From positions 532 to 64,531 of the forward strand of contig JAPDKC010000020.1 in assembly GCA_029258755.1 (NCBI GenBank): a stretch of DNA of 64,000 nucleotides, given 5' to 3'. The translations under genes were made by a program, and so were the position numbers. The notes beneath the pieces were generated by a model. It searched no databases, was not told where the DNA came from, and was given only the letters and a program-made list of their open reading frames with translations. Of this stretch, positions 1-64,000 are shown one piece after another (positions within the stretch are counted from its first letter, which is position 1; each line of letters opens with the position of its first letter). Source of the DNA: an archaeon (GTDB lineage: Archaea > Iainarchaeota > Iainarchaeia > Iainarchaeales > DTGL01).

Positions 1-2
1 CT

Positions 3-179
3 TGCGAAGAAATAGCTGCAAACCCATGGCACAAGAGCACAATAAAGGTGGAAGGCTATAGCAATATAAGGCGCAAGCGCATAGGTAATTTTCGCATCTT
101 ATATATAGTCGACAAGAAGGCCAAAGAGATCGTTATAATAAAAATTGAAAAGCGCAGTGGCAAAACATATAGGTTGTAA
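3..179 (+). CDS. RelE/ParE-family toxin, C-terminal fragment; the 5' end lies outside the window
   Basis: Frame 3 is open from the window edge to TAA at 177-179. Its translation '...NPWHKSTIKVEGYSNIRRKRIGNFRILYIVDKKAKEIVIIKIEKRSGKTYRL*' fits the RelE/ParE C-terminal pattern (basic core, 'R.G.yRiiY.vd', terminal 'R...Y'). This ORF is missing from the supplied track because it is partial. Confidence 0.4.
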   Translation, partial: CEEIAANPWHKSTIKVEGYSNIRRKRIGNFRILYIVDKKAKEIVIIKIEKRSGKTYRL

Positions 180-327
180 AGCTGCAAAAAGTTCCAACAT
201 TCTTTTTTAATCCTTTTTCTCAAGAAATTATAATTGAGGAGCTTGCAAATAAAACAAAAAGGTTTTAAACCATTTTTAGGGGAAAATTGTTTAGGAGGTA
301 ATTTTTTAACTGAAAAGGGGGATTTTA

Positions 328-1455
328 ATGGAATCAATAGTTAGAAAGGCTATTAGAAGAGCTCAAGCAGCTGAAGAAGGAAGGAAAAAAGCAAAGCCAA
401 AAAAGCTTCCAGATGATGAAGAGATTACTAAAATCCTCGAAAAAGCAAGGGCAAGGATAAAGGTCGTTGGCATAGGTGGCGGTGGTTGCAATACTATTGA
501 GCGAATGCACGAGGTTGGCATTGTTGGAGCTGAAACCTATGCTGTTAATACAGATGCTCAAGACCTGCTAAACACAAACGCTGACAAGCGCATTCTTATT
601 GGTAGGGAAACTACCCGAGGCTTAGGTTCAGGCTCTGATCCGCAAATAGGGGAAGCATCCGCTAGGGAAAGCATAGATGAGCTTACAGAATTGCTTCGCG
701 ACTCAGACCTCATATTTATTACTTGTGGCCTTGGCGGCGGCACAGGGACTGGAGCTAGCCCAGTGATAGCTGAGATAGGCAAAGAGCTAGGTGCACTAAC
801 AGTGGCTGTCGTTACATTGCCTTTTACAGTTGAAGGTAAACGCAGGGCTGAGAACGCTTTAGAAGGTTTGGCAAGGTTAAGAGAGCATGCTGATACAATC
901 ATAGTCATACCAAATGACAAGATACTTGAGATAGCTCCCGATTTGCCTGTAAATGCGGCTTTTAAGGTTGCTGATGAAGTGCTTACAAATGCTGTCAAAG
1001 GCATAACCGAGATGGTAACGAAGCCAGGGCTTATAAACCTTGACTTCGCTGACCTAAAAACGATTTTAAAGCGCGGCGGTGCAGCAATGATTGGCTTAGG
1101 CGAGTCGCAGAGTGAGGATGCTAGCGATGCTCGCGCTTTAGAAGCAGTAGAAAATGCTTTAAACTCACCGCTCTTAGATGTTGATATAAGCCAATCAAAG
1201 CGTGCTTTAGTGAATGTCGTTGGCGGTGCAGATATGACGCTTAGGGAAGCGGAGATGGTTGTTGAAACAGTAAGCTCAAGGATAGATCCAGATGCGCATA
1301 TAATTTGGGGCGCAATGATTGACAAAGAGATGGCAAAGAACAGAATACAAGCAATGGTTGTTGTTGCTGGCGGAAGGTTCCCTTACTTAGATGATTTCGA
1401 AAAGATTCACAAAGAGAAGGGAGTCCTTGACTTAGGTATAGAGTTTACGGGGTAA
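328..1455 (+). CDS. ftsZ: Cell division GTPase FtsZ
   Basis: Tubulin/FtsZ signature 'GGGTGTG' and 'VVGIGGGGCNTI' with an N-terminal GTPase domain. A purine-rich SD-like 'aaggggga' sits about 8 nt upstream of the ATG. Confidence 0.9.
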   Translation: MESIVRKAIRRAQAAEEGRKKAKPKKLPDDEEITKILEKARARIKVVGIGGGGCNTIERMHEVGIVGAETYAVNTDAQDLLNTNADKRILIGRETTRGLGSGSDPQIGEASARESIDELTELLRDSDLIFITCGLGGGTGTGASPVIAEIGKELGALTVAVVTLPFTVEGKRRAENALEGLARLREHADTIIVIPNDKILEIAPDLPVNAAFKVADEVLTNAVKGITEMVTKPGLINLDFADLKTILKRGGAAMIGLGESQSEDASDARALEAVENALNSPLLDVDISQSKRALVNVVGGADMTLREAEMVVETVSSRIDPDAHIIWGAMIDKEMAKNRIQAMVVVAGGRFPYLDDFEKIHKEKGVLDLGIEFTG

Positions 1456-1457
1456 AT

Positions 1458-1625
1458 ATGAGCTTGACTGAATTTATAGAATCTGTAAGAAGAGTGCTTA
1501 TAGTAGCTAAGAAACCAAACTGGCAGGAATACAAGCTTATGCTAAAGGTTACATTGCTTGGCGTAACACTTATAGGGGTCTTAGGATTCCTAGTGAAGCT
1601 CATATTTACGCTTCTATCTCCCTAA
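1458..1625 (+). CDS. secE: Protein translocase subunit SecE/Sec61-gamma (55 aa)
   Basis: Small ORF absent from the track: 'MSLTEFIESVRRVLIVAKKPNWQEYKLMLKVTLLGVTLIGVLGFLVKLIFTLLSP*'. It has a single C-terminal TM helix and the conserved position immediately upstream of spt5/nusG. Confidence 0.7.
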   Translation: MSLTEFIESVRRVLIVAKKPNWQEYKLMLKVTLLGVTLIGVLGFLVKLIFTLLSP

Positions 1626-1692
1626 GCAAAACCTTTTAACCCTTTGGTTTTTATCATTTTTTATTATTCCTTATTTTCTATTAGGTGGTTTT

Positions 1693-2130
1693 ATGATCCT
1701 AACCGTGAGAACAACAGCAGGTCAAGAAAGCTTAGTTGCTGATATGCTCAAAATGAAGCTCGAAGCGGAAAACCCTGGCATATATGCAATACTAGTGGTG
1801 CCGGACTTTAAAGGTTACATCCTTATTGAAGGTGCTTCGGAAGAAGCTGTAAAGCGTGCAATAATTGATGTGCCTCATATAAAAGCAAAAGGTATAGTTG
1901 GCGGTGAAATCAAGATAGAGGAGCTAGCATCATTGCTTGAAGCACATCCTTTAATGGAAGCAATAAAAGAGGGTGATAAGGTTAAGATTGTTTCTGGCCC
2001 ATTTAAAGGCGAAGTAGGCAGAGTTTTACGAGTTAATCCTGCTAAGGAAGAAGTTACCGTTGAGCTGATAGATGCTGCTGTAAAGATTCCAGTAACCATC
2101 AAGGCAGAGAATATGCGATTGGTTAAGTGA
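1693..2130 (+). CDS. spt5: Transcription elongation factor Spt5 (NusG homolog)
   Basis: NGN domain followed by a KOW motif 'GDKVKIVSGPFKGEVGRVLRVN'. Sits in the conserved secE-spt5-L11 arrangement. Confidence 0.85.
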   Translation: MILTVRTTAGQESLVADMLKMKLEAENPGIYAILVVPDFKGYILIEGASEEAVKRAIIDVPHIKAKGIVGGEIKIEELASLLEAHPLMEAIKEGDKVKIVSGPFKGEVGRVLRVNPAKEEVTVELIDAAVKIPVTIKAENMRLVK

Positions 2131-2141
2131 GGTGTTTTGAA

Positions 2142-2636
2142 ATGCCAACCATCAATGTATTGGTTGAAGGTGGTAAGGCAAGTGCTGGCGCTCCTTTAGG
2201 CCCGGCTTTGGGCCCTTTAGGGGTTAATATTGCAGAAGTTGTTGCAAAAATAAATGAAAAGACAAAGAAGTATGAAGGAATGAAGGTTCCGGTAAAAGTG
2301 ATAGTTGATTCCTCAACAAAGAGTGTTGAGATAGAGGTTGGTTCACCACCTGTAAGTGCTCTTATAAAGAAGGAGCTTAATCTGCAAAAAGGAGCAAGCA
2401 ATCCAAAAACAGAAAAGATAGCAAACCTAAGCATGCAGCAAGTGGCATCTATAGCAATTAAGAAATTCAGCCCTAATAACTTCAAGGAGCTAAAAGGCGC
2501 TATCAAGCAGGTTTTAGGCACATGCAATTCTATGGGCGTGCACGTAGAAGGCAAAAGGGCTGCTGAACTAGTAAAAGCTGTTGATAGCGGTGCTTATGAT
2601 GGGCTTATAAAAAGTGCACTCTCTGAGCAGGAGTAA
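2142..2636 (+). CDS. rpl11: 50S ribosomal protein L11 (uL11)
   Basis: 'MPTINVLVEGGKASAGAPLGPALGPLGVNI' is canonical uL11. The start is placed at the ATG after 'gaggtg', not at the longer track ORF that begins at 2127 and overlaps the spt5 stop. Confidence 0.9.
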   Translation: MPTINVLVEGGKASAGAPLGPALGPLGVNIAEVVAKINEKTKKYEGMKVPVKVIVDSSTKSVEIEVGSPPVSALIKKELNLQKGASNPKTEKIANLSMQQVASIAIKKFSPNNFKELKGAIKQVLGTCNSMGVHVEGKRAAELVKAVDSGAYDGLIKSALSEQE

Positions 2637-2722
2637 CAAATGTATTTTAAAATATTTCATTGCACAAAAGATATAATCGGCTTCTAGGGCCGCTAGCACT
2701 GCTTCATGCAGGAGGTCTTAAG

Positions 2723-3370
2723 ATGCGTAAGGAAGATGTGCTTAATGCATTAAAAACGCTTGAGGAGAAATCCAAAAAGAGGAATTTTGTTCAGACAGTT
2801 GAACTAATTATAAATTTTCGCGATTTAGATGTAAGAAAGCCAGAAAACCTCATTGACATAAAAGTAAACATGCCTCATCCGACTGGCAGGGAGCAGGCAA
2901 AAGCACTTCTTTTTGCGAGAAGCTTACAATTCGCATCTAGCGTCAAGAATCTTTTCGATAAGATAATAATGGAAGAAAATATTCCAAATCTATCTAAAAA
3001 AGAGATACAAGAGATTTTAAACTATGATGTTTTGCTTGCTGAAGGGCCTGTAATGATAACTGTTGGTAAACACCTTGGTCAAACACTTGCACCAAAAGGC
3101 AAGATGCCAAAGCCTGTTAATCCAGATAAGGAAGAAGTAGAGCGCTTGCTTTCTAGTATGAAATCTGCGATGCGTATTACGAATAAGAAGGGAAAAGGGC
3201 TTCCTTATGTGCAGGTTGTTGTTGGCAAGGAAAATATGCCTGCTGAACACATAGCAGAAAATGTGATGGAAGTATTCGATGAAGTTGTTCGTGCACTTCC
3301 AAGGCATTCGCAAAATATAAAGTCGGTTTACATAAAGAAGACGATGAGCCCAGCGGTGAGAATTATTTAG
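2723..3370 (+). CDS. rpl1: 50S ribosomal protein L1 (uL1)
   Basis: uL1 family sequence in the conserved position. The start is placed at the ATG at 2723, preceded by 'ggaggt'; the track ORF beginning at 2660 is probably over-extended. Confidence 0.88.
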   Translation: MRKEDVLNALKTLEEKSKKRNFVQTVELIINFRDLDVRKPENLIDIKVNMPHPTGREQAKALLFARSLQFASSVKNLFDKIIMEENIPNLSKKEIQEILNYDVLLAEGPVMITVGKHLGQTLAPKGKMPKPVNPDKEEVERLLSSMKSAMRITNKKGKGLPYVQVVVGKENMPAEHIAENVMEVFDEVVRALPRHSQNIKSVYIKKTMSPAVRII

Positions 3371-3380
3371 GTGAGCTTAG

Positions 3381-4403
3381 ATGACATCACACACTAGAAA
3401 GTGGAAGGAAAAGCAAGTAGAGGAAATAAAAAAGATGTTGGATGAAAGCAAGATTGTTGCGATAGCTAGCTTAGAGCGTTTTCCAGCTTCCCACTTGCAG
3501 GAGTTAAAGAAAAAGTTAGCTTCTAAGGCAAAGATAAAGGTCTCGAAAACAAAAGTTATTGCGAGAGCTTTGGCAGAATCCAAGTACAAAGATATTGACT
3601 TCTCAAAATATTTGAGAGGTTCTATAGCGATTATAGTTTCTACTATGGATCCTTTCGAGCTTTACGCTACAATCAAAAAGAACAAAGCAAGTGCGTATGC
3701 GAAAGCAGGCATGGTTGCTGAGCAAGATATAGTGGTGCCAGCTGGCGACACCGGTTTGCCGCCAGGCCCAGATTTGAGCATACTAAAAGCAGCTGGCTTG
3801 CCAGCAATAATGAAAGGCTCTAGCATACAAATTGCAAAAGATACTGTTGTTGCTCGTAAAGGAGAAGTGATAAGTGAGGAAGTAGCAAGCGCATTAGCTA
3901 AACTAGATATAAAGCCCATACAACTAATGTTAAAAGTTTTGGTTGCATGTGATGGAAAATATCTTTATGATGCTAGCGTTCTTGATATAGATACGGAAAA
4001 GTTTGAAAGCGATTTAATAAGCTGCTATCAAAAAGCGTTTAACTTAGCTTTCAATATTGGTTATATAACACCGCAAAACATAGAGCTTTTCATCCAAAAG
4101 GCATTTAGAGAAGCAAAGCAGCTTGCATTGGACGCTAACTATATATCGCCATTAACTCTTCCAGAATTCATAGCTAAAGCCTATAATGCCGCAAACTCCT
4201 TAAGTTCTGTAGTGAAGGTAGATGCTAAGGAAACAGAGCAGCAGCAAGCTGAAGAAAGCACTCAAAACCAGCAAGAGCAAGCAGAAGAACAAAGCAATGC
4301 TAAGCAGACCAACGGGCAGCAAGAGACAAAGGATAAGCAAGCTGAAGAGAATAAGGAACAAGGTGGTTTAGAAGATTCAAACGCTGAAGCACAATCCAAA
4401 TAA
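3381..4403 (+). CDS. rpl10: 50S ribosomal stalk protein L10/P0 (uL10)
   Basis: P0-type L10 with a long acidic Q/E-rich C-terminus and the conserved L1-L10-L12 order. Confidence 0.88.
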   Translation: MTSHTRKWKEKQVEEIKKMLDESKIVAIASLERFPASHLQELKKKLASKAKIKVSKTKVIARALAESKYKDIDFSKYLRGSIAIIVSTMDPFELYATIKKNKASAYAKAGMVAEQDIVVPAGDTGLPPGPDLSILKAAGLPAIMKGSSIQIAKDTVVARKGEVISEEVASALAKLDIKPIQLMLKVLVACDGKYLYDASVLDIDTEKFESDLISCYQKAFNLAFNIGYITPQNIELFIQKAFREAKQLALDANYISPLTLPEFIAKAYNAANSLSSVVKVDAKETEQQQAEESTQNQQEQAEEQSNAKQTNGQQETKDKQAEENKEQGGLEDSNAEAQSK

Positions 4404-4414
4404 AATAAAATGTT

Positions 4415-4753
4415 TTGAATGAAAAAAATATTAAAGAGGTGAAAGAAGTGGAGTACATATATTCTGCATTGCTTCTCCATTCTGCTGGGAAAGAGATTAC
4501 AGAGGAAGCCGTAACAAACGTCCTTAAGGCAGCTGGCATAGAGCCAGATCCGGCAAAAGTAAAGTCGCTAATAGCTTCCCTTAAGGAGGTAAATATTGAG
4601 GAAGCAATCCAAAAAGCAGCAACAGTGCAAGTAGCCCCAGCTGCACCAAGTGCTGAAGCAAAAGAAGAGGAAAAGAAAGAAGAAAAGAAGGAAGAGGAGG
4701 AAAAGAAGACAGAGGAAGAAGCGGCAAGCGGCTTAAGCGCACTCTTTGGCTAA
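4415..4753 (+). CDS. rpl12: 50S ribosomal stalk protein L12/P1
   Basis: '[19 protein letters not shown]', an acidic [12 protein letters not shown] hinge and the archaeal/eukaryotic stalk terminus 'GLSALFG'. The true start may instead be the GTG at 4448 (VEYIYS..), which follows 'agaggtga'. Confidence 0.85.
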
Positions 4754-4756
4754 AAC

Positions 4757-4775
4757 CCATTTTTTTTATTTTTCC
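4757..4775 (+). terminator. Oligo-T tract (T8/T5), candidate archaeal intrinsic terminator after the ribosomal protein operon
   Basis: 'cccattttttttatttttcc' lies immediately after the L12 stop. Archaeal termination commonly occurs at oligo-T runs. Confidence 0.3.
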
Positions 4776-5971
4776 AGCAATTCAGCTATTTTACTTACTT
4801 CCTCAACTAAAATGTTTATTTCATCCATTTGATTGTAGAGGAAAGTAGAGGCACGTACGCAACCACTTTTACAATACTTGTTAAACCATGCATGCGCACA
4901 ATGCTTGCCAGACCTAACAGCTATGCTATGCGCTTCATCGAGCATTAATGCAACATCATGCGGAGAGAATCCCTCTATATTAAAACTTACTATGCTTGTG
5001 CATTTTCTCCAGTCATTTACGCCCACTATTGTTACACCGTTTATATCTACTAACCTTTTCATAAGTTTCTTTGTAAGCGTTCTATCGTGCTGCTCTATCT
5101 TTTCCATTCCGATTTTATTTAGATACTTGCATGCCTCGCCAAAGCCAATAATACTTGCGTAATCTTGGAGCCCTGCTTCAAACCTTTCGTGCTTTGCAAG
5201 AAGCTCAAACGAGTTTAGCGTAGCATTTGCTACGGTGCCGCCACCATACATTAAAGGTTTTACCTGCTCTAAAAGCTCTTCTTTTATCAGAAGGCACCCA
5301 ATAATAGGCCCGCAAGCTTTGTGAGAGCTAGCCGCAAAAAAGTCAGCATCAAGCTTTTTTAGATTTAGTGGTATATGCCCTGCACTTTGAGCACCATCAA
5401 TTAACACTTTAGCGCCAAAGTCATGGGAAAGCTTTATAATTTCCTTAATGGGAAGCTCATAGCCATCGATATTGCTTATATGCACTACAGATACAATTTT
5501 AACCTTTTTACTCATAGCTTCATGCATTGCCTCTAAATCAAATTCAAAGTTTTCTGTACTTGGTACTGCTATATGCTTTATGCCGCGTTTTTTCAGCACT
5601 AACCAAGGAATAAGGTTTGAGTTATGCTCGCGGTCGCTTGTAACAACAAGATCGCCTCTTCTAAGGTTAAAACCAAAGGCAACAGTGTTTATTCCCTCAG
5701 TAGTGTTTTTTGTAAAAACTATTTCATGAGACTTGCTTGCTTTAAAGAATCCCTTTATAGTTTCTCTTGCTTTTGCAACACGCTCATTTAGTTCTTCACT
5801 TTGCTTATGAAAGGAACGCCCGGCACAGGCACAGTTAGTTTTATAATACCAATTTATTGCTTCTATAACCTGTTTGGGTCTAAGCGTCATGCAAGCATTG
5901 TCTAAATAGATAATCTTACTTCTCTTAAGCACGGGGAAATCATTTCTTAAGGAAGAACTTAGAATCGGCAT
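4766..5971 (-). CDS. Cysteine desulfurase (class V aminotransferase, SufS/NifS-like)
   Basis: PLP-lysine motif 'SSHKACGP'. The C-terminal active-site loop 'RSGKHCAHAW' resembles the SufS 'RxGHHCA' motif. Length 401 aa. Confidence 0.8.
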   Translation of the reverse strand: MPILSSSLRNDFPVLKRSKIIYLDNACMTLRPKQVIEAINWYYKTNCACAGRSFHKQSEELNERVAKARETIKGFFKASKSHEIVFTKNTTEGINTVAFGFNLRRGDLVVTSDREHNSNLIPWLVLKKRGIKHIAVPSTENFEFDLEAMHEAMSKKVKIVSVVHISNIDGYELPIKEIIKLSHDFGAKVLIDGAQSAGHIPLNLKKLDADFFAASSHKACGPIIGCLLIKEELLEQVKPLMYGGGTVANATLNSFELLAKHERFEAGLQDYASIIGFGEACKYLNKIGMEKIEQHDRTLTKKLMKRLVDINGVTIVGVNDWRKCTSIVSFNIEGFSPHDVALMLDEAHSIAVRSGKHCAHAWFNKYCKSGCVRASTFLYNQMDEINILVEEVSKIAELLEK

Positions 5972-6050
5972 TCAATTCATCTAGAATAAAAATTATTTAA
6001 ACACTTTTGCATTATTTCTTAAATGTTTAATCAAATTTAGGTGATTTTTT

Positions 6051-8459
6051 ATGCTTTCTAGAAAACTTCTGTTAGCTTTTTTCCTTCTTCTAACGCTTAC
6101 TAGGTGCTTTGCAGTAATTGAGGAAGCGTCCATCCCTATATTCGCTGTTACAGAGTCGGAAGATAGAGCAGTAAGAGCGGAACTTACTATTAAGATAGTT
6201 CCTGGAAGCGGAAAAATTTGGAGCTCTGTAGGTCCTTTAGTAGGAACCTCAACCCAACATACGGAAAAGATTGCTGTGGAGCTTGCGAAAAATTACTCTG
6301 ACGAGGTAGAGAAGTACGATTATATGTTCGATATAAATTCTACTGCCAGCGTTGTTGAGGGCCCAAGCGCGGGAGCAGCGATGGCATTGCTTTTAATCAC
6401 AATGCTTCAGGACAAAAAGCTGCCTGGGTATGTTGCGATAACAGGGCAAATAAGTGAAGATGGCTCAATAGGTTCTGTTGGAGGAATATTCCTAAAAGCA
6501 GAAAAAGCTGCTCAAACAGGAATAAAGCTCTTTATGATTCCCAAAGGAGATGCTTATCAAACACATCGTTTTCCAGATGGTATAAAGACAGTTAACCTCG
6601 TTGAATACGCTCCTAAAGAATGGGGGATGAAGGTTGTAGAGGTATCAAACATAGATGAAGCATTGGCTTATGCTTTTACTCCTTTGGAGAAGATAGATAT
6701 AAATACTCAAGTTAAGGAGCAAAAACCTTTCGCTCCAGAAGTAATACCGCTTAAAGACAAACTTAAACCAATGAAATCACTTACTTCAAAATACATTGAA
6801 AAAGCAGAGGAAACAATTGATGCCGCAAAAGATGCCCTAAACAACAGCAAGCTTTTGGATCAGCAGGTAATATCCGTACTGCTTCAATCTCTTACAAATT
6901 CCCAAAAAAATATAGAAAAAGCCAAACTTCTGTATGAGGCCAATTATTTGTATTCAGCAGCAAACTATGCTTTTGTTTCCCTAGTTAATGCACGTCTTGT
7001 TAAGGATTTGGCAGAGAACCCTTCGTTGCTAAAATCAGATTCGGTATTGCTAAAAAGCTTAGTATCGCAGCTTGGTGAGAAGATTGAAGAACTTTCTAAA
7101 CAGCTCGATAAGTTCTACACTATTGAGCGATTTGAATGGCTTGTTGCTGCAAAGGAAAGGATCTCTTGGGCAGAACTCAACTTAAACAAAATAAAAAATA
7201 TAAAAACAGTAATAATCACCAACACCGGCATAACTGAGGGCATATCTGTGCCTCTGAAGAATTTGCAGGACTATGAATTCGCTTTGGGGTGGTATGAAAT
7301 AGCAAGCGATTTTTATAACATAGCGAAAGAAGCTAATGACAAATTCCAGGCGGAGCCATTCCTTGAAGAAGAGGCAAGAATGTATATAATAAAAGCAGAA
7401 AATTGTGTAGCGACATTATACGAGGAAGATGAGGACATAAGCAGACGCTTAGAAGCTGCAAGATTCGAATTTAAAAAGGAATGGTATGACGCAGCTCTTT
7501 TCGATGCAGCTAGCGCGTATGGGCTGTGCTCCTCTCATGAGGAAACTAAAGGCAAATCTCTATCGGAGCTTATCTCTACACTGGAAGAAAAAATAACCGC
7601 AGTCAAAAACAAATTGCTACATGATAAGGGTGCTGTCTGGCCAGAGCTTTACATAACCCATGCAGAATATTTCCTAAAATCAGCAAAGCATTACAAAGAA
7701 GAAAAAGCTTTTTCTAAAGCGATAGAAGATGCTAAAGCAGGTATAAGTTTGGCCCTATTTGCAAAAGAACTCTTAGATGCCTCTTTGGATGCGAGAAACA
7801 AACTTGTAAAAATCTCACGCAAACCATTTGCTGAAGAGCTACCTGAAATAACTCCAGAGTTGCCATCACCAGGCGAACAAGAAAGCCCGATTAATAAGTT
7901 TGCCATGAATGTGGGCATTGTAATTTCGATCCTGATACTTCTGTGCTTTTTAGTAGCAATACTTATTCTATTTATCAAAAGGCAGGATTACGAAAAAGCA
8001 GCAGGCGAGAAAGAAGTGTTAAAAGGAAAAATAAACACGATAGAAAATATGTTAAAAGAACTCGATAAAAGATTCATGCGCAATAAAATAACAAAGCAAG
8101 AGTACCTTTCAAGGAAAAATGTTTATGAGAAGCAGCTTCGCGCCTTAAAGGAAGAACTCTCAAGAAAATCAAAACATCTGCTTGAGATAGATAGAATTAG
8201 GGCACAGCTGAAGGAAGTCCAATTTATGTTGGATCAAATAAAAGCCCAGTATGAAGCAGGCGAACTTCTCGAGGAGGATTACCGAAAAGCATTTTCAAAA
8301 TATCTCAGCAAACTAGAGAAACTCAAAGAGGAGCTTGCAGTTGAGGAGCAAGAACTAGCGCAAGAAAAGAAAAAGATAGAAAAACTTGCAAACTTTCCGA
8401 AGAGAGGGAAACAAAAGGTACTTAGCAAAGCCTACAAAAGTAGAAGTAAAAGGCGTTAA
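6051..8459 (+). CDS. Secreted, membrane-anchored protein with an N-terminal Lon-type S16 peptidase domain, a long helical region, a single TM helix and a C-terminal coiled-coil basic tail; it has no AAA+ module
   Basis: Signal-peptide-like 'MLSRKLLLAFFLLLTLTRCFA'. Lon proteolytic-domain motifs 'VVEGPSAGAAMALLLITML' (catalytic Ser context) and 'ITGQISEDGSIGSVGGIFLKAEKAAQTGIKLFMIPKGD' (catalytic Lys context). TM helix 'MNVGIVISILILLCFLVAILILFI' is encoded at about 7907-7978. No Walker motifs are present. Confidence 0.6.
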   Translation: MLSRKLLLAFFLLLTLTRCFAVIEEASIPIFAVTESEDRAVRAELTIKIVPGSGKIWSSVGPLVGTSTQHTEKIAVELAKNYSDEVEKYDYMFDINSTASVVEGPSAGAAMALLLITMLQDKKLPGYVAITGQISEDGSIGSVGGIFLKAEKAAQTGIKLFMIPKGDAYQTHRFPDGIKTVNLVEYAPKEWGMKVVEVSNIDEALAYAFTPLEKIDINTQVKEQKPFAPEVIPLKDKLKPMKSLTSKYIEKAEETIDAAKDALNNSKLLDQQVISVLLQSLTNSQKNIEKAKLLYEANYLYSAANYAFVSLVNARLVKDLAENPSLLKSDSVLLKSLVSQLGEKIEELSKQLDKFYTIERFEWLVAAKERISWAELNLNKIKNIKTVIITNTGITEGISVPLKNLQDYEFALGWYEIASDFYNIAKEANDKFQAEPFLEEEARMYIIKAENCVATLYEEDEDISRRLEAARFEFKKEWYDAALFDAASAYGLCSSHEETKGKSLSELISTLEEKITAVKNKLLHDKGAVWPELYITHAEYFLKSAKHYKEEKAFSKAIEDAKAGISLALFAKELLDASLDARNKLVKISRKPFAEELPEITPELPSPGEQESPINKFAMNVGIVISILILLCFLVAILILFIKRQDYEKAAGEKEVLKGKINTIENMLKELDKRFMRNKITKQEYLSRKNVYEKQLRALKEELSRKSKHLLEIDRIRAQLKEVQFMLDQIKAQYEAGELLEEDYRKAFSKYLSKLEKLKEELAVEEQELAQEKKKIEKLANFPKRGKQKVLSKAYKSRSKRR

Positions 8460-11419
8460 GCACCTTCTAAAATCTTCTGTTCCAAATCTAGCCCTATAAC
8501 GCTTGATTTATCCTTGCTCATAGTCACGCCGATTATTTGGTCAGCTTTCTTTATAACAGCCTGGTTGTGGGTTATAACAATAATCTGGGCTTTTTTCGAG
8601 AATTCTTTCAAAGCGCTAGCTACTTTTTCAGAATTTATCTCATCCAGAGCTGCATCGGCTTCATCCAAAACATAGAGAGGTGCTGGCTTGTAGAGGAGTA
8701 TTGCGAAAATAAATGTAAGTGCTGTAAGAGTTTTTTCGCCACCGCTCATGCTATCTATAGATTGAAGCGCTTTGCCTTTATGTTTCGCCTCTATTATAAG
8801 GCCTGCGGAGGTGGGCTCATTATAATCGGTAAGCTTTAGTTCTGCATAACCTCCAAAAAATTTGTAAAACATGTTTGAAAAATTCTTTCTAATAGCGTTA
8901 AAGCATTCCATAAAAACCTCATTTCTTTTTATCTCTATCTTCCTTATCATATCAAGCACAGCTTCTCTTTCTTCCTCGAGTTTTTGTATCTTTTCCTTCA
9001 CCTCGAGCAGGGAAGCTTCTTCTTCCTTTATTGCCTCCGCTGCTTTTAGATTCACAGGCCCTATCGCTGCAAGCTCCTTTTCAACTTTTGCAAGCTCTTT
9101 CTTCAATTCCTTCGCGGTTAGTTCTGTTAGCAATTGTGTTTTTGGAAGATTTTTCAATTCCTCCTCCAAATCGGTAAGCCTTACCTCACTCTTCCCTATT
9201 TCCAAGCGAGCATTGTTTATCTCTTTTTCAATGAGCTTTTTCTCATTTTCCAAAGATTCCAGTTCGCTGCTCAATTTTTCAGCATGGATAAGCATGTTCT
9301 CCTTCTTATTGATAAGTCCTTTTATCGATTCTGCCCTTTCATTCCTCTTTATCTCAAGCTTTGCCAATCTTTCTTTAAACTTTTGTAGTGCCTTATTCCT
9401 TTCCTCGATGAATGTTTCGTTTTCCCTCTTTTCTTCAGCCAGCTTTTGTATCTTCGTCCTTATTTTTTTAATCTCTTCATCTAAAGATTTGATACGCTGC
9501 TCAGATGATGTGAGATTGTGCTCTAAAAGCTCTTTTTTGTGCTTTAGTTCCGCAAGCCTTTCTCTTAACAGTGTTGCCTCATCGCTTTTAAGTTTTCCTA
9601 ATTCTTCGAGCAAAAGTGCTTTTCTTTCCTTTATTTTGATCCTCTCGTTTTCGAGTTTATTTAGCTCTGCTTTGATAGATTCCAAATCAATTAGAGAGTG
9701 TTTTTCCTTCTCTAAAAGAATTGAAAGTTCCTTAAGTTCTTTTGTCAGTTCCTTGTAAGCTGAGCATTCCCTGCTAAGCTCATTTAGCTTTTCCAAATCA
9801 GCTTCAGCAGAAGCTATCTTCTCAGAAAGTTCTCGCAAAGCTTTCTTGGTTTCATTAAGCTTTTGCTCTAAGAACACTAAACCCTTCTTTTTCTTCTCCA
9901 GCAATGACTTTCTTTTAGCTTCGTCCAAAGTACTTTCGCATAGAGGGCATTTGGTTTTAACCTTCTCAAGACTGCTTAACGCTTCTTTTGTTTGCTCAAT
10001 CTTTGTTAGTATTTCCCTTTCATTCCCTATTAGCTCTTTTTCTCGGGCTTTTAAGGAACGCAATAATGAATCCAAATTTTTTCCCTCTAAAACCTGCATT
10101 TGCTCCTTTAGTTTGCTTAGCTTATCTCTCTGTTTTGTTAGTTCCTCTATTCTTCTTTCAAGCTCCGCTATTCTTTCTTTCCTCATTTCATTTTCTTTTT
10201 CCGCACTACTCAGCAATTTTTGTTTTTTAACCAATTCTCTGTTTATTTCCTCGATTTGTTCCTCAAGAGCCTTAAGCTTGTTTTCAATTCCTAACGCTTT
10301 TTCCTCAGAATCTTTTGCTGCTTCCTCTACTTCAATAAGCTTGCTTTCCACCTCTTCGAGCTCTTTTCCTATAGATGCAATCTTTTGCTTGTATTCCTCT
10401 ATCTTTTTTTCCTCAACCTTTTTTTGTTCGAGCGCGTTTTTAAGTTCTTCTGCCAACTCTTCCTCCTGCTGATCCAATCTCTCAATAAGCTCTTTTCTTG
10501 CGATTATCTGTTGTTCTGTAACCTTAAGCTTGCTGTTTAACTCCTCTATTTGCTTTCCATACTCTTCGAATAGCTTACTTTGCTCTTCCATTATTTTATT
10601 CGCTAAAGCATCGATCTTTTCCTTGAGCTCCTTAATCCTTTTCTTTATTTTATTCGCTAAGCCCTCTTTTTTCTCAAGAAGCTCTAAACTTTTTTTCAGC
10701 TTTTGCTTGTTTCGCTCAATCTCAGCATTTATAGAATCTATTTCTTTCTTAAGCATTGTTGCTTTAATCGCATCCCTGCGCTTAACAAGCTTTTGGTATC
10801 GCTCTGCCTGTTCGCGTTCCCTTTGAAGCTCCTCCAAGCGCTTTAATCTTTCTCCCAGAACCAGATTTACATCCTTTATCTTTTCATTCACCTTGTCCAA
10901 ATTTTTTTGCGCTTCTTCGCGTTTCAATTCAAATTCTTTTATGCCTGCAAGCTCATCTATTATTGTTCTCCTCTGCTCAGGGCTCATTTCGATTATTCTT
11001 GTAACATCGCCTTGAGCTATAAAATTATGGGCATTCCTTAAGCCGAGCTCTTTAACAAGCGAGACAAGCTCGCTAAGAGATTTTTGCTCATCGTTAATTC
11101 TACAAATGCTCTTTCCTTTCATATCTATAGTTCTGCTCAATGTAATTGTTTCCTTCCCTCTTTTTATTTTAAGTTCCACTTTTCCGTATTTTTCTCTAGC
11201 GTTGCTGTTAATCAAATCCGTTATTCGCGATGCGCGCAAGCTTCTCATAGATGTTTCGCCGAGAACAAAAAGCAGAGAATCGAGTATATTGCTTTTTCCT
11301 GAGCCGTTGGGTCCCACTATTACAGTAAACCCTTTCCTAAATGGTATATTTGCTTTTTTAAATGATTTAAAGTTCTTAAGCTTCAGCTCCTTAAGCTCTA
11401 CCATAGGAATCGCTGTCAT
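8456..11419 (-). CDS. smc: SMC-like chromosome-organisation ATPase with a central CxxC (zinc-hook-like) motif in place of a hinge domain
   Basis: N-terminal 'FRKGFTVIVGPNGSGKSNILDSLLFVLG' (SMC-type Walker A). C-terminal 'MSGGEKTLTALTFIFAILLYKPAPLYVLDEADAALDE' plus 'QIIVITHNQAVIKKADQIIGVTM' (SMC-type signature, Walker B and D-loop). The roughly 650 aa between them is predicted to be continuous coiled coil with no globular hinge. Mid-protein 'KVKTKCPLCESTLDE' is encoded at about 9935-9949. Confidence 0.75.
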   Translation of the reverse strand: MTAIPMVELKELKLKNFKSFKKANIPFRKGFTVIVGPNGSGKSNILDSLLFVLGETSMRSLRASRITDLINSNAREKYGKVELKIKRGKETITLSRTIDMKGKSICRINDEQKSLSELVSLVKELGLRNAHNFIAQGDVTRIIEMSPEQRRTIIDELAGIKEFELKREEAQKNLDKVNEKIKDVNLVLGERLKRLEELQREREQAERYQKLVKRRDAIKATMLKKEIDSINAEIERNKQKLKKSLELLEKKEGLANKIKKRIKELKEKIDALANKIMEEQSKLFEEYGKQIEELNSKLKVTEQQIIARKELIERLDQQEEELAEELKNALEQKKVEEKKIEEYKQKIASIGKELEEVESKLIEVEEAAKDSEEKALGIENKLKALEEQIEEINRELVKKQKLLSSAEKENEMRKERIAELERRIEELTKQRDKLSKLKEQMQVLEGKNLDSLLRSLKAREKELIGNEREILTKIEQTKEALSSLEKVKTKCPLCESTLDEAKRKSLLEKKKKGLVFLEQKLNETKKALRELSEKIASAEADLEKLNELSRECSAYKELTKELKELSILLEKEKHSLIDLESIKAELNKLENERIKIKERKALLLEELGKLKSDEATLLRERLAELKHKKELLEHNLTSSEQRIKSLDEEIKKIRTKIQKLAEEKRENETFIEERNKALQKFKERLAKLEIKRNERAESIKGLINKKENMLIHAEKLSSELESLENEKKLIEKEINNARLEIGKSEVRLTDLEEELKNLPKTQLLTELTAKELKKELAKVEKELAAIGPVNLKAAEAIKEEEASLLEVKEKIQKLEEEREAVLDMIRKIEIKRNEVFMECFNAIRKNFSNMFYKFFGGYAELKLTDYNEPTSAGLIIEAKHKGKALQSIDSMSGGEKTLTALTFIFAILLYKPAPLYVLDEADAALDEINSEKVASALKEFSKKAQIIVITHNQAVIKKADQIIGVTMSKDKSSVIGLDLEQKILEGA

Positions 11420-12210
11420 CTGGCTTTAGAGAAAGTAAGATAGTAATCAGTTATCGTTCCTAGGGAAAATGCAAAAATGAAGGTATTAAAAGCAGCATAT
11501 AGCAAGAGCACAGCAAGTGTATTTTCAAACATACTTAATACAAAGTATTGAAGAGCAACTATTACTAGTGTTATAAGCGCTAATACCAAACCTAGCGCTA
11601 TGGACTGCCAGAAAAATTTTCCTGTAAAATGCCAGCTGGCTTGTAGGGCTTTTCTTACATTGGCCTTTTGAGCAATCGCCGGCAAAGAAAACATAAACAG
11701 GCGCATAGCGGCTATAGAGATAAAGAGGGCAAAAAATATCAAAGCAAGGAAACCAAAGAAGAAATTAAAACCAAAGAGGTTGATAAGCGCTAAACTAATA
11801 ATCCCAGCTGCAGCAAAGAAAACGCCAAGAACGATTAAAAGCCCCAAAGAGCTTCCTATAGAGCTCAAAACAAAGCCAAGGGCTTTGCTTAGGTTCTTTC
11901 GTTTTCTTTCTAAAATAACACACTTTGAGTAATAGATCCCGATAAGAATGCTAAACCATAAATTAATTAATGAGGCAGAGAACATAACCAGAAGATTCTG
12001 GAATTTCGCCTTTATAAGAAACAATAATGTTGCAATAAAATCTGCTTCGATAATATTGGAGTAAAGAATTTTGTCGGCTATAGCCTCAACAAATGCTTGC
12101 AAGAAGAAAAAGAATAAGAACGCGCTTATAATTGCTCCTACAAACGGCACTATCAGAATGTATGGTTTTTTTGCTATAAGTTTTAGGGAATTGAGTATAG
12201 AGGCCAGCAT
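11416..12210 (-). CDS. Polytopic membrane protein, uncharacterised; its stop overlaps the downstream smc-like start by 4 nt
   Basis: Six to seven hydrophobic helices. Translationally coupled to the SMC-like gene (ATGA-type overlap at 11416-11419). Confidence 0.5.
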   Translation of the reverse strand: MLASILNSLKLIAKKPYILIVPFVGAIISAFLFFFFLQAFVEAIADKILYSNIIEADFIATLLFLIKAKFQNLLVMFSASLINLWFSILIGIYYSKCVILERKRKNLSKALGFVLSSIGSSLGLLIVLGVFFAAAGIISLALINLFGFNFFFGFLALIFFALFISIAAMRLFMFSLPAIAQKANVRKALQASWHFTGKFFWQSIALGLVLALITLVIVALQYFVLSMFENTLAVLLLYAAFNTFIFAFSLGTITDYYLTFSKAR

Positions 12211-12275
12211 GCAACCACTTTTTAATATAGGTAACGAGCTTTTTTATTCTTTTTCATTCCTTTTTTGCTTATCTG

Positions 12276-13241
12276 TTATTCCAAGATCTCCACATGGTCT
12301 ATCAAGCCATCGCTGTCCAAATCTAGGCCTTCGACAACATGAGCGCAGCTACGCTTGTTAAACCTATTCGGCTTTATTATCTCCTCTGTGTTTTGAATTA
12401 AAGCCAAAACAGCCGCTTTTGTTCCAGCATTCCTTTTTCCCGCTATAAACAATATAGCCTTATCCTCGAAGTAAGGGTGCTTTATCTTCTCTATTATCCC
12501 AACAGCGTCTTCCGTGTATTCTTTCTCGGAGTTCTCGCTTATTATGAGCCAGTGAGCGTTCTTCTGCTCAAACCTTATGGAAAGATGTTCGTTCACTTCA
12601 GCGCTTGTTTTATTTGTTATTGGACCTCCGATAACTATAATATTATCATTTACTTTGCTTATATGGGGAAGCATCGTATCTAAAAACACGTAAGGGTAAC
12701 GAATGCTTCTGCAGAGGGTTCCGAGAAAGCCAGCAAGTTCTGTAGCTATGTGAGCATCTCTGGCCCTTGCTTTAAATACGCCGTGCGAATCTGGGGCGCC
12801 AACAACAATCTTCGCGTTGAGCTCGTTGTTTTCTATAAATGGATGGAAGAATTCTTGCAAGGGCTTTGGCATCCCTTTTTCCATGCCCTGAAGCTTTGAT
12901 ATGCTTGCAGAATCAAGTTGAGGAACAAAAGCAAAGCAGCTAACGTTTGCTTTGTAGTATTTCGCTAAGCCGCCTCTTTTTTCCTCGCGCTTTGTAAGCT
13001 TCACTAAGCCAGCGTTTTTGAGTTTATTTATATAATAATAAACCTCTTGTTGCTGCAATCCAAGTTTCTTTGCGATGTCTGCAGGATAGCTTTCCTTTTT
13101 GGAGAGCTCTTTAAATATAAGCCAGCATTTTTCATTTAGCAATGGTTTCAGCTTTTCTGTTGATTCTAGTACTTCAGCATCACACACGAAATACCTATTA
13201 TCTTTTTGAAAGGATAAACGAGCAAGCAATCTTACCACCAT
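12276..13241 (-). CDS. Winged-helix (ArsR/MarR-like) domain protein with an uncharacterised C-terminal domain
   Basis: 'SYPADIAKKLGLQQQEVYYYINKLKNAGLVKLTKRE' is a wHTH recognition helix plus wing. The C-terminal roughly 200 aa has no recognised motifs. Same strand as, and upstream of, the membrane-protein/SMC-like pair. Confidence 0.5.
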   Translation of the reverse strand: MVVRLLARLSFQKDNRYFVCDAEVLESTEKLKPLLNEKCWLIFKELSKKESYPADIAKKLGLQQQEVYYYINKLKNAGLVKLTKREEKRGGLAKYYKANVSCFAFVPQLDSASISKLQGMEKGMPKPLQEFFHPFIENNELNAKIVVGAPDSHGVFKARARDAHIATELAGFLGTLCRSIRYPYVFLDTMLPHISKVNDNIIVIGGPITNKTSAEVNEHLSIRFEQKNAHWLIISENSEKEYTEDAVGIIEKIKHPYFEDKAILFIAGKRNAGTKAAVLALIQNTEEIIKPNRFNKRSCAHVVEGLDLDSDGLIDHVEILE

Positions 13242-13415
13242 AATGCAATTTTTACCACTTTGAAATAATTTTTAATAATAGTGGGAATGTTTTTTATTTA
13301 TAACGCCTTATTCCTGCAAAAGCACTAAGAATTGTTTATTAATGGTACCAAAATGCTTCCAGCGGGATTTAAAAAGCACGGAGCAAAATTACTTTTACGT
13401 TTTCTAGGGATTGCT

Positions 13416-15164
13416 ATGTGCGGAATAATAGGTGTGCTTACTAAAGAGGGAAATGCTGGTAAATTGGCTTATGAGGGCATAAAAAGGCTAGATTATAGGG
13501 GCTATGATAGCTGGGGGATAGCGGTAAAAGGAAGTGGTTTAAGTATCTACAAGCGCACAGGCAAGATAGGAAGCATTCCTAATAAGCTCCTTCAAGGTAG
13601 TATTGCTATTGCCCATACAAGATGGGCGACCCATGGCAAGATCTCTGTAAGAAATGCCCATCCACATCTATCCCAAAATGGAAAGATTGCTGTTGTACAC
13701 AATGGCGTGATTGAAAACTTTCAGGAGCTTAGGGATTTCTTAGCGGAAAAAGGTTTTGTTTTCAAAAGTGACACAGACAGCGAGGTAATACCAATGCTCA
13801 TAGAGATGTACTTAGAAGAGGGCTGCAGCTTCAGAGAAGCTGTAAGAAAAGCACTATTGCACCTCAAGGGAAGCTATGCCATAGTTGCAATATATGAGCC
13901 AGAGCATATAATGATAGGTGCAAAGAACGCTAGCCCCTTGGTTGTTGGTCTGAGCGATGGAAGGGTTTTGTTCGCTAGCGATTTACAAGCAATAGCTCCT
14001 TATGCTGAAGAAGCAATTTTCCTCTCAGACCTCGAGCTTGTTGAAGCAAGCCCCGAAATTAAAATCTACAACATAGAAAGCGGTCTTTCTATAAAAAAGC
14101 TCCCGAAGAAAATAGACATTAACCTGTGTTATGCTGACAAGAAGGGATTTGAACATTATATGCTCAAAGAGATTTATGAGCAAGAGCAAGCAATAATTAA
14201 TGCTTCAGCTCAAAACGAATCATTGCTGAATAAGGTTGTTGAATCCATTAAAAGTGCTAATAAAGTTTTCATAATTGGCTGTGGAACAAGCAGGCATGCT
14301 GCAATGCTTGCCAGCTATATGTTTGCTAAAATTTCTAAATTGAATGCAAGCGCTTTGCTCGCATCCGAGTTTCCAAACTTTGCAAACCTTATTGATGAAA
14401 AAACGGTTATCATCGCTTTGTCTCAGAGTGGTGAAACTGCAGACGTTCTTGAGGCTGTAAGAGCGGCTAAAAGGAAAGGTGCAAAGATAATAAGCATAGT
14501 GAATGTTATGGGTTCCAGTTTGATGCAGATAAGCGATATAAACCTAATGATGAACGCTGGTCCAGAAGTATGCGTTCTTGCAACAAAAAGCTATTTAGCA
14601 CAGCTCGCAATACTTTACCTAATTGCCAACCATTTAATTGGCAATACTGAGCAAGCTAAAAAAGAGCTTGCAGAAGCAGCAAAAAAAGTGCCAATAATCA
14701 TAAAAAAGAACGAAAGAAAGGCAAAGCTGCTTGCGTCCAAACTCAAAAACACAAGCAGCATTTTTGTTATAGGGAAAAACGCATGCAGCATAACAGCTCT
14801 TGAAGGCGCTCTCAAAATAAAGGAAGTAAGCTATATTCATGCTGAAGGTTATGCTTCGGCAGAATTAAAGCATGGACCAATAGCGTTAATCGAAAAAAAC
14901 GTGCCTGTTATAGTTTTTGCACCGGATGCGAGCGACGAAAGCATAACTAATGCGATAGAGGCTAAGTCGCGAGGAGCACTTATCATCGGGGTCTCTACTG
15001 AAAGAGCAAAGTGTTTTGACTATTTTTTCAATGTGCCTTGCAAAGAACTATTTCCGATCCTTTCCATCATACCGATCCAATTGCTTGCATACTATCTCGC
15101 TTTAGAAAGAGGCTTAGATCCTGACAAACCAAGAAATTTAGCAAAATCTGTTACGGTGAAATGA
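13416..15164 (+). CDS. glmS: Glutamine--fructose-6-phosphate aminotransferase (isomerising), GlmS
   Basis: Starts 'MCGIIGV' (Ntn Cys1 of the class II amidotransferase) and has two SIS domains. The start is set at the ATG at 13416; the track ORF from 13332 is over-extended. Confidence 0.9.
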   Translation: MCGIIGVLTKEGNAGKLAYEGIKRLDYRGYDSWGIAVKGSGLSIYKRTGKIGSIPNKLLQGSIAIAHTRWATHGKISVRNAHPHLSQNGKIAVVHNGVIENFQELRDFLAEKGFVFKSDTDSEVIPMLIEMYLEEGCSFREAVRKALLHLKGSYAIVAIYEPEHIMIGAKNASPLVVGLSDGRVLFASDLQAIAPYAEEAIFLSDLELVEASPEIKIYNIESGLSIKKLPKKIDINLCYADKKGFEHYMLKEIYEQEQAIINASAQNESLLNKVVESIKSANKVFIIGCGTSRHAAMLASYMFAKISKLNASALLASEFPNFANLIDEKTVIIALSQSGETADVLEAVRAAKRKGAKIISIVNVMGSSLMQISDINLMMNAGPEVCVLATKSYLAQLAILYLIANHLIGNTEQAKKELAEAAKKVPIIIKKNERKAKLLASKLKNTSSIFVIGKNACSITALEGALKIKEVSYIHAEGYASAELKHGPIALIEKNVPVIVFAPDASDESITNAIEAKSRGALIIGVSTERAKCFDYFFNVPCKELFPILSIIPIQLLAYYLALERGLDPDKPRNLAKSVTVK

Positions 15165-16508
15165 ATGGCTACGCTAAAACTTTTTGGTACAGACGGGATA
15201 AGAGGAATTGCTAACCATTATCCAATAGAGCCAGCGACGATAGTTAAGATAGGCAAAGCATTGGGTTTGTTTCTAAAGAAGAAGGAAAAGAAAGCAAGCG
15301 TTGTCTTAGGCAAGGATACGAGGCTTAGCGGTTATATGGTAGAATATGCTTTAACCTCAGGTCTTCTCTCTGCAGGCATAGATGTTCTGCTTGTTGGACC
15401 TATGCCTACTCCAGCGATATCTCACCTAACAAAATCCCTGAACTGCAGTGCAGGCGTTGTTGTAAGCGCTTCTCATAATCCTGCCGAGCATAACGGAATA
15501 AAGATATTTTCAGCGAATGGCTATAAGTTAGATAAGCAAGCGGAGTGCAAGATAGAAGAAATATTTCTGAAGCTAGATTCTTATGCTAGTGAAGATGTTG
15601 GAAAAGCTTACCGAATAGATGATGCAAGAGGCCGTTACATAGAGTTTGTTAAGAGCACCATAGATAATTTTTCACTTGATGGAATGCGCATTGCTATTGA
15701 TTGCGCTAATGGCGCTAGCTATTCGATAGCTCCGAAAGTTTTCTCTGAATTGGGAGCTGAAGTTTTTGCTATTAATAATGCTCCAGATGGGCTGAATATA
15801 AATAGAAATTGTGGTGCTTTATACCCTGAAGCAATACAGAGCGAAGTCAAAAAAAGGAAAGCAGACATTGGCATAGCGTTTGATGGTGACGCTGATCGCT
15901 TGCTTGTTTGTGATGAAAAAGGCAGAGTATTAGCAGGAGATATTCTCATAGCAATTTTTGCAACCCATCTTTTAGAACAAGATACACTTTCAAGAAATGC
16001 AATAGTAGTCACTAAAATGAGTAATATGGCTTTAGACAAATTTTTGAATGAGAAAGGCATAGAAGTAATACGCACAGATGTCGGTGATAAAAACGTTATG
16101 CAAGCGATGCGCGAGCATAACACAAACTTTGGTGCTGAACAATCAGGACATATAATATTTGCCGATTATTGTGTAACTCCGGATGCTATAATAGCAGCAT
16201 TGCAGCTTGCAAGAATATTGAAGGAAAAAGGCAAAAAGCTGAGCAAGTTAGCGGAACTTTTCACACTTTATCCACAAATCCTTATAAACGTTCCAGTTAA
16301 AGAGAAGATACCGTTTGAAAATATCCCTTCAGTAAGGAGTGCTATTGAAAGGGCTAAAGATGAGCTTGGGGATGAAGGCAGAGTATTTGTTAGATATTCG
16401 GGAACGGAGCAGCTTGCAAGGGTTATGGTGGAAGGTAAAAATAAACAGAAAATAAAACTGCTTGCAGAAGAGATAGCCGGTGCTATAAGAAAGGAGTTGG
16501 GAGCATGA
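15165..16508 (+). CDS. glmM: Phosphoglucosamine mutase / phosphohexomutase (GlmM-like)
   Basis: Phosphoserine loop 'SASHNPAEHNGIK' and Mg-binding 'FDGDADR'. Directly downstream of glmS. Confidence 0.85.
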   Translation: MATLKLFGTDGIRGIANHYPIEPATIVKIGKALGLFLKKKEKKASVVLGKDTRLSGYMVEYALTSGLLSAGIDVLLVGPMPTPAISHLTKSLNCSAGVVVSASHNPAEHNGIKIFSANGYKLDKQAECKIEEIFLKLDSYASEDVGKAYRIDDARGRYIEFVKSTIDNFSLDGMRIAIDCANGASYSIAPKVFSELGAEVFAINNAPDGLNINRNCGALYPEAIQSEVKKRKADIGIAFDGDADRLLVCDEKGRVLAGDILIAIFATHLLEQDTLSRNAIVVTKMSNMALDKFLNEKGIEVIRTDVGDKNVMQAMREHNTNFGAEQSGHIIFADYCVTPDAIIAALQLARILKEKGKKLSKLAELFTLYPQILINVPVKEKIPFENIPSVRSAIERAKDELGDEGRVFVRYSGTEQLARVMVEGKNKQKIKLLAEEIAGAIRKELGA

Positions 16509-17131
16509 AAATAACTATTGAGAGTATTCTTGAGGAGGCTAAAAAGCTTATTGATGACCCCGAGCCAAAATTCTGGGAACTTATAAACAAGCTGGAAAAG
16601 GTTGAGATAAAAACAGAACTCCTTGGCGAAATAGAGGATAACGTTGTAATAAAAGGTGATCTTTACTTAGGTAAAAATTCTGTGATAAAATCTGGAACGA
16701 GGATAGAAGGAAATGTATATATAGGTGAAAACTGCACCATAGGACCAAATGCTTATTTTCGTGGCAATGTTATCATTGCCAACAACTGCAAAATCTCGTA
16801 CTCGGAAATAAAAAACTCCATAATACTTTCACATACAAATGTTCCGCATTTCTCTTATGTAGGAGATTCTATATTGGGGGAAGATGTAAATCTCGGTGCA
16901 GGTACGAAGATAGCAAACCTGCGCTTAGATGAAAAAAATATTCAAGTAGAGATTTGCGGAAAAAAGTTTGACAGCAATAGAAGAAAGCTGGGTGCCCTTA
17001 TAAAATCCGGCACAAAAACTGGAATAAACGTTTCCATAAACTGTGGCGTTGTAATTGGAAAAAATTGCTTTATATATCCAGGGGCATTTGTTAAAGAAAG
17101 CATAGCCGATAATACTATTTTTACGCGCTAA
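16505..17131 (+). CDS. Hexapeptide-repeat (left-handed beta-helix) acetyltransferase, resembling the GlmU C-terminal domain
   Basis: Repeated [LIV]G-x4 hexapeptides ('IGENCTIGPNAYFRGNVIIANNCKI'). No N-terminal nucleotidyltransferase domain. Translationally coupled to glmM. Confidence 0.7.
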   Translation: MKITIESILEEAKKLIDDPEPKFWELINKLEKVEIKTELLGEIEDNVVIKGDLYLGKNSVIKSGTRIEGNVYIGENCTIGPNAYFRGNVIIANNCKISYSEIKNSIILSHTNVPHFSYVGDSILGEDVNLGAGTKIANLRLDEKNIQVEICGKKFDSNRRKLGALIKSGTKTGINVSINCGVVIGKNCFIYPGAFVKESIADNTIFTR

Positions 17132-19850
17132 GAAATTCAAGCTCTTTTCCAGTAAAACCATCGATAAAAATGCGCCTTTTCTTCCCGGTTTTTATATTCT
17201 CCACAATTCCTTCATAGACAGGCCAGTAAATCTCTTTTATAGATGTTACCACGAGCTTCTTCCATATCTTTTGTAGAAGTTCACGCACCTCTCTTTTCGA
17301 ATATCTTTCTTTTTCCTTCATGATAGCTTGTGCAGTAACCAAAGGAAGTTTTTGCAGAGAAAGATGCAGGCTGTGCAAAGGTGTTCTTGGCAGGTCAAAC
17401 TTCTTTTTTATACAATAAAGGATAACACCATTTTTCTCCATCTTTTTAACAAGATCGTTTTCAATAAGCTTCTTTAATATTCTTTTTACCTTGTTTTCAT
17501 CCATAAACGCCTTCTTGCTTACCTGGGATGCACTTAGCGGGGTTGTCAAAAAGTTCAGTACCTTTATCTCATTATCGCTTAAACCATAGAGATCCTTAAG
17601 CCCCTTGGATTCTACAAAGCCTTCTTTAAAATGGAGAAATTCTCCAGTGTAAGAATTTACAAAAAGCACACTTTGCCTAAACATATTCTTTTCGTTAAAA
17701 TAGTTGAATTCGACCTTATAAACAGGTATATACTTGAGGTTAGTTTCTATTAATCGCTCGCTTCCGGGAAGCAAACCAAAGAGCTTGCTAACCTTTTTCC
17801 TAATTTTAGATTCAGCCTTTTCTTTTGCATATCTTATTGGAAAGGCTAAAAGCTCAAGTTTTTCTTCTGCCTCCTTTTCAGGGATTTCAACGGGCTTTTC
17901 TTCCTCAACTTTTTTCATTTCCGGTTCTGACACAGCAGCAGGCTTCTTTTCCTCCAGAAAAACCATGCCTTCTTCCTCATTAACTTTGGCTCCCTTGTTT
18001 TCTAATTCTAATAGCACATCCTGAAGCTCAAGGTTTGAGCTATACTTGGTATTTAACGAGTTCAACGTTCTGCTTATTTCCGCAAGCTTTGCCCTTCCGT
18101 CCCTCTTCAATCTTGCCCAGTACATAGAGCTTATAAGCTTTAGCACTTGCTCATCGCTTAGCTCAACTTTTGTTTCGATTGTTTCGGTTTCCCTGCCTTC
18201 GTGCTGGCTCATTCTAGGCCTTACCTTCATTATGAAAGCCCTGCTTGTTTCTTCTCTGCGGTCACCAACCAAAGCAACGCCTGTAGGCAAAGTCCTTATA
18301 AAAGCCCCTGCCTTGAATTTGTGCGGAATTATTGCAGGTGTTCGCTTATAAACAGCCTTTATATCATCGTTGAAAACAAGCTTGTGAACAATTATTATAT
18401 CAAGCTGGCTTAGTACCTTAGTATCTATTGCCGATGGCTGCTGTGTTGCAAAAACCAGAGAGCAGCCAGGCCTGCGACCCTGCTTTACATATTCTATTAA
18501 AGCATCGCTTGCTGCTGTTTTGATATTTCCACTCGGAATGAGCGTATGTGCTTCATCTATAAAAAGCCACGTTGGCGGAATTTGGATCTCGAGAAGCTCT
18601 TCTGCTGAGCTTTCAAACCGCTTAGCAGCTTCTTTCCTTGTAGCTATCTTTCTTGCAGCTAATATGCGTCTGGCCAGAATTCCTATTACAAGTGCAGTAA
18701 CATTATCATCCAAAAAACTTGTGTCTATAATTGTAAGCTGACCTTCTCTGCTAAGTTCGCTAAGCGGTGTGCCTTCTATATCAAAAATGCCCCATGATTT
18801 AGCAGCCTCAAACCTACTTGTTAGAGCTCTTATAGAATCCACTTTATAGCCGCGGTCTCTAGAATTAAGTTCAGCATCATTTTCTAGGCAGAATATGATA
18901 TCATCAAGTGAATAATCCTTAGTGCCTTTAATTCGCTCTTTATCTATGGTAATATATCCTTTCTCAACTTTCTCTAAAGCTTTTTCTAGCAGCAAACCCG
19001 TTGGGCTAAAGCGATCTATTCCAAATGTTAGGCACCAATCCTGAGCTGTAAGCATTGAGGGCTTTATGGAGAATGTTGCATCATAGGTGCCTTTAGGCGT
19101 CTGAGACTCCATCCCCTTTGGAATAAAAACAACTATATTATCAAGCCCTTTTGGCTCAAGCCCCCATTTTTTTAGCTCCTCAACCTCTTTTTCTTCGCGA
19201 TTGGCATATCTCATGCTCCAGAAGACGCCGACAGGATCAACAACAATTATGCCAACATCGGGGTTTTTTAGCGCTAGCTCCTCAGCAATCACGCCAAGCA
19301 CATAACTTTTTCCGCTGCCACGAGCACCGCAAACAAAAACAACATGAGGATTTAAACTATCTAACAAGATATCCTTTTCTTTATAGCCAGGTTCGTGTAC
19401 GCGGCCTATAAAAAGAGCTGCTTGTGATCCATACTTTTCATATACGGATTTTTTTCTGCCAATAAACGCTCGGCCTTCCTCATCTTCAAGGAATTTTAGT
19501 TCAGGAAGTATAATATCGCTTCCCTCCGCAACTACAACCTTCCCTTTATCCTCCTTCTTAGCTTTTTTCTTATCTCCTTCTTTTTTCTCCCCTTTTTTAT
19601 CTTCCTTAATTTCTTCTCCCCTTTCCTCTTCAAGAACGGCTTCCTCTTTTATGTTTTTTTCTTTTTCCGGCTCAGCGTATATGCTTTCGCTTTCTTTACT
19701 TTCCTTTTCTATTTTTTCTTTTTCCTTTTTTGCAATCTCACTCAGCTTTTTCCTAGCTTCTTTCAGCTCCTCATCTAAGCCAAACACTTCCTCAAATAAG
19801 TCCTGCTCTTCACTATCCTTCTCTATAACAACCCTTTTCTTCTCGGCCAT
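17121..19850 (-). CDS. HerA/FtsK-superfamily P-loop ATPase (DUF87-like) with a K/E-rich disordered N-terminus and a C-terminal extension of about 340 aa containing a winged-helix-like segment
   Basis: Walker A 'VFVCGARGSGKSYVLGV' and Walker B 'WLFIDEAHTLIP'. HerA-type 'SLVFATQQPSAIDTKVLSQLDIIIVHKLVFNDD'. The N-terminal 110 aa is KE low-complexity. Confidence 0.65.
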   Translation of the reverse strand: MAEKKRVVIEKDSEEQDLFEEVFGLDEELKEARKKLSEIAKKEKEKIEKESKESESIYAEPEKEKNIKEEAVLEEERGEEIKEDKKGEKKEGDKKKAKKEDKGKVVVAEGSDIILPELKFLEDEEGRAFIGRKKSVYEKYGSQAALFIGRVHEPGYKEKDILLDSLNPHVVFVCGARGSGKSYVLGVIAEELALKNPDVGIIVVDPVGVFWSMRYANREEKEVEELKKWGLEPKGLDNIVVFIPKGMESQTPKGTYDATFSIKPSMLTAQDWCLTFGIDRFSPTGLLLEKALEKVEKGYITIDKERIKGTKDYSLDDIIFCLENDAELNSRDRGYKVDSIRALTSRFEAAKSWGIFDIEGTPLSELSREGQLTIIDTSFLDDNVTALVIGILARRILAARKIATRKEAAKRFESSAEELLEIQIPPTWLFIDEAHTLIPSGNIKTAASDALIEYVKQGRRPGCSLVFATQQPSAIDTKVLSQLDIIIVHKLVFNDDIKAVYKRTPAIIPHKFKAGAFIRTLPTGVALVGDRREETSRAFIMKVRPRMSQHEGRETETIETKVELSDEQVLKLISSMYWARLKRDGRAKLAEISRTLNSLNTKYSSNLELQDVLLELENKGAKVNEEEGMVFLEEKKPAAVSEPEMKKVEEEKPVEIPEKEAEEKLELLAFPIRYAKEKAESKIRKKVSKLFGLLPGSERLIETNLKYIPVYKVEFNYFNEKNMFRQSVLFVNSYTGEFLHFKEGFVESKGLKDLYGLSDNEIKVLNFLTTPLSASQVSKKAFMDENKVKRILKKLIENDLVKKMEKNGVILYCIKKKFDLPRTPLHSLHLSLQKLPLVTAQAIMKEKERYSKREVRELLQKIWKKLVVTSIKEIYWPVYEGIVENIKTGKKRRIFIDGFTGKELEFLSA

Positions 19851-19949
19851 GCAAAACCCTTAATCATTTTCAACAAGCTCTATATTAAGAATAATTTTGA
19901 TAATTAAATTACTTTCGATTCAAGTGCTTTTACCCAAAAATTTTGCATT

Positions 19950-19960
19950 AAATTTTATAA
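19950..19960 (+). promoter_or_regulatory. TATA-box-like element about 30 nt upstream of the HIT gene ATG
   Basis: 'aattttataa' lies in the divergent intergenic region; the spacing suits a leaderless or short-leader archaeal promoter. Confidence 0.3.
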
Positions 19961-19985
19961 CTGTTATTGCGCATTATTTCCTTTT

Positions 19986-20441
19986 ATGGAGTGCGTGTTT
20001 TGTAAGATCGCTAACGGTGAGCTGCCAGCTGCAAAGATATGGGAAAGCCCCGAGTATATAGCAATTCTAGATATAAATCCGAACACAAAAGGCACGACTC
20101 TTGTTATACCAAAGAAGCACATAAGCTCTTACATCTTTGACGCTAGCGATGAGGAATATACAAAGCTTTTGTTAGCGGCAAAACAAGTGGCAAAGATTCT
20201 TGAGAAAGGGCTTTGCTTGGAAAGGGTTGCTATGGTTATGGAAGGCACAGGCATAGACCATGCTCACATAAAGCTTATTCCGTTACATGGTATTTCTAAG
20301 CTTGCAAGCGGAATAGAAAGCAAAGAGCGCGTTTATTTCGAAAAATACCCTGGTTATATAACCACACAACTAGGCCCTCAGGCAGATATTGCAGAACTGG
20401 AAAAGCTTGCTGAAGAAATCAGGAAGAAAGTGCAAGCATAG
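19986..20441 (+). CDS. HIT-family (histidine triad) nucleotide hydrolase
   Basis: 'DHAHIKLIP' HIT motif and N-terminal 'CVFCKI' typical of HINT proteins. Confidence 0.85.
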   Translation: MECVFCKIANGELPAAKIWESPEYIAILDINPNTKGTTLVIPKKHISSYIFDASDEEYTKLLLAAKQVAKILEKGLCLERVAMVMEGTGIDHAHIKLIPLHGISKLASGIESKERVYFEKYPGYITTQLGPQADIAELEKLAEEIRKKVQA

Positions 20442-20556
20442 CTACTTGTGGCTGGAAAAAGGACAGGTCAAGTTATAGTTAACCTATACGGTTTGTAATA
20501 CTTGACAGCAACAAACCTACGATACCTTTAAATTTAGAGAAAAATTCAACTTAGGT

Positions 20557-21456
20557 ATGCCTTTTCTTAGAAGAGCCATAATAAAATTAGGGCTAGGTAA
20601 AGGGAAGCGTAGGAAAGCTGCTTCAAAGAAAAGGCAGTGGCTCATACCAGATGAAAGGGAAATCTATGAAAGCATGCGAGAGCAAGGTTGGGGCTATTCA
20701 GATTTGGGAAAGCAAGCACTCGTGCCCAAGAGCAAAGACATATCTGAAAAATTGGGCATAGCCAAAGGTTCGCGAATTTTGTTTTTTGCAGGATGTTATG
20801 GGGACTGGGCAAATGCTTTAGCAAGAGATGGAAATCGCGTTGTTTACTCCGATGTATCTGCTGATATGGTAAGAGGTATAAGAAGCTCTGTAAAAGGCGC
20901 ATCTTTTGAAAGAACAAGAGTACTTGAGGCCTCTCAATGGCCTAGAAGGCCTAATGAATACGACTGGAGCGTTTCCTTTGAGCCGATACCGTTACAGGAT
21001 GAGGCGCTTCATTTAGTGCTAATGCGTTCTTTGTTGAACAAAAAAGGGGCAAAAATTATATACAGCAGAGCTTACCTATTCGAAATAAAAAACTACATAT
21101 ACAAAGTTGCTAAGGGAATTGCAAAACTATACGGAGCGAGAAGTAGGAAAAAAAGCGTTGAAATTGAAAATATTGGGAATCGTGGAAAACGTATTGAAAG
21201 AGTAACTGTCATAACACTCGAAACAAATGAACAGGCAAGAAGAAAAGCGTGGATTGATATGCAAGTATTGAAAGCCGTTAGATCAGAAAGAGATAAAAAA
21301 AGGAGCAAGAAAATAAAGCTTAATGATCTGTTAAAAAATGAGAGGATAAAGCGCCTTAAGCTTTCTAAGGAAGAACTTACAGAAAGTCTCCGCAGATTGG
21401 AAGCACTGTCCAAATTAGCAAGTTATTCATTAACAGTGGTTATACAAAGCGAATAA
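20557..21456 (+). CDS. Hypothetical protein, possibly a Rossmann-fold SAM-methyltransferase-like protein, with a K/R-rich coiled-coil C-terminus
   Basis: 'SRILFFAGCYGDWANALARDGNRVVYSDVS' resembles MTase motif I followed by the acidic residue of beta-2. No other motifs were recognised. Confidence 0.35.
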   Translation: MPFLRRAIIKLGLGKGKRRKAASKKRQWLIPDEREIYESMREQGWGYSDLGKQALVPKSKDISEKLGIAKGSRILFFAGCYGDWANALARDGNRVVYSDVSADMVRGIRSSVKGASFERTRVLEASQWPRRPNEYDWSVSFEPIPLQDEALHLVLMRSLLNKKGAKIIYSRAYLFEIKNYIYKVAKGIAKLYGARSRKKSVEIENIGNRGKRIERVTVITLETNEQARRKAWIDMQVLKAVRSERDKKRSKKIKLNDLLKNERIKRLKLSKEELTESLRRLEALSKLASYSLTVVIQSE

Positions 21457-21638
21457 TACTCGCTTTTACTCTGGCTTTGCGTCATAATTATTTTCCCCAA
21501 CAAATTTCCAGTTACATTTTATCTCTATAAATGCAAATATTTAATTTTTATCTAAGAGGGGCCGCGCGTAGCGATAATTTTGATACAAAACTCCAGCAAT
21601 AAAAAATATAAAAAGGAGCCGAAAACATTATTTTTACT

Positions 21639-22925
21639 ATGCACGCTGGCGAAAAATTTTTTATTGCTTTTATAGGAGTCGCTGCTCTATTGTTTTTTAT
21701 AAGCATTATTCTTCTTTATTTACCGGCAGAAACCGGACAAACAAACAAGAGCATAAGTGGTTCTGCTGAAAAACCTTCGCAAGATATTTCACAAGATATA
21801 CTTAAAGAGATTGAAGAAAAAACTGGCATAAAGATACCTGAAGAGGTTAAAGAAGCTGCTAAAGACGCTTCCGTTTGCGAGAGGATATCTAAAGGACTGG
21901 GCAGGGATATGTGTTATGAGAATTATGCTACACTATATAAAAACCCCGCCCTTTGCGAAAAGATAGAGAATGAAACATATAGAAACCAATGCTATTCGCA
22001 TACAAGTGAGTTTTCTTCAGATCCAGCGCTATGTGAAAAGATAACTTCTGATGTTGAGAGGGATAGGTGCTATAAAAATATTGCACTAAATAAAAAAGAT
22101 GTTTCGCTATGCGACAAGATTTCTGGAAATGTGGAATACATAAAAAAGTGGGACTGCTATAAGGATGTTGCCATAGCGAAAAAGGACCCAACAATTTGCG
22201 ATATGATGGAAGAACAGCGTGAAGTATGCTACTCCGATTTAGCAACCGCTCTTAATGATGCATCTCTTTGCAGCAAGAGTTCAAATCCGGAGTATTGCTA
22301 TTACACTATTGCATTAAACACATTGGACCCAGCTCCTTGCAAGAATAGTGGTGATTGGAAACAGAAATGTTACGAAGAGATTGCATTAACTAAGAAGGAT
22401 TATTCAATTTGTGAAAAATTAGAGCTGCGCAAAGCAGATTGTTTTTATAAAATTGCTTTGGACAAAAAAGATCCTTCGATTTGTGGTAAAGCTTCAGAGG
22501 AAAGCGTTGCAGGTAACTGCTATTACCTCCTTTCCATAGATATGAACAACCCTTCTCTTTGCGATGAGATTCTAGATACAACCTATAAAAATCGTTGTTA
22601 TAGCACGTTTGCTTATGCATTGAATGATACTTCATTTTGTGAGAAGATGGAAACTAGTGAAGGGGAAAAAGATTGTTATATTACACTTGCGAAAAAACTT
22701 AATGACAGCAGCATATGCGGCAAAGCCACAGAGGTTGAGATTAAAGACAAGTGCTATCATGAAATGGCTGTAAAAGCCAAAGATGGTTCTTTATGTGCTT
22801 ATATTCAAAGCACGGAAGAGAAGGATTCCTGCTATTTAGAGGTCGCCCTAAATATAGATGATCCTACCTTATGTGATAACATTCAAGATTCCGGAAAGAG
22901 GGAGTTTTGCCTTAAGTATAGCTGA
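21639..22925 (+). CDS. Membrane-anchored, cysteine-pair tandem-repeat protein (about 14 degenerate repeats of 24-29 aa)
   Basis: N-terminal TM 'FFIAFIGVAALLFFISIILLYL'. From about 21870 onward the unit is C-x2-[IL]-x5-9-C-[YF]-x3-[AL]-x3-4-[DN]-x-[ST]-[LIF], for example 'CEKITSDVERDRCYKNIALNKKDVSL' and 'CEKLELRKADCFYKIALDKKDPSI'. Confidence 0.6.
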   Translation: MHAGEKFFIAFIGVAALLFFISIILLYLPAETGQTNKSISGSAEKPSQDISQDILKEIEEKTGIKIPEEVKEAAKDASVCERISKGLGRDMCYENYATLYKNPALCEKIENETYRNQCYSHTSEFSSDPALCEKITSDVERDRCYKNIALNKKDVSLCDKISGNVEYIKKWDCYKDVAIAKKDPTICDMMEEQREVCYSDLATALNDASLCSKSSNPEYCYYTIALNTLDPAPCKNSGDWKQKCYEEIALTKKDYSICEKLELRKADCFYKIALDKKDPSICGKASEESVAGNCYYLLSIDMNNPSLCDEILDTTYKNRCYSTFAYALNDTSFCEKMETSEGEKDCYITLAKKLNDSSICGKATEVEIKDKCYHEMAVKAKDGSLCAYIQSTEEKDSCYLEVALNIDDPTLCDNIQDSGKREFCLKYS

Positions 22926-22939
22926 CAGATTTCCTCAGC

Positions 22940-23431
22940 TTATTCTTTTTTGAAAATCACGTGCTCTGTGTAAGGATCCCCTTTCCATAAATGTTTTGTG
23001 GTTTTGTAATCCCAGTTATCGCCAAGCAAATAGTGCACCTTAAAGCGCATATACGTTGCATCAAGCTTCTCTGGTTCTACATGACCTTTTAGGTTTGGAA
23101 AGGGGTCTGTATGAAACTGATAAACTATCCTGTTCTCTGAAACTTCTGGAAATTCAACATGCAGGCCAACACTTTCGTCTCTGGTGCGCAAAACCCTTGC
23201 GAAATCCCGCGGATCGCCTTTTTTAAATCCCATCGCGTCATAGGCCTTTTTCAAGCCCCGTTCCATAATTTTTGTGAATATCTCCAGAGCTTTTTCTTCG
23301 CCAAATTCTTCCTTTAAAACAAGAAAAGTATTCTCATACAAGGCAAAGAATGGAGCATTATATTCTTTCATGAACCATAACAATAACCAAAAATAATAAA
23401 TTTCTTTTCGATCTTTTAAAAGAGTAAGCAT
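22940..23431 (-). CDS. Hypothetical protein
   Basis: Intact 163-aa ORF filling the gap between flanking genes. No recognised motifs. Confidence 0.4.
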   Translation of the reverse strand: MLTLLKDRKEIYYFWLLLWFMKEYNAPFFALYENTFLVLKEEFGEEKALEIFTKIMERGLKKAYDAMGFKKGDPRDFARVLRTRDESVGLHVEFPEVSENRIVYQFHTDPFPNLKGHVEPEKLDATYMRFKVHYLLGDNWDYKTTKHLWKGDPYTEHVIFKKE

Positions 23432-24821
23432 GATAGATGAGTATGAGCAGTCACGAAAAATAAAATTTATTATGGTATTGGGGCTTTTTCTAGCCTTCTT
23501 TTTGATTTTTAGTTTATGGTTAGTGACATATTTTCAACCAAAAAAAGCACCCGACGAAAAAACTCAGAGCGAGGATATAACACAAGCACCACCAAACAAA
23601 TACAACCAAGTTCAAAAGTCTAATAAAATAGATCTAGATCCATCTCAACTGCCAGAAAAATGGAGGAATTTATATGAAAAAATAAGGACTATAAGCGTTA
23701 CATGTAACGAAATCACTTCAAATATTCTTTCATCTATTGATGGTGTTTTAAATGGTAATATTGCCAAAGAAGAATTTTGTGCAGGTCCTGGAAAACAGCT
23801 GAGAGAGAAGTTGGCCCAGCTGATAGAGGACGTCAACAGTTTAAGAAAAATCAAAGAAAGTAAAGATTATAATAAAATGGATTCTTGGGAAAAGGACATT
23901 GTAAAGAAGGTGGTGAAATACTCTGTTGGTCCTTCAGATTGGAAAAAATGGAGCTCATATATCAAAAAATATTGTGAAGGGGTTTTTACAGAAGAGTCTC
24001 TGCAACTTATAAAGAAAGAGATAGAAAAATATAGCAAGTATGGTGGTTCTTGCTCAATGTGGGAGGATTATAGCGAACGTGTGCTAAAGTATGAACTAGC
24101 AAAAGAAGAGGGGGTTATGAATGCATATCAATTAGGCACAGTAGTAGAGCCAATTAACAAGGATTTGAATGTTTCTATAAAAAGCATAAAGATTGTAAAG
24201 GCGCCTGTGGTTAGATACCTTTCGGAAAGAGACTTTAATTCAGAGGAGTTAATTGAAATAAAAAGAAAAGTTAGAGATTTTTATCTTAACGGTGGTTGTG
24301 AAGAATACGACCTTCCTTCATATTATATGGAAAAATGCGAAGAATATGAAAAAAATTATAAGGAAATTGTGGATAAATACAGAAATAGACTGCCTGAGCT
24401 TATCTCCATAAAATGCGAGTATACTTACAAGTATATTTATACAGATTACGGAGAGTATGTGACACCGACAACCTATATGGTCGATATTTTAATATATGAT
24501 AAACGTAAAGATAAATTTTACCATGGGAGCATTCTTCCTCCCTACACAAATTTCAGTGATAACGTCCAGTCCTTATCTTATTTAACGCCACACATAGTAA
24601 TAAGAGAATTTTTCGATAAAAATTTAGCAGAAATAAAATATCCGTTATATATTATCTGTGTACATGAAAAGGTCTTGGGTCGCACGAAATTTAACAAAGA
24701 ATCATTCGAGGTTATGGTACTAGATGATATGTATTATTGGATATATTTTAAGGATGAATCATATTATAGTCCTTCTATCACAATATTTGAGTTTATTCCT
24801 TCCCAAGTGTTTCAAAAATAG
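23430..24821 (+). CDS. Hypothetical membrane-anchored protein (N-terminal TM; Y/K/E-rich, Cys-containing ectodomain)
   Basis: TM 'FIMVLGLFLAFFLIFSLWLVTYF' followed by about 430 aa with no recognised motifs. Confidence 0.45.
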   Translation: MIDEYEQSRKIKFIMVLGLFLAFFLIFSLWLVTYFQPKKAPDEKTQSEDITQAPPNKYNQVQKSNKIDLDPSQLPEKWRNLYEKIRTISVTCNEITSNILSSIDGVLNGNIAKEEFCAGPGKQLREKLAQLIEDVNSLRKIKESKDYNKMDSWEKDIVKKVVKYSVGPSDWKKWSSYIKKYCEGVFTEESLQLIKKEIEKYSKYGGSCSMWEDYSERVLKYELAKEEGVMNAYQLGTVVEPINKDLNVSIKSIKIVKAPVVRYLSERDFNSEELIEIKRKVRDFYLNGGCEEYDLPSYYMEKCEEYEKNYKEIVDKYRNRLPELISIKCEYTYKYIYTDYGEYVTPTTYMVDILIYDKRKDKFYHGSILPPYTNFSDNVQSLSYLTPHIVIREFFDKNLAEIKYPLYIICVHEKVLGRTKFNKESFEVMVLDDMYYWIYFKDESYYSPSITIFEFIPSQVFQK

Positions 24822-24876
24822 GAGGCTTACAGTAAAACTTATAAATGATTTTATGCTCCTTTTACAGTGATGTGCT

Positions 24877-25446
24877 ATGTCTGAGGAAAAGGTTTTGTAT
24901 GAGGGAAAGCCGAGCAAGAAGCTTTTTCTTGCCTGGCTACTATCTCCAAGGGTTCTTGGCATCATTATACTTGCTTTAGGAATAGCCACTATTTATTATT
25001 CTCTGATGGTGGCAAAAACCTTCTATGAAATAGCTTCCAAGGGGCCTAAGGAAGTGCTACACGGGCAGGAATATAGTTATGATAATCCCTTCTATGTTGG
25101 CGCATTTTGTTTTGCAATAGCTTTTTTGCTGTACCTTACATATCTCTACTTTTTAATGAGAACATACCAATATAGAATTACAAGCAAAGGCATTTACTTT
25201 AGCGGAGGCATCTTTATAAGGAAATCAAAGTTTGTGCCATTTTACAAGGTTACAAATATTGAGATAACGCAAACAATTGTTGAAAGAGCTTTTGGTATAG
25301 CAACAATCAATATACAAACTGCTGGCATGGGCATGCACATTCCAGAAATCCGGTTTGAAGGACTTGAAGATGTAGAAAAGCCTTATGGAATAATAAAAGA
25401 GGCTATGGGAAAGCTCCAGAAGCAAGCCAAGCTTCACAGCGAATAG
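24877..25446 (+). CDS. Membrane protein with a bacterial-type PH domain (YdbS/YdbT, DUF304-like)
   Basis: Two N-terminal TM helices, then 'YRITSKGIYFSGGIFIRKSKFVPFYKVTNIEITQTIVERAFGIATINI', which is typical of bPH_2. Confidence 0.6.
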   Translation: MSEEKVLYEGKPSKKLFLAWLLSPRVLGIIILALGIATIYYSLMVAKTFYEIASKGPKEVLHGQEYSYDNPFYVGAFCFAIAFLLYLTYLYFLMRTYQYRITSKGIYFSGGIFIRKSKFVPFYKVTNIEITQTIVERAFGIATINIQTAGMGMHIPEIRFEGLEDVEKPYGIIKEAMGKLQKQAKLHSE

Positions 25447-25498
25447 TAGCAGCTTTTTTAATTTTGTTTCTGCCAAATTTTAACATAGAGATGCCTAT

Positions 25499-25570
25499 GG
25501 GCCGGTAGCTCAATGGAAGAGCGCTGCCTTCGCACGGCAGAGGCTCCGGGTTCAAGTCCCGGCCGGTCCA
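25499..25570 (+). tRNA. tRNA-Ala (anticodon CGC), no encoded CCA
   Basis: Cloverleaf folded by hand. Acceptor GGGCCGG/CCGGTCC with a G3:U70 wobble, the Ala identity element. D-arm GCTC/GAGC. Anticodon arm CTGCC-TTCGCAC-GGCAG. T-arm CCGGG-TTCAAGT-CCCGG. Discriminator A. Confidence 0.85.
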
Positions 25571-25617
25571 TGCCAAACAATTTTAACTTCTTTTGTTTCT
25601 ATCTATATGGGGGCAGG

Positions 25618-26424
25618 ATGGTAATAATCTATAAAAAGGGAAGCAATTTCCAGCTTTCCCTAACAGATTCGAATGCTGCAAAGCTTGGCTTAAAGCCACA
25701 GGCGGAATACGAGTTGGTTAAGCTAAGCGATGATGTTTTCGCTTTGGTTGAGAAGAGGGTTTCGCAAAGGACTGAAGAACTCGATAAGCGAATTTTTTCG
25801 CTTCTTAAGCGCAAAAAGCTTTCTGAAAGGGTTGAAGGCAAATTCGAGAAGTTATTAAATAGCGCCGAGCTCAAAAGATTTAAGGAATTGATAAGGCAGG
25901 GCAAGATAATCCCATTCAAGCTTTCAGCAAAATATAAGAGAGCGGTATATAAAACTCCCGAAGAGATAAAAGGCGTGGAAAAGAAGGAAAGAAAACAAGA
26001 GCTTCCTTACACCGAAGGAAAAGAAGCAAAGGGCATAACAGAACCTGTAGGGGAAGAGCTAACCCCGATTGTTGCACCGCGCATTGATCAAACAAAGCAG
26101 TTTGAAAAGCATTCATATGCGATAATAAGGGATGAGGCACTTGCAAAGGAGCTCTCTTCGCGACTAAGCTCGGATATAAAGCGCAGAGAAGTTTTGGGCA
26201 TAAAGACCTTCGATGGTGAATATTATATTATAAAGAGAGAGCTTTACGAGAAGTATAGCCCTGTAATATTAAAGTATATTCAGGATAATTCTCCAATAAG
26301 TGCTGACAGGATCGCTAGCGATTTGCGCATAGATAAAAAGCTTGTGAAAATCGTCTGTGAGTTTTTGCGCGAAGAAGGCGAGATTGTAGAGAGACGCAGA
26401 GAGCTTTACGAATACGTCAAGTGA
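25618..26424 (+). CDS. Hypothetical K/E-rich protein, probably with a C-terminal winged-helix domain
   Basis: The track ORF at 25513 begins inside the tRNA. The start is reassigned to the internal Met 'MVIIYKKGSN' at 25618. Confidence 0.45.
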   Translation: MVIIYKKGSNFQLSLTDSNAAKLGLKPQAEYELVKLSDDVFALVEKRVSQRTEELDKRIFSLLKRKKLSERVEGKFEKLLNSAELKRFKELIRQGKIIPFKLSAKYKRAVYKTPEEIKGVEKKERKQELPYTEGKEAKGITEPVGEELTPIVAPRIDQTKQFEKHSYAIIRDEALAKELSSRLSSDIKRREVLGIKTFDGEYYIIKRELYEKYSPVILKYIQDNSPISADRIASDLRIDKKLVKIVCEFLREEGEIVERRRELYEYVK

Positions 26425-26813
26425 GTAAGATGCACGTGCTTTTGCCTCTTCTCTCGGGAAGAGAAAGCAATGAAAGATTTTTAGAAAAAGCAACCAAAGG
26501 TGTTCGCAAGGTAACAGTCCTTATTGTTGTTGACACCTCGCTGCAGGAAACGTTTGGTGTTACCGCTAGCTCTCTAGCTCAAGCTCAACGGATTGCTTCT
26601 ACAATAAAAGCATATCTCAGTAAAAAGCGCAAATCATGCGAAATATTGCTTGAATGGGGCCCAACAGCAGAAACTATTGATAGGATAGCAAAGCTTAAAA
26701 GCGTGAATAAAATAGTGCTTGTCAAAGAGAAAAATGCATTCTTCAAGCAGATTGCCAAAAAACTTTCGAGGAGCTCTGCGTACAAATTAGAGCTTATTGA
26801 TGCTTCTATCTAA
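26421..26813 (+). CDS. Hypothetical protein (possible USP-like alpha/beta fold)
   Basis: Translationally coupled to the upstream gene (ATGA-type overlap). 'VTVLIVVDTS' looks like a beta-strand plus Asp motif. Only weak evidence. Confidence 0.35.
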   Translation: MSKMHVLLPLLSGRESNERFLEKATKGVRKVTVLIVVDTSLQETFGVTASSLAQAQRIASTIKAYLSKKRKSCEILLEWGPTAETIDRIAKLKSVNKIVLVKEKNAFFKQIAKKLSRSSAYKLELIDASI

Positions 26814-26868
26814 AACATTTGCATTCTTATACAAATGTTTTTAAACTTTATTGACTTAAATTTGCGTA

Positions 26869-27984
26869 GTGATGCAAATGTTAGAATTCGATGGTTTTGG
26901 ACCGGAGAAGGTTCTCATTGTGCATAACCCGAAAATAGGTTTGAGGGGTTTTGTTGTAATAGATAATACTGCTTTGGGTCCCGGGAAAGGTGGAATAAGA
27001 TTAACGAAGACAGTTACGCTTGAAGAGGTAGCTAAGCTTGCCAGAGCAATGACTTGGAAGAACGCATTAGCAGAGCTTCCGTTTGGCGGAGCAAAAGCGG
27101 GAATTGTTGCCGATACAGATATCCCTTCTAAGGAAAGAAAAGCAGAGCTTATCAGAGCGTTTGCTCAAGCCGTAAAACCACTTGTTCCTGAGTATTATGT
27201 TGCAGGGCCCGATATGAATGTTTCACAGGAAGAGATGCGTATATTTGCAGAAACTATAGGTGATAATAAAGCATGCACAGGAAAGCCAAAGGAGCTTGGT
27301 GGCTTGCCACATGAATTGGGAAGCACAGGCTTTGGAGTTTTTCACGCAACAAAAGTTGCAGCTGATTTTTTAGGATTGGATTTGAATGGTGCAAAAGTAG
27401 CGATAGAAGGCTTTGGAAATGTCGGGGGCTTCGCCGGAAAATTCCTCAGCGAAGCTGGCGCTAAACTTATAGGTGTCTCTGATATAAAAGGGCTCGTTTA
27501 CAACAAGAATGGACTTGATTATGAGAAGCTTATTGAAGCCAGGGATAAGAAGGGTTCAGTAATTGCTTACGATGGCGAAAAACAAATTTTGCCAAACCAC
27601 GATATAATAAAACTTGATGTAGATATTTTAGTTACCGCGGCAATTCCGAACTTAATTCAGGCACATGAGGTTAATCTAGTAAAAGCAAAGCTTATAGTTG
27701 AAGGAAGCAATATTCCAATGACGCAGGAAGTAGAGGAAATGCTCGCACAAAAAGGCACTCTTATAATACCAGACTTTGTAGCTAACGCGGGCGGCGTGAT
27801 TTCAAGCTATGTGGAGTATATTGGCGGTACTGAACAAGAGATGTTTAAACTTGTTGAGGAAAAAATAACCAGAAATACAAAGCTTGTGCTTGAGAAAGCC
27901 AAAGATACGCTGTATACAAGAGCAGCTGCATTAACGATAGCTCGTGAACGAGTTTTAGAAAAATGCGAATGGTGCAAGCCCTAG
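26869..27984 (+). CDS. Amino-acid dehydrogenase of the Glu/Leu/Phe/Val dehydrogenase family
   Basis: 'LGPGKGGIRL' and 'LPFGGAKAGI' catalytic glycine-rich motifs. Rossmann motif 'IEGFGNVGGFAGKFL'. Its 371 aa is closer to Leu/Phe/Val dehydrogenases than to GDH. Confidence 0.8.
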   Translation: MMQMLEFDGFGPEKVLIVHNPKIGLRGFVVIDNTALGPGKGGIRLTKTVTLEEVAKLARAMTWKNALAELPFGGAKAGIVADTDIPSKERKAELIRAFAQAVKPLVPEYYVAGPDMNVSQEEMRIFAETIGDNKACTGKPKELGGLPHELGSTGFGVFHATKVAADFLGLDLNGAKVAIEGFGNVGGFAGKFLSEAGAKLIGVSDIKGLVYNKNGLDYEKLIEARDKKGSVIAYDGEKQILPNHDIIKLDVDILVTAAIPNLIQAHEVNLVKAKLIVEGSNIPMTQEVEEMLAQKGTLIIPDFVANAGGVISSYVEYIGGTEQEMFKLVEEKITRNTKLVLEKAKDTLYTRAAALTIARERVLEKCEWCKP

Positions 27985-27995
27985 GCTAGCGCATA

Positions 27996-29072
27996 TTATT
28001 TTCCATAAACAATTCTTCTTGCAAGTTTCTCCTTCTTTTTTACTCTCTTCTGGTGCTTTTTTAGAAGCTTTATCAGAAATTCGGTCACGAATTGCTTTGT
28101 TTCACCGCACAAGCGCTTGCCTTTCTTGCATTCTTCCATTATACGCAGCACTTCTGCTGAGTCAGGATAATGAAAACGCAGTATTTCACAAACTTTACAT
28201 ATCTCCGGTTTCCCGCCAAGCTTTCTTTGCAAGCTTGCTGTTTCTCTGCCACCTGTAAAAGCATTGCTGACCTTTTGCCTTATCTGCTCTGGGCTATCAT
28301 CGAGAAAGATCGCGCTTGCAGGTTCTGAGCTGCTCATCTTGCTTCCTTTAAGCAAGCCAGATTGATGCCTGAAATAAATAAAAGAAGGCATTTCTAGCTC
28401 GTAAGGTAAGCGTTTTACAATGTCTCGGGTCAATCTAGCATGTGGATCTTGATCTAGACCTATGGGCGTTATGCTTGGCATCTTTCCTTCAAATTCAGGC
28501 AGTTGGGCATGCAAAATATCTGCATACTGAAGCAATGCTGCACTAATCTTGCCCAAATCTACATGTCCATATGTAGCTTCAAACATATTGCGGGTTATCT
28601 TCTTACTTATCTCAAAGGCAAACGCATAGTAGCGAGTTTTATAATTACTTTGCACATAAACATCCTTTTTACTCAAACCAAAAGCTAACACATGGGCAAG
28701 GTTATTTACCGCTATCTCCTTAGCTTGTTCCAATGTTTTTATCTGAGGCCGGCTTGTGTAACCTTCTATGTCCGCTATGCAAAAATAGCTTTTAGCTCCA
28801 AAGGATTTGAAAAGCAAAAACATATCTATTACTACCTTATGGCCCAGGTGCAAGTTGCCACTAGAGGCTATGCCTGTCATATTTATGAAAGGTCTTCCTT
28901 CCTTTATGCATCGCATTACTTTTTCGAAATCCCTGTGTGCTATAACCATTCTTTCAACTAGGTAATGATTGAGCTCTTTTTTCCACTTCTCTGGAAAAGG
29001 CTTCAGACCAAATTCTGCAAAAGCTCTTTCATATTTTATCTCTTTCGAGGACCAAGGGTTTATTGCCTGCAT
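27996..29072 (-). CDS. trpS: Tryptophanyl-tRNA synthetase (archaeal/eukaryotic type)
   Basis: HIGH-like motif 'SGNLHLGH', 'KMSSS' and the TrpRS-type 'GLDQDPHARLTRD'. Carries a basic C-terminal tail. Confidence 0.8.
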   Translation of the reverse strand: MQAINPWSSKEIKYERAFAEFGLKPFPEKWKKELNHYLVERMVIAHRDFEKVMRCIKEGRPFINMTGIASSGNLHLGHKVVIDMFLLFKSFGAKSYFCIADIEGYTSRPQIKTLEQAKEIAVNNLAHVLAFGLSKKDVYVQSNYKTRYYAFAFEISKKITRNMFEATYGHVDLGKISAALLQYADILHAQLPEFEGKMPSITPIGLDQDPHARLTRDIVKRLPYELEMPSFIYFRHQSGLLKGSKMSSSEPASAIFLDDSPEQIRQKVSNAFTGGRETASLQRKLGGKPEICKVCEILRFHYPDSAEVLRIMEECKKGKRLCGETKQFVTEFLIKLLKKHQKRVKKKEKLARRIVYGK

Positions 29073-29128
29073 AATATCACTTTTAATATAATTTTTGCCA
29101 CTTATTTTAATTTAAAATTACCTTTTAG

Positions 29129-29665
29129 GTGTTTTCTATGGCAAAGCTGACCGAAAGATATTCTCAACTTATAGGTGACAAAGTGATTGTAAGCAATCGC
29201 AGGCTTCGCGATCAGCTGAGCCAGAAAGGTTTTGGCGAACGCATAGAAAAAACACTGGTTTTAGATCTTAAAGAAGCGCTTTTCCTTCTCGAAAAAGGGA
29301 AGATAGAAATAAAAAAAGGAAGGAAAAAGCTGACCGCAAAAGAACTTTTAGCGCTCGCAGAAGCAAGCGATAAAAAGTTTTATTTAAAATACTTAGTATT
29401 CAAAGATTTGCGTGAAAAGGGCTATGTAGTTAAAACAGGTTATAAATTTGGTTTTGATCTGCGTGTCTATCCAAAAGGAAAAAAGCCTGGCGAAGCACAT
29501 ACGCAGTGGGTAATAAATGTATGTTCGCAAGATGAAACTTTTTCGATGCCTGAGATAAGCAGAATGGTTCGCTTAAGCGGCAATATAAACACTATTCTTG
29601 TGCAAGCGGTTGTCGATGGAGAAAATGGCATCAATTATTATGAAATAAAGCGCCTGGTTCCTTAA
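29129..29665 (+). CDS. endA: tRNA-splicing endonuclease EndA
   Basis: Catalytic-domain motif 'GYKFGFDLRVYPKGKKPGEAHTQWVINV'. Confidence 0.8.
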   Translation: MFSMAKLTERYSQLIGDKVIVSNRRLRDQLSQKGFGERIEKTLVLDLKEALFLLEKGKIEIKKGRKKLTAKELLALAEASDKKFYLKYLVFKDLREKGYVVKTGYKFGFDLRVYPKGKKPGEAHTQWVINVCSQDETFSMPEISRMVRLSGNINTILVQAVVDGENGINYYEIKRLVP

Positions 29666-29718
29666 CAAACTGGAAAAGAAAAAGAAAAAGGGAAAGAACA
29701 CTGCTTTTAATGTAAACT

Positions 29719-29892
29719 TTATAGGTCGAAACCTCTAAGCGTTTTTCTGCCGTTTGCTGTAGCCCTCTCAATCGCTTTATCGAGCTTCCACTTTACTACC
29801 TTATTGAGCGCCTCGAAGAAGTCGCCAGAAACTCTAATATCCTTCTTCTTGATGTATTCCTTTACCTTGGATTTAACCACCAAATCCTCCAT
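29719..29892 (-). CDS. Small histone-fold-like protein of the DUF1931 type (57 aa)
   Basis: Not in the ORF track (below 60 aa). Minus-strand translation: 'MEDLVVKSKVKEYIKKKDIRVSGDFFEALNKVVKWKLDKAIERATANGRKTLRGFDL*'. The pattern 'vKeyik...rvs.d..eaLn.kv...l..Aiera.anGRKT.r..D' matches DUF1931 as I recall it. Confidence 0.45.
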   Translation of the reverse strand: MEDLVVKSKVKEYIKKKDIRVSGDFFEALNKVVKWKLDKAIERATANGRKTLRGFDL

Positions 29893-30017
29893 CCAGCTAC
29901 CTCCTTTGCCTTTTTAACGGGTTTTCTGCTTAAAAAAATGAGGCAAACTTATTTAAAACAATGCCTAAGAAATAGCATTTTTTGCCCAAAATTTGCGCTT
30001 TTTAGGCATATTTTAGG

Positions 30018-30449
30018 TTATTTGATCCCTGCTTTTTTCTTGGTGTAATGCTCTATTGCCTTAAGCAATGCGTTTCTGAGCTCTTCATCTCTTTTTTCCT
30101 CGGCATTTTTTATTAGGACCAAAAAACTTTTTGGAACCTTGCTTTCAAGCCATTTTGAAAAGTCATGGTGCTCTGCATGGTGGTTGAGAGATTCTAAAGG
30201 AACTCTTTGTAAAGCGCTTGCAAATTCTGCAATGCTCGAAGCTTTTTCGTTGCAGTACCAAAAGTAAAAGGTTGGAAGCGGCTTTGTTAGTAGCTTTTCG
30301 GTCCTTTCAATCCTTCGCAATTCTTTTTTTAGTTCTTTAATTTTTTGTTCTTCTTTACTTAACGCTCCTATGGCTTTCTTTAATTCCTTCTTCCTCCTTT
30401 CTAAATCAGCTTTCTTTATAAAAGGAAGTATAAGATTTTCAATGACCAT
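30018..30449 (-). CDS. Hypothetical protein (N-terminal coiled coil)
   Basis: Intact 143-aa ORF. No recognised motifs. Confidence 0.4.
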   Translation of the reverse strand: MVIENLILPFIKKADLERRKKELKKAIGALSKEEQKIKELKKELRRIERTEKLLTKPLPTFYFWYCNEKASSIAEFASALQRVPLESLNHHAEHHDFSKWLESKVPKSFLVLIKNAEEKRDEELRNALLKAIEHYTKKKAGIK

Positions 30450-30484
30450 CTATAATCACCAAGCATACATATAATACTTCTTTT

Positions 30485-31234
30485 CTATTTAAATTTTTCT
30501 TGTTGTAATAACTTGGGTATAATCTCTTCCAACCACTTTGCAAATTCTGTTTTGCTGATCTTTTCTACGCTGCTTAAAGAATCTTCCAAGCCAGGGTCAA
30601 ATTTAATCGCACCCAAATATCTTATGCCTAAATCTTTAGCATTTCTTTTTATAAAATCGGAATCTTTTTGCTTCATGTTTTCGATAATTCCTATAACCGG
30701 AATGCTTTGTTGCTTTAACATCTTTATCATTCTTTCCACACTTTCCCAAGCAAGCTTCGATTGCGTACTTACAAGTAAGAATTCTAATCTTTTTATCGCT
30801 CTTATTATTTCAAGCGTTGCATCTCCAATGCCTGGGGGCATATCAATAATGAGAAAATCAAGCTCTTTCCAAATTGTTATAGCAAGCAATTCTATTATTG
30901 CGTTTGAAACATCAATGCCGCGCAAAGGTGCTGGCTTATCCTCAATAAAGTATATAATCGACATAAATTTTATTCCGTAAATTGTAGGAGGCAAAAGCCC
31001 TTTTTCTTCTTGGGGAAAAGCAGGCTTTATGCCAAGTATCATGTGATCTGAAGGGCTGAAAAAATCCAAATCCAATAAGCCGACTTTGTAGCCCCTCTCC
31101 GCCAACTTTAAAGCAAGCGAGCAAGAGATAACGCTTTTTCCCACGCCCCCTTTGCATGCAGAAACAGCAATAATTCTTTTGACACCTTTTAACCTATCTT
31201 CTATAACACTAAACCTTGCATCTATGCCTAACAT
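30485..31234 (-). CDS. Mrp/MinD-family P-loop ATPase, probably the ATPase-type HypB (Ni-insertion partner of HypA)
   Basis: Deviant Walker A 'AVSACKGGVGKS'. Length 249 aa. Its start abuts the hypA stop at 31234. In Thermococcales an Mrp/MinD ATPase replaces the GTPase HypB. Confidence 0.65.
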   Translation of the reverse strand: MLGIDARFSVIEDRLKGVKRIIAVSACKGGVGKSVISCSLALKLAERGYKVGLLDLDFFSPSDHMILGIKPAFPQEEKGLLPPTIYGIKFMSIIYFIEDKPAPLRGIDVSNAIIELLAITIWKELDFLIIDMPPGIGDATLEIIRAIKRLEFLLVSTQSKLAWESVERMIKMLKQQSIPVIGIIENMKQKDSDFIKRNAKDLGIRYLGAIKFDPGLEDSLSSVEKISKTEFAKWLEEIIPKLLQQEKFK

Positions 31235-31638
31235 TAAATCTCCTCTACAGAAGCTATGGAAAGGCCTCGGCCTTTTTTAATCTCAAAGTCAACGCTTTTA
31301 CAATTTGGACATTGCATATAGCTATGTGCTATATCTGGAATAAAATGTATAAATTCCGCTTGCTTTTCGCTTAGCCTTTTTTTTGTTTCGCTAAGATTCC
31401 ATTCGAAGCCGCAAGTCCGGCATTTTAATTTGGCCTTTTCCTCCTTTATTTCATAGGTTATATGCCAATCTTTAAGCTCTTTTGTTATTTCTTCAAGCGC
31501 ATGTGTGAATATTTCTTTATCTATTTGCTGTAGTTCGCCAAGAAGCACGCTTACCTTTATCCGCTTTTTAAAACCATTCTTGTTTGCAAAATCTGTTGCT
31601 GCTTTTACTACTGCTTGTGCTAAAGACCACTCGTGCAT
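31234..31638 (-). CDS. hypA: Hydrogenase nickel-incorporation protein HypA
   Basis: N-terminal 'MHEWSLAQAVV' and zinc site 'CRTCGFEW...CPNCKS'. Confidence 0.8.
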   Translation of the reverse strand: MHEWSLAQAVVKAATDFANKNGFKKRIKVSVLLGELQQIDKEIFTHALEEITKELKDWHITYEIKEEKAKLKCRTCGFEWNLSETKKRLSEKQAEFIHFIPDIAHSYMQCPNCKSVDFEIKKGRGLSIASVEEI

Positions 31639-31721
31639 ATAAAATCACAAAAATAATAAAACCAAACATTTTTAATTTTGGTCAATAATGTATTATTATT
31701 TCGCTTTTTAGAGGTGAAAAT

Positions 31722-33320
31722 ATGCCAAATAAAAAGACGATTAAAGAATTTTTAAAACCAGATTGGAAAAAGATTGTTCTGAGCTTTTTGCTGCTTTTAG
31801 CTTGTTTTTTGTTTTTCGTTTCAGTAACTGCTTTGCCCATGCCAGTCTCCATGATTCCTGTTATTACAGGCTTGTTCTTGGCACTCCTTTTGCCCTTTGC
31901 CGTGGTTTATAATCTGTTGTCTTTTGGTATTCCGGATATTGTTGCATTAATTATAGCTTTTAGTTTGCATGTTTTCTATTTTTATGTCGTTTCCTGCTTT
32001 TTAGTGTGCTTATTGGCACGCCTAAAGAATTTGATAGTGTCCATAAAATGGAGTAAATGGGATGCAAAAACACTTGGTGTTCTGGCGAGTATAGCAGTGA
32101 TTGGAATCGCTGTTTATGGCTTTCTAAATCTTGGTTGGACCGACATATTTATTCCGACTGCTGATGACAGCGGAGCAACGCCAGAAGGGATTACAGAGGT
32201 GGTTAAGGCAAATAACCAGTTTGCTATCAAGCTTTACTCGGAAATAAGCAAAGATTCTAATGGAAACATATTTTTCTCTCCTTGGAGTGTATCAACTGCA
32301 ATGGCAATGGTGTATGAAGGTGCTCGGGGCCGGACGGCAGATGAAATAAGATCCGTTTTTCAGTTTCCTGAAGATAATGACAGAAGAAGGTTTTCCTTTG
32401 CGAGACTACTGAATACAGTGAACAAGACTAGCGGAAGATACGAATTTCATGTTGCGAATGCAATATGGTTGCAGAAGGAATATCCTTTTTTAGAGGAATA
32501 CAAAAATATAATATGGAGATATTATTTAGGTGAAATCAGGAATGTAGATTTTGTAAATGATGCTGCCAGCTCAAGTAATGAGATAAATAACTGGGTTGCA
32601 GACCATACAAATAACAAAATAAGAGAAATTGTGCGTCCAGAGATGTTCAACGAACTTACCCGTGCTGTGCTTACGAATGCGATATATTTCAAAGGAAAAT
32701 GGAAATACCAGTTTGATAAGCAACACACAAAACCGGAGGATTTTATCCTTGGTTCTGGAGAAAAGGTTAAGGTTCCAATGATGCAGCTTATGGATTCAGA
32801 TTTGGAATTCAATTATGCGGAAATGGATGGTGTGCAGATACTTGAAATAAAATATCAGGGTGACAAAATATCAATGCTGGTTCTCCTGCCAAGAACTAAC
32901 ATACACTACTTAGAATCAATACTGACTGAAGAAAGGCTTCAGAAGTGGCGAAACAGCCTTAAACCCGAAATAGTTTACATATACATGCCCAAATATAAAT
33001 TTGAAACCTCTTACTCATTAACAGACTATTTAAAAGATATGGGAATGCATTCACCTTTTGAATGGCCTGGTGCAGATTTCTCTGGAATTGATGGAACAAA
33101 GACGCTTTACATTAGCGATATCTTGCATAAAGCATACGTAGATGTCTGTGAGGAAGGCACAGAGGCAGCAGCGGCAACTACCATTCTTGTTACGAAAGGA
33201 GCAGCACCCAAGCACCCAGTAGTATTTAGAGCAGACCGTCCGTTTATATTCATAATACAGGAAAGCAAAACGGGAAACATTCTTTTCATTGGCAGGGTAA
33301 TGCAGCCTGTAGGTTATTGA
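31722..33320 (+). CDS. Serpin (serine protease inhibitor) with an N-terminal multi-TM membrane anchor
   Basis: About 140 aa with 3-4 hydrophobic helices, then a serpin core 'NIFFSPWSVSTAMAMVYEGARGRT', hinge/RCL 'EEGTEAAAATTILV' and C-terminal 'FRADRPFIFIIQESKTGNILFIGRV'. Confidence 0.8.
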   Translation: MPNKKTIKEFLKPDWKKIVLSFLLLLACFLFFVSVTALPMPVSMIPVITGLFLALLLPFAVVYNLLSFGIPDIVALIIAFSLHVFYFYVVSCFLVCLLARLKNLIVSIKWSKWDAKTLGVLASIAVIGIAVYGFLNLGWTDIFIPTADDSGATPEGITEVVKANNQFAIKLYSEISKDSNGNIFFSPWSVSTAMAMVYEGARGRTADEIRSVFQFPEDNDRRRFSFARLLNTVNKTSGRYEFHVANAIWLQKEYPFLEEYKNIIWRYYLGEIRNVDFVNDAASSSNEINNWVADHTNNKIREIVRPEMFNELTRAVLTNAIYFKGKWKYQFDKQHTKPEDFILGSGEKVKVPMMQLMDSDLEFNYAEMDGVQILEIKYQGDKISMLVLLPRTNIHYLESILTEERLQKWRNSLKPEIVYIYMPKYKFETSYSLTDYLKDMGMHSPFEWPGADFSGIDGTKTLYISDILHKAYVDVCEEGTEAAAATTILVTKGAAPKHPVVFRADRPFIFIIQESKTGNILFIGRVMQPVGY

Positions 33321-33563
33321 GTAGTGTTGTGCCAGCAACGTTTACAAAAAACTTTTAATAGTTCTTCCCACTACATACATATAATTCTGAGAAGTAAGAA
33401 AATGCTAAAGAGAAACCTTATTAGAAGCAAACCAAGCGATGAAAAAAGCAGCCTGTTGTTAAAGATGGACTTTCCAAAGAAGTAAAATTATTGGGCTTAA
33501 ATGGTTTCGGACAAGCAATGCTTTCTACAAGCTTCAAGCACAAAAATAGGTCTGTGATCAAAA

Positions 33564-34001
33564 TTGAAAATGCTTCTTGGAATTGGTAACGAACTTCTTG
33601 CTGATGATAGCATCGGCTGCTACATAGCTGAGAAGTTTAAGGATGAAAATTGGTTTGTGCAAAACTGTGGCACAGTGCCAGAGAACTACCTTGGGCTAGT
33701 TATCAGAGTAAGACCAGAGCTGCTTGTTATAGTGGACGCAGCACATATGAATCTTAAACCAGGTGAAATAAGAAGGTTAAGGAAGGAGCAAGCATGTTCT
33801 GCTTTTATAAGCACGCACAGCTTGCCCTTAAAGGAATTCATAACCATCGCAAGCAAGTATGCTAAGCAGGTTGTTTTGATAGGAATACAACCAAAAAATA
33901 TTTCTTTTGCTCAGCCTATGAGTGCTGAAGCAAAACAAGCAGCAAGGAAACTTATGAATGTATTGAAGCTTAATAAGTTGGAAGAAATAGAAAGGCTTTA
34001 G
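33564..34001 (+). CDS. [NiFe] hydrogenase maturation endopeptidase (HycI/HybD family)
   Basis: 'MLLGIGNELLADDSIGCYIAEKF' is the canonical N-terminus. Length 145 aa. Confidence 0.8.
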   Translation: MKMLLGIGNELLADDSIGCYIAEKFKDENWFVQNCGTVPENYLGLVIRVRPELLVIVDAAHMNLKPGEIRRLRKEQACSAFISTHSLPLKEFITIASKYAKQVVLIGIQPKNISFAQPMSAEAKQAARKLMNVLKLNKLEEIERL

Positions 34002-34409
34002 CTATTGCTTCTTTTCAGGTATCAAGAAGCCAGCATCTTTATTATAATCTGCTAGCAGAAACTCATCGCTTTGTTCAAGTGCCTTTACAGGGCATATATC
34101 GACACATTGACCGCAAAAAGTGCATCTGCTTACATAATGCTTAATTCGATTGTTTTTTTCATCAAACTCTAACGCTTTAGCTGGACATACGCGAATGCAT
34201 TGCTTGCACCTTATGCATTTATCCTCGTGATAAATTAAGCGTCCTCTAAACCTTGGCGGTGTTTTTATGGGCTTATTTATTTTTGCTTTTCCTTTTTCCA
34301 CTTCTTCCATTAAATGTGTAAAACTTTTTGGCACATGTTTACATGGAAAAGGATTTGTGGAAGGTTTTTTGAAAAGCTGCTTTACTAATTGTTTCACAAA
34401 GGATAACAT
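34002..34409 (-). CDS. mbhN: Membrane-bound hydrogenase subunit N (2x[4Fe-4S] ferredoxin, NuoI-like)
   Basis: Two 'CxxCxxCxxxCP' motifs ('CIRCKQCIRVCP', 'CTFCGQCVDICP'). Last gene of the colinear cluster. Confidence 0.8.
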   Translation of the reverse strand: MLSFVKQLVKQLFKKPSTNPFPCKHVPKSFTHLMEEVEKGKAKINKPIKTPPRFRGRLIYHEDKCIRCKQCIRVCPAKALEFDEKNNRIKHYVSRCTFCGQCVDICPVKALEQSDEFLLADYNKDAGFLIPEKKQ

Positions 34410-34410
34410 G

Positions 34411-35409
34411 CTACATCACCAAGAGCCTATCCAAACCTATAAAAGCTAAACCAAAAAGGGCTAGCAAAAACACATAGTAGATGTAAATCCTTGCAGCTTG
34501 ATCAACCTTTAAGCGAGCAGTAGCAGCGCTTACCAATATCAAGCTAGCAAACATAATAGCAAATGTTTTAACAAGGAAGAAAATAAAATCGGCAATTAAA
34601 GCAAAAATGCTTGGTAACGCTAAAAATGCGCTTATGTTCCATGGGAAGAAAAGAGCTACTATTAAGCTTGCAAATGCAAGTGCTTGCACAGCTTGTGCCA
34701 TAAGAAGCAGAGCCAAATTTCTGCCGCTATACTCTACAAGCACACCTTCAGCTATTTCTGTTTTAGCTTCGCTTATGTCTGCAGGAAGCTTAGCGACCTT
34801 TGCTGGGAATACTGCCAAAGCACTGACTAAAAGAAGAGCAACGCCAAGCTTGCCAATCCCATCAACAAGATTCCAAATAGGATATGCTGTTAAGGTATCA
34901 AATGAGAATGCATATGCACCCGCATGACTAAAAGAAAGGAGCCAAGCAAAAGCGATTACAACAACAGAAAGCACAAATTCATAGCTCATCATGAGCACTA
35001 TTTCGCGTTGAGCGCCTATGCTTGCATAGGGAGATGCAGAAGCAAAAGCGCCGATAGCTAGAGCTAAAGGTGGTATAATAAACAAATAAAGCACTAGGAT
35101 TAGATCACCATGTGCTTGCAAAAGAGGGGGCATGCCCGCAAATGGCATATAAAGAAACAAAAGAAGAGCGCTAGCTAGAGCAACAAGGGGCATAGCGTTA
35201 AAAAGCCATTTTATGGAGTTTGCTGGCACTATATTTTCTTTTATAAATAGCTTTTTTATGTCAAGAAAAGGCTGGATTATTGGCGGTCCTATGCGCGCTT
35301 GCATCCTTGCAATTAGCTTTCTTTCCAAACCGTTAAATAGTAATGAAAGTAAGAGAGCTAGTGTTATTATGAAAATGGAATGCGCTGCTACATGCAGGAT
35401 GTTAAACAT
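34411..35409 (-). CDS. mbhM: Membrane-bound hydrogenase subunit M (NuoH/complex I subunit 1-like)
   Basis: Polytopic 332-aa protein in the NuoH-equivalent position, between the large subunit and the ferredoxin subunit. Confidence 0.7.
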   Translation of the reverse strand: MFNILHVAAHSIFIITLALLLSLLFNGLERKLIARMQARIGPPIIQPFLDIKKLFIKENIVPANSIKWLFNAMPLVALASALLLFLYMPFAGMPPLLQAHGDLILVLYLFIIPPLALAIGAFASASPYASIGAQREIVLMMSYEFVLSVVVIAFAWLLSFSHAGAYAFSFDTLTAYPIWNLVDGIGKLGVALLLVSALAVFPAKVAKLPADISEAKTEIAEGVLVEYSGRNLALLLMAQAVQALAFASLIVALFFPWNISAFLALPSIFALIADFIFFLVKTFAIMFASLILVSAATARLKVDQAARIYIYYVFLLALFGLAFIGLDRLLVM

Positions 35410-36649
35410 GCTCCCACCTTTTCAACCTTTCTTTAATTTTTAAGGTTTTTTTAACACACAATTCATGAATTTTTTCCTGAGCTATTATGGCTTCTTTGTC
35501 CGCTAACACTGCCCTATTTGCACATGACAGGCAGGGATCGATGGATGCAACTATTATTGGCACATCTGCAAGCTCGGAATCTTTAAGCATAGGTACAATA
35601 GTATGCATATTTGCATATGTAGGGGCCCTTATTTTCCATGCAAAGAGGGTTTCGCTATTTTGCATTCTCAAATAATGTATAAGCTCGCCTCTAGGTGCTT
35701 CTACTAAAGCTATGCCCTCATTATCTACCTTTTTCAAATCCACCAGAAGTTTTTGTAAAACCGGTTCATATAGGGTAGGTCCTTCCGGAAGCTCCTTAAT
35801 GCATTTTTCAATTAATTCTAATGATTGCTTTATCTCAAGCAAGCGCACAATTATACGATCGAAAACATCGCCTCTAATTTCGCCAAGAAGCACATCTGGC
35901 GTTATTGCTTCCACATCAAGGTCTGCGTAAGCGGCATAAGGAAAGTCTTGCCTAGTATCCTTTTTAACACCGGAAGCTCTTGCGGTTGGCCCAACAGCAC
36001 AAAGCTTTAATGCCTCTTCCTTGCTTAGCACACCTATGTCTCTAGTTCTTAACTTTATGGTTGGATCATCTAAAAGTATTTCGCACAGCTTTTCATAAGC
36101 TTTTTTGTAGTAAGCGAGCATCTCCTTGATTTTTGGAATTTGCTTTTTGCTTATATCTCTGCGCACGCCACCTATCATAAGTACGGCTTTTGTAATTCGG
36201 TTACCTGTTAGATATTCTATAACGTCTAGCACCTTTTCCCTTATGAGCCATATATAATGCAGGATTGAATCAAAGCCAAGTTCGTGAGCGGCAACACCTA
36301 AAAATAGCAGATGCGAATGAATTCTTTCTAGCTCAGCATATATAGTGCGCAAATATTCTGCTCTTTCAGGTACTCTTATGTTTGCCGCATTCTCAACAGC
36401 GATGCAAAACGCTAGTGGATGGGAAATATTACATATTCCGCAAACGCGTTCCGCAAGGTATATGATTTGAATAGGATTCCTCCGCAAGCCCATCCATTCT
36501 ATCCCTCTATGGACATGCCCTAAGGAAAAGCTAGCGTCTTTTACTCGTTCACCTTCTACAAGCACCTCTATCTGAATAGGTTCTTTCAGAGCTGGATGTA
36601 TTGGACCTATTGAAATGCTGCATTTTTTACTTTTGTTCAATTCGCTCAC
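35402..36649 (-). CDS. mbhL: Group 4 [NiFe] hydrogenase large (catalytic) subunit
   Basis: N-terminal Ni-Fe ligand motif 'RVCGICNISH' and C-terminal 'DPCLSCANR'. Length 415 aa. Confidence 0.9.
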   Translation of the reverse strand: MSELNKSKKCSISIGPIHPALKEPIQIEVLVEGERVKDASFSLGHVHRGIEWMGLRRNPIQIIYLAERVCGICNISHPLAFCIAVENAANIRVPERAEYLRTIYAELERIHSHLLFLGVAAHELGFDSILHYIWLIREKVLDVIEYLTGNRITKAVLMIGGVRRDISKKQIPKIKEMLAYYKKAYEKLCEILLDDPTIKLRTRDIGVLSKEEALKLCAVGPTARASGVKKDTRQDFPYAAYADLDVEAITPDVLLGEIRGDVFDRIIVRLLEIKQSLELIEKCIKELPEGPTLYEPVLQKLLVDLKKVDNEGIALVEAPRGELIHYLRMQNSETLFAWKIRAPTYANMHTIVPMLKDSELADVPIIVASIDPCLSCANRAVLADKEAIIAQEKIHELCVKKTLKIKERLKRWEHV

Positions 36650-37154
36650 CTGTGTGCAAATTTTTTGCTATTTTATTAGCTCCTTTTTTATCTTTTCTCC
36701 AAGGGAATACACCAGCTAGTGAATCATCAAGGAATGCTCTTCCGGGGGCAAGCCCTTTTATTTCTATTCCTAAGAACTCTCTTTTTTCCTTCTCAGAGAT
36801 CAGCGCTCCTGGAATAAGGTCTGTAATTGTCTCCATAACAGGCCTTTTCTTTGGCAATTTAACTCTTAATGTAAGCAAAACCTGTTCTTTTGGCGCGGCA
36901 TAATTCAAAGTGAAATGCAACAATATCTCAATGTTTTGCCCGGTATCAACTCCTGAAGATACTGAGAAATGAGGATACTCTTGCAAGGAGAATAGCTTTT
37001 TCACAACATCTTTTAGCTTTTTGTTGCTGACCTCGGCCCAAACACGGTAAGCCCTATTTTTCTTTAAACCATGTTCAGTTGTAACAATCCTGAAATCGCT
37101 AATATCCTTTGCAAGCGTTTCCTTAAGCTTCTCTATAAGTTCTGTTGCTTGCAT
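36627..37154 (-). CDS. mbhK: Membrane-bound hydrogenase subunit K (NuoC-like)
   Basis: Positional and size match (about 175 aa from the internal Met 'MQATELIEKL'). The track ORF extends to 37226 and overlaps mbhJ. Confidence 0.65.
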   Translation of the reverse strand: MQATELIEKLKETLAKDISDFRIVTTEHGLKKNRAYRVWAEVSNKKLKDVVKKLFSLQEYPHFSVSSGVDTGQNIEILLHFTLNYAAPKEQVLLTLRVKLPKKRPVMETITDLIPGALISEKEKREFLGIEIKGLAPGRAFLDDSLAGVFPWRKDKKGANKIAKNLHTGERIEQK

Positions 37155-37573
37155 TTTTTCATCCCCTCTAGCTTTTCCCAAGCTTTTGCTAGGCCATGGA
37201 TTATAGCTTCTGGCCTTGGCGGGCATCCAGGTACGTAAATATCCACAGGTATGATTTTATCTATAGGGCCTTCAAGATTATACGATTCATAGAATACGCC
37301 ACCTGTTGAGCCGCAATTGCCGACAACAACCACAATCTTTGGTTCTGGCATTTGTTCATAAGCTCTAATTAACCTTTCCTTCATCTTTCTCGTAACAGGT
37401 CCTGTAACAAGCAATACATCAGCGTGCCTTGGACTGCCAACAAGCTTTACGCCAAACCGTTCAGCATCGTAGCGCGGTGTTAGCGCGGCTATTATCTCTA
37501 TATCGCAGCCATTGCATGAACCTGTGTTAATATGAAAAACCCAAAGGGACCTTTTCAAAGCATCTAAGCCCAT
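37133..37573 (-). CDS. mbhJ: Group 4 [NiFe] hydrogenase small subunit (NuoB-like, [4Fe-4S])
   Basis: 'GSCNGCDIEI', 'GNCGSTGG' and 'VPGCPPRPE' cysteine motifs. The start is set at the internal Met 'MGLDALKR'. Confidence 0.85.
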   Translation of the reverse strand: MGLDALKRSLWVFHINTGSCNGCDIEIIAALTPRYDAERFGVKLVGSPRHADVLLVTGPVTRKMKERLIRAYEQMPEPKIVVVVGNCGSTGGVFYESYNLEGPIDKIIPVDIYVPGCPPRPEAIIHGLAKAWEKLEGMKKCKQQNL

Positions 37574-37914
37574 TGCAACACCCCTAAAGTAAGCACAGTT
37601 AACAGCAAGGATGCTACAATAACATACCAAAGTGCATAATCGTTAATTATTCCTGTATGTATCTTTGTTATAAGGTTGTAGTAGGGTTTCATCGCCTCAA
37701 AAAAGCCCCAGAAAAGATCACTTGCTTTAACCCTTGATGCTTCGCTTGCAATATTTCCCGAGAAAAATACATCGGCTTTGTATTTACTCGGCTTAAAATC
37801 CTTTTTTCCGAAAGCTCTAAGGATAAAAATAATGATGCATACACCTATAAAAAACGCAACAAACGCTAAGGGATTCCAAAAGCCACTAGCAGTTTTCAAT
37901 ATTGCGAGTGTCAT
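37564..37914 (-). CDS. mbhI: Membrane-bound hydrogenase subunit I (small membrane subunit)
   Basis: 116 aa with two TM helices. Position and size match MbhI. Confidence 0.5.
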   Translation of the reverse strand: MTLAILKTASGFWNPLAFVAFFIGVCIIIFILRAFGKKDFKPSKYKADVFFSGNIASEASRVKASDLFWGFFEAMKPYYNLITKIHTGIINDYALWYVIVASLLLTVLTLGVLQWA

Positions 37915-39446
37915 CCCAAAGCACCTATATATGCTTTTTGGTTAAGCAAAGCCATGGCTGCGGGCTCAACTATAGTATTTAATACAATATCTGGAAATAA
38001 TCCAAAAATTATAATAAAGAAGCTCAGCATTCCCATTGCAAAAAGCATTGGCTTAGGCACTTCTTTTACGTTTGATAGTGCTTTTAGCTCTGGACCTAAA
38101 AATGCTGAACAAAACACCTTTACGAATGAAACTAATGTAAGAATGCTTACAATCATAGCTATAATAGAAAATAAGGGATTAAAGATATAAGAGGACTCAT
38201 AGATTAAGAGTTTTGAGGCAAACCCGTTTGTTGGCGGCAGGCCAGCGATTGCGGCAGCACCTGTAATAAAGAATATTGTTGTTGCTGGCATCCTTCTTGC
38301 TAGGCCGCTTAGCTCATCAAGATTTCTTTTACCGGTGCTATAAATTATTGCGCCAGCTGTTAGGAAAAGCAAGCCTTTATATAAGGCATGATTTATTATG
38401 TGAAAGATTCCGCCTTCCATAGCTTTCAACGCATAAATGTTTGCGGTATTGCCAACCAGCAAACCTATGCCAACACCAAGAAGCATGTAGCCAGTTTGCG
38501 ATATCGCATGATATGCCATTAAGCGCTTTATATCCTTTTGAGGTAAAGCCATAGTTACACCAATAAACATTGAAAGAATTCCAAGTAAGATTATAGCATA
38601 CGCGATTATATGGATTAACGGAAATGCTCCAAATAAGCTGAATGATACTCTAAAGAGAGCATACAAACAAGATTGGCTTGCAACAACAAGCGTAGCGGTA
38701 ATAGCCGCTGGTGCTCTACTGTAAGCGTCCGGCACCCAGAAATGCATTGGCACAGAGCCGGCTTTCATGGCTAAGGCGGAAACAAGCAATGCTAAAGCGA
38801 TAATGTCCACAAACGAAAACCTAAGCACTTTGGCTAAAGCAGCGATATTAAGCATATCGTATTGTGCATACAAAATCCCAACAGCTAGTAAGACCATGAG
38901 CGATGCAAGCGAGCTTACGATTAGGTATTTATAGGAAGCTTCACTAGCTTTAAAATCGACAAAGAAGGCAATAAGTGCAGCTGAGCTTATTGAAAGCACC
39001 TCTAAAAATACAAAAAGATTGAATAGGTCTGCTGTGCAAGCCAATCCAAACATTCCAGCAAGCATCAAGAACAGCAACGAGTAATACTTTGCTTGCGCTT
39101 CGCGAATAAAGCTTGCGGAATATAGAAATGCCGCAGTAGCAACAATAGAGCTAAGCAGTAGCATAAATGCAGAGAAAGCATCAACTATGAATACTATTCT
39201 TATTGGAATAGCTAGTTTTGCAGGCATTGTGATGCTGGGCAGCTCAGCGCCCATTGTATAAACCTTAGTTCCATTAGCAAATACATCCACAGATGTTAGG
39301 AAAGCGGTACAAACAACTGAAAGCATCCCTACAGGCACAACAATATTTTTTACTTTTGCACTAAGCTTTTCAGTAATTGCTGTAAGAAAAGCAAACGCTA
39401 GCGGAAATGCTATTAGTAAAGCAACGCTGTGCTGAAGTAAGCTCAT
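37911..39446 (-). CDS. mbhH: Membrane-bound hydrogenase subunit H (MrpD/NuoL-type antiporter-like subunit)
   Basis: 511 aa with 14 or more TM helices. The proton-pump family motif region 'WVPDAYSRAPAAITA' is present. Confidence 0.8.
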   Translation of the reverse strand: MSLLQHSVALLIAFPLAFAFLTAITEKLSAKVKNIVVPVGMLSVVCTAFLTSVDVFANGTKVYTMGAELPSITMPAKLAIPIRIVFIVDAFSAFMLLLSSIVATAAFLYSASFIREAQAKYYSLLFLMLAGMFGLACTADLFNLFVFLEVLSISSAALIAFFVDFKASEASYKYLIVSSLASLMVLLAVGILYAQYDMLNIAALAKVLRFSFVDIIALALLVSALAMKAGSVPMHFWVPDAYSRAPAAITATLVVASQSCLYALFRVSFSLFGAFPLIHIIAYAIILLGILSMFIGVTMALPQKDIKRLMAYHAISQTGYMLLGVGIGLLVGNTANIYALKAMEGGIFHIINHALYKGLLFLTAGAIIYSTGKRNLDELSGLARRMPATTIFFITGAAAIAGLPPTNGFASKLLIYESSYIFNPLFSIIAMIVSILTLVSFVKVFCSAFLGPELKALSNVKEVPKPMLFAMGMLSFFIIIFGLFPDIVLNTIVEPAAMALLNQKAYIGALG

Positions 39447-39865
39447 AGCTCATCTAACCTCCCTAGTTTTGTAGCATCCAAAGTGCCAGTTTGCTGATAG
39501 ATTCTAATTGCTAACGAAAGCATAAGGGCTGTTACAGCTAAACTTATTACTATATTTGTCAGAGTTAGTGCTTGCGGGGTTGGAAGCACCATTCTTGTTT
39601 CCGCTTCGCTTGCTTTAATGGTAGCTTCTGTAAATATGGGAGCAACACCCCCTTTTCTGTAACCTGCGGATATAAGAAATAAGTTTATCCCGCTGGCGAT
39701 AATAGCAATGCCTATAGCCATCTTTATCAGATTCTTTTTGAATAAAAGCGCATATAGCCCAAAAAGAACTAAGCAAATCGCAACTAAAAAGTTGGCATTT
39801 TGCAGTATTAGTAGAGCAAACAATAGAGCTTTTTTATTTTCCAGCATGTTTGGACACCTTTTCAT
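39443..39865 (-). CDS. mbhG: Mbh Mrp-module subunit G (MrpC-like)
   Basis: Small polytopic membrane protein, coupled by a 4-nt overlap. Assigned by synteny. Confidence 0.55.
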   Translation of the reverse strand: MKRCPNMLENKKALLFALLILQNANFLVAICLVLFGLYALLFKKNLIKMAIGIAIIASGINLFLISAGYRKGGVAPIFTEATIKASEAETRMVLPTPQALTLTNIVISLAVTALMLSLAIRIYQQTGTLDATKLGRLDEL

Positions 39866-40301
39866 TCAGCATTAAAAGCATAATAATAGTAAGCGCGCAG
39901 CTTACCTCTAAGCCAATAAGAATATTCATTAAAGGTATAGTGCCAGCGGTATTTATGTAAGCTTCTTTTGTCCCGAAAGGAACGCTTGCCCCAAACATTG
40001 CCCCGGAATTTGCCAAAAAATTGTTGAGGAAGCTTTTTCTGAGCCCAAGAAGGGCTAAAAAAACAAATCCAAATAGAGCCAAGCTTTCTGCAACACTTAG
40101 CAGTTCTTTGTTAAGCATATGCTTGCTTTGTTTACCAAAAGCTATAAAGAGCAAAGCAAAGCAGCTTGCTATAATAACACCGCCTTGAAATCCTCCGCCC
40201 GGTGTAAGATGGCCGTGTGCGATTATATAAAGCCCGAATGTTATCAAAGGCGCTAAAACAACAAGTGCTGTTATCTTTACAATTTTCGACATATCTCTCA
40301 T
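39834..40301 (-). CDS. mbhF: Mbh Mrp-module subunit F (MrpB-like)
   Basis: Synteny and TM content. Confidence 0.55.
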   Translation of the reverse strand: MRDMSKIVKITALVVLAPLITFGLYIIAHGHLTPGGGFQGGVIIASCFALLFIAFGKQSKHMLNKELLSVAESLALFGFVFLALLGLRKSFLNNFLANSGAMFGASVPFGTKEAYINTAGTIPLMNILIGLEVSCALTIIMLLMLNEKVSKHAGK

Positions 40302-40564
40302 TTTGGCACACCACCTCTAAAAAGAAGAATGACTCCGCTTACGGCAGCAAAAAGCACTGTAGCTTCGCCTAAGGTGTCAAGTCCCCTATAGTCAAAAACT
40401 ATGGAAGCGACAACATTATTGCTTGCTGTTTCTATTTGTGCATTTTTTATAAAATATTCGTCCATTGTAGTTTCTGTTGGGCTGCCAAATGGTCTAAGTA
40501 GTAAAGCACATGCTATCAAAAAATACGCAAAAATTATTACAAATATTATTTTAGCTGCTTTCAT
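40298..40564 (-). CDS. mbhE: Mbh Mrp-module subunit E
   Basis: Synteny; 88 aa with two TM helices. Confidence 0.5.
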   Translation of the reverse strand: MKAAKIIFVIIFAYFLIACALLLRPFGSPTETTMDEYFIKNAQIETASNNVVASIVFDYRGLDTLGEATVLFAAVSGVILLFRGGVPK

Positions 40565-40802
40565 CTTCCAACCTCCTAGTCTTCTTAATCGCTAGCACAA
40601 AAATGGCTGTAGTTAAGCAGCCGCCAACAGCAGCTTCGGTTATGGCAACATCCGGTGCCTGAAGCAAGAAGAATTCTAGTGAAAGTAGAAAGCTCATTGC
40701 TGCCAACATAACTACGCTGACTAAAAGGTCTTTGGCTTCTATCGCTAGCAAAGCGCTTGCAAGTATTGCAATTAACGTTATGATGTGTAGCACTATTCTC
40801 AC
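40551..40802 (-). CDS. mbhD: Mbh Mrp-module subunit D
   Basis: Synteny; 83 aa with two to three TM helices. Confidence 0.5.
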   Translation of the reverse strand: MRIVLHIITLIAILASALLAIEAKDLLVSVVMLAAMSFLLSLEFFLLQAPDVAITEAAVGGCLTTAIFVLAIKKTRRLEDESS

Positions 40803-41122
40803 CTTTTCAAAGCATTAACTACAAGCTTTTCTGGTTTTATCCCTGCTTTGTATGAAGCTCTTGCTATCGCATGCGATGCTACAGCGTTTGTTATCATAAG
40901 GAATATAAGAGCCACTATTGCATGCAACCCTATTTGTATTTTTGAAATTGCAATGGAATAAATCACTATGGAAAGCACGATGGCAATAGAACCAAAAGTT
41001 GTGCATAGTGTGCTACCATGAAGCCTTGTATATGGATCAAAAAATCTATGCAAAGCAAGAACTCCTATAAGGTGAAATGCCATGCCAAATATTAACAGTC
41101 CGTATATGAGCAAGTAAATCAT
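40799..41122 (-). CDS. mbhC: Mbh Mrp-module subunit C (MrpG-like)
   Basis: Synteny; 107-aa TM protein. Confidence 0.5.
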   Translation of the reverse strand: MIYLLIYGLLIFGMAFHLIGVLALHRFFDPYTRLHGSTLCTTFGSIAIVLSIVIYSIAISKIQIGLHAIVALIFLMITNAVASHAIARASYKAGIKPEKLVVNALKR

Positions 41123-41412
41123 TTCTTCCCCTCCAAATAATGGGCAAGATACAAAGTGCCTGCAAAGGATATCATAGCATAAACTATGCCAATATCAATC
41201 AAAAAAGCCTGCTTGTAAAAGGCACCAAGAACAATGAAAACGCTCACTACTATAGTTCCCATAGTGTCTACAGCCACTATTCTATCAGCAATAGTTGGCC
41301 CTATAGCAGCTCTGAGCAACGCTATTGCTATGCATGCTACTAGCACAAATGCGGAAGCTACAAGTATGCTCATTCTGTTATCCTCCTTATCCAGTCTGCA
41401 AAGCTTGAGCAA
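41119..41412 (-). CDS. mbhB: Mbh Mrp-module subunit B (MrpF-like)
   Basis: Synteny; 97-aa TM protein. Confidence 0.5.
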   Translation of the reverse strand: MLKLCRLDKEDNRMSILVASAFVLVACIAIALLRAAIGPTIADRIVAVDTMGTIVVSVFIVLGAFYKQAFLIDIGIVYAMISFAGTLYLAHYLEGKK

Positions 41413-41945
41413 ACGTCTTTAATTCTAGGTCTTTCTTTTTTCGCATAAAGCCAATGAATATACAGCTTACGGTTTTTTTCTTCTAAAGTAAGCGTTCCTG
41501 GTGTCAGTGTTATTGAATTTGCTAGCATAGCTATGCCCAAATCACTTTTTATCTTGGGGTTTATTTCCACAATAGCTGGCTTAATATTCCCAGAAAGTAC
41601 GCGAAATGCAACCTCGAAATTTGCCTTTATAAGCGAAAAGGCGAAAGGTCCAAAAATATAAGCGAGAAACAATAGCCAACGCTTCGGATTTAATGCCTTC
41701 GCGCCAATTTCTATTCCAAGCTTCGAGGTTATGAATATTGTAATAGACGCAACAATAAAACCTACAATTATGCTTAGGCACAACTCCTCAAAGCTCCATA
41801 GCAAAAAAGTGCCAGAGCCCGCGGTAAGCAACAGATATAGAACTAAAGATAGTAAAAAAGCAATCACAAATGTTGCCAAACCTTTCACCTCTAAGCGTAT
41901 TGCAAATAATATGAATAATGTTTTTATTAGTTTTTTGCCTTCCAT
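41370..41945 (-). CDS. mbhA: Mbh Mrp-module subunit A (MrpE-like)
   Basis: First gene of the minus-strand cluster; 191 aa. Confidence 0.5.
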   Translation of the reverse strand: MEGKKLIKTLFILFAIRLEVKGLATFVIAFLLSLVLYLLLTAGSGTFLLWSFEELCLSIIVGFIVASITIFITSKLGIEIGAKALNPKRWLLFLAYIFGPFAFSLIKANFEVAFRVLSGNIKPAIVEINPKIKSDLGIAMLANSITLTPGTLTLEEKNRKLYIHWLYAKKERPRIKDVCSSFADWIRRITE

Positions 41946-41954
41946 AGATTTGCT

Positions 41955-42875
41955 ATGAACAAAGGTATTATTCTAGTGCTTTTCACGGCATTTGTTAGTG
42001 GGTTCAGTATTTTCATAAATGCATTTGCAGTTAAAGGAATGAACCCTTTCTTATTTACAACCGCAAAAAATAGCTTAGTTGCTTTTCTGCTTTTTTCAAT
42101 ATTGTTTCTTGTAGAGAAAAAAGAGTTTGGAAAGGTTTTCAGTAAAAATTTGCTACCAAAACTTTTAGCAATAGGGTTTATTGGTGGCAGCATACCATTC
42201 TTGCTTTTCTTTTATGCTCTTTCACTTTTGAAAAGTCCGGCAATAGCGGGTTTTATCCATAAAACCCTTTTTTTGTGGGCCACTTTGTTTGCAGTTATTT
42301 TTATTAAAGAAAAAGTAAGCGTGCGCTTTATGTTTGCAGCATTCCTCTTGCTTTTAGGAAACTACCTTTTCTTCCTCCCTCAAACTGAGCTTAGCTTGCC
42401 CGTAGTTTTAGTGCTAATTGCAACAATTTTTTGGGCTGCTGAAAATGTGTTGGCAAAACATGTGCTTAAGGATGTTTCTGGCACTTGCGTAGCATTTGCC
42501 AGGATGTTCTTCGGCTCAATCTTTATGCTTATAGCTCTCTCAATATTTATGCCTGATGCTTTTATAGGGATTCTTTCCTTCAGCTTTGAGCAAGTTGCTT
42601 GGATTGGCATAACAGCTTGCTTCCTTTTCCTTTACGTCTTCACCTATTATAACGGATTAAAATATTTGCCGGTTCACAAGGCAACAAGCATGCTGCTTTT
42701 GGCTCAGCCAATAACGGCTTTTCTTTCAGCATCTTTTCTTGGAAAAGCACTAACGCTTGAAAAAGCACTTGGTGCTTTATTAATCGTTTGCGGTGTTGTT
42801 TTGCTTATTGGCTTTTCTTACGTATTGAGTTGGCTTGGCAGGAAGGTGCCTTTTTGGGCTCAGCAGAGGGCTTAG
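41955..42875 (+). CDS. EamA/DMT-family transporter (10 TM helices)
   Basis: Duplicated 5-TM EamA-like halves; polytopic throughout. Confidence 0.7.
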   Translation: MNKGIILVLFTAFVSGFSIFINAFAVKGMNPFLFTTAKNSLVAFLLFSILFLVEKKEFGKVFSKNLLPKLLAIGFIGGSIPFLLFFYALSLLKSPAIAGFIHKTLFLWATLFAVIFIKEKVSVRFMFAAFLLLLGNYLFFLPQTELSLPVVLVLIATIFWAAENVLAKHVLKDVSGTCVAFARMFFGSIFMLIALSIFMPDAFIGILSFSFEQVAWIGITACFLFLYVFTYYNGLKYLPVHKATSMLLLAQPITAFLSASFLGKALTLEKALGALLIVCGVVLLIGFSYVLSWLGRKVPFWAQQRA

Positions 42876-43588
42876 TAAAAGCATGCAAATATGCTTTTGT
42901 TCCTAATGAGCTCGGGTATTGTGGAGCAAGAAATTTTAATGAGCTGTTTAAGCGCTTTATAAGCTCGCCTTCAGAGAAGCTAAAAGTTGAGGTGAAAAAA
43001 GCATTAAGAAGCTTCACAGCGCTTTATTCCTACCTTTCCCTAATCTCCGAATACGCCTCTAAAGATGTATTTGATGAAAGTGTTGTAGAAGCGTATTGGT
43101 TAGGAAATTCTTTATTGGAAAAGATTCCTGTGCAAGCGGTCAAAGAACTCATAAGCGAAAAATTTGTTGTTTTGCCATCAAAGATAAGAAAAGAAAAAGC
43201 ATCTTTTTTGGCTAGAAAGGTTTACATTCACCATTCCTTTCACGTGCTTTTTATTCAGTTCTTGACTCCGAAACTTAAGCCGCTTTTAACCAATATGGAT
43301 AAGTGCATAGTTAAGTGGGGGAAAATCTTAGAGATAAAAAATGATAAGCTTAGGGTCAAAAGTGTTTCTCTATTATATGAAGGAGCAGAGCTTAAGCTAA
43401 AGGAAAACTACTTCTTTATAAAAAAAGGATTCATCGAAGAACCATACAAAGGCATGCTTATTTCTATTCACTGGGAAAACGCTATTGAAGAAATCTCTAG
43501 AGCTCAAGCAAAGGAAGTCGAGAAGTACTTGCTTGCCAACATCTCGCTTGCAAATTCATATGCCATTCAAAAAACTAATAAAAAATAA
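42788..43588 (+). CDS. Hypothetical protein with an uncertain start: the track ORF overlaps the EamA gene's 3' end by 88 nt
   Basis: There is no in-frame ATG between 42788 and far downstream. The true start may be the TTG at 42830 or may lie after 42875. The C-terminal part 'CIVKWGKILEI...YKGMLISIHWENAIEEI' faintly resembles a HypC-like beta-barrel. Confidence 0.35.
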   Translation: MRCCFAYWLFLRIELAWQEGAFLGSAEGLVKACKYAFVPNELGYCGARNFNELFKRFISSPSEKLKVEVKKALRSFTALYSYLSLISEYASKDVFDESVVEAYWLGNSLLEKIPVQAVKELISEKFVVLPSKIRKEKASFLARKVYIHHSFHVLFIQFLTPKLKPLLTNMDKCIVKWGKILEIKNDKLRVKSVSLLYEGAELKLKENYFFIKKGFIEEPYKGMLISIHWENAIEEISRAQAKEVEKYLLANISLANSYAIQKTNKK

Positions 43589-43614
43589 AAATAATAGATT
43601 CTTTTTATTTACTG

Positions 43615-44058
43615 GTGGTTTGCGTGGGTAAGCTGCAAACAATTCGCGATATTTTTGCGATAGTAAGAGATTTTCTTCTCATAATTTTCTTAATAGCTTT
43701 AATATTTGCTGCGCTTGCCGTATATAACTTTGTTTCAAGTATAGACCCTTCAATGGTCCTTGCAGCGCTAAGCATGGGATCAGCAGATATCGGCTTTGGT
43801 GCTGTTAAGCAGGAGCAACTTTATGAAGCAGATACGGAAATAAAAGCAACTTTGCAGGAGATTGAATCAAAGGCGTTAGCACAAGATATTGCTGGAGTTT
43901 CACAAGAGCTGGATAAGCTTCGCGGTATGCTAAAAGAAAAAGGTATGAGTGAAGCTGTCACTCTTGTCGATGAAATCAAGCAGAAAGCACTACAAAATGA
44001 TTTGCCAGGAGCTATAGAGGCATACTTCCGCTTAAAGCAGATGCTTGGTGTAAAATAA
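43615..44058 (+). CDS. Hypothetical membrane-anchored coiled-coil protein
   Basis: N-terminal TM 'FLLIIFLIALIFAALAVYNFV' followed by a helical region. Confidence 0.4.
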   Translation: MVCVGKLQTIRDIFAIVRDFLLIIFLIALIFAALAVYNFVSSIDPSMVLAALSMGSADIGFGAVKQEQLYEADTEIKATLQEIESKALAQDIAGVSQELDKLRGMLKEKGMSEAVTLVDEIKQKALQNDLPGAIEAYFRLKQMLGVK

Positions 44059-44059
44059 G

Positions 44060-44611
44060 TTAGCGCTTTCTTTCCTCCTTTTTCTTTCGCTTCTCTAGAC
44101 GCCAATACCTTCTCATGCAGTATTTGATCCGTTTTAAAGCTTGCTTCTTGTTCTTGAATCCCTTAACTTTGACCCATTTCTTTGGTTCAAGCTCTTTATA
44201 GGTTTCGAAGAAATGGGCTATACGCCTTAGAACATGGTCATCTAAATCCTTTATATCTTTTATTTTGCCGTATGTTGGATCTATCTTTTCGGTAGGTACC
44301 GCAATAATCTTGTTGTCTATACCATTTTCGTCTTCTGTAACAAGCATCCCTATAGGCCTAACCTCGATTATGCTTCCAGGCATTACTGCTTCATCACTTA
44401 TAACCATCACATCTATAGGATCATTATCGTTTTCCAGCGTCTCTGGAATGAAGCCATAGTTGTAGGGATAAGTCATTGCAGTATACAGGAATCTGCTCAC
44501 TGAGATAACGCCGCTTTTCTTGTGTACTTCGTATTTCACATTGCTGTTCTTTGGAATCTCGATAACCGCATTTACTATTCTTGGCGCCTTTTCACCTATT
44601 TCAAATGCCAT
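44060..44611 (-). CDS. ppa: Inorganic pyrophosphatase (family I) with an unusual basic C-terminal tail
   Basis: 'DPIDVMVI', 'DENGIDNKIIAVP' and 'HFFETYKELE' are family I PPase motifs. An extra roughly 30 aa, 'KKQALKRIKYCMRRYWRLEKRKKKEERKR', follows. Confidence 0.88.
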   Translation of the reverse strand: MAFEIGEKAPRIVNAVIEIPKNSNVKYEVHKKSGVISVSRFLYTAMTYPYNYGFIPETLENDNDPIDVMVISDEAVMPGSIIEVRPIGMLVTEDENGIDNKIIAVPTEKIDPTYGKIKDIKDLDDHVLRRIAHFFETYKELEPKKWVKVKGFKNKKQALKRIKYCMRRYWRLEKRKKKEERKR

Positions 44612-44752
44612 TTCTTATCACCATAATGAAAAGTGCGGTTCTTAGGCTGCCCATCATTCCTCATCGCTTAGCTCAGTATCATCGTCAGCTCCTCATCGAA
44701 CCGCATAAATATTTATGCATGGTTTTATATTTAAAAATAGTTTTCAGAAATT

Positions 44753-44962
44753 CTATGCTTCCTTTAGCGCAGAAAGCATCTCTTTCGCTTCTTCCTCACT
44801 TAACTTTTCAACAACAGTGCCAAACTGCACAATCACCCAGTCGCCTGGTTTTGCATTTGCAAGCGAGTTATTGGCTTCTCTGAGCTCTGAACCATAATCA
44901 ACAACAGCTACCTTACCTTTGCCCTTTAGCTCAACAACCTTGCCAGGTATCGCAAGGCACAT
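44753..44962 (-). CDS. hypC: Hydrogenase assembly chaperone HypC/HupF
   Basis: N-terminal 'MCLAIPGKVVEL' with the essential Cys2. Length 69 aa. Confidence 0.8.
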   Translation of the reverse strand: MCLAIPGKVVELKGKGKVAVVDYGSELREANNSLANAKPGDWVIVQFGTVVEKLSEEEAKEMLSALKEA

Positions 44963-45011
44963 TTTGCCAACCTATCTTTCTTTTTAATGATTTCCGTTCC
45001 GAAATCTTTAA

Positions 45012-46616
45012 ATGAAGCTCTCTAAAGAAATAAAGCCAAGTTACATAGTTTTTATCGTTCTTGTTTTCTTTTGGTCGTTGTGTTTGCTATCTGTGCTGAA
45101 CAAATACCTTACAGTGGATGAATCAGTGTATATAGTTGCTGGCTATTCCTATCTTAAAGAGTTGGATTTTAGGATGAATCAGGAGCATCCAATATTTGCA
45201 AAGCTTCTTTATGGAATTCCGCTTTTGTTTATAAATCCCAAATTGCCTACGAAAAGCGAGAACTGGGAAAGAATGGGTCAAAGAATAGATGTGGGCGCTA
45301 GCTATAATTTTGCTGCAGATTTTTACAATGAAAATAAGGATGAATTTAGAGCAATAGTACTTTCCGCTCGTGTAGTTGTAATAACGCTTGCAGCACTGCT
45401 GGCTTTCTTTGTGTTCCGCTGGACTTACGAACTTTTTGGTTTTAGAGCTGCTATGCTTGCACTCCTCATCTTTTGTTTTGAGCCAAATATTATAGCACAT
45501 GCGAGGTTAGCTACATTAGACATGCCTCTAACCTTTTTCGTTTTTGTGAGCTTCTACTTCTTCTGGAAATATGCTCAATCATCGAAGCAAATATTTCTTT
45601 GGGTTTCAGCTATTGCGTTATCTTTAGCGATACTTACTAAATATACGGCTTTACTTTTCTTTCCCTTGCTTTTCCTGTTTGCTTTATCGCAATATAAAGC
45701 TTTGCGCATAGCTCAACCGAGCTTCTTTAAAAAGCATAGCGAGCTTCTCCATTACGCATCCATTTTTCTAGTATTCCTTTTCATTCCTATAGTAATAGCA
45801 AATCTCTTGTATGCTTTTGAGAGCTATAAGCCCAATTACTACCTTTTCATTCCTGCACGAATGCTTGAAGGTTTTGATTTTATAAGCAGATGGGTTTCAG
45901 CCGGTAGAGAAGGTTATTTGCTTGGTGAGTTCCGCACTTTCATACCAGAGTATTTCCTTATAGCTTTCCTTATAAAAAGCACCTTGCCTTTTCTTATCCT
46001 TCTTGCCCTTTCCATCTACCTTTTCCTAAAAAACCGCAATAAAGAAGCATTTAGTATCTTAATGCCAGCACTCCTCTTCTTTATTCTTGTTTCTCTTTTC
46101 AGCAGGTTCTATCTGGGTTTGCGCTACATATTACCAGCATATCCTTTCCTGTGCGTCTTTATTTCTGGCTCTTTGGCTTCTGAGCTTAAAGATGCAAACA
46201 AGCGCAAACTAAGTATTGCTATTGTTGCTCTGCTTGTTTGGCACATTTATTCGTCTCTTTCTATATTCCCTCATTATCTCGCTTACTTCAATGAGCTTGT
46301 AGGCGGTCCTGCAAATGGACCAAAGTATCTGAGCGATTCGAATATTGACTGGGGCCAGGATTTATTCTACTTTATCGAATTTGCAAGGGAAAACAGCTTA
46401 GAAAATCCAAATTTTATCTATTTTGGTTGGCCATATGCAACCATGTTTTTGCAAGCACGTTACGAGCCAATATGCAAGCCTACTAATACAAAAATTGCTG
46501 TAAGCGTTACGAGAATAATCGGGCTTACAAAGGACGACAACTGCCTGCGCTGGCTGCTTAACTATGAGCCAAAAGCAAGAATCGGATGGAGCATTTATTA
46601 TTATGAGATAGAATAA
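45012..46616 (+). CDS. Family 39/83-type (PMT_2/ArnT-like) membrane glycosyltransferase
   Basis: Polytopic 534-aa protein with an N-terminal luminal-loop motif region 'YIVAGYSYLKELDFRMNQEHPIFAKLLYGIPLL' typical of dolichyl/undecaprenyl-phosphate-sugar-dependent GT-C enzymes. Confidence 0.6.
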   Translation: MKLSKEIKPSYIVFIVLVFFWSLCLLSVLNKYLTVDESVYIVAGYSYLKELDFRMNQEHPIFAKLLYGIPLLFINPKLPTKSENWERMGQRIDVGASYNFAADFYNENKDEFRAIVLSARVVVITLAALLAFFVFRWTYELFGFRAAMLALLIFCFEPNIIAHARLATLDMPLTFFVFVSFYFFWKYAQSSKQIFLWVSAIALSLAILTKYTALLFFPLLFLFALSQYKALRIAQPSFFKKHSELLHYASIFLVFLFIPIVIANLLYAFESYKPNYYLFIPARMLEGFDFISRWVSAGREGYLLGEFRTFIPEYFLIAFLIKSTLPFLILLALSIYLFLKNRNKEAFSILMPALLFFILVSLFSRFYLGLRYILPAYPFLCVFISGSLASELKDANKRKLSIAIVALLVWHIYSSLSIFPHYLAYFNELVGGPANGPKYLSDSNIDWGQDLFYFIEFARENSLENPNFIYFGWPYATMFLQARYEPICKPTNTKIAVSVTRIIGLTKDDNCLRWLLNYEPKARIGWSIYYYEIE

Positions 46617-46620
46617 AAAA

Positions 46621-47106
46621 TTAATGCAATAGTAATTTCCCCCTTGCTAATCTTCGAGCTACTTCTTCTGCTATTTTTCTAATGTCCTTTTCCCATTGTT
46701 CTGAAAAGTATCTCCTTAGCACATCTTTTGGATATTTCTGAGCATCTGCTTTAAGCCCACGCTTTTCAACAAACCTGCGAACATGCTTAGCGATAAGCCA
46801 TGAAGCATAGCCTTCTCCAAACATTCCCCTGATGATACCACTTAAACCTCTTTTTTCTTTAGCAGCCTTTTCAATTAGCGTGCAGAGAAACCTTCCCTTT
46901 AATATATCTGGAATCTCTAATGATTTATCAGCGGTTAATTGTCTTCCCCAATCAACCAACGCTGAAAAAAGCGAGCTTCTTTTTCCAAGCCGTATTTTTA
47001 CATTTCTGCCAATGGGCCTTCTGGGCTCTTTTCCTGGAAGGCCTGGAACTCTGGCAGAGAGCTGTTTTATCATTTTCTTATATGTTTTTCCTCCTCTTCT
47101 CGGCAT
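46621..47106 (-). CDS. Hypothetical basic protein
   Basis: Intact 161-aa ORF. No recognised motifs. Confidence 0.4.
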   Translation of the reverse strand: MPRRGGKTYKKMIKQLSARVPGLPGKEPRRPIGRNVKIRLGKRSSLFSALVDWGRQLTADKSLEIPDILKGRFLCTLIEKAAKEKRGLSGIIRGMFGEGYASWLIAKHVRRFVEKRGLKADAQKYPKDVLRRYFSEQWEKDIRKIAEEVARRLARGKLLLH

Positions 47107-47419
47107 GCAAGTTCAATAAAATTATCCAATTGTATTTTAAAAATTTTCTGTAAAAGTCGGTTTTTTGGGAAAGGTTTTAAAGGTCATTTTCGCTATATTT
47201 AAAGAAATATGTAAAAATTTGTTCCTTTCTTACATTAGTTATATCTTTGTCCACAAGTAGGTTTTAATTTGGTGGGTGATTCACTATGCCGGCAAGAAAG
47301 CCGAAAAGGAACGTAGTTCCAAAAGAGGTTTCTAGACGGAATGTACATGCCAACAGAAGGCAAAATCTAAGAATTAGGAGCTTAAGAAGGACAGGAAACA
47401 GGTAGTTTTTGCTTAACTA

Positions 47420-47890
47420 CTATCTTCCATATATAAACAATATTTTGAGCTTCCTTGTGTCTATTCCTTCTTGTTTTGCAAGTCGCTTCGCTAAACCTTC
47501 CAATTTTGGCCTTTCTCTATCAAACGCTTCCCTTTGCATACTGCTTGTTATGTTTCCTATTCTTACAACTCCTCCGGATTTTTTTATTTCTTCTATTCGG
47601 GGCGCTATAAAAATAATAGCACGTGTTATTCCCTCTCCTTCTCGAAAAGTAATGCCTACAATCATAGGCACTCTTTGTTTGCCTATTGCTCCATGTTTGA
47701 ATTTCACTACCTTTCTAAAGAGATGCACTTTATCGCCTTCATAATCAACAAGTTTTTTCATTCCTAATGTTTCAGCGGCAATTGGTTGCCAGCCTCTAAA
47801 GAATACATTCTTATAAATTCGCCTAATAAAATTTCTTAATTTAGGAAGCATCCCTCCTGCCTTTTTTCTTAAAATTCCTTTTTTCACCAT
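47420..47890 (-). CDS. Hypothetical basic protein
   Basis: Intact 156-aa ORF. No recognised motifs. Confidence 0.4.
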   Translation of the reverse strand: MVKKGILRKKAGGMLPKLRNFIRRIYKNVFFRGWQPIAAETLGMKKLVDYEGDKVHLFRKVVKFKHGAIGKQRVPMIVGITFREGEGITRAIIFIAPRIEEIKKSGGVVRIGNITSSMQREAFDRERPKLEGLAKRLAKQEGIDTRKLKILFIYGR

Positions 47891-47949
47891 AAAGATATCT
47901 TTGTTTAATTTTTAATACAAATGTTTTTCCTCTCTTATATCATTTACTT

Positions 47950-48771
47950 TTACTTTCTTTTTCTGGGTTTTTGTTTCTTCCATCTTTTATCTTTGTGCAT
48001 AAGCTCTTTCAATCTTCTTACGGTTTCCCTTTTTGCCCTTCGATATTTTTCTCCAAACCTCCTAAGCATTTGCTCGTATCTGCGCATTGCTTCCGGTTTT
48101 TCTATAAACATTGCTGCGTTTTTAGCGTGCTCTATACCGCAAAGCACAACAACATTTTCCCCTTCTTTTAACCTTCTCGCAACTGATGTTGCAGATTTTG
48201 CTATTAAAAAATCTAGAAATTTTTGTTCGGGCATACGCTCTTTTAATTTATTTAATGCTTTTAGGTACCTTCTAAAGTTTAGCATTACAGGAACATTATA
48301 AATCCTGCTGAGAGCATCGCTTTTAGCAATGAGGGCTCCGACACGTGTCTCTAATAGCAGCTCAAATAACAGGTGCATTCTTAATGCTCGGACAAACTTC
48401 TTGTATAGCTTTGCATCCTTTTTGCCTAATGCCTCTTCAAGTTTTTTGTTTAAATGGTTCCTAATAGCGGCAGTTTCTGCTGGGGGAAAAACATTCGCTG
48501 CTTCGTATCTAAGTAGCTCAGAGAAAAGTAGTGTATAAGCCCACTCTCCAAGAGATATTGTATCAGATTCTGAAGAAGGTTCAACAAGAATTACAGTGTT
48601 GTTAGGATAGAGTCCGTTCTTCGAGAAATAGTTCTTTATCCTTTCCCTATCCCTTTTGGAAGGAGTGCCAATTCTAACAACACGATCCTTTGTCCTTTTT
48701 CTTTTTCCATGAGCAATTCCTATTATATGAATTCTTCTTCCCTTATAATCTAATTCCTTTATTTCGATCAT
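47950..48771 (-). CDS. Hypothetical protein, possibly TraB/GumN-family-like
   Basis: N-terminal 'RRIHIIGIAHG' and C-terminal 'ENVVVLCGIEHAKNAAMF' resemble the two conserved G-x-A-H blocks of the TraB family. Weak evidence. Confidence 0.35.
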   Translation of the reverse strand: MIEIKELDYKGRRIHIIGIAHGKRKRTKDRVVRIGTPSKRDRERIKNYFSKNGLYPNNTVILVEPSSESDTISLGEWAYTLLFSELLRYEAANVFPPAETAAIRNHLNKKLEEALGKKDAKLYKKFVRALRMHLLFELLLETRVGALIAKSDALSRIYNVPVMLNFRRYLKALNKLKERMPEQKFLDFLIAKSATSVARRLKEGENVVVLCGIEHAKNAAMFIEKPEAMRRYEQMLRRFGEKYRRAKRETVRRLKELMHKDKRWKKQKPRKRK

Positions 48772-48843
48772 TATTATCGCTACAGCAAATCTTCTCTTGT
48801 TTTATAGAAAAATAATATAAATAACCAATTTTTATTTTTAGGC

Positions 48844-49623
48844 ATGGGCAGGCCTAAAAAGATTAGAAAGAGGATCCCTGATAAAGATATGGAAAGACGC
48901 GTAGAACGCACTATAATGGAAGGGCTTCCATGGAGTATAGATGATGGCATTTGGGGCGAAAAGCAGCGCAAGTATAGAGCTATACTTGAAAGGATAAAAA
49001 GAACAGAAGGCATCGAAGCAATGAAAGCATTTATTGAGACACGTAGAAGGCTTTACAGGGCAAGAAAGGAAACTCTTAAAGCTTTGCGCTCCTGGGTTAT
49101 GAAACGCGTTGAAAGATACCCAGATTTCTATGGTGTTTTTGTACATGGAAGCTTTGCTTATGGAAAAGCAGAGCCAAGGGATATAGACCTTATCCCCTTA
49201 GTGCATCCAAAAGCAGATAAAAACCGTTTAACACAGATATTTTTGGGGCCCGATGGTATTACAAATGTTCCTTTGGGTGAGCGCAGAATTCCTTTGGATC
49301 CTTTTGCGTGGGGAGGTTCTATAAAAGATAGATCTCTCAAGCTTGGCTTTGATGTTTTTCTTAGGATTTGGAGTAGCTTTAGGTTTTCTCCTACGGCAGA
49401 ATGGTTTGAGGAGAGAGGCATACATATAAAAGAGTTCTATGTCGGAGTTACTCCCGATCTTTTTATAGGTGACCCAGCCGTTCATACAATACTACGCGAA
49501 ATGGTAGATCTGATCAAAAAATATAACCCTGCAGGTGAATCTCAACTCAAAGAAATTTATGAAAAACACTTAAAAAATAAGATAGAAGAATACATGAAAA
49601 AGCGAGGACAGAAAATGCAATAG
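48844..49623 (+). CDS. Minimal nucleotidyltransferase (Pol-beta superfamily) domain protein
   Basis: 'VFVHGSFAYGKAEPRDIDLIPLV' fits the hG[GS]...G...DxD NTase motif. The N-terminus is basic. Confidence 0.55.
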   Translation: MGRPKKIRKRIPDKDMERRVERTIMEGLPWSIDDGIWGEKQRKYRAILERIKRTEGIEAMKAFIETRRRLYRARKETLKALRSWVMKRVERYPDFYGVFVHGSFAYGKAEPRDIDLIPLVHPKADKNRLTQIFLGPDGITNVPLGERRIPLDPFAWGGSIKDRSLKLGFDVFLRIWSSFRFSPTAEWFEERGIHIKEFYVGVTPDLFIGDPAVHTILREMVDLIKKYNPAGESQLKEIYEKHLKNKIEEYMKKRGQKMQ

Positions 49624-49684
49624 TAATCGCAGGTATCTTAATTATTTATTCAATATGAACTCACTAGCCAATCCGCCATTCGGA

Positions 49685-50221
49685 TTATTTTACTTTCACA
49701 CGTTTTCTTCCAAACAATTTTCGATTTACGTTTGTAAAGATAATGTTACCTTTCCTATCAACTATCACATAACTGTAGCGCTTGCGCAATCTTTGTATCT
49801 TGGGATTTTTAGAATTTTTAATTGAATCTCCCAACTCTTCTAATGCTTTGCGAACTTTTTTAGCGCCTTCGAAAACACTTATCACAGAGGCGCCAAAGCT
49901 AGCACCTGTAAAGCCAGCAAGAAGTCTTGTAGAGCGAGTTTCTGGTGTTCTTCCTTTCATCGAGCTGGTAATTAAATATAGAAGTCCTCCTGCGGATAGT
50001 GAAAGAAGCACCCCAGCAACATTGCGCTCAAATCGCGCTGTTTTTATCTTATCAACGTGTTTCCTAATCTCATCTGGAAGCTCTTCGTAGTTAAAGCCCC
50101 TTTCTTTAATTACAACTCTTTTAGCGGCTTTCGGATTGCGAATTGTTCGAACAGCCCTTTTTAAAGAAATTTTCGTTCTCCTAATAGGATTTCTCTTTTT
50201 TGGCATTATATCACCATTCAT
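49685..50221 (-). CDS. Hypothetical basic membrane protein
   Basis: 178 aa with a central hydrophobic stretch 'VAGVLLSLSAGGLLYLITS'. Confidence 0.4.
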   Translation of the reverse strand: MNGDIMPKKRNPIRRTKISLKRAVRTIRNPKAAKRVVIKERGFNYEELPDEIRKHVDKIKTARFERNVAGVLLSLSAGGLLYLITSSMKGRTPETRSTRLLAGFTGASFGASVISVFEGAKKVRKALEELGDSIKNSKNPKIQRLRKRYSYVIVDRKGNIIFTNVNRKLFGRKRVKVK

Positions 50222-50399
50222 TGGCTAACTATATATCCAACTTAAAAAACGTTTTCTTCTATAAAAACATTTCGTTCACTAAAAAGGTAAAAAAGCTTTC
50301 ATAAATTTTATTTCACTATGCTATTAGGGGTAAGAAAATGAAAAGACCTTGGTACTATTTTTATTTTACCGAATGGATTGAGATATAAGTGATTTTAAT

Positions 50400-51329
50400 A
50401 TGAAAAAGCGTAGAGTTGTGCCAAAGAGAGCCGAGCTTTTGAAGCGCTTGAAAGAAGGAGAAAGGAAAAAGATCAAAAGTTCTGCACTTTTGCAGAAATT
50501 TGAACAGCTCGTAAAATGGCTTGCGTACCAGCAATATGGTAGAGAAGTGTTAACAGAACAGGAAATGTTAAAAGTTTGTAGAAGAGCTGCAAAAATACTT
50601 CTAGAGAAACCTTTTGTACCAAGGGAAACAAAGTTAGATGCCCTTAAAGGTTCTCGCTTTATTTATGTTGCAGGATTAGATTCACTCAATAAAAGGTGCT
50701 TTAAGAAATTTCCTTATAGGTGGAAGAGCTTTTTGCGCACAGGGCTTAGAGTAGAAATTCACACAATTATAGGCAGCCCTCTATATGGCCCTTTGCTTCG
50801 AGGATCTGTCGCGAGAGTTAAAGTAGTTCCTGACAGGGAAAAATGGCTTAAAGTTCCAGAGATCGCAAACGCATTGCGGTACCGCAGAATTCGTGATTAT
50901 TCCTCACATGTGAAGGATTCAATAGGATACGTAGCATGCAAATTTCACAAGGTATCTAATAACAATTACGCGTTAGTTATCTGGAATATTCAGCACCGCG
51001 GCCAATCTCTGCCAAGATGGTTTGCTAGCCGCTGCAAGAACTGGGAAGTTGATCTAATTGAAATGCTCGAAACGCTTGCGAAAAAAGCCGGCGCAAAATA
51101 CGTGGCTGTGCCTAAAGGAGATCTATTCTTGCGCTTCTTCAAGGATTTTTATCCAGAAGATAAATTGAAAAAGCTTGCAGAAGAGTACAGAAGATTCGAA
51201 AATAAATTCAGGGAGATGGGCTACAAAAGTGCAGATATAGCACTAAAAGTTCCGTTCTTCAAAATACCTCTTACTCAACCCACTGAAGTGAATGTAACCG
51301 ACTACATGCTCTGGAAGGAGTTAAAATAA
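50400..51329 (+). CDS. Hypothetical protein
   Basis: Intact 309-aa ORF. No recognised motifs. Confidence 0.4.
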   Translation: MKKRRVVPKRAELLKRLKEGERKKIKSSALLQKFEQLVKWLAYQQYGREVLTEQEMLKVCRRAAKILLEKPFVPRETKLDALKGSRFIYVAGLDSLNKRCFKKFPYRWKSFLRTGLRVEIHTIIGSPLYGPLLRGSVARVKVVPDREKWLKVPEIANALRYRRIRDYSSHVKDSIGYVACKFHKVSNNNYALVIWNIQHRGQSLPRWFASRCKNWEVDLIEMLETLAKKAGAKYVAVPKGDLFLRFFKDFYPEDKLKKLAEEYRRFENKFREMGYKSADIALKVPFFKIPLTQPTEVNVTDYMLWKELK

Positions 51330-51561
51330 ATTTCAGGTTGGATGTGAAAAAGAAGAGCAATTTACCATAATTGTTATAATATTGCAACAAGCCCCAATTA
51401 CTCCTACTATAGCCTGATTCTAACTATTTCTCTTTTTCCAATGTAAGCAGTGTATGAGCCTGCCCAAATTTCAATCCTACCATAGTCCGATTCTAACTTG
51501 CTTGTTATATAGTAATTCGTTTTCATTAAATTAAAATTTCTTCAATAAAATTTAAATTCCC

Positions 51562-52188
51562 CTATTTCTTTTTGTGCCGAAAATGTCTTTGCGATATTTC
51601 TCTAATCTCCTTTCTTAGCTCATCGATTTTCCTTCTATGATGCCTTATATGATCTTTATATTCTTTTCCTCCAAAACGTCGCAGTGTAAGCGCTCTCATA
51701 AGATGCCTTTTTCTGACCCCGTGGAAAAATGGTGCCCTGCCAAAAACATGAGCCACAAAATCAGCCCTCTTTTTACCTCTTTCGGTAGCAAATAAAGCTG
51801 CAGTTAAAACATTTTTAAATTCAAGCTTTTGAAGCGATTTTTTTATGTTTTCTACTGTTTTCCCAGTTGAAATGAATTCTTCCAAAATAAGTGCATTTTG
51901 CCCTTTTTTATGTTTAAGCGAAGGAAAAAGATGTGCAAGCTTCTTTGCGATCTTTTCCGGGCTCAAGAGATAAGCACTTGGCATTGTTCCGAGAGCATAA
52001 AAAGTTGGCATGGGCTTTTTAGGAAAAAGCTCGCGCCAAAAATGCCTAAAAAGCCAAGCTACTGGCTGCGCACTAGAGCCCGCAACAATAACAACTCTTA
52101 CGTTATTTTTTTCCGCAAATTTTACGATCTCAGAAACCCCTTCTGCAATAAGCTTTTTTTCCTCTTCTGTAAGCTCGATTTTTTCCAT
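51562..52188 (-). CDS. PRTase-fold-like protein with a basic C-terminal tail; paralog 1 of a tandem pair
   Basis: 'VRVVIVAGSSAQPVAWLF...MPTFYALG' and 'ALILEEFISTGKTVENI' resemble a type I phosphoribosyltransferase PRPP-binding loop. The tail is R/K/H-rich. Confidence 0.45.
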   Translation of the reverse strand: MEKIELTEEEKKLIAEGVSEIVKFAEKNNVRVVIVAGSSAQPVAWLFRHFWRELFPKKPMPTFYALGTMPSAYLLSPEKIAKKLAHLFPSLKHKKGQNALILEEFISTGKTVENIKKSLQKLEFKNVLTAALFATERGKKRADFVAHVFGRAPFFHGVRKRHLMRALTLRRFGGKEYKDHIRHHRRKIDELRKEIREISQRHFRHKKK

Positions 52189-52192
52189 AGGA

Positions 52193-52816
52193 TCACTTCA
52201 AGAACTTTCTTCTCAATACTCTAAGGTTTTGCTTATCGACCATAGACATTCTTTTTATTCGTAGCCGTAGATGCTGAAGCTCTTTTAAGACCTCTTTCCT
52301 ACTTTTTCTTCCCTCGCGAAGAGCACGCTCTATAGCATTTCTCCTTGCTTTATAGAAAAATGGCGGCAGTGATTCTTCAAAGGAGTAAAAATCGCAAAAA
52401 GCTTGGCCCATAGGTTTGGCAAAGAGGGCGGCTTTGTAAACTCTTTTCTTTCCAACCCCTTTTAATATTCTTTCTATTGCTTGCATTGTTTGGCCTAATT
52501 CAACGAACTCATCCATTATTACTATCGGTTCATTAATCTTATTGATATCAAAATTGTCTGATATCATCTTTTTCATAACATCTTCTTTTCTTTTAGATTC
52601 TAGAGGGATCCTCCCGAGAGCGTAAAATTTTGGCATCTTTTCATTTGGAAAAAGTCTGCGCCAAAGAGCTCTAAATAACTTTGCTAATGGTTGCGCACTG
52701 GAACCAGCAACAATTATGCTCTTGGCCTTCTTTTTCCGAACAAAGCCAATGAGCTTTAATGTTCCTATAATTATTTTTTGTTCCTCTCCATCAAATCTTT
52801 CAAAAGGAACTTCCAT
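52193..52816 (-). CDS. PRTase-fold-like protein with a basic C-terminal tail; paralog 2 of the tandem pair
   Basis: Aligns with the neighbouring gene: 'SIIVAGSSAQPLAKLFRALWRRLFPNEKMPKFYALG' and 'IVIMDEFVELGQTMQAI'. Confidence 0.45.
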   Translation of the reverse strand: MEVPFERFDGEEQKIIIGTLKLIGFVRKKKAKSIIVAGSSAQPLAKLFRALWRRLFPNEKMPKFYALGRIPLESKRKEDVMKKMISDNFDINKINEPIVIMDEFVELGQTMQAIERILKGVGKKRVYKAALFAKPMGQAFCDFYSFEESLPPFFYKARRNAIERALREGRKSRKEVLKELQHLRLRIKRMSMVDKQNLRVLRRKFLK

Positions 52817-52879
52817 CCTACCACATAGTTTTTTATATCAAAAACAAAATTATTTAAATGCTCTAAAATTATTATACTT

Positions 52880-53860
52880 TTGGTCTTTATGCCCGTGCCC
52901 AAAAGAAGAAAAGCGGCTAGAAAAGAAAGAATCAGAAGATTTCTTGGCACTCTTTCCAGAAAGAAGAGGGCAAAACTAATAAAGACATTTCAGAAGGTGG
53001 ATGTAGAAAAGATTCAAGAAGAGATGGCTAAGCGCATAAACGAAAATATCGCTAAGCTTAAAGAAGAAAGCAAAGGGTTTTTATTAGAAAAACGCGGAAT
53101 GGTTTTTAAAAATGAAGGAGCAATGAATAGAGCTAAAAGAAGGTTTGAAAGAAGTTTAATAGGGTTCATAGATGAGAAGATAAAGAATGCGCCTCCTCTG
53201 GAAAGAGCTAAAATTTTGCAAGCAATGCAAGAGGTCTTGTTTGAAGGAGGCATTGTTGTTGTTATCCCAAAATCTTCAGATAGAATTCCTACTATAGCGG
53301 AAACCTATGCTGAGCTCACAGCAGATGTTGTGCATGAAGCACTAATTTCTGCAAGGAAACATGTATTAAAACGTTTTTCTGAGCTTCCAAAAGAGCAAAG
53401 GCATTTCTTTTTTCTTGCCCCATTCACACCTAAAAACGTCAGCATTGCAATAATAAACTTCCCTGAAACAAGGGAAGCAACTCACAAAAGCTTAAATTAT
53501 CTTAAGGGTGCTGTAAAGGTTAAAGATGGAAGGCTCGTATTTAGTAGCTCTCTCGTTGAGAAAGCTAAAGAAACAATGAAAAGAGTCCTTTTAAAATGGT
53601 TCCATGAAAACTACTCGGATGTGCCGAAAGAATACAGGAGAAAATTTTGCCAAACGGTTGTGGAAAGCGTTCGAAAAAGGGAACTTAAATTACTCAAACT
53701 CCCTTCACAAACCAAGGCTCTTATGAAAACATTGTTTGACCTCTCTCCAGAACAAATAAAGATTTTAGATGCTTATCATGCAAAAATAGAGGAGGTAATG
53801 TTAGATGCTGCAAAAGCTCTTGAGAAAGAGGCAAGAAAAAAGATGCAAGAAAATGTCTAA
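52880..53860 (+). CDS. Hypothetical K/R-rich protein
   Basis: Intact 326-aa ORF. No recognised motifs. Confidence 0.4.
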   Translation: MVFMPVPKRRKAARKERIRRFLGTLSRKKRAKLIKTFQKVDVEKIQEEMAKRINENIAKLKEESKGFLLEKRGMVFKNEGAMNRAKRRFERSLIGFIDEKIKNAPPLERAKILQAMQEVLFEGGIVVVIPKSSDRIPTIAETYAELTADVVHEALISARKHVLKRFSELPKEQRHFFFLAPFTPKNVSIAIINFPETREATHKSLNYLKGAVKVKDGRLVFSSSLVEKAKETMKRVLLKWFHENYSDVPKEYRRKFCQTVVESVRKRELKLLKLPSQTKALMKTLFDLSPEQIKILDAYHAKIEEVMLDAAKALEKEARKKMQENV

Positions 53861-53866
53861 GCATTA

Positions 53867-54754
53867 TTAAGGGTAGATGCCTTCATAAAGCTCCTTTCTG
53901 TGTGCTTCTAGCATTTCTATCGGCTTGTTTGCGAGCTCTGCTGCAGTAATTAATTTTACTCCGCAGTTTTCAGCTTCTTCAAAGACGCTAGCAATTCTTT
54001 CTTTCCATTGAAGATCCCTTAAAAAGTGATGGTCCACAACTAGAGTTTTTAAAGAATCCATGCTCACAATCTTTAGCATATTTTCTATTGCAAGTTCTAA
54101 GCTTTTATGGCTATATCTGTAGCCAAGCATATAAGAAAGCGGACCATCGAGTATCACTAAGTTTGGTTCGTTCTGCAGAATAAATTCAGCTTGCTCCGCT
54201 GTGCTTGGGCCTTCAACATCGCTTGTATGGACAAGCTTGTAGCCGTCATCTATCAAAACCTCGGTTACATAGCCAAGCTTTGAGTTAGTGCCGTGAAATA
54301 CCGCTTGCGAAAACTTTATCTTCGTGTTTTCGAACACAAACTCTTTGCCATCGGAGTATTCTATTTTTTCTGGAAGATTGGAAAGCTGTTCCAGAAAATA
54401 AGCAGCTCTTCTTTTTTGGCTATAATTTATATTCTCTTTAGGGTGCTTTAAGAATACTATTTTTCCTTTATAAATCTCCAGATTTTCGTTGGGGTTGTGA
54501 TGATCATAGTGATAATGTGTGACTATGAGCACATCCGCTTGCATCGCATGTTTAACTATCGCTTTCCAGTGCTCTTGCGTCCTTTCTATCTCTATCGGAT
54601 GCGGAGCCAAACCATAGCGCAGAGGTCCTAAAGCAACACCAGGATCTATGAATATTTTTACATCCTTAGTTTTCACAAAGGTGGCCATACTTCTTGTTCC
54701 AAGGGAGTCAAAGGCAATAGGCGATATTTTCATTAAAAAGATTAGAAGCGACAC
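53867..54754 (-). CDS. Metallo-beta-lactamase-fold hydrolase
   Basis: 'VLIVTHYHYDHHNP' is the HxHxDH zinc-binding motif. Confidence 0.75.
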   Translation of the reverse strand: MSLLIFLMKISPIAFDSLGTRSMATFVKTKDVKIFIDPGVALGPLRYGLAPHPIEIERTQEHWKAIVKHAMQADVLIVTHYHYDHHNPNENLEIYKGKIVFLKHPKENINYSQKRRAAYFLEQLSNLPEKIEYSDGKEFVFENTKIKFSQAVFHGTNSKLGYVTEVLIDDGYKLVHTSDVEGPSTAEQAEFILQNEPNLVILDGPLSYMLGYRYSHKSLELAIENMLKIVSMDSLKTLVVDHHFLRDLQWKERIASVFEEAENCGVKLITAAELANKPIEMLEAHRKELYEGIYP

Positions 54755-54766
54755 GTTTTTAAGCTT

Positions 54767-55000
54767 TTGTATACAGAAATTGTATACATGAAACGAACTA
54801 CAGTAATTAGTGTCAGGTTACCTGAAGAGATCGCCAAAGAACTTAAAGAAGCAGGTATAGAACCATCTAGAGCAATAAAAAAAGCACTTCGCGAAGTATA
54901 CAGAGACATTCTTCTCCAAAGGTTGAAAAAGCAATCTGCTAAACTTAAAGGAATAACTGATAGAGAGGTTGTAGAGGCCATTAAGGAGGGCAGGGCTTGA
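54767..55000 (+). CDS. vapB: Ribbon-helix-helix (CopG/VapB-like) antitoxin
   Basis: 'TTVISVRLPEEIAKELKE' is an RHH beta-strand plus helix. The stop overlaps the start of the downstream PIN gene (ATGA-type). Confidence 0.6.
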   Translation: MYTEIVYMKRTTVISVRLPEEIAKELKEAGIEPSRAIKKALREVYRDILLQRLKKQSAKLKGITDREVVEAIKEGRA

Positions 55001-55368
55001 TTGTTGATGCAAGTGGTTTTATTAAGGCGATCAAGCTAAGAAAGGTTGAAAAGCTCCATGAGCCAAAGACAACAAAGCTTATTTTCTACGAGCTTGGCAA
55101 TGTACTGTGGAAAGAATCCAGAATTTTTAAAAGATTTTCCTCTGCTGAGGCCCAAGCAATGCTTAAAGATTGGATTCTTTGGATTGAATGCAACTTCGAT
55201 ATATACGAGCCCGATTGGCATGCCACATTAGCTATTGCATTAGAAACTGGTTTAAGTTATTATGATGCTTCTTATCTATGGCTTGCTAAAAAGGTAAATG
55301 AGCCCATAGTAACAGCAGATAAGGACCTAAAAAAACACTGGAAAGCAATTGACTTCAAGAAGCTTTGA
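54997..55368 (+). CDS. vapC: PIN-domain toxin VapC
   Basis: 'MIVDASGFI' and 'IVTADKDL' PIN acidic residues. Length 123 aa. Confidence 0.7.
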   Translation: MIVDASGFIKAIKLRKVEKLHEPKTTKLIFYELGNVLWKESRIFKRFSSAEAQAMLKDWILWIECNFDIYEPDWHATLAIALETGLSYYDASYLWLAKKVNEPIVTADKDLKKHWKAIDFKKL

Positions 55369-55393
55369 TATTAACGAAAGCAACAAGGAGCTG

Positions 55394-55975
55394 TTAGCGG
55401 CTTTTTAGCAGGTTTCCTATGCTTTTCCAATCCTCTTCAATTGTTCTGCGTAGAGCACCGTTGCGCAGAGCAGCGGCAGGATGGTACATGGGAATTATAA
55501 GCACCTTTCCCCAAAATGCTTTTGCTTGCATAGGTTTTGCATGCGCTTCACTTATTTTACCTATTTCAAGCGCAAATTCTTTTTCCACGTATTTCGCGGC
55601 AACACTACCTAAAGGAATTATGAGATTTGGCTTTATTATTGCAAGCTGCTTATCTAAGTAGGGCTTGCATGCTTTTATCTGTTGCAGAGTTGCTTTATTT
55701 TCTGGTAGGTAGCATTTAAGAACGCTTGTTATATAAACTCTTTTGCGCTCTATGCCAGCAAGCTTAAGCAACTTATTTAGAAATTTTCCTGCTGGACCAA
55801 CAAAGGGTTTGCCTTGAATATTTTCTTCTTTTCCAGGGCCCAAACCAATTAGAAATATTTTTGCGTTAATTGGCCCTTCGCCAAAAACCGCTTTGTTGCG
55901 TGTTTTCCAAAGAGAGCATCGCTTGCAGTTTTCCACATTCTCGCGTAAATCTTCAAGTTCAGCTAATTTCGACAT
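55394..55975 (-). CDS. udg: Uracil-DNA glycosylase, family 4 ([4Fe-4S] type)
   Basis: 'CKRCSLWKTRNKAVFGEGPINAKIFLIGLGPGKEE' and 'GKPFVGPAGKFLNKLL'. Confidence 0.85.
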   Translation of the reverse strand: MSKLAELEDLRENVENCKRCSLWKTRNKAVFGEGPINAKIFLIGLGPGKEENIQGKPFVGPAGKFLNKLLKLAGIERKRVYITSVLKCYLPENKATLQQIKACKPYLDKQLAIIKPNLIIPLGSVAAKYVEKEFALEIGKISEAHAKPMQAKAFWGKVLIIPMYHPAAALRNGALRRTIEEDWKSIGNLLKSR

Positions 55976-56038
55976 ACAAAACTGAAATGAAAAATAGTTT
56001 AAATTAATTTTTGCCTTTATATTGCCTTAGGTGATCGG

Positions 56039-56212
56039 TTGACAGCTCTTTCCAGAGAGTTGTTGGAAATACTCGCTTGTCCGAAATGCAAAGGGGAGCT
56101 TGAATATAAAGAAAAAGAGCAGAAACTTATTTGTCACAAATGCAAGCTAGCATACAGAATAGAGGGTGGCATTCCTATAATGCTAATTGAAGAAGCGGAA
56201 AAATTGCATTAG
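56039..56212 (+). CDS. Trm112-like zinc-ribbon protein (DUF343/UPF0434-like)
   Basis: Not in the track. It has a TTG start: '(M)TALSRELLEILACPKCKGELEYKEKEQKLICHKCKLAYRIEGGIPIMLIEEAEKLH*'. This matches the Trm112 pattern 'LL.iLaCP.CKg.L........L.C..C...Y.I.dGIP.ML.dEA'. Confidence 0.5.
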   Translation: MTALSRELLEILACPKCKGELEYKEKEQKLICHKCKLAYRIEGGIPIMLIEEAEKLH

Positions 56213-56439
56213 CTATTTCCTTGTTTTTTCACTTTATGGCGTTGTCTGCCTCTGTAAGCACCCACTTTTGGATAAAAGCTTGGCTGCTTTGTGCGCAATA
56301 CAGCGCTAATGCTGGCGTTTTTTCTTTCTCTAGAAGCGCTGCTCACAGAACCTTTTACAGGCTTCCTTGGCATTATCTCACCCTTAAATTGTTCGCATAC
56401 CCTCTATTTATTTCTTTCTTTTAATTAAAATTATTTTGG

Positions 56440-57225
56440 ATGAAGCTTTGCGAGCTTAGGAAGGAGAGGATTATAACAACAGAACTCAGCTTCTGGCTTA
56501 CCATGCAAGAAATTGAAAAAATAGCAAAATGCGTAGATGCTATAGCAGTTCCAGCACTCAAAAAAACATGCATTAGCTATGATCCGAAGGCAGCATGCCT
56601 TTCTAATGCTGTTGCCTTAAAGCGCAAACACATAGAGCCAATAGTAACTGTTACATGCAGGGATTTTAGGAAAAAAGATGCAAGCTTTTTAGATAAACTT
56701 TTGGCTTACGGAATAAAAAACCTTTTAGTTGTTTATGGCGACAAGCATGCGATTGGCAGAACTTGTTATGGGTTTAAAAGCACAGCTGAGCTAATTAAAT
56801 GGATTAAAAATTATAGTAAAGAGTTCTGCTTTTTAGTTGCATGTGACCCTAATAAAGATGCCGATAAAGAACTCGAAAAAATTTTAGTGAAGGAAAAAGC
56901 TGGCGCAAACATAATTGTTACGCAGCCAATTTTTAATCTCAAGAAAGCAAGAATTTTATTTGAGATGATTTCAAGTGAAACAAACCTGAAAATTATTGCA
57001 GGCTTAGCTTTTCCGAACGTTCCCGAGCAGATAGAATTTTTGAGAAATAGGCTTGCTATAGATGTGCCTGAGCATGTGGTTTCAAAGCTTGCTAAGAAGC
57101 CCACAAAACAGCATATATTAAAATTTGTAGACAAATTGAGCGAGTTGGTAAGCGGTTTCCACATTTATCCCGTGGGAAACAAAGAAAGCTTTATGGAAGC
57201 AATAGAAGCGCTTTCAAAGCACTAG
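56440..57225 (+). CDS. Methylenetetrahydrofolate reductase-like protein (short MetF-type TIM barrel)
   Basis: 'PIVTVTCRDFRKKDASFLDKLLAYGIKNLLVVYGD', 'KEKAGANIIVTQPIFN' and 'SGFHIYPVGNKES' align with the MetF blocks 'PHLTCID..', 'DAGANRAITQFFFD' and 'FHFYTLN'. Confidence 0.55.
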   Translation: MKLCELRKERIITTELSFWLTMQEIEKIAKCVDAIAVPALKKTCISYDPKAACLSNAVALKRKHIEPIVTVTCRDFRKKDASFLDKLLAYGIKNLLVVYGDKHAIGRTCYGFKSTAELIKWIKNYSKEFCFLVACDPNKDADKELEKILVKEKAGANIIVTQPIFNLKKARILFEMISSETNLKIIAGLAFPNVPEQIEFLRNRLAIDVPEHVVSKLAKKPTKQHILKFVDKLSELVSGFHIYPVGNKESFMEAIEALSKH

Positions 57226-57276
57226 CGATTGTAATGATTTTTAAAAATTTCTTATTTTACTTCTTAGCGGGTTTTA

Positions 57277-58185
57277 TTGCTAGCGATAGAGCTTTGTGGA
57301 ATAAAGCTGAAAAACCCTCTGATTCTAGCTTCCGGCGTTTTAGGATTAAATAAAAACAACTTGCTTAGAGCCCAAAAAGGCGGTGCTGGTGCTCTTACTA
57401 TAAAAAGCATTTCTTTGGAAGAACGCTTCGGGCATGAAACGCCAAATGTTGCCTTTTTCGAGGCAGGCATGCTCAATGCGTTTGGTTACTGCAATCCTGG
57501 TTTGGAAGAAGCTTTGCGAGAATTCGCTGATTTGAGCTGTTTTAGCGTTCCGGTTATAGCTAGCTGTACTGCAAGCAATGCTAGCGATTTTGTAAAGCTT
57601 GTAAGTGCATTAGATAAGCTTGATTTTGCAGCAATAGAGCTTCCTTTGTCCTGCCCGCATACTCCCGGCCATGGGTTGCTTGCGGGCCAAGGCACAGTGG
57701 AAGCAACTAAGGAAATAGTAAAGGCCTGCAGGAAGAAAACTAAGAAGCCCCTATGGGTTAAAATTAACGCTAGCTTACCGAACGCTGTTGATATTGCATT
57801 AGCTGCTGAGCAAGCAGGTGCTGATGCAATAACATGCTCAAATACTTTAGGTCCTGGAATGGTGATAAATATAGCTTCTGCTAAGCCTGTGCTAGCTTTC
57901 AAAGTGGGTGGTGTTTCAGGACCAGCGATAAGGCCCATTATTGTAAGAACAATTTACGATCTTTACAAAAGGCTTAAGATTCCAATAATTGCCTTAGGCG
58001 GCGTTCTTAGGGGCGAGCATGCCATAGAGATGCTAATGGCTGGCGCAAGCGCTGTTGGTATAGCAACTGGCATAGCTATAAGAGGTCCTGACATATTCAA
58101 AAAATGTTGCGATGAAATGTCGGAATGGTTGAAAAAGCATGATTACAAAAGCGTAACAGAACTTATAGGTGTCGCGCATGAATGA
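57277..58185 (+). CDS. pyrD: Dihydroorotate dehydrogenase catalytic subunit (class 1B PyrD)
   Basis: 'LAIELCGIKLKNPLILASGVLG' N-terminus and FMN-binding 'ALGGV..G'. Overlaps pyrK by 17 nt. Confidence 0.85.
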   Translation: MLAIELCGIKLKNPLILASGVLGLNKNNLLRAQKGGAGALTIKSISLEERFGHETPNVAFFEAGMLNAFGYCNPGLEEALREFADLSCFSVPVIASCTASNASDFVKLVSALDKLDFAAIELPLSCPHTPGHGLLAGQGTVEATKEIVKACRKKTKKPLWVKINASLPNAVDIALAAEQAGADAITCSNTLGPGMVINIASAKPVLAFKVGGVSGPAIRPIIVRTIYDLYKRLKIPIIALGGVLRGEHAIEMLMAGASAVGIATGIAIRGPDIFKKCCDEMSEWLKKHDYKSVTELIGVAHE

Positions 58186-58981
58186 GTTTGCAAAGCACAT
58201 GATTAAAACAGGCAGAATAACAAAAATAGTGGAAGAGGCCCCCAACATAAAAACGTTTGAGTTAAGCATCGCAATGCATGCTGAACCAGGACAATTTGTG
58301 ATGGCTTTCTTGCCACAGGTTGGCGAAAGACCATTTGCGTTGACGCAAGCAGGTAAAAAGATTGCAATCACAGTAAAGAAGAGAGGGCCATTTACAGAAA
58401 AGCTTTTTTCTCTGAAAGAAGGTTCTTTTTTAGGAATTCGCGGGCCTTATGGAAAGGGTTTCTCTTTACAAAATGTTGGTAAAGCATGCTTAGTTGCAGC
58501 TGGCATTGGGATTGCTGCATTGATCAGGCTTGCAGAAGAGCTTGCAAAAGAAGGGGCTAGCGTAACTCTTATTTTTGCTTGCAAGAGTGCTAACGAAATT
58601 ATTTTCAAGGAAAGATTGGAAAAAGTTGCAAGCTTGCATATAGCAACAGAAGATGGTTCGGCTGGCTTCAAAGGGGATTGTATAGAGCTTTTAGAAAAGG
58701 TTTTAAAAAAGCAAAGTTATGATAAGCTTTACTGCTGCGGTCCTGAAGCCATGATGGTCAGCGTGCTTAAACTGTGCGAAAAGTATGCGATAGATGCGGA
58801 GTTTGCTGTGGAGCGCTATATGAAATGTGCTGTCGGTTTATGCGGACATTGCTGCTTAGATGAATGGCTTGTCTGCACAGATGGTCCTGTTTTTAGCAAA
58901 GAACAACTTTTAGCATCGAAAGAGTTTGGAAGGATTTATTATTCAAAAAGTGGAAAACGCATGCGTTTTGGAGGTGATTAG
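58169..58981 (+). CDS. pyrK: Dihydroorotate dehydrogenase electron-transfer subunit PyrK (FAD/[2Fe-2S])
   Basis: FNR-like fold with C-terminal 'CAVGLCGHCCLDEWLVCTDGPVF' cluster ligands. Confidence 0.85.
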   Translation: MSRMNEFAKHMIKTGRITKIVEEAPNIKTFELSIAMHAEPGQFVMAFLPQVGERPFALTQAGKKIAITVKKRGPFTEKLFSLKEGSFLGIRGPYGKGFSLQNVGKACLVAAGIGIAALIRLAEELAKEGASVTLIFACKSANEIIFKERLEKVASLHIATEDGSAGFKGDCIELLEKVLKKQSYDKLYCCGPEAMMVSVLKLCEKYAIDAEFAVERYMKCAVGLCGHCCLDEWLVCTDGPVFSKEQLLASKEFGRIYYSKSGKRMRFGGD

Positions 58982-59932
58982 ATGAACGCTGAAGAAAAGA
59001 TAGAGGGGGTCATAAAAAAATGCAAGGATATTATGGAAAGAGGAATGGATGAAAAGTTGCAAGAAAGCGAAATAGCTCATGTGCTTGCAACATTTCTCTT
59101 TGAATTCACAAAACTTTTGGGGCAAAAACTTATCGAGGTAAGAAGCTATAAAGAGATAGAAGAGAAAGGCACCTTTAAGTATGCAGGCCAAATAGATACC
59201 TTACATGAAGAAGGCATCTTTCCAGATAGTCTTTTTAAAGAATTTAAGGCATTGGGTTTAAGCAATCACATAGGCCCTTCTTATCTTAGGGTTAAGGGTT
59301 TGCTTACTCACAGTAAGATACGCGGCTTCTTCGCAAGACAATTGTATTTTACGATAGAGCATGCCTTAGATAAACAGGAGCTAAAAGAGGGCTTTATCCT
59401 CTTTTTACCGAATATGACTGGCGGTGCTTGGATAGGCGATGAAACAAGAAGGCATGCTGAAGAACTTTCAAAATATTCAATATGGAAAGCAACGCCTTAT
59501 GTAAGGGGAATGCGAAAAATAACGGAAGTGGTAGCTAAAGAAACAATAACGAACTATATAGAAGGTTTGCTCCCTCCGCCTGAGGAAACCGCCTGCGTAA
59601 TAAACTTCGAGGAGCTCAGAACTACAGCTGAAACCACGCAAAATGCCATACAAATACTCAGAAGCTTTGGCTATAACGAAACTAACGGAGTAAAGCTTAT
59701 GGCAGCGTGCGTTTTTGATTATAGGCACAAAGCTTGCGTAGCAAGGTTTGAAAGACTCGGCATAGAGCCAATATACTTAGTAGATGGGCTTACCTTCTTT
59801 AAGAAAGCAAGGGAGCTGGGCTACATAAATGAAGAACAATATACTACCGTAAGTGAATGGCTTGCAGACCCTTGGAAATTCACGGAAAAGGTTTTACCAG
59901 CAATAAAAGCCCTGGTGAAAAGCGATGGTTGA
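58982..59932 (+). CDS. Protein with a C-terminal PRTase-like domain (possible orotate phosphoribosyltransferase-like) and an N-terminal extension of about 150 aa
   Basis: 'LFLPNMTGGAWIGDETRRH', 'KATPYVRGMRK' and 'ETACVINFEELRTTAETTQNAIQILRSFG' resemble OPRTase/PRTase blocks. It lies between pyrK and a pyrF-like gene. Confidence 0.4.
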   Translation: MNAEEKIEGVIKKCKDIMERGMDEKLQESEIAHVLATFLFEFTKLLGQKLIEVRSYKEIEEKGTFKYAGQIDTLHEEGIFPDSLFKEFKALGLSNHIGPSYLRVKGLLTHSKIRGFFARQLYFTIEHALDKQELKEGFILFLPNMTGGAWIGDETRRHAEELSKYSIWKATPYVRGMRKITEVVAKETITNYIEGLLPPPEETACVINFEELRTTAETTQNAIQILRSFGYNETNGVKLMAACVFDYRHKACVARFERLGIEPIYLVDGLTFFKKARELGYINEEQYTTVSEWLADPWKFTEKVLPAIKALVKSDG

Positions 59933-60629
59933 GAAATATTTTTTAGCATTGGATTTTGACACTGAAAAAATAGAAAGCATAGGCAATAATGCTTTAGATG
60001 TGCTTGAAAATGAATTCGGAAGCGATTTTGTTAGAAGGAAGCTTGGTGTAAAGCTAAATGATTATGCCCTTAGAGGGGATTTTTCCAGTTATGCGGTATT
60101 CAACGAGCGCTGCGAAATATTCGCAGATATAAAAATTTTTCATGGTGCAGGCACAGGATACAAAATTATAGAAGAAGTAACTAAAAGGCTTCCAATAAAC
60201 TATGTTACAGTTTCAAGCTACCTTGGCGAGCGCATCTTAAGCGAATACGTAAAAAGAGCAAACAGGGATGGAATAAAGATAATAGCATTTACTGCTCATA
60301 CAAAGATAGACGCAAGCGAAATAGAAGCAATCCACAATGCAGAGGCAAACGAAGTTATTTATAAGCTGGCAAAAATAGCTTACAATGCTGGCTGTGATGC
60401 TGTTGTTTTAGATGTAAGCGCTCTCAGAGATAAAAGGATAGAAAAGCTACCAATAAAGAAGCTTGTTACTGGAATTAGGATTGAAGCTGATACGAAAGGA
60501 GAGCAAGCAAGGGTAAGCTTTCTTAACGATGTGCTTAAACTAAAGGAGAAAATTCACTATGTGGTTATAAGCAGCAGATATGTACAGAATCCTCGAAAAA
60601 TGGTAGAAATAGTGGGAAAATTGGAATAA
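59925..60629 (+). CDS. Orotidine-5'-phosphate decarboxylase-like protein (PyrF-like)
   Basis: 'YFLALDFDTEKIESIG' and 'IFADIKIFHGAGT' resemble the OMPdecase 'LALD' start and 'DxKxxDIxxT' motif. Length 234 aa. Confidence 0.45.
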   Translation: MVEKYFLALDFDTEKIESIGNNALDVLENEFGSDFVRRKLGVKLNDYALRGDFSSYAVFNERCEIFADIKIFHGAGTGYKIIEEVTKRLPINYVTVSSYLGERILSEYVKRANRDGIKIIAFTAHTKIDASEIEAIHNAEANEVIYKLAKIAYNAGCDAVVLDVSALRDKRIEKLPIKKLVTGIRIEADTKGEQARVSFLNDVLKLKEKIHYVVISSRYVQNPRKMVEIVGKLE

Positions 60630-60648
60630 CCTATTCTTTTAAATTATA

Positions 60649-61074
60649 ATGCCCGCACAAATTATATACTCTTTTTGTTTCATTTTTCTCTTGTGGGGTG
60701 GTATTGTGGCTGAAAAGAACGAATCGAAAGCTCAAGAGGAAAGCTTGCCTTTCCCAAACTCAGTTGTTGTTAGGCTTATGCGCCAGCATTTAGACCCTGG
60801 AAAGCAGATAAAAAAGCGCGTTAAGATCGAGATGAATAGATGGCTAGCGGAAATGCTTGCAAAAGTAACTGAAGAGATGAATAAGCTTCCCTACACTTAT
60901 GTGGATTATGCCATGTTCAAGGAAGCTGTTGCGAAATATACAAAGCTTGAGGAGATTGCTGAAGAACGCGAACGCTTGCTAAAATATATAGAAAAAATAA
61001 AATCTGATTGTGAATTCTTGGAAAATGAGATAAAGAGAAAGTATTCTTTGCCAGAAGATGAGTTTTTAGATTAG
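60649..61074 (+). CDS. Hypothetical membrane-anchored protein
   Basis: N-terminal TM 'IIYSFCFIFLLWGGIVA' followed by a helical domain. Confidence 0.35.
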   Translation: MPAQIIYSFCFIFLLWGGIVAEKNESKAQEESLPFPNSVVVRLMRQHLDPGKQIKKRVKIEMNRWLAEMLAKVTEEMNKLPYTYVDYAMFKEAVAKYTKLEEIAEERERLLKYIEKIKSDCEFLENEIKRKYSLPEDEFLD

Positions 61075-61673
61075 TTTTTTTCCTTAGCTTGTAATATTTG
61101 CCAAACTCTGGCACATATACGGGATTTCTTATTTATCAAAAGGTATGCAAGAAGTTTCGAAAAGTTGTGTGGTTTTCTTTTCTGAGAAGCTTTTTCAAAA
61201 TCGATAATTACAGGCAAGCCATCTCTCACCAAAATGTTTACGCCTCTTCCCGCTAGTTGTCCATGGTCTAAACCAGCGTTATCCAAAGTAATTGCTTGCC
61301 TAAATAATTCAGCCAAAAACCTAATGAGCTCAGCGCGCTTTCTTTTTTCAAACAGCCATTCATTGAAAGTTTTGCCCTCTATATACTCCATTAGTATTAT
61401 TTTCCTTTTTTTATCAAAGCCATAAAGTTTTGGCCCAACATTTAAAGAATTCGCCTTCTTTAGGTTTGCTACCTCCTTTTCTATCATTCCTTCTCTTGTT
61501 GAATCCTTACGCTCAAGTTTTGCCACAAGCTTTTTGTCTCCTTTTCTCACTAAAAATACGAATGAAGAATGGCCTTTTGCGATAAGCTTAACTAGCGTTA
61601 GCTTGTGTTCTTTGAGGAATTCCCTAAGCCTTTTCATCTCTGTTTCATAGGGCATGCGCCTCATTTTAAACAC
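61071..61673 (-). CDS. Atypical small protein kinase (Bud32/RIO-like)
   Basis: Gly-loop-like 'IAKGHSSFVF', 'VAKLER' lysine, 'LDHGQLAGRGVNILV' catalytic-loop analogue and 'VIIDFEKA' (DFG-like). Length 200 aa. Confidence 0.55.
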   Translation of the reverse strand: MFKMRRMPYETEMKRLREFLKEHKLTLVKLIAKGHSSFVFLVRKGDKKLVAKLERKDSTREGMIEKEVANLKKANSLNVGPKLYGFDKKRKIILMEYIEGKTFNEWLFEKRKRAELIRFLAELFRQAITLDNAGLDHGQLAGRGVNILVRDGLPVIIDFEKASQKRKPHNFSKLLAYLLINKKSRICARVWQILQAKEKN

Positions 61674-62253
61674 TTACACCTAGTTCTCGTAAAAATAGAA
61701 CAAGCTCATTGGTAGGCAAACCTGTGTAAAAAGCTGTGCTCCCGCAAATCTCTTCGGCATACATAAGCACAAAGTTTCCATCAAATGCTCCAGAAAAATT
61801 GAGCACAGGGTATTTTTGCACATACCTGTTGATCTCTTCCTCTTCGAGTTTCCTAAACTTTACATCGCACTTCTTTACTGTTGATAAAAGTTTTCCAGAG
61901 CTTGAATCCATAACTGCAAGTGCAGCGATTATAGTAACGGTGTTTCCCGAAAATTCTTTTAGCATCTCTTTTGCTTCTTCAATGCTTTCTGGCTTTTCAT
62001 AAAGCTTTCCGTCAAACACTACAACGAGATCAGCTGCAATAATTATAGCATCGTTTAGCTTTTTGCCTATTTCTTTGGCCTTCATCACAGCAAGCTTTTC
62101 AGCCCTTTTTTCAGGATCCTTTTCTTTTAGCTTCTTTTCATCAATGTCTGCCGGCATTACTTCAAATTTAAGCCCTAAGAGCTCTAGCGTCCTTCTTCTG
62201 GAGCTTGAGCGCGAAGCTAGCACAATCTTTCTTTCACTCATCAGTGAGAACAC
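61666..62253 (-). CDS. maf: Maf-family nucleoside triphosphate pyrophosphatase
   Basis: 'IVLASRSSSRRRTLELLGLKFEVMPADIDE' Maf N-terminal motif. Length 195 aa. Confidence 0.8.
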   Translation of the reverse strand: MFSLMSERKIVLASRSSSRRRTLELLGLKFEVMPADIDEKKLKEKDPEKRAEKLAVMKAKEIGKKLNDAIIIAADLVVVFDGKLYEKPESIEEAKEMLKEFSGNTVTIIAALAVMDSSSGKLLSTVKKCDVKFRKLEEEEINRYVQKYPVLNFSGAFDGNFVLMYAEEICGSTAFYTGLPTNELVLFLRELGVSV

Positions 62254-62348
62254 CTCTTAGCCAAAAAGTGAAATTTGCCAAAAATTGGCAAAGTTTTTTT
62301 AAAACTTTCAGCCTTACTTAATATCATAAATAACTTATTTTAACAATG

Positions 62349-62357
62349 TTTAAAAAT
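62349..62357 (+). promoter_or_regulatory. TATA-box-like element upstream of the thermosome gene; an SD-like 'ggaggtga' lies at 62391-62398
   Basis: 'tttaaaaat' sits about 55 nt upstream of the ATG. A strong purine-rich RBS is located 5 nt before the start. Confidence 0.3.
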
Positions 62358-62403
62358 GCTGGAGATATAAGAAGGTTGCCTATGGAATTTGGAGGTGAAT
62401 TAA

Positions 62404-64000
62404 ATGGCTACTCAAGATATATCCCAAAAGCCCGTGATTTTTTTGGCAGAGGGTACAAAGCGTACAAGGGGCAGGGACGCACAATCAATAAACATACTGG
62501 TTGCTAAAGCAGTTGCAGAAGCAGTAAAAACCACGCTAGGTCCTAAGGGCATGGACAAGATGATAGTAAATGAGCTAGGGGATGTAATAATAAGCAATGA
62601 CGGCGCAACAATTCTTGATGAAATGGATGTCGAGCACCCAGCAGCAAAAATGCTAGTGGAGATAGCAAAGGCACAGGACGAGGAAGTGGGCGATGGCACT
62701 ACTACTGCAGTAGTGCTTGCAGGCGCCTTGCTCGAGCGTGCGGAGAGCTTGCTTGATGATGGCATCCACCCGAGCATAATAATAAAGGGCTATAAGCTTG
62801 CAGCGAAAAAAGCGAAAGAGATAGCAGAGGCAGTAGCCGATACAATTGATCGCGAGGATAAAACAGCTTTGAAGCGCATAGCGATGACATCAATGACGGG
62901 CAAGAGCGGTGCTGAAGCAGAGGAATCGCTAGCAAGCATAGTTGTTGATGCAATACTTCAGGTTGCAGAGCGTACTGATAAGGAGATAATAATAGATACA
63001 GACATGATAAAGGTTGAAAAGAAAGCTGGCGGCTCACTAAGCGACAGTCAGCTGATAAATGGCATAGTGATAGACAAAGAGATAGTGCATGCGGGCATGC
63101 CTAAGCGCATCGAAAATGCAAAGATAGCTCTCATAGATTCTGCGCTTGAAATCAAGGAAACAGAGACCGATGCAGAGATAAGCATCTCTGATCCTGAGCA
63201 GCTGCAGGCATTCATAGACAAAGAAGAATCCATGCTAAGAGAGATGGTAGAGCACATAAAGAAAGCAGGTGCAAACGTTGTATTCTGCCAGAAAGGCATA
63301 GATGACATAGCACAGCACTTCCTAGCTAAAGAAGGCATTGCTGCTGTGCGCAGGGTTAAAAAATCCGATATGGAGAAGCTTTCTAAAGCAACAGGTGCAA
63401 GAATAGTCACAAGGATAAAAGACCTAAGCAAGGAAGACCTTGGCTATGCAAAGCTTGTCTATGAAAAGAAGATTGCAGGCGACGAGATGGTCTTTGTAGA
63501 GGGTTGCAAGAATCCGAAGTCAGTAACAATACTGATAAGGGGTGGCTCAGAGCACATAGTTGATGAGGCAGAGAGAGCTGTCAATGATGCCATTGGTACA
63601 GTAAGTGCTGCAATAAGAGATGGAAAGATAGTTACGGGCGGTGGCAGTATAGAGATGGAGATTGCAATGAAGCTAAGAGACTATGCTACTACTATTGGCG
63701 GTCGCGAGCAGCTTGCAATAGAAGCATTTGCAGATGCCCTCGAGGTTATTCCGCGAGCGCTTGCAGAAACAGCTGGTATGGACCCAATAGATACAATAGT
63801 TGACTTGAGGGCAAGGCACAGAGGCAAGGACGGCAAATACATAGGCGTAGATGTCTACAAGGCAAAGCTTGCAGATATGAGCAAGCTTAAGGTAATGGAG
63901 CCTTTGCGTGTAAAGACGCAAGCGATAGCTTCTGGTGCAGAGGTTGCAGAGATGATCTTGCGCATAGACGATATAATCGCTGGTGCTTCCAAAGGTAAGG
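62404..64000 (+). CDS. Thermosome (group II chaperonin) subunit, 5' portion; the gene continues past the window end
   Basis: '[42 protein letters not shown]', '[15 protein letters not shown]' and '[12 protein letters not shown]' are group II chaperonin signatures. The ORF is not in the track because there is no stop codon inside the window. Confidence 0.9.

Follow-up and report, generated by a model that had tools for sequence, protein, structure and literature searches.

In Bacillus subtilis, an engineered Smc(Zh), in which the hinge was replaced by the zinc hook of Pyrococcus furiosus (Pfu) Rad50, sustains normal growth (Buermann et al. 2017, PMC5344682), and for Rad50 the hook and the hinge have likewise been found to be interchangeable (PMC6969161). 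The ASRP proteins (ClsN/coalescin, Sph1/Sph2; NF045487), which are archaeal SMC-superfamily ATPases, also have a zinc-hook motif in place of the hinge (PMC9389158), while natural hinge-less SMC variants, explicitly without a CxxC hook, have been described from marine Actinobacteria (Sussfeld et al. 2025, PMC12153180). The protein presented here, termed hook-SMC, joins an SMC-type head and SMC-length arms to a Rad50-type hook, an architecture of which no description was found in the literature searched. It is encoded in a 64-kb stretch of DNA (the window, meaning the whole stretch that was analysed) from the Iainarchaeota, a lineage of tiny DPANN archaea formerly known as 'Diapherotrites'. We consider it likely, with a probability of roughly 0.75, that hook-SMC is the condensin-type SMC of an Iainarchaeota clade, whose hinge has given way to a zinc hook of archaeal Rad50 origin, and that it serves a membrane-linked, Smc-like function.

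The three open reading frames on which the original prediction was built, encoding a wHTH protein, a polytopic membrane protein and the SMC-type ATPase, are present as described, all on the reverse strand (Table 1).

Table 1. Features of the hook-SMC locus, in window coordinates
Feature	Position	Strand	Basis
802-aa membrane Lon_C-domain protein	6051..8459	+	Lon_C 7.1e-12; convergent with hook-SMC, 4-nt overlap
hook-SMC gene, 987 aa (982 aa with M6 at 11404 as start)	8456..11419	-	ORF
C-terminal half of ATPase head, aa 856-987	8459..8854	-	Invariant columns; PDB Smc heads
H-loop H951	8567-8569	-	Invariant in family alignments
Walker B/D-loop (12 residues)	8642-8677	-	Invariant columns
Signature SGGEK (S892-G-G-E895)	8732-8746	-	Invariant S892-G-G-E895
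C-terminal arm and head-proximal helices, aa 500-855	8855..9922	-	AF2; SMC_prok_B positions 681 onward
Rad50-hook-like segment, aa 451-534, apex and about 40 coiled-coil residues per side	9818..10069	-	1l8d match
Non-helical apex, aa 485-499 (15 residues), holding CPLC	9923-9967	-	AF2
Putative Zn-binding C491-P-L-C494	9938..9949	-	Conservation; Pfam Rad50_zn_hook; AF2 hairpin apex
N-terminal coiled-coil arm with neck helix, aa 166-484, about 320 aa	9968..10924	-	AF2; SMC_prok_A
N-terminal half of SMC ATPase head, aa 1-165	10925..11419	-	Invariant columns; Foldseek 4i99_A
Q-loop Q136	11012-11014	-	Invariant in family alignments
Walker A (9 residues)	11288-11314	-	Family alignments
264-aa polytopic membrane protein (GPDPase_memb-like)	11416..12210	-	ATGA overlap; hhalign; locus conservation
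321-aa wHTH and S_layer_C-like protein	12276..13241	-	Pfam HTH_5/TrmB/HTH_20 at aa 42-97; S_layer_C 3.4e-12

The head of the 987-aa protein is of the true SMC type and not of the Rad50 type. A Pfam scan yielded SMC_N at 2.5e-51, and the NCBIfam model SMC_prok_A matched with 546 bits, in two stretches between which the hinge was skipped. The scores lie below the SMC equivalog cut-offs (546.4 versus 729.4 bits for TIGR02169 and 480.1 versus 567.35 bits for TIGR02168), while the best Rad50 model (NF003034) reached 152 bits against a cut-off of 700 (all Rad50 cut-offs being at least 700) and the ASRP model NF045487 (cut-off 300) reached 144.9 bits, with a match confined to the C-terminal head. Prokaryotic Smc heads were the best matches in the PDB (5xei, 2e-89), compared to 8e-19 for Rad50 heads, and the head of the AF2 model (mean pLDDT 79) superposed on the Pfu Smc head 4i99_A in Foldseek with a TM score of 0.87 and an rmsd of 2.6. 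The SMC-type head motifs that had been read from the sequence at the outset are all present, and their key residues are invariant across the family alignments, including G36, N38, G41, K42 and N44 of Walker A and Y916, D919, E920, D922, A923, L925 and D926 of the Walker B/D-loop. A second ATG (M6), 15 nt downstream of the first, agrees better with the N-termini of most homologues.

Residues 9-514 aligned with positions 2-524 of the NCBIfam SMC profile and residues 484-969 with positions 681-1170, leaving out positions of about 525-680, which are exactly the hinge segment; correspondingly, no Pfam match to SMC_hinge (PF06470) was obtained at E ≤ 0.1. This HMM comparison confirms the absence of the hinge as well as the predicted canonical length of the arms (about 320 aa each), which equals that of canonical SMC within about 10 residues. 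The AF2 model displayed long helices with paired breaks, spanning residues 160-367, 369-445 and 449-484 in the N-terminal arm and 500-554, 556-574, 579-610, 614-757, 769-786 and 793-855 in the C-terminal arm, in keeping with the pair of antiparallel coiled coils, each of about 330 residues, that characterises a canonical SMC. Conservation within the family was about twofold higher in the neck than in the remaining arm (0.49 versus 0.24), as in canonical SMC, which would be consistent with a retained neck-binding partner.

At the apex, where 'KCPLCE' had been proposed to stand in for the hinge, CPLC occupies residues 491-494, and Rad50_zn_hook (PF04423) matched residues 472-509 with 25.2 bits against a cut-off of 24.3, a margin of 0.9 bits for the single sequence. 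The AF2 monomer model placed a hairpin apex here (pLDDT about 66-69). An 84-residue family profile of the apex (A5) matched the zinc hook of Pfu Rad50 (1l8d) without gaps over 83 positions (E = 8.1e-14), with the next unrelated match at E of about 0.009. This match scored 54.9 bits, whereas 2250 controls, consisting of SMC-arm coiled-coil windows into which CPVC had been grafted, averaged 13.1 bits and did not exceed 43.9, and when CPVC was masked the Rad50 flanks still scored 25.7 bits, versus a maximum of 21.2 for the 2250 controls. Judged by these profile comparisons, the apex is a genuine Rad50-type zinc hook with homologous flanking coiled coil.

The original prediction hinged on CPLC being conserved in orthologues, and both C491 and C494 were invariant in all 39 aligned long homologues, with P492 kept in at least 90% of these. 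Among the best 120 matches, CP.C was present in every hinge-less long form (44/44), while none of the 56 hinge-bearing SMCs carried a central CxxC. An exhaustive search of 1.84 billion proteins returned CP.C in 31 of the 42 best clusters; the architecture recurs in over 60 independent clusters, drawn from many assemblies, and the family comprises about 42 clusters at 50% identity. Several sublineages nested within the hinge-less clade (905-949 aa) have lost both cysteines and kept the membrane partner, suggesting that the hook is dispensable in some members or that dimerisation has another basis there.

The predicted 4-nt coupling to the upstream polytopic membrane gene is real, the stop codon of that gene and the start codon of hook-SMC overlapping in ATGA; use of M6 would give an 11-nt spacer instead, and the two genes are tightly coupled with either start. 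Wherever a hinge-less locus extended far enough upstream (9 loci from assemblies and 42 of 42 from metagenomes), the membrane gene directly preceded hook-SMC in the same orientation, at a median gap of 9.5 nt, and it was found at none of the canonical SMC loci inspected (7 from metagenomes and about 80 others). In hhalign, the membrane protein of the window matched seven positional orthologues over its full length (99.6% probability, E = 1.4e-23). PF10110 (GPDPase_memb) was matched by 23 of 44 positional orthologues, at best with 8.2e-12, and not by the window's own protein, for which Pfam gave no match at E ≤ 0.1. The wHTH gene was present in the window and its close relatives alone (L005, L089, L090 and L117) and missing from L002, L091, L092, L093 and the remaining metagenome loci, and probably lies outside the core module. 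Of the three-gene operon originally proposed, the membrane gene is thus upheld at every hinge-less locus that reaches far enough upstream, while the wHTH gene is a feature of close relatives only.

In a bootstrapped, bacterially rooted neighbour-joining tree of the head (447 columns), the hinge-less proteins formed one clade inside the archaeal SMCs, with moderate support (bootstrap 73.5% and 80.5%). Downstream of hook-SMC follow the convergent Lon_C gene and then L10-L1-L11-Spt5-SecE-FtsZ, and the same order is found in a related MAG whose SMC bears a hinge (L004). The Lon_C gene adjoins the SMC gene at most hook-SMC loci as well as at the canonical locus L004, and is an ancestral SMC neighbour in this part of DPANN; in a Micrarchaeota locus (L006) an SMC gene is again found near this r-protein/FtsZ cluster, but Lon_C is missing there. 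The housekeeping synteny around hook-SMC (FtsZ, r-proteins, GlmS/M/U) is stable across proteins that are just 35-40% identical. The protein had initially been considered impossible to place in any described family. Its nesting within archaeal SMCs, beside the downstream genes of canonical SMC, instead marks it as an SMC with a swapped dimerisation module, most likely the lineage's own SMC with a Rad50-derived hook, rather than as an orphan family.

The ScpA HMM did not match any window ORF of at least 80 aa, and neither ScpA nor ScpB was found in the 64-kb window or, within a distance of 4-10 kb, at any of about 50 hook-SMC loci. The same HMM was positive directly downstream of three of seven canonical metagenome SMCs and of an Aenigmatarchaeota SMC. 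Since ScpA is likewise not adjacent to SMC at several canonical DPANN loci (L004, L006, L012, L014, L016 and L024), its absence near hook-SMC is weak evidence. Pfam scans of the locus genes and of 10 concatenated ORF packs, covering roughly half of the window's coding capacity, revealed no ScpA, ScpB, Rad50, Mre11 or NurA domains, and no second SMC/Rad50-like ORF or metallophosphoesterase motif was detected in the window. Metallophos-, Mre11- and NurA-like ORFs were likewise absent from the window and the annotated flanks of the assembly loci, and no Mre11 or second SMC adjoined any hook-SMC, in agreement with the initial failure to recognise Mre11/NurA or ScpA/ScpB nearby.

Compared to canonical Smc of Smc-ScpAB, hook-SMC shares the ABC head motifs, the conserved neck, arms of some 320 residues that are interrupted as in SMC, the position in the archaeal SMC tree and the downstream neighbourhood of DPANN SMCs. 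It differs in the CxxC hook that replaces the PF06470 hinge, the sub-cut-off score, the obligate upstream membrane gene and the lack of ScpA/ScpB in the regions searched. With Smc(Zh) it has in common an SMC head and arms bearing an archaeal Rad50-type hook, and its apex aligns without gaps to the very Pfu hook used in that chimera; hook-SMC, however, is natural, ancient, diversified, archaeal and linked to a membrane gene. The CP.C hook and its flanking coiled coil are shared with Rad50/SbcC, in contrast to the SMC-type head, the SMC-like arms and the lack of an Mre11 gene in the window or flanks. ASRP proteins, too, have a zinc-hook motif where canonical SMC has its hinge, but their model spans 593 positions, compared to 987 aa, and scores 145 bits (cut-off 300) against 546 for SMC. 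The marine actinobacterial variants are, like hook-SMC, SMC-clade proteins with a lost hinge, though bacterial and hook-less, and thereby closer to the secondarily hook-less sublineages than to the window protein.

ClsN/ASRP, MksB and RecN coexist with or substitute for SMC, and hook-SMC could similarly be a specialised paralogue beside a canonical Smc-ScpAB, with another membrane-linked task such as nucleoid anchoring or compartmentalisation. The lack of a kleisin near any hook-SMC locus examined, the obligate membrane-protein partner that canonical SMC loci do not have, and the hinge-bearing SMCs of some MAGs labelled 'Diapherotrites' (P0082) point in this direction. Such a role is nevertheless unlikely: hook-SMC nests within rather than beside the archaeal SMCs and has the downstream neighbourhood of the canonical SMC in L004, no contig among the best 120 matches carried both a hinge-bearing SMC and hook-SMC, the window holds no second SMC-like ORF, and a missing nearby ScpA is uninformative when the canonical loci listed above share it. 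It is very improbable that the protein is instead a functional Rad50 for double-strand-break repair, with Mre11 encoded elsewhere and a head that has drifted towards SMC. The apex is a real Rad50-type hook and a HerA-like ATPase is encoded 6 kb away, but its product is an atypical DUF87-TrmB fusion of 909 aa, GlmS, GlmM and GlmU lie between it and hook-SMC, and no Mre11- or NurA-like ORF was found in the window or the flanks. Moreover, the head favours SMC over all Rad50 models in both profile and PDB comparisons, the arms follow the SMC profile before and after the absent hinge, and the protein falls in the SMC clade.

A mobile anti-phage or anti-plasmid defence SMC (Lamassu LmuB, Wadjet JetC or MADS mad3), with the membrane protein as effector, is scarcely credible. 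LmuB-type proteins are hinge-less, PADLOC models scored hook-SMC at 184 bits (mad3), 101 (LmuB) and 42 (JetC), and the nearby HerA-like protein matched mad8 at 2e-21. These scores, however, reflect shared head similarity and fall far under the 546 bits of the SMC equivalog model; LmuA/LmuC or JetA/B/D partners are not adjacent, the membrane protein has no PADLOC match, the locus sits in stable housekeeping synteny, and no relative was found in viral contigs. Neither patchy strain-level presence nor a defence-island location was seen. A chance CxxC, or a hinge missing through an assembly or annotation artefact, is ruled out by the data: prior probability aside, it could draw on the narrow Pfam margin, against which stand the invariant cysteines in so many independent clusters and assemblies and a family-profile match to the Rad50 hook (8e-14) above all 2250 matched controls.

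If hook-SMC is the SMC of its lineage, each protomer would double back on itself to form an antiparallel coiled coil of about 320 residues, and two protomers would be joined at the apex by C491 and C494 of each chain, the four cysteines coordinating one Zn2+. The intact SMC heads at the opposite end would engage and disengage with ATP. Given dimerisation at the apex and ATP-driven heads, the homodimer would be expected to behave like Smc in Smc-ScpAB, as the engineered Smc(Zh) does, entrapping and translocating on chromosomal DNA, possibly with loop extrusion and a kleisin partner, and thereby supporting chromosome folding and segregation. The gene appears to be co-transcribed with that of a six- to seven-helix membrane protein unique to the hinge-less clade, which may interact with hook-SMC, so that the complex is probably anchored to the cell membrane or regulated there. 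Hook-SMC would thus represent the natural counterpart of a chimera previously made solely in the laboratory.

The three minus-strand ORFs that the original prediction had placed at 8456-13241 were all found on reading the sequence, and comprise the gene for an SMC-head protein in which a Rad50-type zinc hook takes the place of the hinge (hook-SMC), a polytopic membrane protein upstream of it and a wHTH protein. The proposed overlap between the first two genes was also present, with the TGA of the membrane gene and the first ATG of the SMC gene sharing the sequence ATGA. The hook-SMC start codon is ambiguous (11404-11419): translation from the ATG at 11419 yields the 987-aa product with the ATGA overlap, and an alternative ATG at 11404 (M6), 15 nt downstream, fits the MxELKxL N-terminus of most homologues and leaves an 11-nt spacer to the membrane gene. 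With either start codon, the two genes are tightly coupled. The exact 987-aa sequence was not found in the protein collection, and one Logan gene call contains it. The window is archaeal, of a DPANN lineage and with a GC content of ~39%, and the named sources of SMC homologues are Candidatus Diapherotrites, archaeon GW2011_AR10 (AR10) and Ca. Iainarchaeum.

Positions of the hook-SMC locus genes and of other features in the window
Feature	Position	Strand	Remarks
Lon_C-domain membrane protein, 802 aa	6051-8459	+	Lon_C protease domain without ATPase
hook-SMC gene, 987 aa	8456-11419	-	ORF
Polytopic membrane protein, 264 aa	11416-12210	-	ORF
wHTH protein (wHTH-S_layer_C), 321 aa	12276-13241	-	ORF
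HerA-like ATPase (DUF87 + HerA_C) fused to C-terminal TrmB-type wHTH, 909 aa	17121-19850	-	
TM + tandem Cys-repeat protein, 428 aa	21639-22925	+	no Pfam match
Hydrogenase/antiporter region	~30480-42000		by eye
Serpin-like protein, 532 aa	31722-33320		by eye
Run of very basic (K/R-rich) ORFs	~46600-53900		almost no Pfam matches
Two tandem phosphoribosyltransferase-like paralogues	51562-52816		

HMM searches bore out the predicted combination of a hinge-less SMC and a CxxC hook: in Pfam, hook-SMC matched SMC_N (2.5e-51) and, at aa 472-509, Rad50_zn_hook (25.2 bits against a cut-off of 24.3), while SMC_hinge gave no match. The NCBIfam SMC equivalogs aligned in two stretches (546 and 480 bits), aa 9-514 corresponding to profile positions 2-524 and aa 484-969 to positions 681-1170, so that the gap in the alignment is exactly the hinge and each arm deviates by at most ~10 residues from the consensus length. 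Rad50 models reached no more than 152 bits, with cut-offs of at least 700, and the model of the archaea-specific SMC-related proteins (ASRPs; ClsN/coalescin, Sph1/Sph2; NF045487) scored 145 bits against a cut-off of 300. The best matches in a PDB sequence search were prokaryotic Smc heads (5xei, 2e-89; 4i99, 1e-69), with Rad50 heads reaching 8e-19 at best. An AlphaFold2 model based on 39 homologues (mean pLDDT 79) displayed an SMC head, long helices whose breaks are paired and a non-helical apex of 15 residues (aa 485-499) holding both C491 and C494, and the modelled head superposed on that of Pyrococcus furiosus (Pfu) Smc (4i99_A) with a TM-score of 0.87 and an rmsd of 2.6 Å.

In 39 long homologues, whose identity to the window protein goes down to 30%, neither of the two cysteines varies and P492 hardly does. 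Among the best 120 database clusters, a central CP.C was present in 44 hinge-less proteins (as CLVC in one of them), almost always at approximately residue 481-491, and was missing from 16 hinge-less proteins of 905-949 aa, while none of the 56 hinge-bearing SMCs had a central CxxC. An exhaustive profile search of 1.84 billion representatives ranked 42 clusters (50% identity) above the first canonical SMC, and 31 of these carry the central CP.C, short-armed forms of ~770-810 aa included. A profile of the apex (84 residues from 33 family members) matched the zinc-hook structure of Pfu Rad50 (1l8d) over 83 positions without gaps (E = 8.1e-14), with the next unrelated matches at E ~0.009. The same profile was also applied to a control set of 2250 windows of coiled coil, taken from the arms of canonical SMCs and each given a central CPVC. 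The Rad50 hook scored 54.9 bits with CPVC and 25.7 bits when the motif was masked to AAAA, compared to 13.1 ± 7.0 (mean ± sd; maximum 43.9) and 5.4 ± 3.6 (maximum 21.2) for the controls, respectively. Since no control equalled the Rad50 score, whether the motif was present or masked, the likeness reaches into the flanking coiled coil, which argues for acquisition of a Rad50 apex over convergent evolution of a bare CxxC.

The family also contains several structural variants. The 905-949-aa sublineages (P0036, P0039, P0041-P0048, P0051, P0053-P0055, P0260, P0262 and P0265; loci L093, L122 and L128) are nested in the hook clade and have lost both hinge and CxxC through a short apex deletion; where the locus is available (L093, L122, L128), the upstream membrane gene is retained. 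Natural 'mini-SMC' hook forms are represented by P0263 (807 aa), P0264 (810 aa) and P0268 (772 aa), in which the hook is kept (CP.C at ~376-395) and each arm is ~90-110 residues shorter. A sister group of ~1083 aa (P0090, P0100, P0113, P0118, P0119) has a central non-coiled segment of ~100 aa (FGFLED..VVLEDD..FVILSVLG..FYFDGF) with neither a Pfam hinge match nor a CxxC; the segment looks like a degenerate mini-hinge, and the group may be an intermediate state in hinge loss. Several hook-SMC genes (P0024 of AR10, at 10001-14617 of locus L002, and P0043, P0050, P0052 and P0248) carry a LAGLIDADG intein of ~545 aa in the Walker A P-loop (GxNASGK/C...HN/SN). The P-loop is a classic intein site; here, the host is an SMC.

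In the original prediction, the architecture could not be placed in any described family. This did not hold, since the protein nests inside the archaeal SMCs and has a canonical SMC's downstream neighbourhood. In a neighbour-joining tree (447 head and neck columns, 75 taxa, 200 bootstrap replicates, bacterial root), the main hinge-less clade received 73.5% bootstrap support, and a wider clade adding P0084/P0089 and the ~1083-aa group 80.5%. Downstream (3') of hook-SMC lies the convergent Lon_C gene, in the window with a 4-nt overlap, followed by (L12)-L10-L1-L11-Spt5-SecE-FtsZ, an order common to the window and to loci with SMCs only 36-52% identical; in AR10 a few genes separate hook-SMC and the Lon_C gene. 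The hinge-bearing SMC of a related MAG (P0082, 1126 aa) shares this downstream neighbourhood, and a Micrarchaeota SMC is also located near the ribosomal/FtsZ cluster, there without the Lon_C gene. The neck helices of the hook clade are conserved at 0.49 and 0.42, versus 0.22-0.24 in other arm parts, which mirrors the canonical SMCs (0.47 and 0.32 versus 0.22-0.23) and indicates that constraint on the kleisin-binding neck has not been relaxed. Hook-SMC is thus probably the SMC of its lineage, and not an orphan family.

In DPANN loci of the hook type as well as in canonical ones, the Lon_C gene overlaps SMC at its 3' end. Its 802-aa product carries a signal or TM segment at the N-terminus and another TM at ~aa 623-641, and it also has a long helical region; the tail, a basic coiled coil, gave a weak CdvA-like match.

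The 264-aa membrane protein, in which aa 93-124 and 176-205 are taken as cytoplasmic loops, had no direct Pfam match, and a word-based homologue search returned the query alone, as hydrophobic words saturate the candidate list. Homology was instead established from positional orthologues, with the help of hhalign and HMMs. Eight hook-SMC or hinge-less loci (L002, L005, L009 and L089-L093) have a polytopic gene of 250-290 aa directly upstream of the SMC gene and on its strand, and the window protein matched seven positional orthologues with 99.6% probability (E = 1.4e-23); PF10110 (GPDPase_memb) was matched by 23 of 44 family members. Among JGI metagenome loci, which formed an independent set, the membrane gene was found in all 42 hinge-less-type SMC loci with enough upstream sequence, two hook-less short forms among them, at a median distance of 9.5 nt (range 4-118), and in none of seven canonical SMC loci. 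Nor did it rise above noise in ~80 generic SMC loci serving as negative controls; these came from a Walker-motif contig scan in which 79 of 80 loci were generic and only L009 (Ca. Iainarchaeum sp.) belonged to the family. The pair is kept in L091 and L092 despite rearranged flanks, and so behaves like a functional unit at the level of an operon. The suggested three-gene operon was accordingly conserved in relatives as far as the membrane gene-SMC pair is concerned, the wHTH-S_layer_C gene being limited to the window and its closest relatives (L005, L089, L090, L117). The latter gene is probably just a neighbour, and a role for its product as core subunit or cryptic kleisin was rejected, as it is missing from most loci.

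Other partners were sought in the surroundings. An HMM of 120 archaeal ScpAs (seeded with Archaeoglobus ScpA, the search yielding only Archaeoglobales-like proteins) detected the ScpA directly downstream of an Aenigmatarchaeota SMC at 9e-33, and one directly downstream of three of seven canonical metagenome SMCs, but none in the window or near any hook-SMC locus. This is weak evidence, because several canonical DPANN SMC loci likewise lack an adjacent ScpA. The 64-kb window contains no second SMC/Rad50-like ORF and no metallophosphoesterase-motif ORF, in line with the earlier statement that no Mre11-type nuclease is recognisable nearby. A defence-system reading was rejected, as the PADLOC matches (mad3, 184 bits; LmuB, 101) reflect generic head similarity, and viral contigs yielded no relatives that would point to a viral origin.

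The four locus genes and 10 concatenated ORF packs (~8,800 aa) were scanned with Pfam, other ORFs being read by eye. In L005, L089 and L090, the HerA-like gene is found in synteny with the SMC locus; its product matches the PADLOC mad8 and HerA models, and no NurA, Mre11 or Rad50 gene adjoins it. The 428-aa protein combines an N-terminal TM with many ~30-aa tandem repeats (..C..I....RD.CY..IA.....P.LC..). By eye, the region at ~30480-42000 reads as a cluster in which the serpin-like protein is accompanied by HypA, a hydrogenase maturation protease, a ferredoxin and Mbh/Mrp-type membrane hydrogenase/antiporter subunits; by the standards of a DPANN genome, such an energy-conversion module would be sizeable. 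The run of basic ORFs, in which a DUF6932 nucleotidyltransferase-like protein and the phosphoribosyltransferase-like paralogues are the exceptions, could represent an integrated element or an island specific to the lineage.

Full-text literature searches turned up no account of a zinc hook in a natural SMC. They returned only engineered chimeras, the short, hook-bearing ASRP/ClsN/Sph proteins (PMC9389158) and hinge-less actinobacterial SMCs that are explicitly without a CxxC (PMC12153180). Hook-SMC thus represents a naturally occurring chimera of SMC and Rad50 hook, with a membrane partner specific to its clade. Public annotations of its homologues read 'chromosome segregation protein SMC' or 'AAA family ATPase'.

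Beside the observed architecture, homologies, clade membership, common downstream neighbourhood and gene linkage, a mechanism can be proposed in which two protomers would dimerise constitutively at the apex, one Zn2+ being held by four cysteines as in Rad50, and in which the heads, cycling with ATP, and the tuned ~320-residue arms would act on DNA as in Smc-ScpAB. A neck and cap partner, a kleisin, probably exists, and the membrane protein may tether or regulate the complex. That an SMC could work with a Rad50 hook is plausible, since B. subtilis Smc with the Pfu Rad50 hook in place of its hinge supports normal growth and keeps its arm-length periodicity (PMC5344682), and in fission yeast a Rad50 fitted with the hinge of MukB or BsSmc is functional (PMC6969161). 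A bolder possibility, which we consider unlikely, is that hook-SMC and the membrane protein form a self-contained, kleisin-less, membrane-anchored chromosome-organising machine that replaced Smc-ScpAB throughout a DPANN phylum, acquisition of the Rad50 hook marking a lineage with a reduced genome whose one hybrid ATPase may also cover Rad50-like DNA tethering.

The SMC hinge is widely seen as a defining and functionally important element of SMC complexes, with roles ascribed to it in dimerisation and DNA binding and possibly in the entry of DNA. Chimeras built in the laboratory suggested that a Rad50 zinc hook can stand in for it, and hook-SMC indicates that evolution did likewise and kept the swap throughout an archaeal clade (~42 clusters at 50% identity, with proteins down to 30-35% identical). 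The clade is an independent line of evidence, from nature, that one dimerisation module can be exchanged for another and that the core mechanism resides in arms and heads, and it records a transfer of modules between the SMC superfamily's two oldest branches. The cysteine-less sublineages raise the question of what holds SMC dimers together, and the mini-armed hook forms bear on arm-length tuning. Finally, the strict co-inheritance of the membrane partner suggests that ultra-small archaea have a hitherto unstudied link between an SMC and the cell membrane.

Follow-up and report, generated by a model that had tools for sequence, protein, structure and literature searches.

A predicted outward-facing, membrane-anchored Lon-like protease lacking an AAA+ module, conserved in the Iainarchaeota

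Lon is the textbook example of an ATP-fuelled cytoplasmic protease, and to our knowledge only LonB, which is membrane-bound and faces the cytoplasm, has been studied among the archaea. The window analysed here, a stretch of 64,000 nucleotides from an archaeon of the Iainarchaeota, contains an open reading frame that raises a different question: what would a Lon proteolytic domain do if it were exported, held at the membrane and deprived of an ATPase? A preliminary description had assigned these properties to the ORF at 6051-8459. The reading frame stood as described and encodes a protein of 802 amino acids, with the following features.

6032..6037, + strand: Shine-Dalgarno-like AGGTGA, read from the sequence, 6 nt 5' of the ATG (coordinates within 1-2 nt)
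6051..8459, + strand: uninterrupted ORF of the 802-aa Lon-like protein
6051..6113, + strand: predicted Sec-type signal peptide, aa 1-21 (MLSRKLLLAFFLLLTLTRCFA, followed by VIEE), from sequence rules
6114..6674, + strand: Lon (MEROPS S16) proteolytic domain, aa 22-208, from Pfam, PDB sequence matches and Foldseek
6366-6368, + strand: catalytic Ser106, within GPSAG; aligns with E. coli S679
6441-6443, + strand: conserved Thr131; aligns with E. coli T704 (by alignment and residue count)
6495-6497, + strand: catalytic Lys149, the Lys of GGIFLK; aligns with E. coli K722
6675..6755, + strand: interdomain linker, aa 209-235 (27 aa), non-helical in the AF2 model (pLDDT 67-76)
6756..7811, + strand: all-alpha ectodomain (predicted), aa 236-587 (approximately 350 aa), with some 12 helices in two sub-bundles in the AF2 model
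7812..7898, + strand: Pro/Glu-rich juxtamembrane spacer, aa 588-616 (29 aa), sequence ISRKPFAEELPEITPELPSPGEQESPINK
7899..7976, + strand: single TM helix, aa 617-642, a predicted stop-transfer anchor, from hydropathy, AF2 and the positive-inside rule
7977..8456, + strand: basic coiled-coil tail, aa 643-802 (160 aa), from composition and AF2; predicted to be cytoplasmic
8457-8459, + strand: stop codon

The modular look of this protein, together with the loss of the tail from some relatives, might suggest that assembly or annotation has joined two genes, one for a secreted Lon-domain protein and another for a membrane coiled-coil protein, with an internal start near position 7900. The frame is unbroken, however, and a search for orthologues recovered approximately 200 full-length homologues, with 35-70% identity to the 802-aa protein, each a single ORF of 750-870 aa that aligns over 93-100% of the query. 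These homologues come from independent assemblies, the full-length gene is also one ORF in 80 genome loci, and the short-tailed, distant relatives still have their TM helix on the same polypeptide. The contiguity of the gene across independent assemblies refutes a fusion of two genes, to which we give practically no credence. At least 101 GTDB species-representative genomes carry the gene, and these carriers are essentially all Iainarchaeota (Diapherotrites).

The Lon assignment is founded on several lines of agreement. The Lon_C profile (PF05362) scores 45.8 bits on the protein (E 7e-12), where its gathering score is 21.1, and matches all 46 of the family members scanned, while a PDB sequence search returns matches to Lon P-domains. 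Both the NCBIfam and the PDB sequence matches of the full protein are confined to the Lon region. The AF2 model of the 802-aa protein has a pLDDT of 84.7, and its residues 22-208 superpose on solved Lon P-domains (3wu6/1rr9) over approximately 200 columns (E 5e-9, target TM 0.76); a Foldseek comparison of the domain with 3wu6, 1rr9, 1xhk and 2x36 gives target TM values of 0.72-0.79, again over about 200 columns. Ser106 and Lys149 do not vary in any of the 46 family members, nor in any of the 42 sequences of a set that includes the distant DPANN relatives. Residues 22-208 are accordingly a complete Lon/S16 domain with an intact Ser-Lys dyad, as judged from sequence and model, and the protein is a putative protease. 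The preliminary description had recognized the same domain, with intact contexts for its Ser (GPSAGAAMA) and Lys (FLKAEKAAQTG), and Pfam, the fold and the aligned dyad all bear it out.

The domain begins right behind the signal peptide, and neither an AAA+ nor a LON domain, nor an ATPase of any other kind, was detected in Pfam and NCBIfam scans of the query and the 46 members, in keeping with the earlier claim that an AAA+ module is lacking. None of the equivalog models of LonA, LonB and LonC reaches 55 bits, their cut-offs being 516-891. RadA/Sms, ComM and ChlI contain Lon-like domains without protease function, and a protein could therefore keep the Lon fold merely as a catalytically inert structural or scaffolding component of the envelope. 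Weak secondary Pfam matches to ChlI in 18 of the 46 members and an NCBIfam match to RadA/Sms lean this way, in that they show the fold to occur in non-protease families too. Against this stands the Ser of GPSAG (Ser106), which along with Thr131 and Lys149 is invariant or nearly so in approximately 76 sequences (46 close and 30 distant) from several phyla. Such invariance across phyla marks an active site that has been maintained, and makes the inert scaffold very improbable.

The orientation of this domain relative to the membrane was predicted by analysing 46 homologues with classical sequence rules, namely hydropathy, the (-3,-1) rule and the positive-inside rule. The leader has a basic n-region, a hydrophobic core and a C-F-A motif that fits the (-3,-1) rule. 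Across the homologues it is approximately 22 aa long with a basic n-region, Ala occupies the aligned position -1 in 45/46, and position -3 holds a small residue (A, V, C, S, T or G), likewise in 45/46, as would be expected of the signal-peptide-like N-terminus noted earlier. Cleavage probably occurs after Ala21. As Cys occupies position -3 in just 8/46 members, this is not a lipoprotein signal, and a lipobox was rejected. At the other end of the ectodomain, the TM helix reaches a 19-residue Kyte-Doolittle mean of 3.54, lies inside an AF2 helix spanning residues 614-650 and is followed by KRQDYEK; its position agrees closely with the 7907-7978 proposed initially. Lys and Arg number 3.3 in the 15 residues after the helix versus 0.8 in the 15 before it, with a C-terminal excess in 44/46 homologues, and the tails of all 46 are net positive. 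Together, the signal peptide and a C-terminal TM helix with this positive-inside bias place the Lon domain outside. These signals are consistent, and with or without cleavage of the leader they predict an external location for the Lon and helical domains and an internal one for the tail. The outward-facing S16 domain of the preliminary description is thus upheld, at the level of prediction, by all three rules over the 46 homologues.

Between the protease and the membrane lies the most unusual part of the protein. A helical region of approximately 450 aa had been described here; an all-helical region is indeed present, but its folded domain amounts to only about 350 aa (aa 236-587). Modelled alone by AF2, this domain reaches a pLDDT of 89.4 and a pTM of 0.89. 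It is characterized by the motif NYLYSAAN (aa 298-305), R370, W414, W530 and an LYLDHA-like motif, with Y301 and R370 conserved in 42/42 sequences from across the DPANN lineages, and N305, F308 and W414 in 40/42. The linker residues I215, D216, F227 and P229 are invariant within the Iainarchaeota and variable in the distant relatives, while the juxtamembrane spacer is poorly conserved in the family consensus and falls below a pLDDT of 50 at residues 605-616. The helical domain has no Pfam or NCBIfam match, no PDB sequence match, and no Foldseek match at E<1e-3 in the PDB or BFVD. It was found in just 268 of 1.84 billion cluster representatives, begins at about residue 190-250 wherever the N-terminus is present, and is preceded by the Lon domain in every full-length member scanned. 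By these sequence searches, the domain is exclusive to the Lon-headed architecture.

The tail conforms to the highly charged coiled coil described initially. Its net charge is +16 (31 K, 13 R, 23 E and 5 D), the last 25 residues alone holding 11 K/R and no D/E, and it is modelled by AF2 as long helices at 652-676, 682-735 and 741-780. Two named domains were considered for it. The CdvA coiled-coil profile (PF18822) matches the isolated tail with 26.3 bits (E 8e-6), below its gathering score of 30, and matches just 3/46 members. Two SHOCT-like motifs (G-x-I-[ST]-x-x-x-Y) can be recognized by eye, and the SHOCT profile (PF09851) matches 6/46 family members (best E 7.5e-6), none of four one-motif relatives and not the query. 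Neither identity was adopted, the matches being below threshold in the 802-aa protein or inconsistent across the family. Oligomerisation through SHOCT has been put to the test in one published experiment, which did not bear it out (PMC3581485).

Relatives outside the Iainarchaeota occur in the Aenigmarchaeota, Undinarchaeota and Naiadarchaeales, all of them DPANN lineages with small genomes. These shorter proteins have the signal peptide and the Lon domain, followed by the helical domain and the TM helix, and end in short basic tails; in the Aenigmarchaeota and Undinarchaeota types the coiled-coil tail is short or absent. From this comparison of sequences, the coiled-coil tail is a lineage-specific addition. 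Sorting of the short-tailed relatives by an archaeosortase was also considered, and was set aside because no conserved PGF-CTERM-type motif was present among 23 C-termini inspected.

Membrane-anchored Lon proteases without an AAA+ module are already known in bacteria, namely YlbL (DdcP) of Bacillus subtilis and SepM of Streptococcus. YlbL places its catalytic domain outside the cytoplasm, and its purified form lacking the TM helix is inactive in vitro (PMC6051672), so that even this analogue is poorly understood. The archaeal protein would share with these enzymes the S16 Ser-Lys dyad, the absence of an ATPase, the membrane tether, catalysis on the outside and an accessory non-catalytic domain. 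The SepM family model (NF041438) matches residues 95-207 with an E of 5e-11, though the score is only 42.2 bits where 200 are required, and the match covers the protease domain alone. The differences are equally plain. YlbL is anchored by an N-terminal TM helix, whereas a cleavable signal peptide and a C-terminal TM helix are predicted here; SepM and YlbL have a PDZ domain, in place of which the archaeal protein has the 350-aa all-alpha domain behind its protease (no PDZ match was obtained at E<=1 in the 802-aa protein, nor any in the 46 members); its long cytoplasmic coiled-coil tail is unlike anything in SepM or YlbL; and those enzymes are from the Firmicutes, not from DPANN archaea. On the sequence evidence, the protein therefore resembles SepM/YlbL functionally without being a member of that family.

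Other Lon systems are more distant. Archaeal LonB (TIGR00764) is likewise archaeal and membrane-associated, with the same proteolytic fold and dyad, but it has TM helices inserted in an AAA+ module and a cytoplasm-facing protease, as opposed to the AAA-less architecture and inverse predicted topology found here, and its model scores 42.8 bits against a cut-off of 516. The motif EGPSAG has the GPSA core of LonA rather than the [E/D]GDSA[S/T] of LonB, according to the published classes of LonA and LonB active-site motifs (PMC2605481). MtaLonC is a Lon-like protease that cuts unfolded substrates without ATP (PMC3391209), and the LonC model (TIGR02903) matches the protease domain with an E of 2e-13 and 49.5 bits against a cut-off of 679. 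Use of a Lon P-domain without ATP hydrolysis may be extended to the archaeal protein by analogy; LonC, however, is cytoplasmic and has a degenerate AAA-like domain N-terminal to its protease, where the archaeal protein has just a signal peptide. Birnavirus VP4 (PF01768) is another, stand-alone Ser-Lys protease of the Lon fold without an ATPase, and its profile gives weak, subthreshold matches in 9/46 members (for the query, E 7e-4 and 20 bits against a cut-off of 24), but VP4 is a self-processing enzyme of viral polyproteins and has no membrane topology in common with the archaeal protein.

Taken together, the protein is likely to be a type I single-pass, ATP-independent extracytoplasmic protease of the Iainarchaeota, similar to YlbL/SepM and with a helical module in place of PDZ. 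The membrane-tethered, extracytoplasmic peptidase of the preliminary description is in this respect supported by the topology rules, the invariant dyad and the single-ORF homologues, as far as sequence can support it. The Sec signal peptide would direct export, after which the Ser106-Lys149 protease and the helical domain would reside at the outer face of the cytoplasmic membrane, held by the C-terminal TM helix through the flexible Pro/Glu-rich spacer. ATP is absent outside the cell and the protein lacks an AAA+ module, so that proteolysis would have to be ATP-independent and would be expected to reach only those stretches of exported or membrane proteins that are unfolded, extended or presented in a specific way. 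This is proposed by analogy with YlbL/DdcP and SepM of the Firmicutes and with isolated Lon P-domains. The constant company of the Lon domain, along with the superfamily-invariant Y301, N305, R370, W414 and W530, suggests that the helical domain most likely takes the role of PDZ in substrate recognition or active-site gating. More speculatively, the tail may promote oligomerisation, given that Lon P-domains normally work as rings, or its basic end may dock onto a partner in the cytoplasm or at the membrane surface. The gene is conserved almost throughout the phylum and has housekeeping neighbours, which points to a function that is probably one of housekeeping, in the processing or quality control of envelope proteins.

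Other functions have to be weighed against this one. The gene neighbourhood might favour a transmembrane regulatory protease of cell division or chromosome segregation, whose tail communicates with FtsZ-, SMC- or CdvA-like machinery. In most Iainarchaeota the gene lies in an ftsZ-secE-nusG-L11-L1-L10-P1 block next to SMC, its place between the L10-P1 ribosomal cluster and SMC being strongly conserved (among 80 loci, SMC is a neighbour in 62, P1 in 59 and FtsZ in 40), and in one Aenigmarchaeota relative the gene and ftsZ are divergent neighbours. The weak CdvA match of the tail would also fit, and there is precedent in the removal of the division inhibitor YneA by YlbL (PMC6051672). The ftsZ-to-P1 cluster recurs as a block at Iainarchaeota loci, however, so its association with the protease gene could be a passive one. 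The gene is turned round relative to L10-P1 and SMC at roughly ten of the 80 loci, and the Undinarchaeota-type relatives adjoin metK, away from any such cluster, which argues for genome collinearity as opposed to an operon or functional linkage; the neighbourhood was for this reason discarded as a clue to function. The subthreshold CdvA score is typical of coiled-coil cross-matches, and a tail that distant relatives lack is not part of a core function. A role in division is consequently improbable, if somewhat less so than an inert scaffold.

Alternatively, the enzyme could be nutritional, degrading environmental or host-derived proteins at the cell surface to feed an organism of reduced metabolism, in place of processing the envelope proteins of the cell itself. 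The restriction of the family to DPANN lineages with small genomes is compatible with this, as are the predicted outward-facing catalytic domain and the lack of a specific partner gene or operon at the loci examined, where the neighbours are housekeeping genes only. Scavenging proteases, though, are usually secreted, multi-copy and variable, while this one is tethered to the membrane, evolves slowly with a fixed architecture and appears to be single-copy at almost all loci. Moreover, no peptide transporter is linked to the gene in any locus examined, and Lon P-domains without an unfoldase cut only unfolded chains (PMC3391209). Nutrition is thus an unlikely function, ranking a little above division. 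Equally unlikely is a self-gated, ATP-independent protease-receptor of a new kind, formed by the Lon and helical domains at the surface of DPANN archaea, in which a conserved pocket of Y301, N305 and R370 would bind a specific ligand from the envelope or the surface of a host cell. In the Iainarchaeota its SHOCT-like tail would pass a signal across the membrane or receive one, in symbiont-host contact or envelope remodelling. Housekeeping proteolysis at the outer face of the membrane remains the preferred reading.

Several DPANN lineages, the Iainarchaeota almost universally, are thus predicted to export a bare Lon catalytic domain, paired with a helical domain without relatives in Pfam, NCBIfam, the PDB or BFVD. 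It would constitute an independent, non-PDZ solution to the selectivity of a Lon domain working without an unfoldase, and is a well-defined, conserved candidate for processing envelope proteins, or controlling their quality, in archaea of which the cell surface and any contact with hosts are hardly understood. As the family is small, well delimited and confidently modelled, its ectodomain should be tractable for expression, structure determination and substrate profiling. A description of the family was not found in literature on COG1750, on Lon in Diapherotrites/Iainarchaeota or on Lon_C with a signal peptide. Nevertheless, given the bacterial precedent and an existing S16 label, the protein is less novel than comparison with LonB alone suggests. 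Existing database labels are generic, pertain to the domain level and are silent on the helical domain, topology and tail: members are automatically named "S16 family serine protease" by NCBI and "Predicted archaeal serine protease, S18 family" by IMG, the latter being the name of COG1750.

The reading frame at 6051-8459 (+), in a window from an archaeon of ~39% G+C, runs uninterrupted for 802 codons, with an AGGTGA ribosome-binding motif lying 6 nt before its ATG. The encoded Lon-like protein is composed of the following parts, listed together with the adjoining gene:

Features of the Lon-like gene and its downstream neighbour
6051-6113 (+), aa 1-21: signal peptide
6114-6674 (+), aa 22-208: Lon proteolytic domain
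6675-6755 (+), aa 209-235: linker, non-helical in the AlphaFold2 model
6756-7811 (+), aa 236-587: all-alpha ectodomain (helical domain), all-helical, pLDDT mostly >90
7812-7898 (+), aa 588-616: Pro/Glu-rich spacer, disordered in the AlphaFold2 model
7899-7976 (+), aa 617-642: TM helix
7977-8456 (+), aa 643-802: cytoplasmic tail, modelled by AlphaFold2 as three long helices followed by a very basic, disordered terminus
8456-11419 (-): SMC-like protein, 987 aa

Lon_C, at aa 84-180, is the sole Pfam domain above threshold (45.8 bits vs 21.1), and Lon P-domains are the only kind of PDB sequence match. An AlphaFold2 model built on 46 close homologues (mean pLDDT 84.7) contains a complete P-domain at aa 25-208, which Foldseek superposes on solved Lon P-domains with a target TM of 0.72-0.79. 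When aligned to E. coli Lon (1rr9), the Ser of ‘GPSAG’ matches S679, the Thr of ‘ITGQ’ matches T704, and the Lys of ‘GGIFLK’ matches K722, this last position being numbered by counting residues back from the E. coli Lon C-terminus. S106, K149 and T131 are invariant across the 46-sequence alignment. When 12 Iainarchaeota and 30 distant sequences are compared, G104, P105, S106, G108, K149, T68, Q69 and P164 are kept in 42/42, and T131 in 40/42, with Ser in the remaining two. The catalytic Ser and Lys were thus correctly described as intact in the preliminary description, and its view that an AAA+ module is missing also holds, with no ATPase domain found anywhere in the protein by domain scans or in the model. 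The Lon-like protein is a true member of the S16 Lon-domain proteins, and both alignment and model support an intact catalytic apparatus.

Full-length homologues are numerous. Among 5.8 billion proteins, a word-indexed search gave 195 matches, the best 120 of which are 674-874 aa long, mostly with 93-100% query coverage and 35-70% identity; almost all named matches come from ‘Candidatus Diapherotrites’, under the labels ‘S16 family serine protease’, ‘Lon proteolytic domain-containing protein’ and ‘SHOCT domain-containing protein’. Scanning a single genome for each GTDB species gave 101 loci, nearly all Iainarchaeum/Diapherotrites, including Ca. Iainarchaeum andersonii, the complete AR10 genome and Ca. 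Forterrea; the nearest, in MAGs AUK092 and Meg22_1214_Bin_231, share 71% identity. Because of this conservation of length and coverage, the 101 loci and the invariant S106, K149 and T131, neither a fusion artefact, which the preliminary description had proposed to check, nor a decaying pseudo-enzyme is a tenable reading of the ORF. Two loci titled ‘Thaumarchaeota archaeon’ (L013) and ‘Candidatus Falkowbacteria bacterium’ (L023) carry the Iainarchaeota-type gene and synteny, and their MAGs are probably mis-binned or mislabelled. MAG JBAZQI01 (L017, L024) holds two copies of the gene, or is a mixed bin.

Topology was assessed by classical sequence rules over all 46 family members. Each opens with a basic n-region and hydrophobic core, in agreement with the signal-peptide-like N-terminus originally reported ahead of the Lon domain, which begins at aa 22. 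The leaders average 22 residues; at position -1, aligned with Ala21 of the query, 45/46 carry Ala and the remaining one Gly, and 45/46 have A, V, C, S, T or G at position -3. Beyond the leader, every member has a single strong hydrophobic helix around aa 610-640, flanked within 15 residues by an average of 0.8 K/R before and 3.3 after (more after than before in 44/46), and the tails are net positive in 46/46 (mean +16). A weak hydrophobic stretch at aa 101-119 was rejected as a TM segment, being the active-site helix buried within the Lon fold. These rules and the model support export signals and one C-terminal membrane anchor. The predicted topology, which holds with or without cleavage of the leader, accordingly has extracytoplasmic Lon and helical domains and a cytoplasmic tail, upholding the earlier proposal of a membrane-tethered S16 domain facing outside.

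The helical domain, modelled alone with a pLDDT of 89.4 and pTM of 0.89, yielded no Foldseek hit in the PDB better than E 0.046 (TM ~0.2, de novo designed bundles), no BFVD match, no PDB sequence-profile match and no Pfam or NCBIfam family. It contains ~25 invariant positions in the 46-sequence alignment. Its HMMER profile found 268 proteins among 1.84 billion cluster representatives, with the domain starting at about residue 190-250 wherever the N-terminus is present, and Lon_C preceded it in all 10 proteins scanned, nine of them distant. Given these limited matches, the fixed start and the constant Lon_C, the two domains form an obligate pair. Y301 and R370 (42/42 of the Iainarchaeota and distant sequences), N305, F308 and W414 (40/42) and W530 (38/42) stand out as the leading candidates for a functional site.

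Second-tier relatives (~590-760 aa, E 1e-13 to 1e-43) share the layout of leader, Lon domain (GPSAG or GPSGG), helical domain and TM helix; named sources are Aenigmarchaeota, Ca. Undinarchaeum marinum, Undinarchaeales and Naiadarchaeales, and a JGI member bears the label ‘predicted S18 family serine protease’. Their basic tails span 4 to ~130 residues. Tails look modular: the shortest relatives have no tail element, ~55-aa tails have a single ‘L..EGKISEKTYE.L.KKY’ element, ~160-aa Iainarchaeota tails have two plus a coiled coil, and a basic stretch closes all. Pfam SHOCT is significant in 6/46 Iainarchaeota members and 0/4 one-element proteins, a CdvA coiled-coil match to the tail is below threshold, and no PGF-CTERM-like motif occurs in the relatives' C-termini inspected.

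By analogy with AAA-less Lon relatives, we infer that the protein carries out ATP-independent cleavage of exported or membrane proteins at unfolded or extended segments, since unfolded substrates are the only ones degraded by MtaLonC (PMC3391209) and the target of YlbL, YneA, is an extracellular membrane protein (PMC6051672). The helical domain would substitute for the PDZ domain of YlbL/SepM as a recognition or gating module, and the tail might, more speculatively, oligomerise the protein or dock a partner. The active-site motif of the protein, EGPSAG, has the GPSA core of LonA, whereas archaeal LonB has [E/D]GDSA[S/T] (classes as defined in PMC2605481). Matches to the NCBIfam bacterial LonB, LonC, archaeal LonB, SepM and LonA models are confined to their C-terminal protease part and score far under whole-protein cut-offs. 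Because it lacks the AAA+ module and PDZ domain and fails these curated cut-offs, the protein is not a member of the LonA, LonB, LonC or SepM/YlbL families. It would work like YlbL/SepM, but differs in its inverted anchoring (signal peptide and C-terminal TM), a helical domain whose fold is an orphan among the libraries searched, a cytoplasmic coiled-coil tail in Iainarchaeota and a restriction to DPANN archaea. A generic S16 name is already attached to it in databases; a literature search found no paper on the family. Its main value lies in the orphan helical domain and possible insight into DPANN envelope biology.

On one side of the gene lie ftsZ, nusG, L11, L1, L10/P0 and P1, then a class-V aminotransferase gene in divergent orientation; on the other side, the SMC gene is convergent, tail to tail, with a 4-nt stop overlap. 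Context examination of orthologs, as first suggested, revealed a conserved position: across 80 Iainarchaeota loci the gene sits between the (ftsZ-secE-nusG-)L11-L1-L10-P1 block and SMC (neighbours SMC 62, P1 59, L10 57, FtsZ 40), loci without these neighbours being mostly short contigs. P1 also precedes one more distant relative, and in Aenigmarchaeota a relative is transcribed divergently from ftsZ. An operon was rejected because the gene is inverted relative to the block, position kept, in ~10 loci (e.g. L046, L050, L052, L081, L082, L085), metK is convergent with Undinarchaeota-type relatives, and no constant partner gene occurs among the loci examined; the placement is read as housekeeping and genome collinearity.

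Several other genes merit mention. The SMC-like protein also matches the Rad50 zinc-hook model (E 1.4e-5, just over cut-off), and ribosomal protein P0/L10 (3381-4403, +) bears an unusually long, ~60-aa Q/E/K-rich low-complexity C-terminal extension. On the Aenigmarchaeota contig (L005, 1-5179), two genes away from the Lon-like gene and ftsZ is a giant ORF (>6100 aa) that has PT-HINT/intein-like and DUF6687 domains. Within the window, 31722-33320 (+) encodes a 532-aa serpin (PF00079, E 5e-122, aa 163-529) with about four hydrophobic helices ahead (aa 18-135), making it a putative membrane-anchored inhibitor of serine proteases from the same genome as the Lon-like protease. A same-strand run at 20557-26424 (+) comprises ORFs of 299, 428, 463, 189 and 303 aa; the four scanned lack a Pfam match, three of the five open with a TM or signal-anchor helix, and all are possibly envelope proteins. 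At 17121-19850 (-), a 909-aa HerA-like ATPase (DUF87/HerA_C) carries a fused C-terminal TrmB-type HTH. A 321-aa protein at 12276-13241 (-) oddly pairs an N-terminal winged-helix HTH (TrmB/ArsR-like) with S_layer_C (PF05124), and its gene is kept two genes past SMC in close relatives.

Follow-up and report, generated by a model that had tools for sequence, protein, structure and literature searches.

A HerA-clade ATPase of Iainarchaeota with a conserved N-terminal peptide and a C-terminal array of winged-helix and PepSY-like domains

A 909-residue ATPase and its family

The 64,000-nucleotide stretch of archaeal DNA analysed here (hereafter the window) carries on its minus strand, at 17121..19850, the gene for a 909-aa HerA-clade ATPase. 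The gene was recognized from the ORF list and its translation, from Pfam matches to DUF87, HerA_C and TrmB, and from more than 120 full-length orthologues. From N- to C-terminus the protein comprises a short peptide, a charged linker, the ATPase core, a first winged-helix-like domain (WH1), an acidic linker, a PepSY-like repeat (PS1), a winged helix-turn-helix (WH2) and a second PepSY-like repeat (PS2); the coordinates of these parts, given below, all refer to the minus strand. The original prediction had placed a 909-aa ORF at these positions, where it is indeed present with an ATG start, and had put its product at about twice the size of canonical HerA, which was borne out.

The core (residues 109–556; 18183..19526) was delimited by Pfam, a PDB profile search and Foldseek. 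Pfam locates the DUF87/HerA central domain at residues 173–396 (E 3.6e-17; 63.6 bits, cut-off 23.2) and HerA_C at residues 425–540 (25.1 bits, cut-off 22). The HerA-type motifs that had been named are all in the protein as quoted: Walker A (G175-ARGSGK-S182; 19305..19328), Walker B (L429-FIDEAH-435; 18546..18566) and FATQQPSAIDTKVLSQLDIIIVHKL. All three segments have invariant columns in a 30-sequence orthologue alignment, with W428, L429, D432, E433, A434 and H435 invariant around Walker B. The segment A468-TQQPSA-474 (18429..18449; A468, T469, Q470, Q471, P472 and A474 invariant) was assigned as a ‘TQxP’ motif, which we take to be typical of FtsK-HerA superfamily ATPases, and it aligns in the PDB profile search with the corresponding segment of the anti-phage HerA 8xau. 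At the end of the core lies a clade signature, R544-PRMSQHEGR-E554 (18189..18221), which is invariant in Iainarchaeota and conserved in Asgard archaea in the form IRPRxSxHAGRE. In total, 105 columns of the core are invariant, and mean column identity is 77% (alignment A3).

Within the FtsK-HerA superfamily, the core belongs to the HerA clade (DUF87). All 10 matches in the PDB profile search were HerA-family proteins and, with a core model that is itself poor (pLDDT 61), each of the top 50 Foldseek matches was a HerA protein (4d2i: E 1e-11). A domain search, proposed at the outset as a check, matched DUF87 and HerA_C, while neither VirB4/TrbE nor FtsK matched well. Assignment to the canonical HerA equivalogs was rejected, since NCBIfam NF040937 gave 37.9 bits (cut-off 800) and NF040819 28.8 bits (cut-off 970), with only the surroundings of Walker B aligning. 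Also rejected were FtsK (Pfam PF01580, FtsK_SpoIIIE: 11.6 bits, cut-off 24; E 0.18), which did not appear among the PDB profile or fold matches, and VirB4/TrbE or a type IV coupling protein (TIGR00929: 13.5 bits, cut-off 643). The window neighbourhood and related loci were found to lack type IV secretion genes, and the 909-aa protein has no membrane or hydrophobic segment and no signal peptide, its maximum Kyte–Doolittle value over 19 residues being 1.39.

The best structure and profile matches are to archaeal HerA (Sulfolobus 4d2i; Thermococcus HerA–NurA 9x1m), with which the protein shares the DUF87/HerA P-loop core, Walker A and B, and TQxP; like archaeal HerA, it probably forms a ring translocase. 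Nevertheless, the similarity is marginal, with PDB sequence E-values of 1e-9 to 1e-6. Where canonical HerA has a HAS barrel of ∼100 aa, only ∼55 structured residues, comprising a short beta segment, precede the P-loop strand in the low-confidence model of this part (pLDDT 41–65). The 909-aa ATPase also has ∼110 aa of peptide and linker before the core and, after it, 353 aa that comprise two winged helices and two PepSY-like domains.

The N-terminal arm and the C-terminal module

Near the N-terminus lies a conserved motif, D16-LFEEVF-G23 (19782..19805; alignment A1), which we propose to be a tethering peptide. Its consensus, D[LIM]F[DE][DE][VA][FL]G, is matched strictly in 43 of the 84 orthologues and in relaxed forms in many others; the motif occurs once in the window and is essentially absent from ∼1,100 other ORFs of the orthologue loci. 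The peptide is followed by a K/E-rich, low-complexity charged linker of variable length (residues 24–108; 19527..19781), of which residues 41–108 are 66% charged, in agreement with the KE-rich disordered N-terminus described originally. In the orthologues the N-extension spans 43 to 417 aa, with a median of 220. Because the peptide is conserved while the length of the linker varies over this range, we read the region as a tethering arm, through which the peptide may attach the ATPase to a cellular partner.

The C-terminal extension, predicted to be ∼340 aa, amounts to 353 aa beyond the ATPase core. Its AlphaFold model is confident (pLDDT 87.4), and the region, for which structure prediction and a Foldseek search had also been proposed, does not align to standard HerA-associated domains. 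WH1 (residues 566–631; 17958..18155) is modelled with H-E-H-H-E-E topology at pLDDT ∼93–97 (model m7c0569e72bc0), and the acidic linker after it (residues 636–663; 17862..17945; pLDDT <50) is disordered and variable in length and sequence. The alpha+beta repeat PS1 (residues 667–747; 17610..17852) is assigned from the model and from Pfam PepSY (PF03413) matches in orthologues (18 of 24, best E 2.9e-8), and PS2 (residues 827–897; 17160..17372) from the model and its homology to PS1 (hhalign probability 87.5%, E 3.6e-6). WH2 (residues 751–814; 17409..17600) is of the TrmB/MarR type. Its match to Pfam TrmB (PF01978; residues 752–813, E 1e-6, 28.8 bits against a gathering cut-off of 25.6), a match found in 18 of 24 orthologues, covers the LSDNEIKVLNFLTT segment that had been described as wHTH-like, and its Foldseek matches are ArsR/SmtB/MarR repressors at an rmsd of 1.0–2.0 Å. 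Mean net charge is +4.8 for PS1, +4.0 for WH2 and +2.0 for PS2.

The suggestion that this extension is a built-in effector or specificity module fared differently in its two halves: the predicted wHTH could be used for DNA binding or specificity, but no nuclease, Sir2 or comparable effector domain was found. TrmB/MarR/ArsR regulators have a winged helix of the WH2 kind, and PepSY proteins have domains that PS1 and PS2 resemble in the Pfam search; here such domains are fused to a motor ATPase as a winged helix–linker–PepSY-like–wHTH–PepSY-like array; no solved structure or viral model was found that matches more of this array than a single wHTH. PepSY domains are usually extracytoplasmic, whereas the PepSY-like repeats of the 909-aa ATPase stand in a protein with neither signal peptide nor membrane segment. 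Both wHTH and PepSY-like domains are also able to mediate protein–protein contacts.

Distribution, genomic neighbourhood and an Asgard sister clade

The protein had been called an orphan. This is correct in that it has no adjacent partner, but it is a member of a large conserved family, whose full-length orthologues are 50–79% identical. Relatives occur in 276 species-level GTDB genomes, the best 80 of the 276 being nearly all Iainarchaeota (DPANN), with further relatives in Hadarchaeota, Theionarchaea, Methanofastidiosa and Asgard archaea. There are relatives in which the same core is fused to SAP and MarR domains, and some annotation sources label relatives as transcriptional regulators. At least 11 relatives carry inteins inside Walker A, the alignment breaking exactly after S182; insertion of inteins at Walker A is a pattern known from essential replication and repair ATPases. 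A rough NJ tree brings the Iainarchaeota, Hadarchaeota, Theionarchaea and Asgard-ESCRT clades together and sets ∼430-aa stand-alone forms apart. The proteins with the ‘RPRxSxHxGRE’ signature are a distinct, uncharacterised archaeal HerA subfamily.

The neighbours are as originally stated, with glmS, glmM and a hexapeptide acetyltransferase gene convergent with the ATPase gene and a HIT gene divergent from it; they are ordinary metabolic genes, and the base composition of the gene is that of its surroundings. NurA, Mre11 and Rad50 had been reported as absent from adjacent positions, and none adjoins the gene. Neither NurA nor Mre11 (Metallophos) was found in the window neighbourhood or as a recurrent gene in 84 clustered loci, in contrast to the NurA/Mre11 operon of archaeal HerA. 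The same 84 loci contained no effector or other recurrent partner gene directly adjoining, and in Hadarchaeales, Theionarchaea and a further lineage the relatives had no recurrent partner nearby. Near the orthologues, genes for MazG-like and dUTPase-like enzymes of nucleotide house-cleaning are found repeatedly.

At 8456..11419, 5.7 kb downstream of the ATPase gene and likewise on the minus strand, lies a gene whose 987-aa product has SMC heads and, at its centre, a Rad50-type CPxC zinc hook; it is overlapped by a minus-strand gene for a 264-aa multi-pass membrane protein with at least five hydrophobic segments (11416..12210). The heads are SMC-type (TIGR02169, 1e-163; in the PDB, Smc at 2e-89 versus Rad50 at 8e-19), and the CPxC motif is conserved in 22 of 22 orthologues of the SMC-like protein. 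Of the 35 orthologue loci that have at least 9.5 kb of downstream sequence, 19 have the pair on the strand of the ATPase gene, 1.4–8 kb downstream of it. These syntenic neighbours are possible, though unproven, partners of the ATPase. The linkage is not operonic, as convergent genes lie between and the intervening genes differ among loci, and it could be attributable to inherited gene order alone.

Outside the Iainarchaeota/Hadarchaeota/Theionarchaea group, the closest clade in the rough NJ tree is formed by Asgard proteins with 45–50% identity in the core and the signature RPRxSxHAGRE, which resemble the 909-aa ATPase in size (870–1020 aa) and in a layout made up of accessory domain, linker and core. 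In four of five loci their genes lie beside Vps4 in the order Snf7–HerA–Snf7, on one strand; this arrangement occurs in Helarchaeota, Lokiarchaeota, Hodarchaeota and one more lineage, and we found no mention of it in the literature searched. The Asgard proteins and the 909-aa ATPase have non-homologous accessory domains: the former carry at the N-terminus a helical domain, ∼250 aa long, that contains QxxxGxW-like repeats, in contrast to the peptide and linker here, and the Asgard C-terminus is an unrelated alpha+beta domain of ∼100 aa, with a coiled tail in some members. Genomic context differs as well, since the Asgard genes lie in a ubiquitin–ESCRT cluster, whereas near the Iainarchaeota gene no ESCRT genes were detected; Snf7 and Vps4 were found neither in the window nor in 83 Iainarchaeota loci. 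The source organism has FtsZ. This sister clade within ESCRT clusters, the SMC-like linkage and the conserved N-terminal peptide all lie beyond what the original prediction had covered.

Possible roles of the ATPase

As the best explanation, to which we would give somewhat less than an even chance, we propose that the protein is a housekeeping HerA-clade dsDNA translocase that acts on the cell's own chromosome, in segregation, clearance, resolution near division or a related DNA transaction. Its housekeeping character is suggested by wide and strong conservation, native composition, ordinary neighbours and the Walker A inteins, while the position of the Asgard relatives between two ESCRT-III genes points to a DNA pump linked to the handling of chromosomes during division, to which the 909-aa ATPase may likewise be coupled; the SMC-like gene downstream in 19 of 35 loci also fits a chromosomal context. 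On this view, the motor would be anchored to a cellular partner by the short DLFEEVFG peptide, with the charged linker as a long, flexible arm. The HerA-type core would assemble as a ring, presumably a hexamer, and act as an ATP-driven pump whose likely substrate is double-stranded DNA, and the positively charged C-terminal module (winged helix, PepSY-like, TrmB-type wHTH, PepSY-like) would bind or orient DNA, or dock partner proteins. This modular layout parallels that of bacterial FtsK by analogy, not homology. The two belong to the same superfamily, and the anchoring N-terminus, long low-complexity linker, ring motor and C-terminal DNA-reading winged helix of FtsK/SpoIIIE would have functional analogues here. 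However, the 909-aa ATPase is without a membrane domain or a Pfam FtsK gamma match, and its winged helices are of TrmB/MarR/ArsR type.

The protein might instead fill the canonical HerA role, as an end-resection or recombination-repair helicase whose NurA-like nuclease and Mre11/Rad50-like complex are encoded elsewhere, the zinc-hook SMC-like protein being the Rad50 equivalent. The nearest solved relatives, the HerA–NurA complex among them, are HerA proteins, and linkage to a protein with a Rad50-type hook in 19 of 35 loci and the recurrent MazG- and dUTPase-like genes would also fit. Yet we think this unlikely: NurA and Mre11 are missing from the window neighbourhood and do not recur in the 84 loci, the HerA equivalogs score 29–38 bits against cut-offs of 800–970, the heads of the linked protein are those of SMC, not Rad50, and upstream of its gene stands one for a membrane protein instead of Mre11. 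Still less probable is an ATP-dependent DNA-binding regulator or nucleoid remodeller, in which the wHTHs would target sites and the ATPase would remodel protein–DNA complexes or control transcription, with no long-distance pumping. Two winged helices, one of them TrmB/MarR-type, a positively charged C-terminal module, and relatives with SAP and MarR fusions or regulator annotations speak for such a role; nevertheless, the extreme conservation sits in the motor core, the HerA ring-translocase fold is atypical of transcription factors, no conserved regulated operon adjoins the gene, and the Asgard ESCRT-III sandwich is hard to account for by transcriptional control.

That sandwich of two ESCRT-III genes would be in keeping with a motor that acts on protein and remodels or scaffolds cytoskeletal or division polymers (ESCRT-III in Asgard archaea, another polymer in Iainarchaeota), its winged-helix and PepSY-like domains serving for protein docking, as the winged helices of ESCRT-II do. 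So would a core that is kept while accessory domains differ by lineage, and winged-helix domains have been interpreted as ESCRT-III-interacting building blocks (PMC11188069). We nevertheless attach only a slight probability to this, because ESCRT-III remodelling is already done by the Vps4 of the same clusters, the structures nearest to the core include HerA complexes solved with dsDNA, and the C-terminal module is net positive. To our knowledge, moreover, the HerA-clade motors characterised so far either act on DNA or sense it. An anti-phage or mobile-element motor (HerA-Sir2, HerA-DUF4297, MADS mad8-like, or a conjugative VirB4/coupling ATPase) is very improbable, and this reading is largely refuted. 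Anti-phage HerA proteins (Sir2-HerA/Nezha, DUF4297-HerA, TdpAB) and MADS mad8 do share the HerA-type core, and their structures are among the top fold matches; among PADLOC models, mad8 matches best (2e-21) and several anti-phage HerA models come next (to 1e-8), and distant ∼430-aa stand-alone relatives (32–34% identity) lie in two defence-like islands, one on a Helarchaeota contig and one on a Haloplanus plasmid beside a BREX-domain protein. However, the forms from such contexts group as a separate clade in the rough NJ tree. The stand-alone system of defence or conjugation type that had been suggested gave way to a gene of native base composition in ordinary chromosomal surroundings and a housekeeping context, strongly conserved across Iainarchaeota and with orthologues in 276 species-level genomes, unlike defence genes. 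It has no adjacent mad genes and, in 84 loci, no adjoining effector or partner; the protein has no transmembrane segment, the neighbourhoods examined have no type IV secretion genes, VirB4 and FtsK models fall below noise, and a phage collection gave no close homologues and archaeal plasmids one distant match only.

Returning to a chromosomal DNA pump, a more far-reaching proposal is possible, if rather doubtful, namely that the HerA-like ATPases with the RPRxSxHxGRE signature are the long-postulated archaeal counterpart of FtsK, recruited to the division or scission apparatus through lineage-specific adaptors. In Asgard archaea the pump would be an integral component of the ESCRT-III/Vps4 operon; in Iainarchaeota it would be tethered via DLFxEVFG and cooperate with the membrane-linked zinc-hook SMC. 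If this is true, the Asgard Snf7–HerA–Snf7 protein would be an unrecognised part of that operon and would clear DNA from ESCRT-mediated membrane necks or handle it there, and the peptide-tethered ATPase would work alongside the SMC in cells that divide by FtsZ. Annotation gives the Asgard members no name beyond ‘ATP-binding protein’ or ‘DUF87 domain-containing protein’.

A HerA-type core in a modular protein

The ORF at 17121–19850 (−) is real: the ORF list and translation give an ATG start and 909 aa, with Walker A (G175-ARGSGK-S182), Walker B (L429-FIDEAH-435) and the segment 'FATQQPSAIDTKVLSQLDIIIVHKL' exactly as quoted in the original prediction. The described neighbours are also in place, with glmS, glmM and a hexapeptide acetyltransferase gene convergent with the window gene and a HIT gene divergent from it. 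The observation of a HerA-type ORF with these motifs and neighbours is thus confirmed, while the interpretation placed upon it is partly supported. The base composition of the gene is that of the rest of the window, a stretch from a DPANN archaeon of the Iainarchaeota ('Candidatus Diapherotrites'), and a scan for promoters and terminators returned nothing exceeding shuffled expectation.

In Pfam, the protein matched the DUF87/HerA central domain (residues 173–396, E 3.6e-17) and HerA_C (425–540, 8.8e-6). It did not match the FtsK_SpoIIIE model (11.6 bits against a cut-off of 24), VirB4 (13.5 bits against 643) or TrwB. All 10 matches in a PDB profile search with the core were HerA-family proteins, comprising anti-phage HerA (8xau, 4e-9), Sulfolobus HerA (4d2i, 2e-6), Thermococcus HerA, TdpA and YjgR; a Foldseek search with the core model, which is poor (pLDDT 61), returned HerA structures for all of the top 50, the first being 4d2i (E 1e-11). 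Matches in PADLOC (mad8 at 2e-21, then HerA models) covered the core alone. By these searches, the core falls within the HerA clade. Nevertheless, the protein is not a canonical HerA: the NCBIfam HerA equivalogs scored 29–38 bits against cut-offs of 800–970, where canonical HerA carries a HAS barrel the core model appears to have just a short beta segment, and there is no NurA or Mre11 gene in the neighbourhood.

The N-terminal region contains a short linear motif, DLFEEVFG (residues 16–23), that is conserved in orthologues: 43 of 84 match a strict regular expression, and many of the others have a relaxed form. The motif has no second occurrence in the window, and ∼1,100 other ORFs from the related loci essentially lack it. 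A role as a shared hub-binding motif was rejected, because the termini of those ORFs did not contain it. A K/E-rich linker follows (residues 41–108, 66% charged), and across orthologues the N-terminal extension can be as short as 43 aa or as long as 417 aa, as expected for a flexible spacer. The ATPase core (residues 109–556) ends at the invariant signature RPRMSQHEGRE. Beyond it, a model of the C-terminal 353 aa was of high confidence (mean pLDDT 87.4) and predicts a winged-helix-like domain (WH1, 566–631), a disordered acidic linker (636–663), an alpha+beta domain (PS1, 667–747), a TrmB-type wHTH (WH2, 751–814, also recognized by Pfam) and a second alpha+beta domain (PS2, 827–897). The wHTH-like stretch quoted previously, 'LSDNEIKVLNFLTT...', is indeed a wHTH, being covered by the Pfam TrmB match at 752–813 (1.1e-6). 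By hhalign, PS1 is homologous to PS2 (probability 87.5%, E 3.6e-6), so that the two are repeats; of 24 orthologues, 18 match Pfam PepSY in these domains, with a best E of 2.9e-8. When the C-terminal model was searched with Foldseek against PDB and viral models, only the wHTH matched, on ArsR/SmtB/MarR structures with an rmsd of 1.0–2.0 Å; the array as a whole is therefore without a solved counterpart. The net charge of PS1-WH2-PS2 is +20 in the window protein, and orthologue means are +4.8 for PS1, +4.0 for WH2 and +2.0 for PS2. No membrane segment was found in the window protein. Two proteins, P0235 and P0211, were considered as stand-alone C-terminal modules and rejected, P0235 being the product of a gene truncated at a contig end.

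The suggestion of a self-contained motor with a built-in effector or specificity module holds in so far as a stand-alone HerA-type motor is joined to a predicted DNA-binding module; no effector was found. With a peptide and flexible linker ahead of the putative ring motor and a basic wHTH module behind it, the protein follows the logic of FtsK, although the two proteins are not homologous at the family level.

Conservation, relatives and the defence question

The protein had been described as an orphan; it is nothing of the kind. Homology searching recovered >120 full-length proteins of 850–1100 aa with 50–79% identity to it, and a GTDB scan that sampled one genome per species placed relatives in 276 genomes, with assemblies named Iainarchaeum, Diapherotrites or AR10 making up nearly all of the best 80. 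An exhaustive HMMER scan over 1.8 billion cluster representatives gave 283 clusters at E ≤ 1e-30. Residues 118–555 are extremely conserved, with 105 invariant columns in a 30-sequence alignment, and the mean column identity of the core is 77% in a 13-sequence alignment. The family is currently annotated just as 'DUF87' or 'ATP-binding protein'. We conclude that its members form a HerA-like subfamily that is strongly conserved, uncharacterised and new in its architecture. Three contigs deposited as Chloroflexi, Falkowbacteria and Peregrinibacteria MAGs (L023, L025, L052) also contain the gene of Iainarchaeota type with its usual neighbours; they are probably archaeal and mis-binned.

Related cores are found in several arrangements. 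ATPase–wHTH forms of ∼750–860 aa occur in Hadarchaeota, Theionarchaea and Methanofastidiosa (core identity 53–61%), and forms of ∼870–1020 aa in Hel-, Loki-, Hod-, Odin- and Jord/Freyarchaeota (45–50%). In other archaea the core is fused to DUF835, SAP and MarR-type wHTH domains (∼1180–1650 aa, 40–47% identity; P0163, P0173 and similar proteins), and in a few proteins it is preceded by an N-terminal region with a papain-like 'GTRGTCVAF' motif (P0180, P0207, P0226). Stand-alone forms of ∼430–490 aa share 31–38% identity. In a rough NJ tree of cores, the Iainarchaeota clade and the forms from Hadarchaeota and Theionarchaea group together, with the Asgard clade close by, whereas the small stand-alone forms fall outside as a distinct outgroup.

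At least 11 relatives carry inteins, identified by LAGLIDADG/Hint Pfam matches, at a single site inside Walker A, exactly after S182 in window numbering. They occur in Iainarchaeota-type proteins and in more distant (Nanoarchaeia) relatives (P0064, P0084, P0110, P0117, P0120, P0124, P0131, P0133, P0140, P0143, P0184, P0269). Inteins are known to cluster at conserved positions of essential ATPases involved in replication and repair.

A link to defence or conjugation, raised in the original prediction, was not borne out. Clustering of ORFs over 84 loci revealed neither an effector nor a recurrent adjacent partner. No close homologue of the window protein turned up in the phage collection, and the plasmid collection gave a single archaeal match at 32% identity. 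This match, on Haloplanus sp. HW8-1 plasmid NZ_CP098519 (116089–117258; L174), is a stand-alone relative lying by a BREX ATP-binding-domain protein and AddAB-like genes. A 447-aa stand-alone relative from Helarchaeota (L085:8001–9344) sits in a defence-like island with PAPS-reductase, phosphodiesterase and STAND-like genes. Both are of the small type (∼390–450 aa, 32–34% identity) that forms the outgroup in the tree, and their contexts suggest a defence-associated branch of the family. The window gene itself behaves like a housekeeping gene rather than a defence or mobile-element gene.

Asgard relatives between ESCRT-III genes

The most informative result is the gene context of the Asgard sister clade. 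In four of the five loci examined, the HerA-like gene is flanked by two same-strand Snf7 (ESCRT-III) genes, with intergenic gaps of 47–159 nt: in Helarchaeota (L087:9283–13457), Lokiarchaeota (L089:7346–11555), Hodarchaeota (L173:7282–11534) and one further lineage (L088:1762–7280), where an extra 333-aa gene precedes the second Snf7. The exception is an Odinarchaeota contig of 6.9 kb. Vps4 adjoins the trio in L087, L089 and L173, two of which lie inside a full ubiquitin/ESCRT-I/ESCRT-II cluster; none was called in L088, where the upstream flank is short. The four ESCRT-flanked proteins (907–1017 aa) each come from a different 50%-identity cluster, yet have the RPRxSxHAGRE signature in common, and their cores are 45–50% identical to that of the window protein. 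At their ends they carry a helical N-terminal region of ∼250 aa and an alpha+beta C-terminal region of ∼100 aa, which differ from the accessory domains of the window protein and have no detectable homology to them. Such a conserved core with lineage-specific N- and C-terminal adaptors fits a conserved machine that is recruited to different cellular structures.

Scanning of metagenomes for Asgard-type loci added no Snf7 contexts, recovering mostly ∼430-aa stand-alone and Iainarchaeota-type genes. Loci from Hadarchaeales, Theionarchaea and a further lineage were uninformative as to gene context; in Theionarchaea, Cdc48 and a PRC-barrel gene in convergent orientation are present. A MazG gene and a CBS-domain gene lie one to two genes downstream of the Asgard trio (L087:13744–14094; L089:12146–12448).

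The association with ESCRT genes appears to be unreported. Neither Makarova et al., who compared ESCRT systems (PMC11188069 / PMC10936438), nor Hatano et al. (PMC9192718), whose synteny plot colours only genes with diagnostic ESCRT or ubiquitin domains, were found to mention HerA, FtsK, DUF87 or a translocase in their main text. A limited literature search found no paper combining 'ESCRT' and 'DUF87', which is absence of evidence. Membership of the Asgard proteins in an ESCRT operon is a testable lead.

The Iainarchaeota neighbourhood and a proposed role

Downstream of the window gene, on the same strand, lie genes for a 264-aa multi-pass membrane protein (11416–12210) and a 987-aa SMC-like protein (8456–11419); they overlap by 4 nt, and from this overlap we take them to be co-transcribed. 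Among the 35 loci with ≥9.5 kb of downstream sequence, 19 carry the pair 1.4–8 kb downstream, always in the same orientation, and the convergent genes in between vary (hexAT-glmM-glmS-wHTH, or a wHTH protein and ribosomal protein L44e). The SMC-like protein is not a Rad50, as its heads are SMC-type (TIGR02169, 1e-163; PDB Smc heads 2e-89 versus Rad50 8e-19). It lacks a hinge and has at its exact centre a CPxC motif (residues 491–494), the Rad50-type zinc hook, which is kept in 22 of 22 orthologues. It seems unusual for SMC heads and a zinc hook to be combined in this way and to be paired with a membrane protein. The upstream gene was considered as a kleisin or Mre11 and rejected, its product being the multi-pass membrane protein. 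The linkage of this pair to the HerA-like gene is suggestive only, because the genes do not form an operon and their proximity may in part be a matter of inherited order.

We tentatively propose that the window protein is a translocase of dsDNA that works on the chromosome in connection with segregation or division. This is the most likely reading in view of the housekeeping character of the gene, the presence of inteins, the linkage to an SMC-like gene and the position of the sister-clade gene between ESCRT-III genes. The HerA-type core would act as a ring motor on duplex DNA, the N-terminal peptide and flexible linker may tether it, and its action would fall around the time of segregation or division. 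A canonical HerA-type repair helicase whose partners are encoded elsewhere would share the clade of the core; we consider it unlikely for a protein so far below the HerA equivalog cut-offs and with no NurA or Mre11 gene nearby, itself as originally noted. Somewhat less probable still is an ATP-dependent DNA-binding regulator or remodeller, which the basic wHTH module would suit. It is improbable that the motor or scaffold is directed at protein, as the ESCRT-III neighbours might suggest, given the net positive charge of the C-terminal module. A defence or mobile-element motor, for which the small outgroup relatives offer a precedent, is very improbable for the window gene.

We know of no recognised FtsK in archaea. 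Iyer et al. are said to have proposed in 2004 that a HerA-type pump may fill this role; to our knowledge, that proposal has never been tied to a specific division-linked gene. The subfamily described here is housekeeping-like in Iainarchaeota and has an FtsK-like modular plan, its own predicted DNA-binding tail and a link to an unusual SMC. Were it to act on DNA where cells divide or membranes are cut, the motor would supply a missing component both to archaeal chromosome segregation and to the Asgard ESCRT machinery, the predecessor of the eukaryotic one. Because cultured Asgard strains and heterologous systems exist, the family is a concrete, testable candidate; should it prove to be a repair helicase or regulator instead, it would still be a well-defined new HerA architecture.

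The Iainarchaeota loci differ from the Asgard ones in that tblastn with Asgard Snf7, Vps4 and Vps23 queries found none of these in the window or 83 Iainarchaeota loci; a lone AAA match in L059 is a PAN-type protein rather than an ESCRT gene. FtsZ (Tubulin and FtsZ_C) is encoded at 328–1455 (+), upstream of the ribosomal L10 gene and a short gene, probably L12, a region for which 3381–4753 (+) is also recorded; its C-terminal end is an acidic-hydrophobic peptide (...GVLDLGIEFTG). Immediately upstream of the HerA-like gene, Iainarchaeota loci repeatedly carry a gene for a nucleotide pyrophosphatase, MazG-like in L029, L036, L071, L074 and L094 and dUTPase-like in L032, L034, L046, L053, L067 and L073. 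A 321-aa protein (12276–13241, −) with an N-terminal ArsR/TrmB-type wHTH and an S-layer-like C-terminal domain (S_layer_C, E 3.4e-12) is conserved beside glmS in 21 loci. Finally, this DPANN archaeon encodes a 532-aa serpin (31722–33320, +; Pfam Serpin, E 4.8e-122) whose N-terminus is extended by ∼160 aa.
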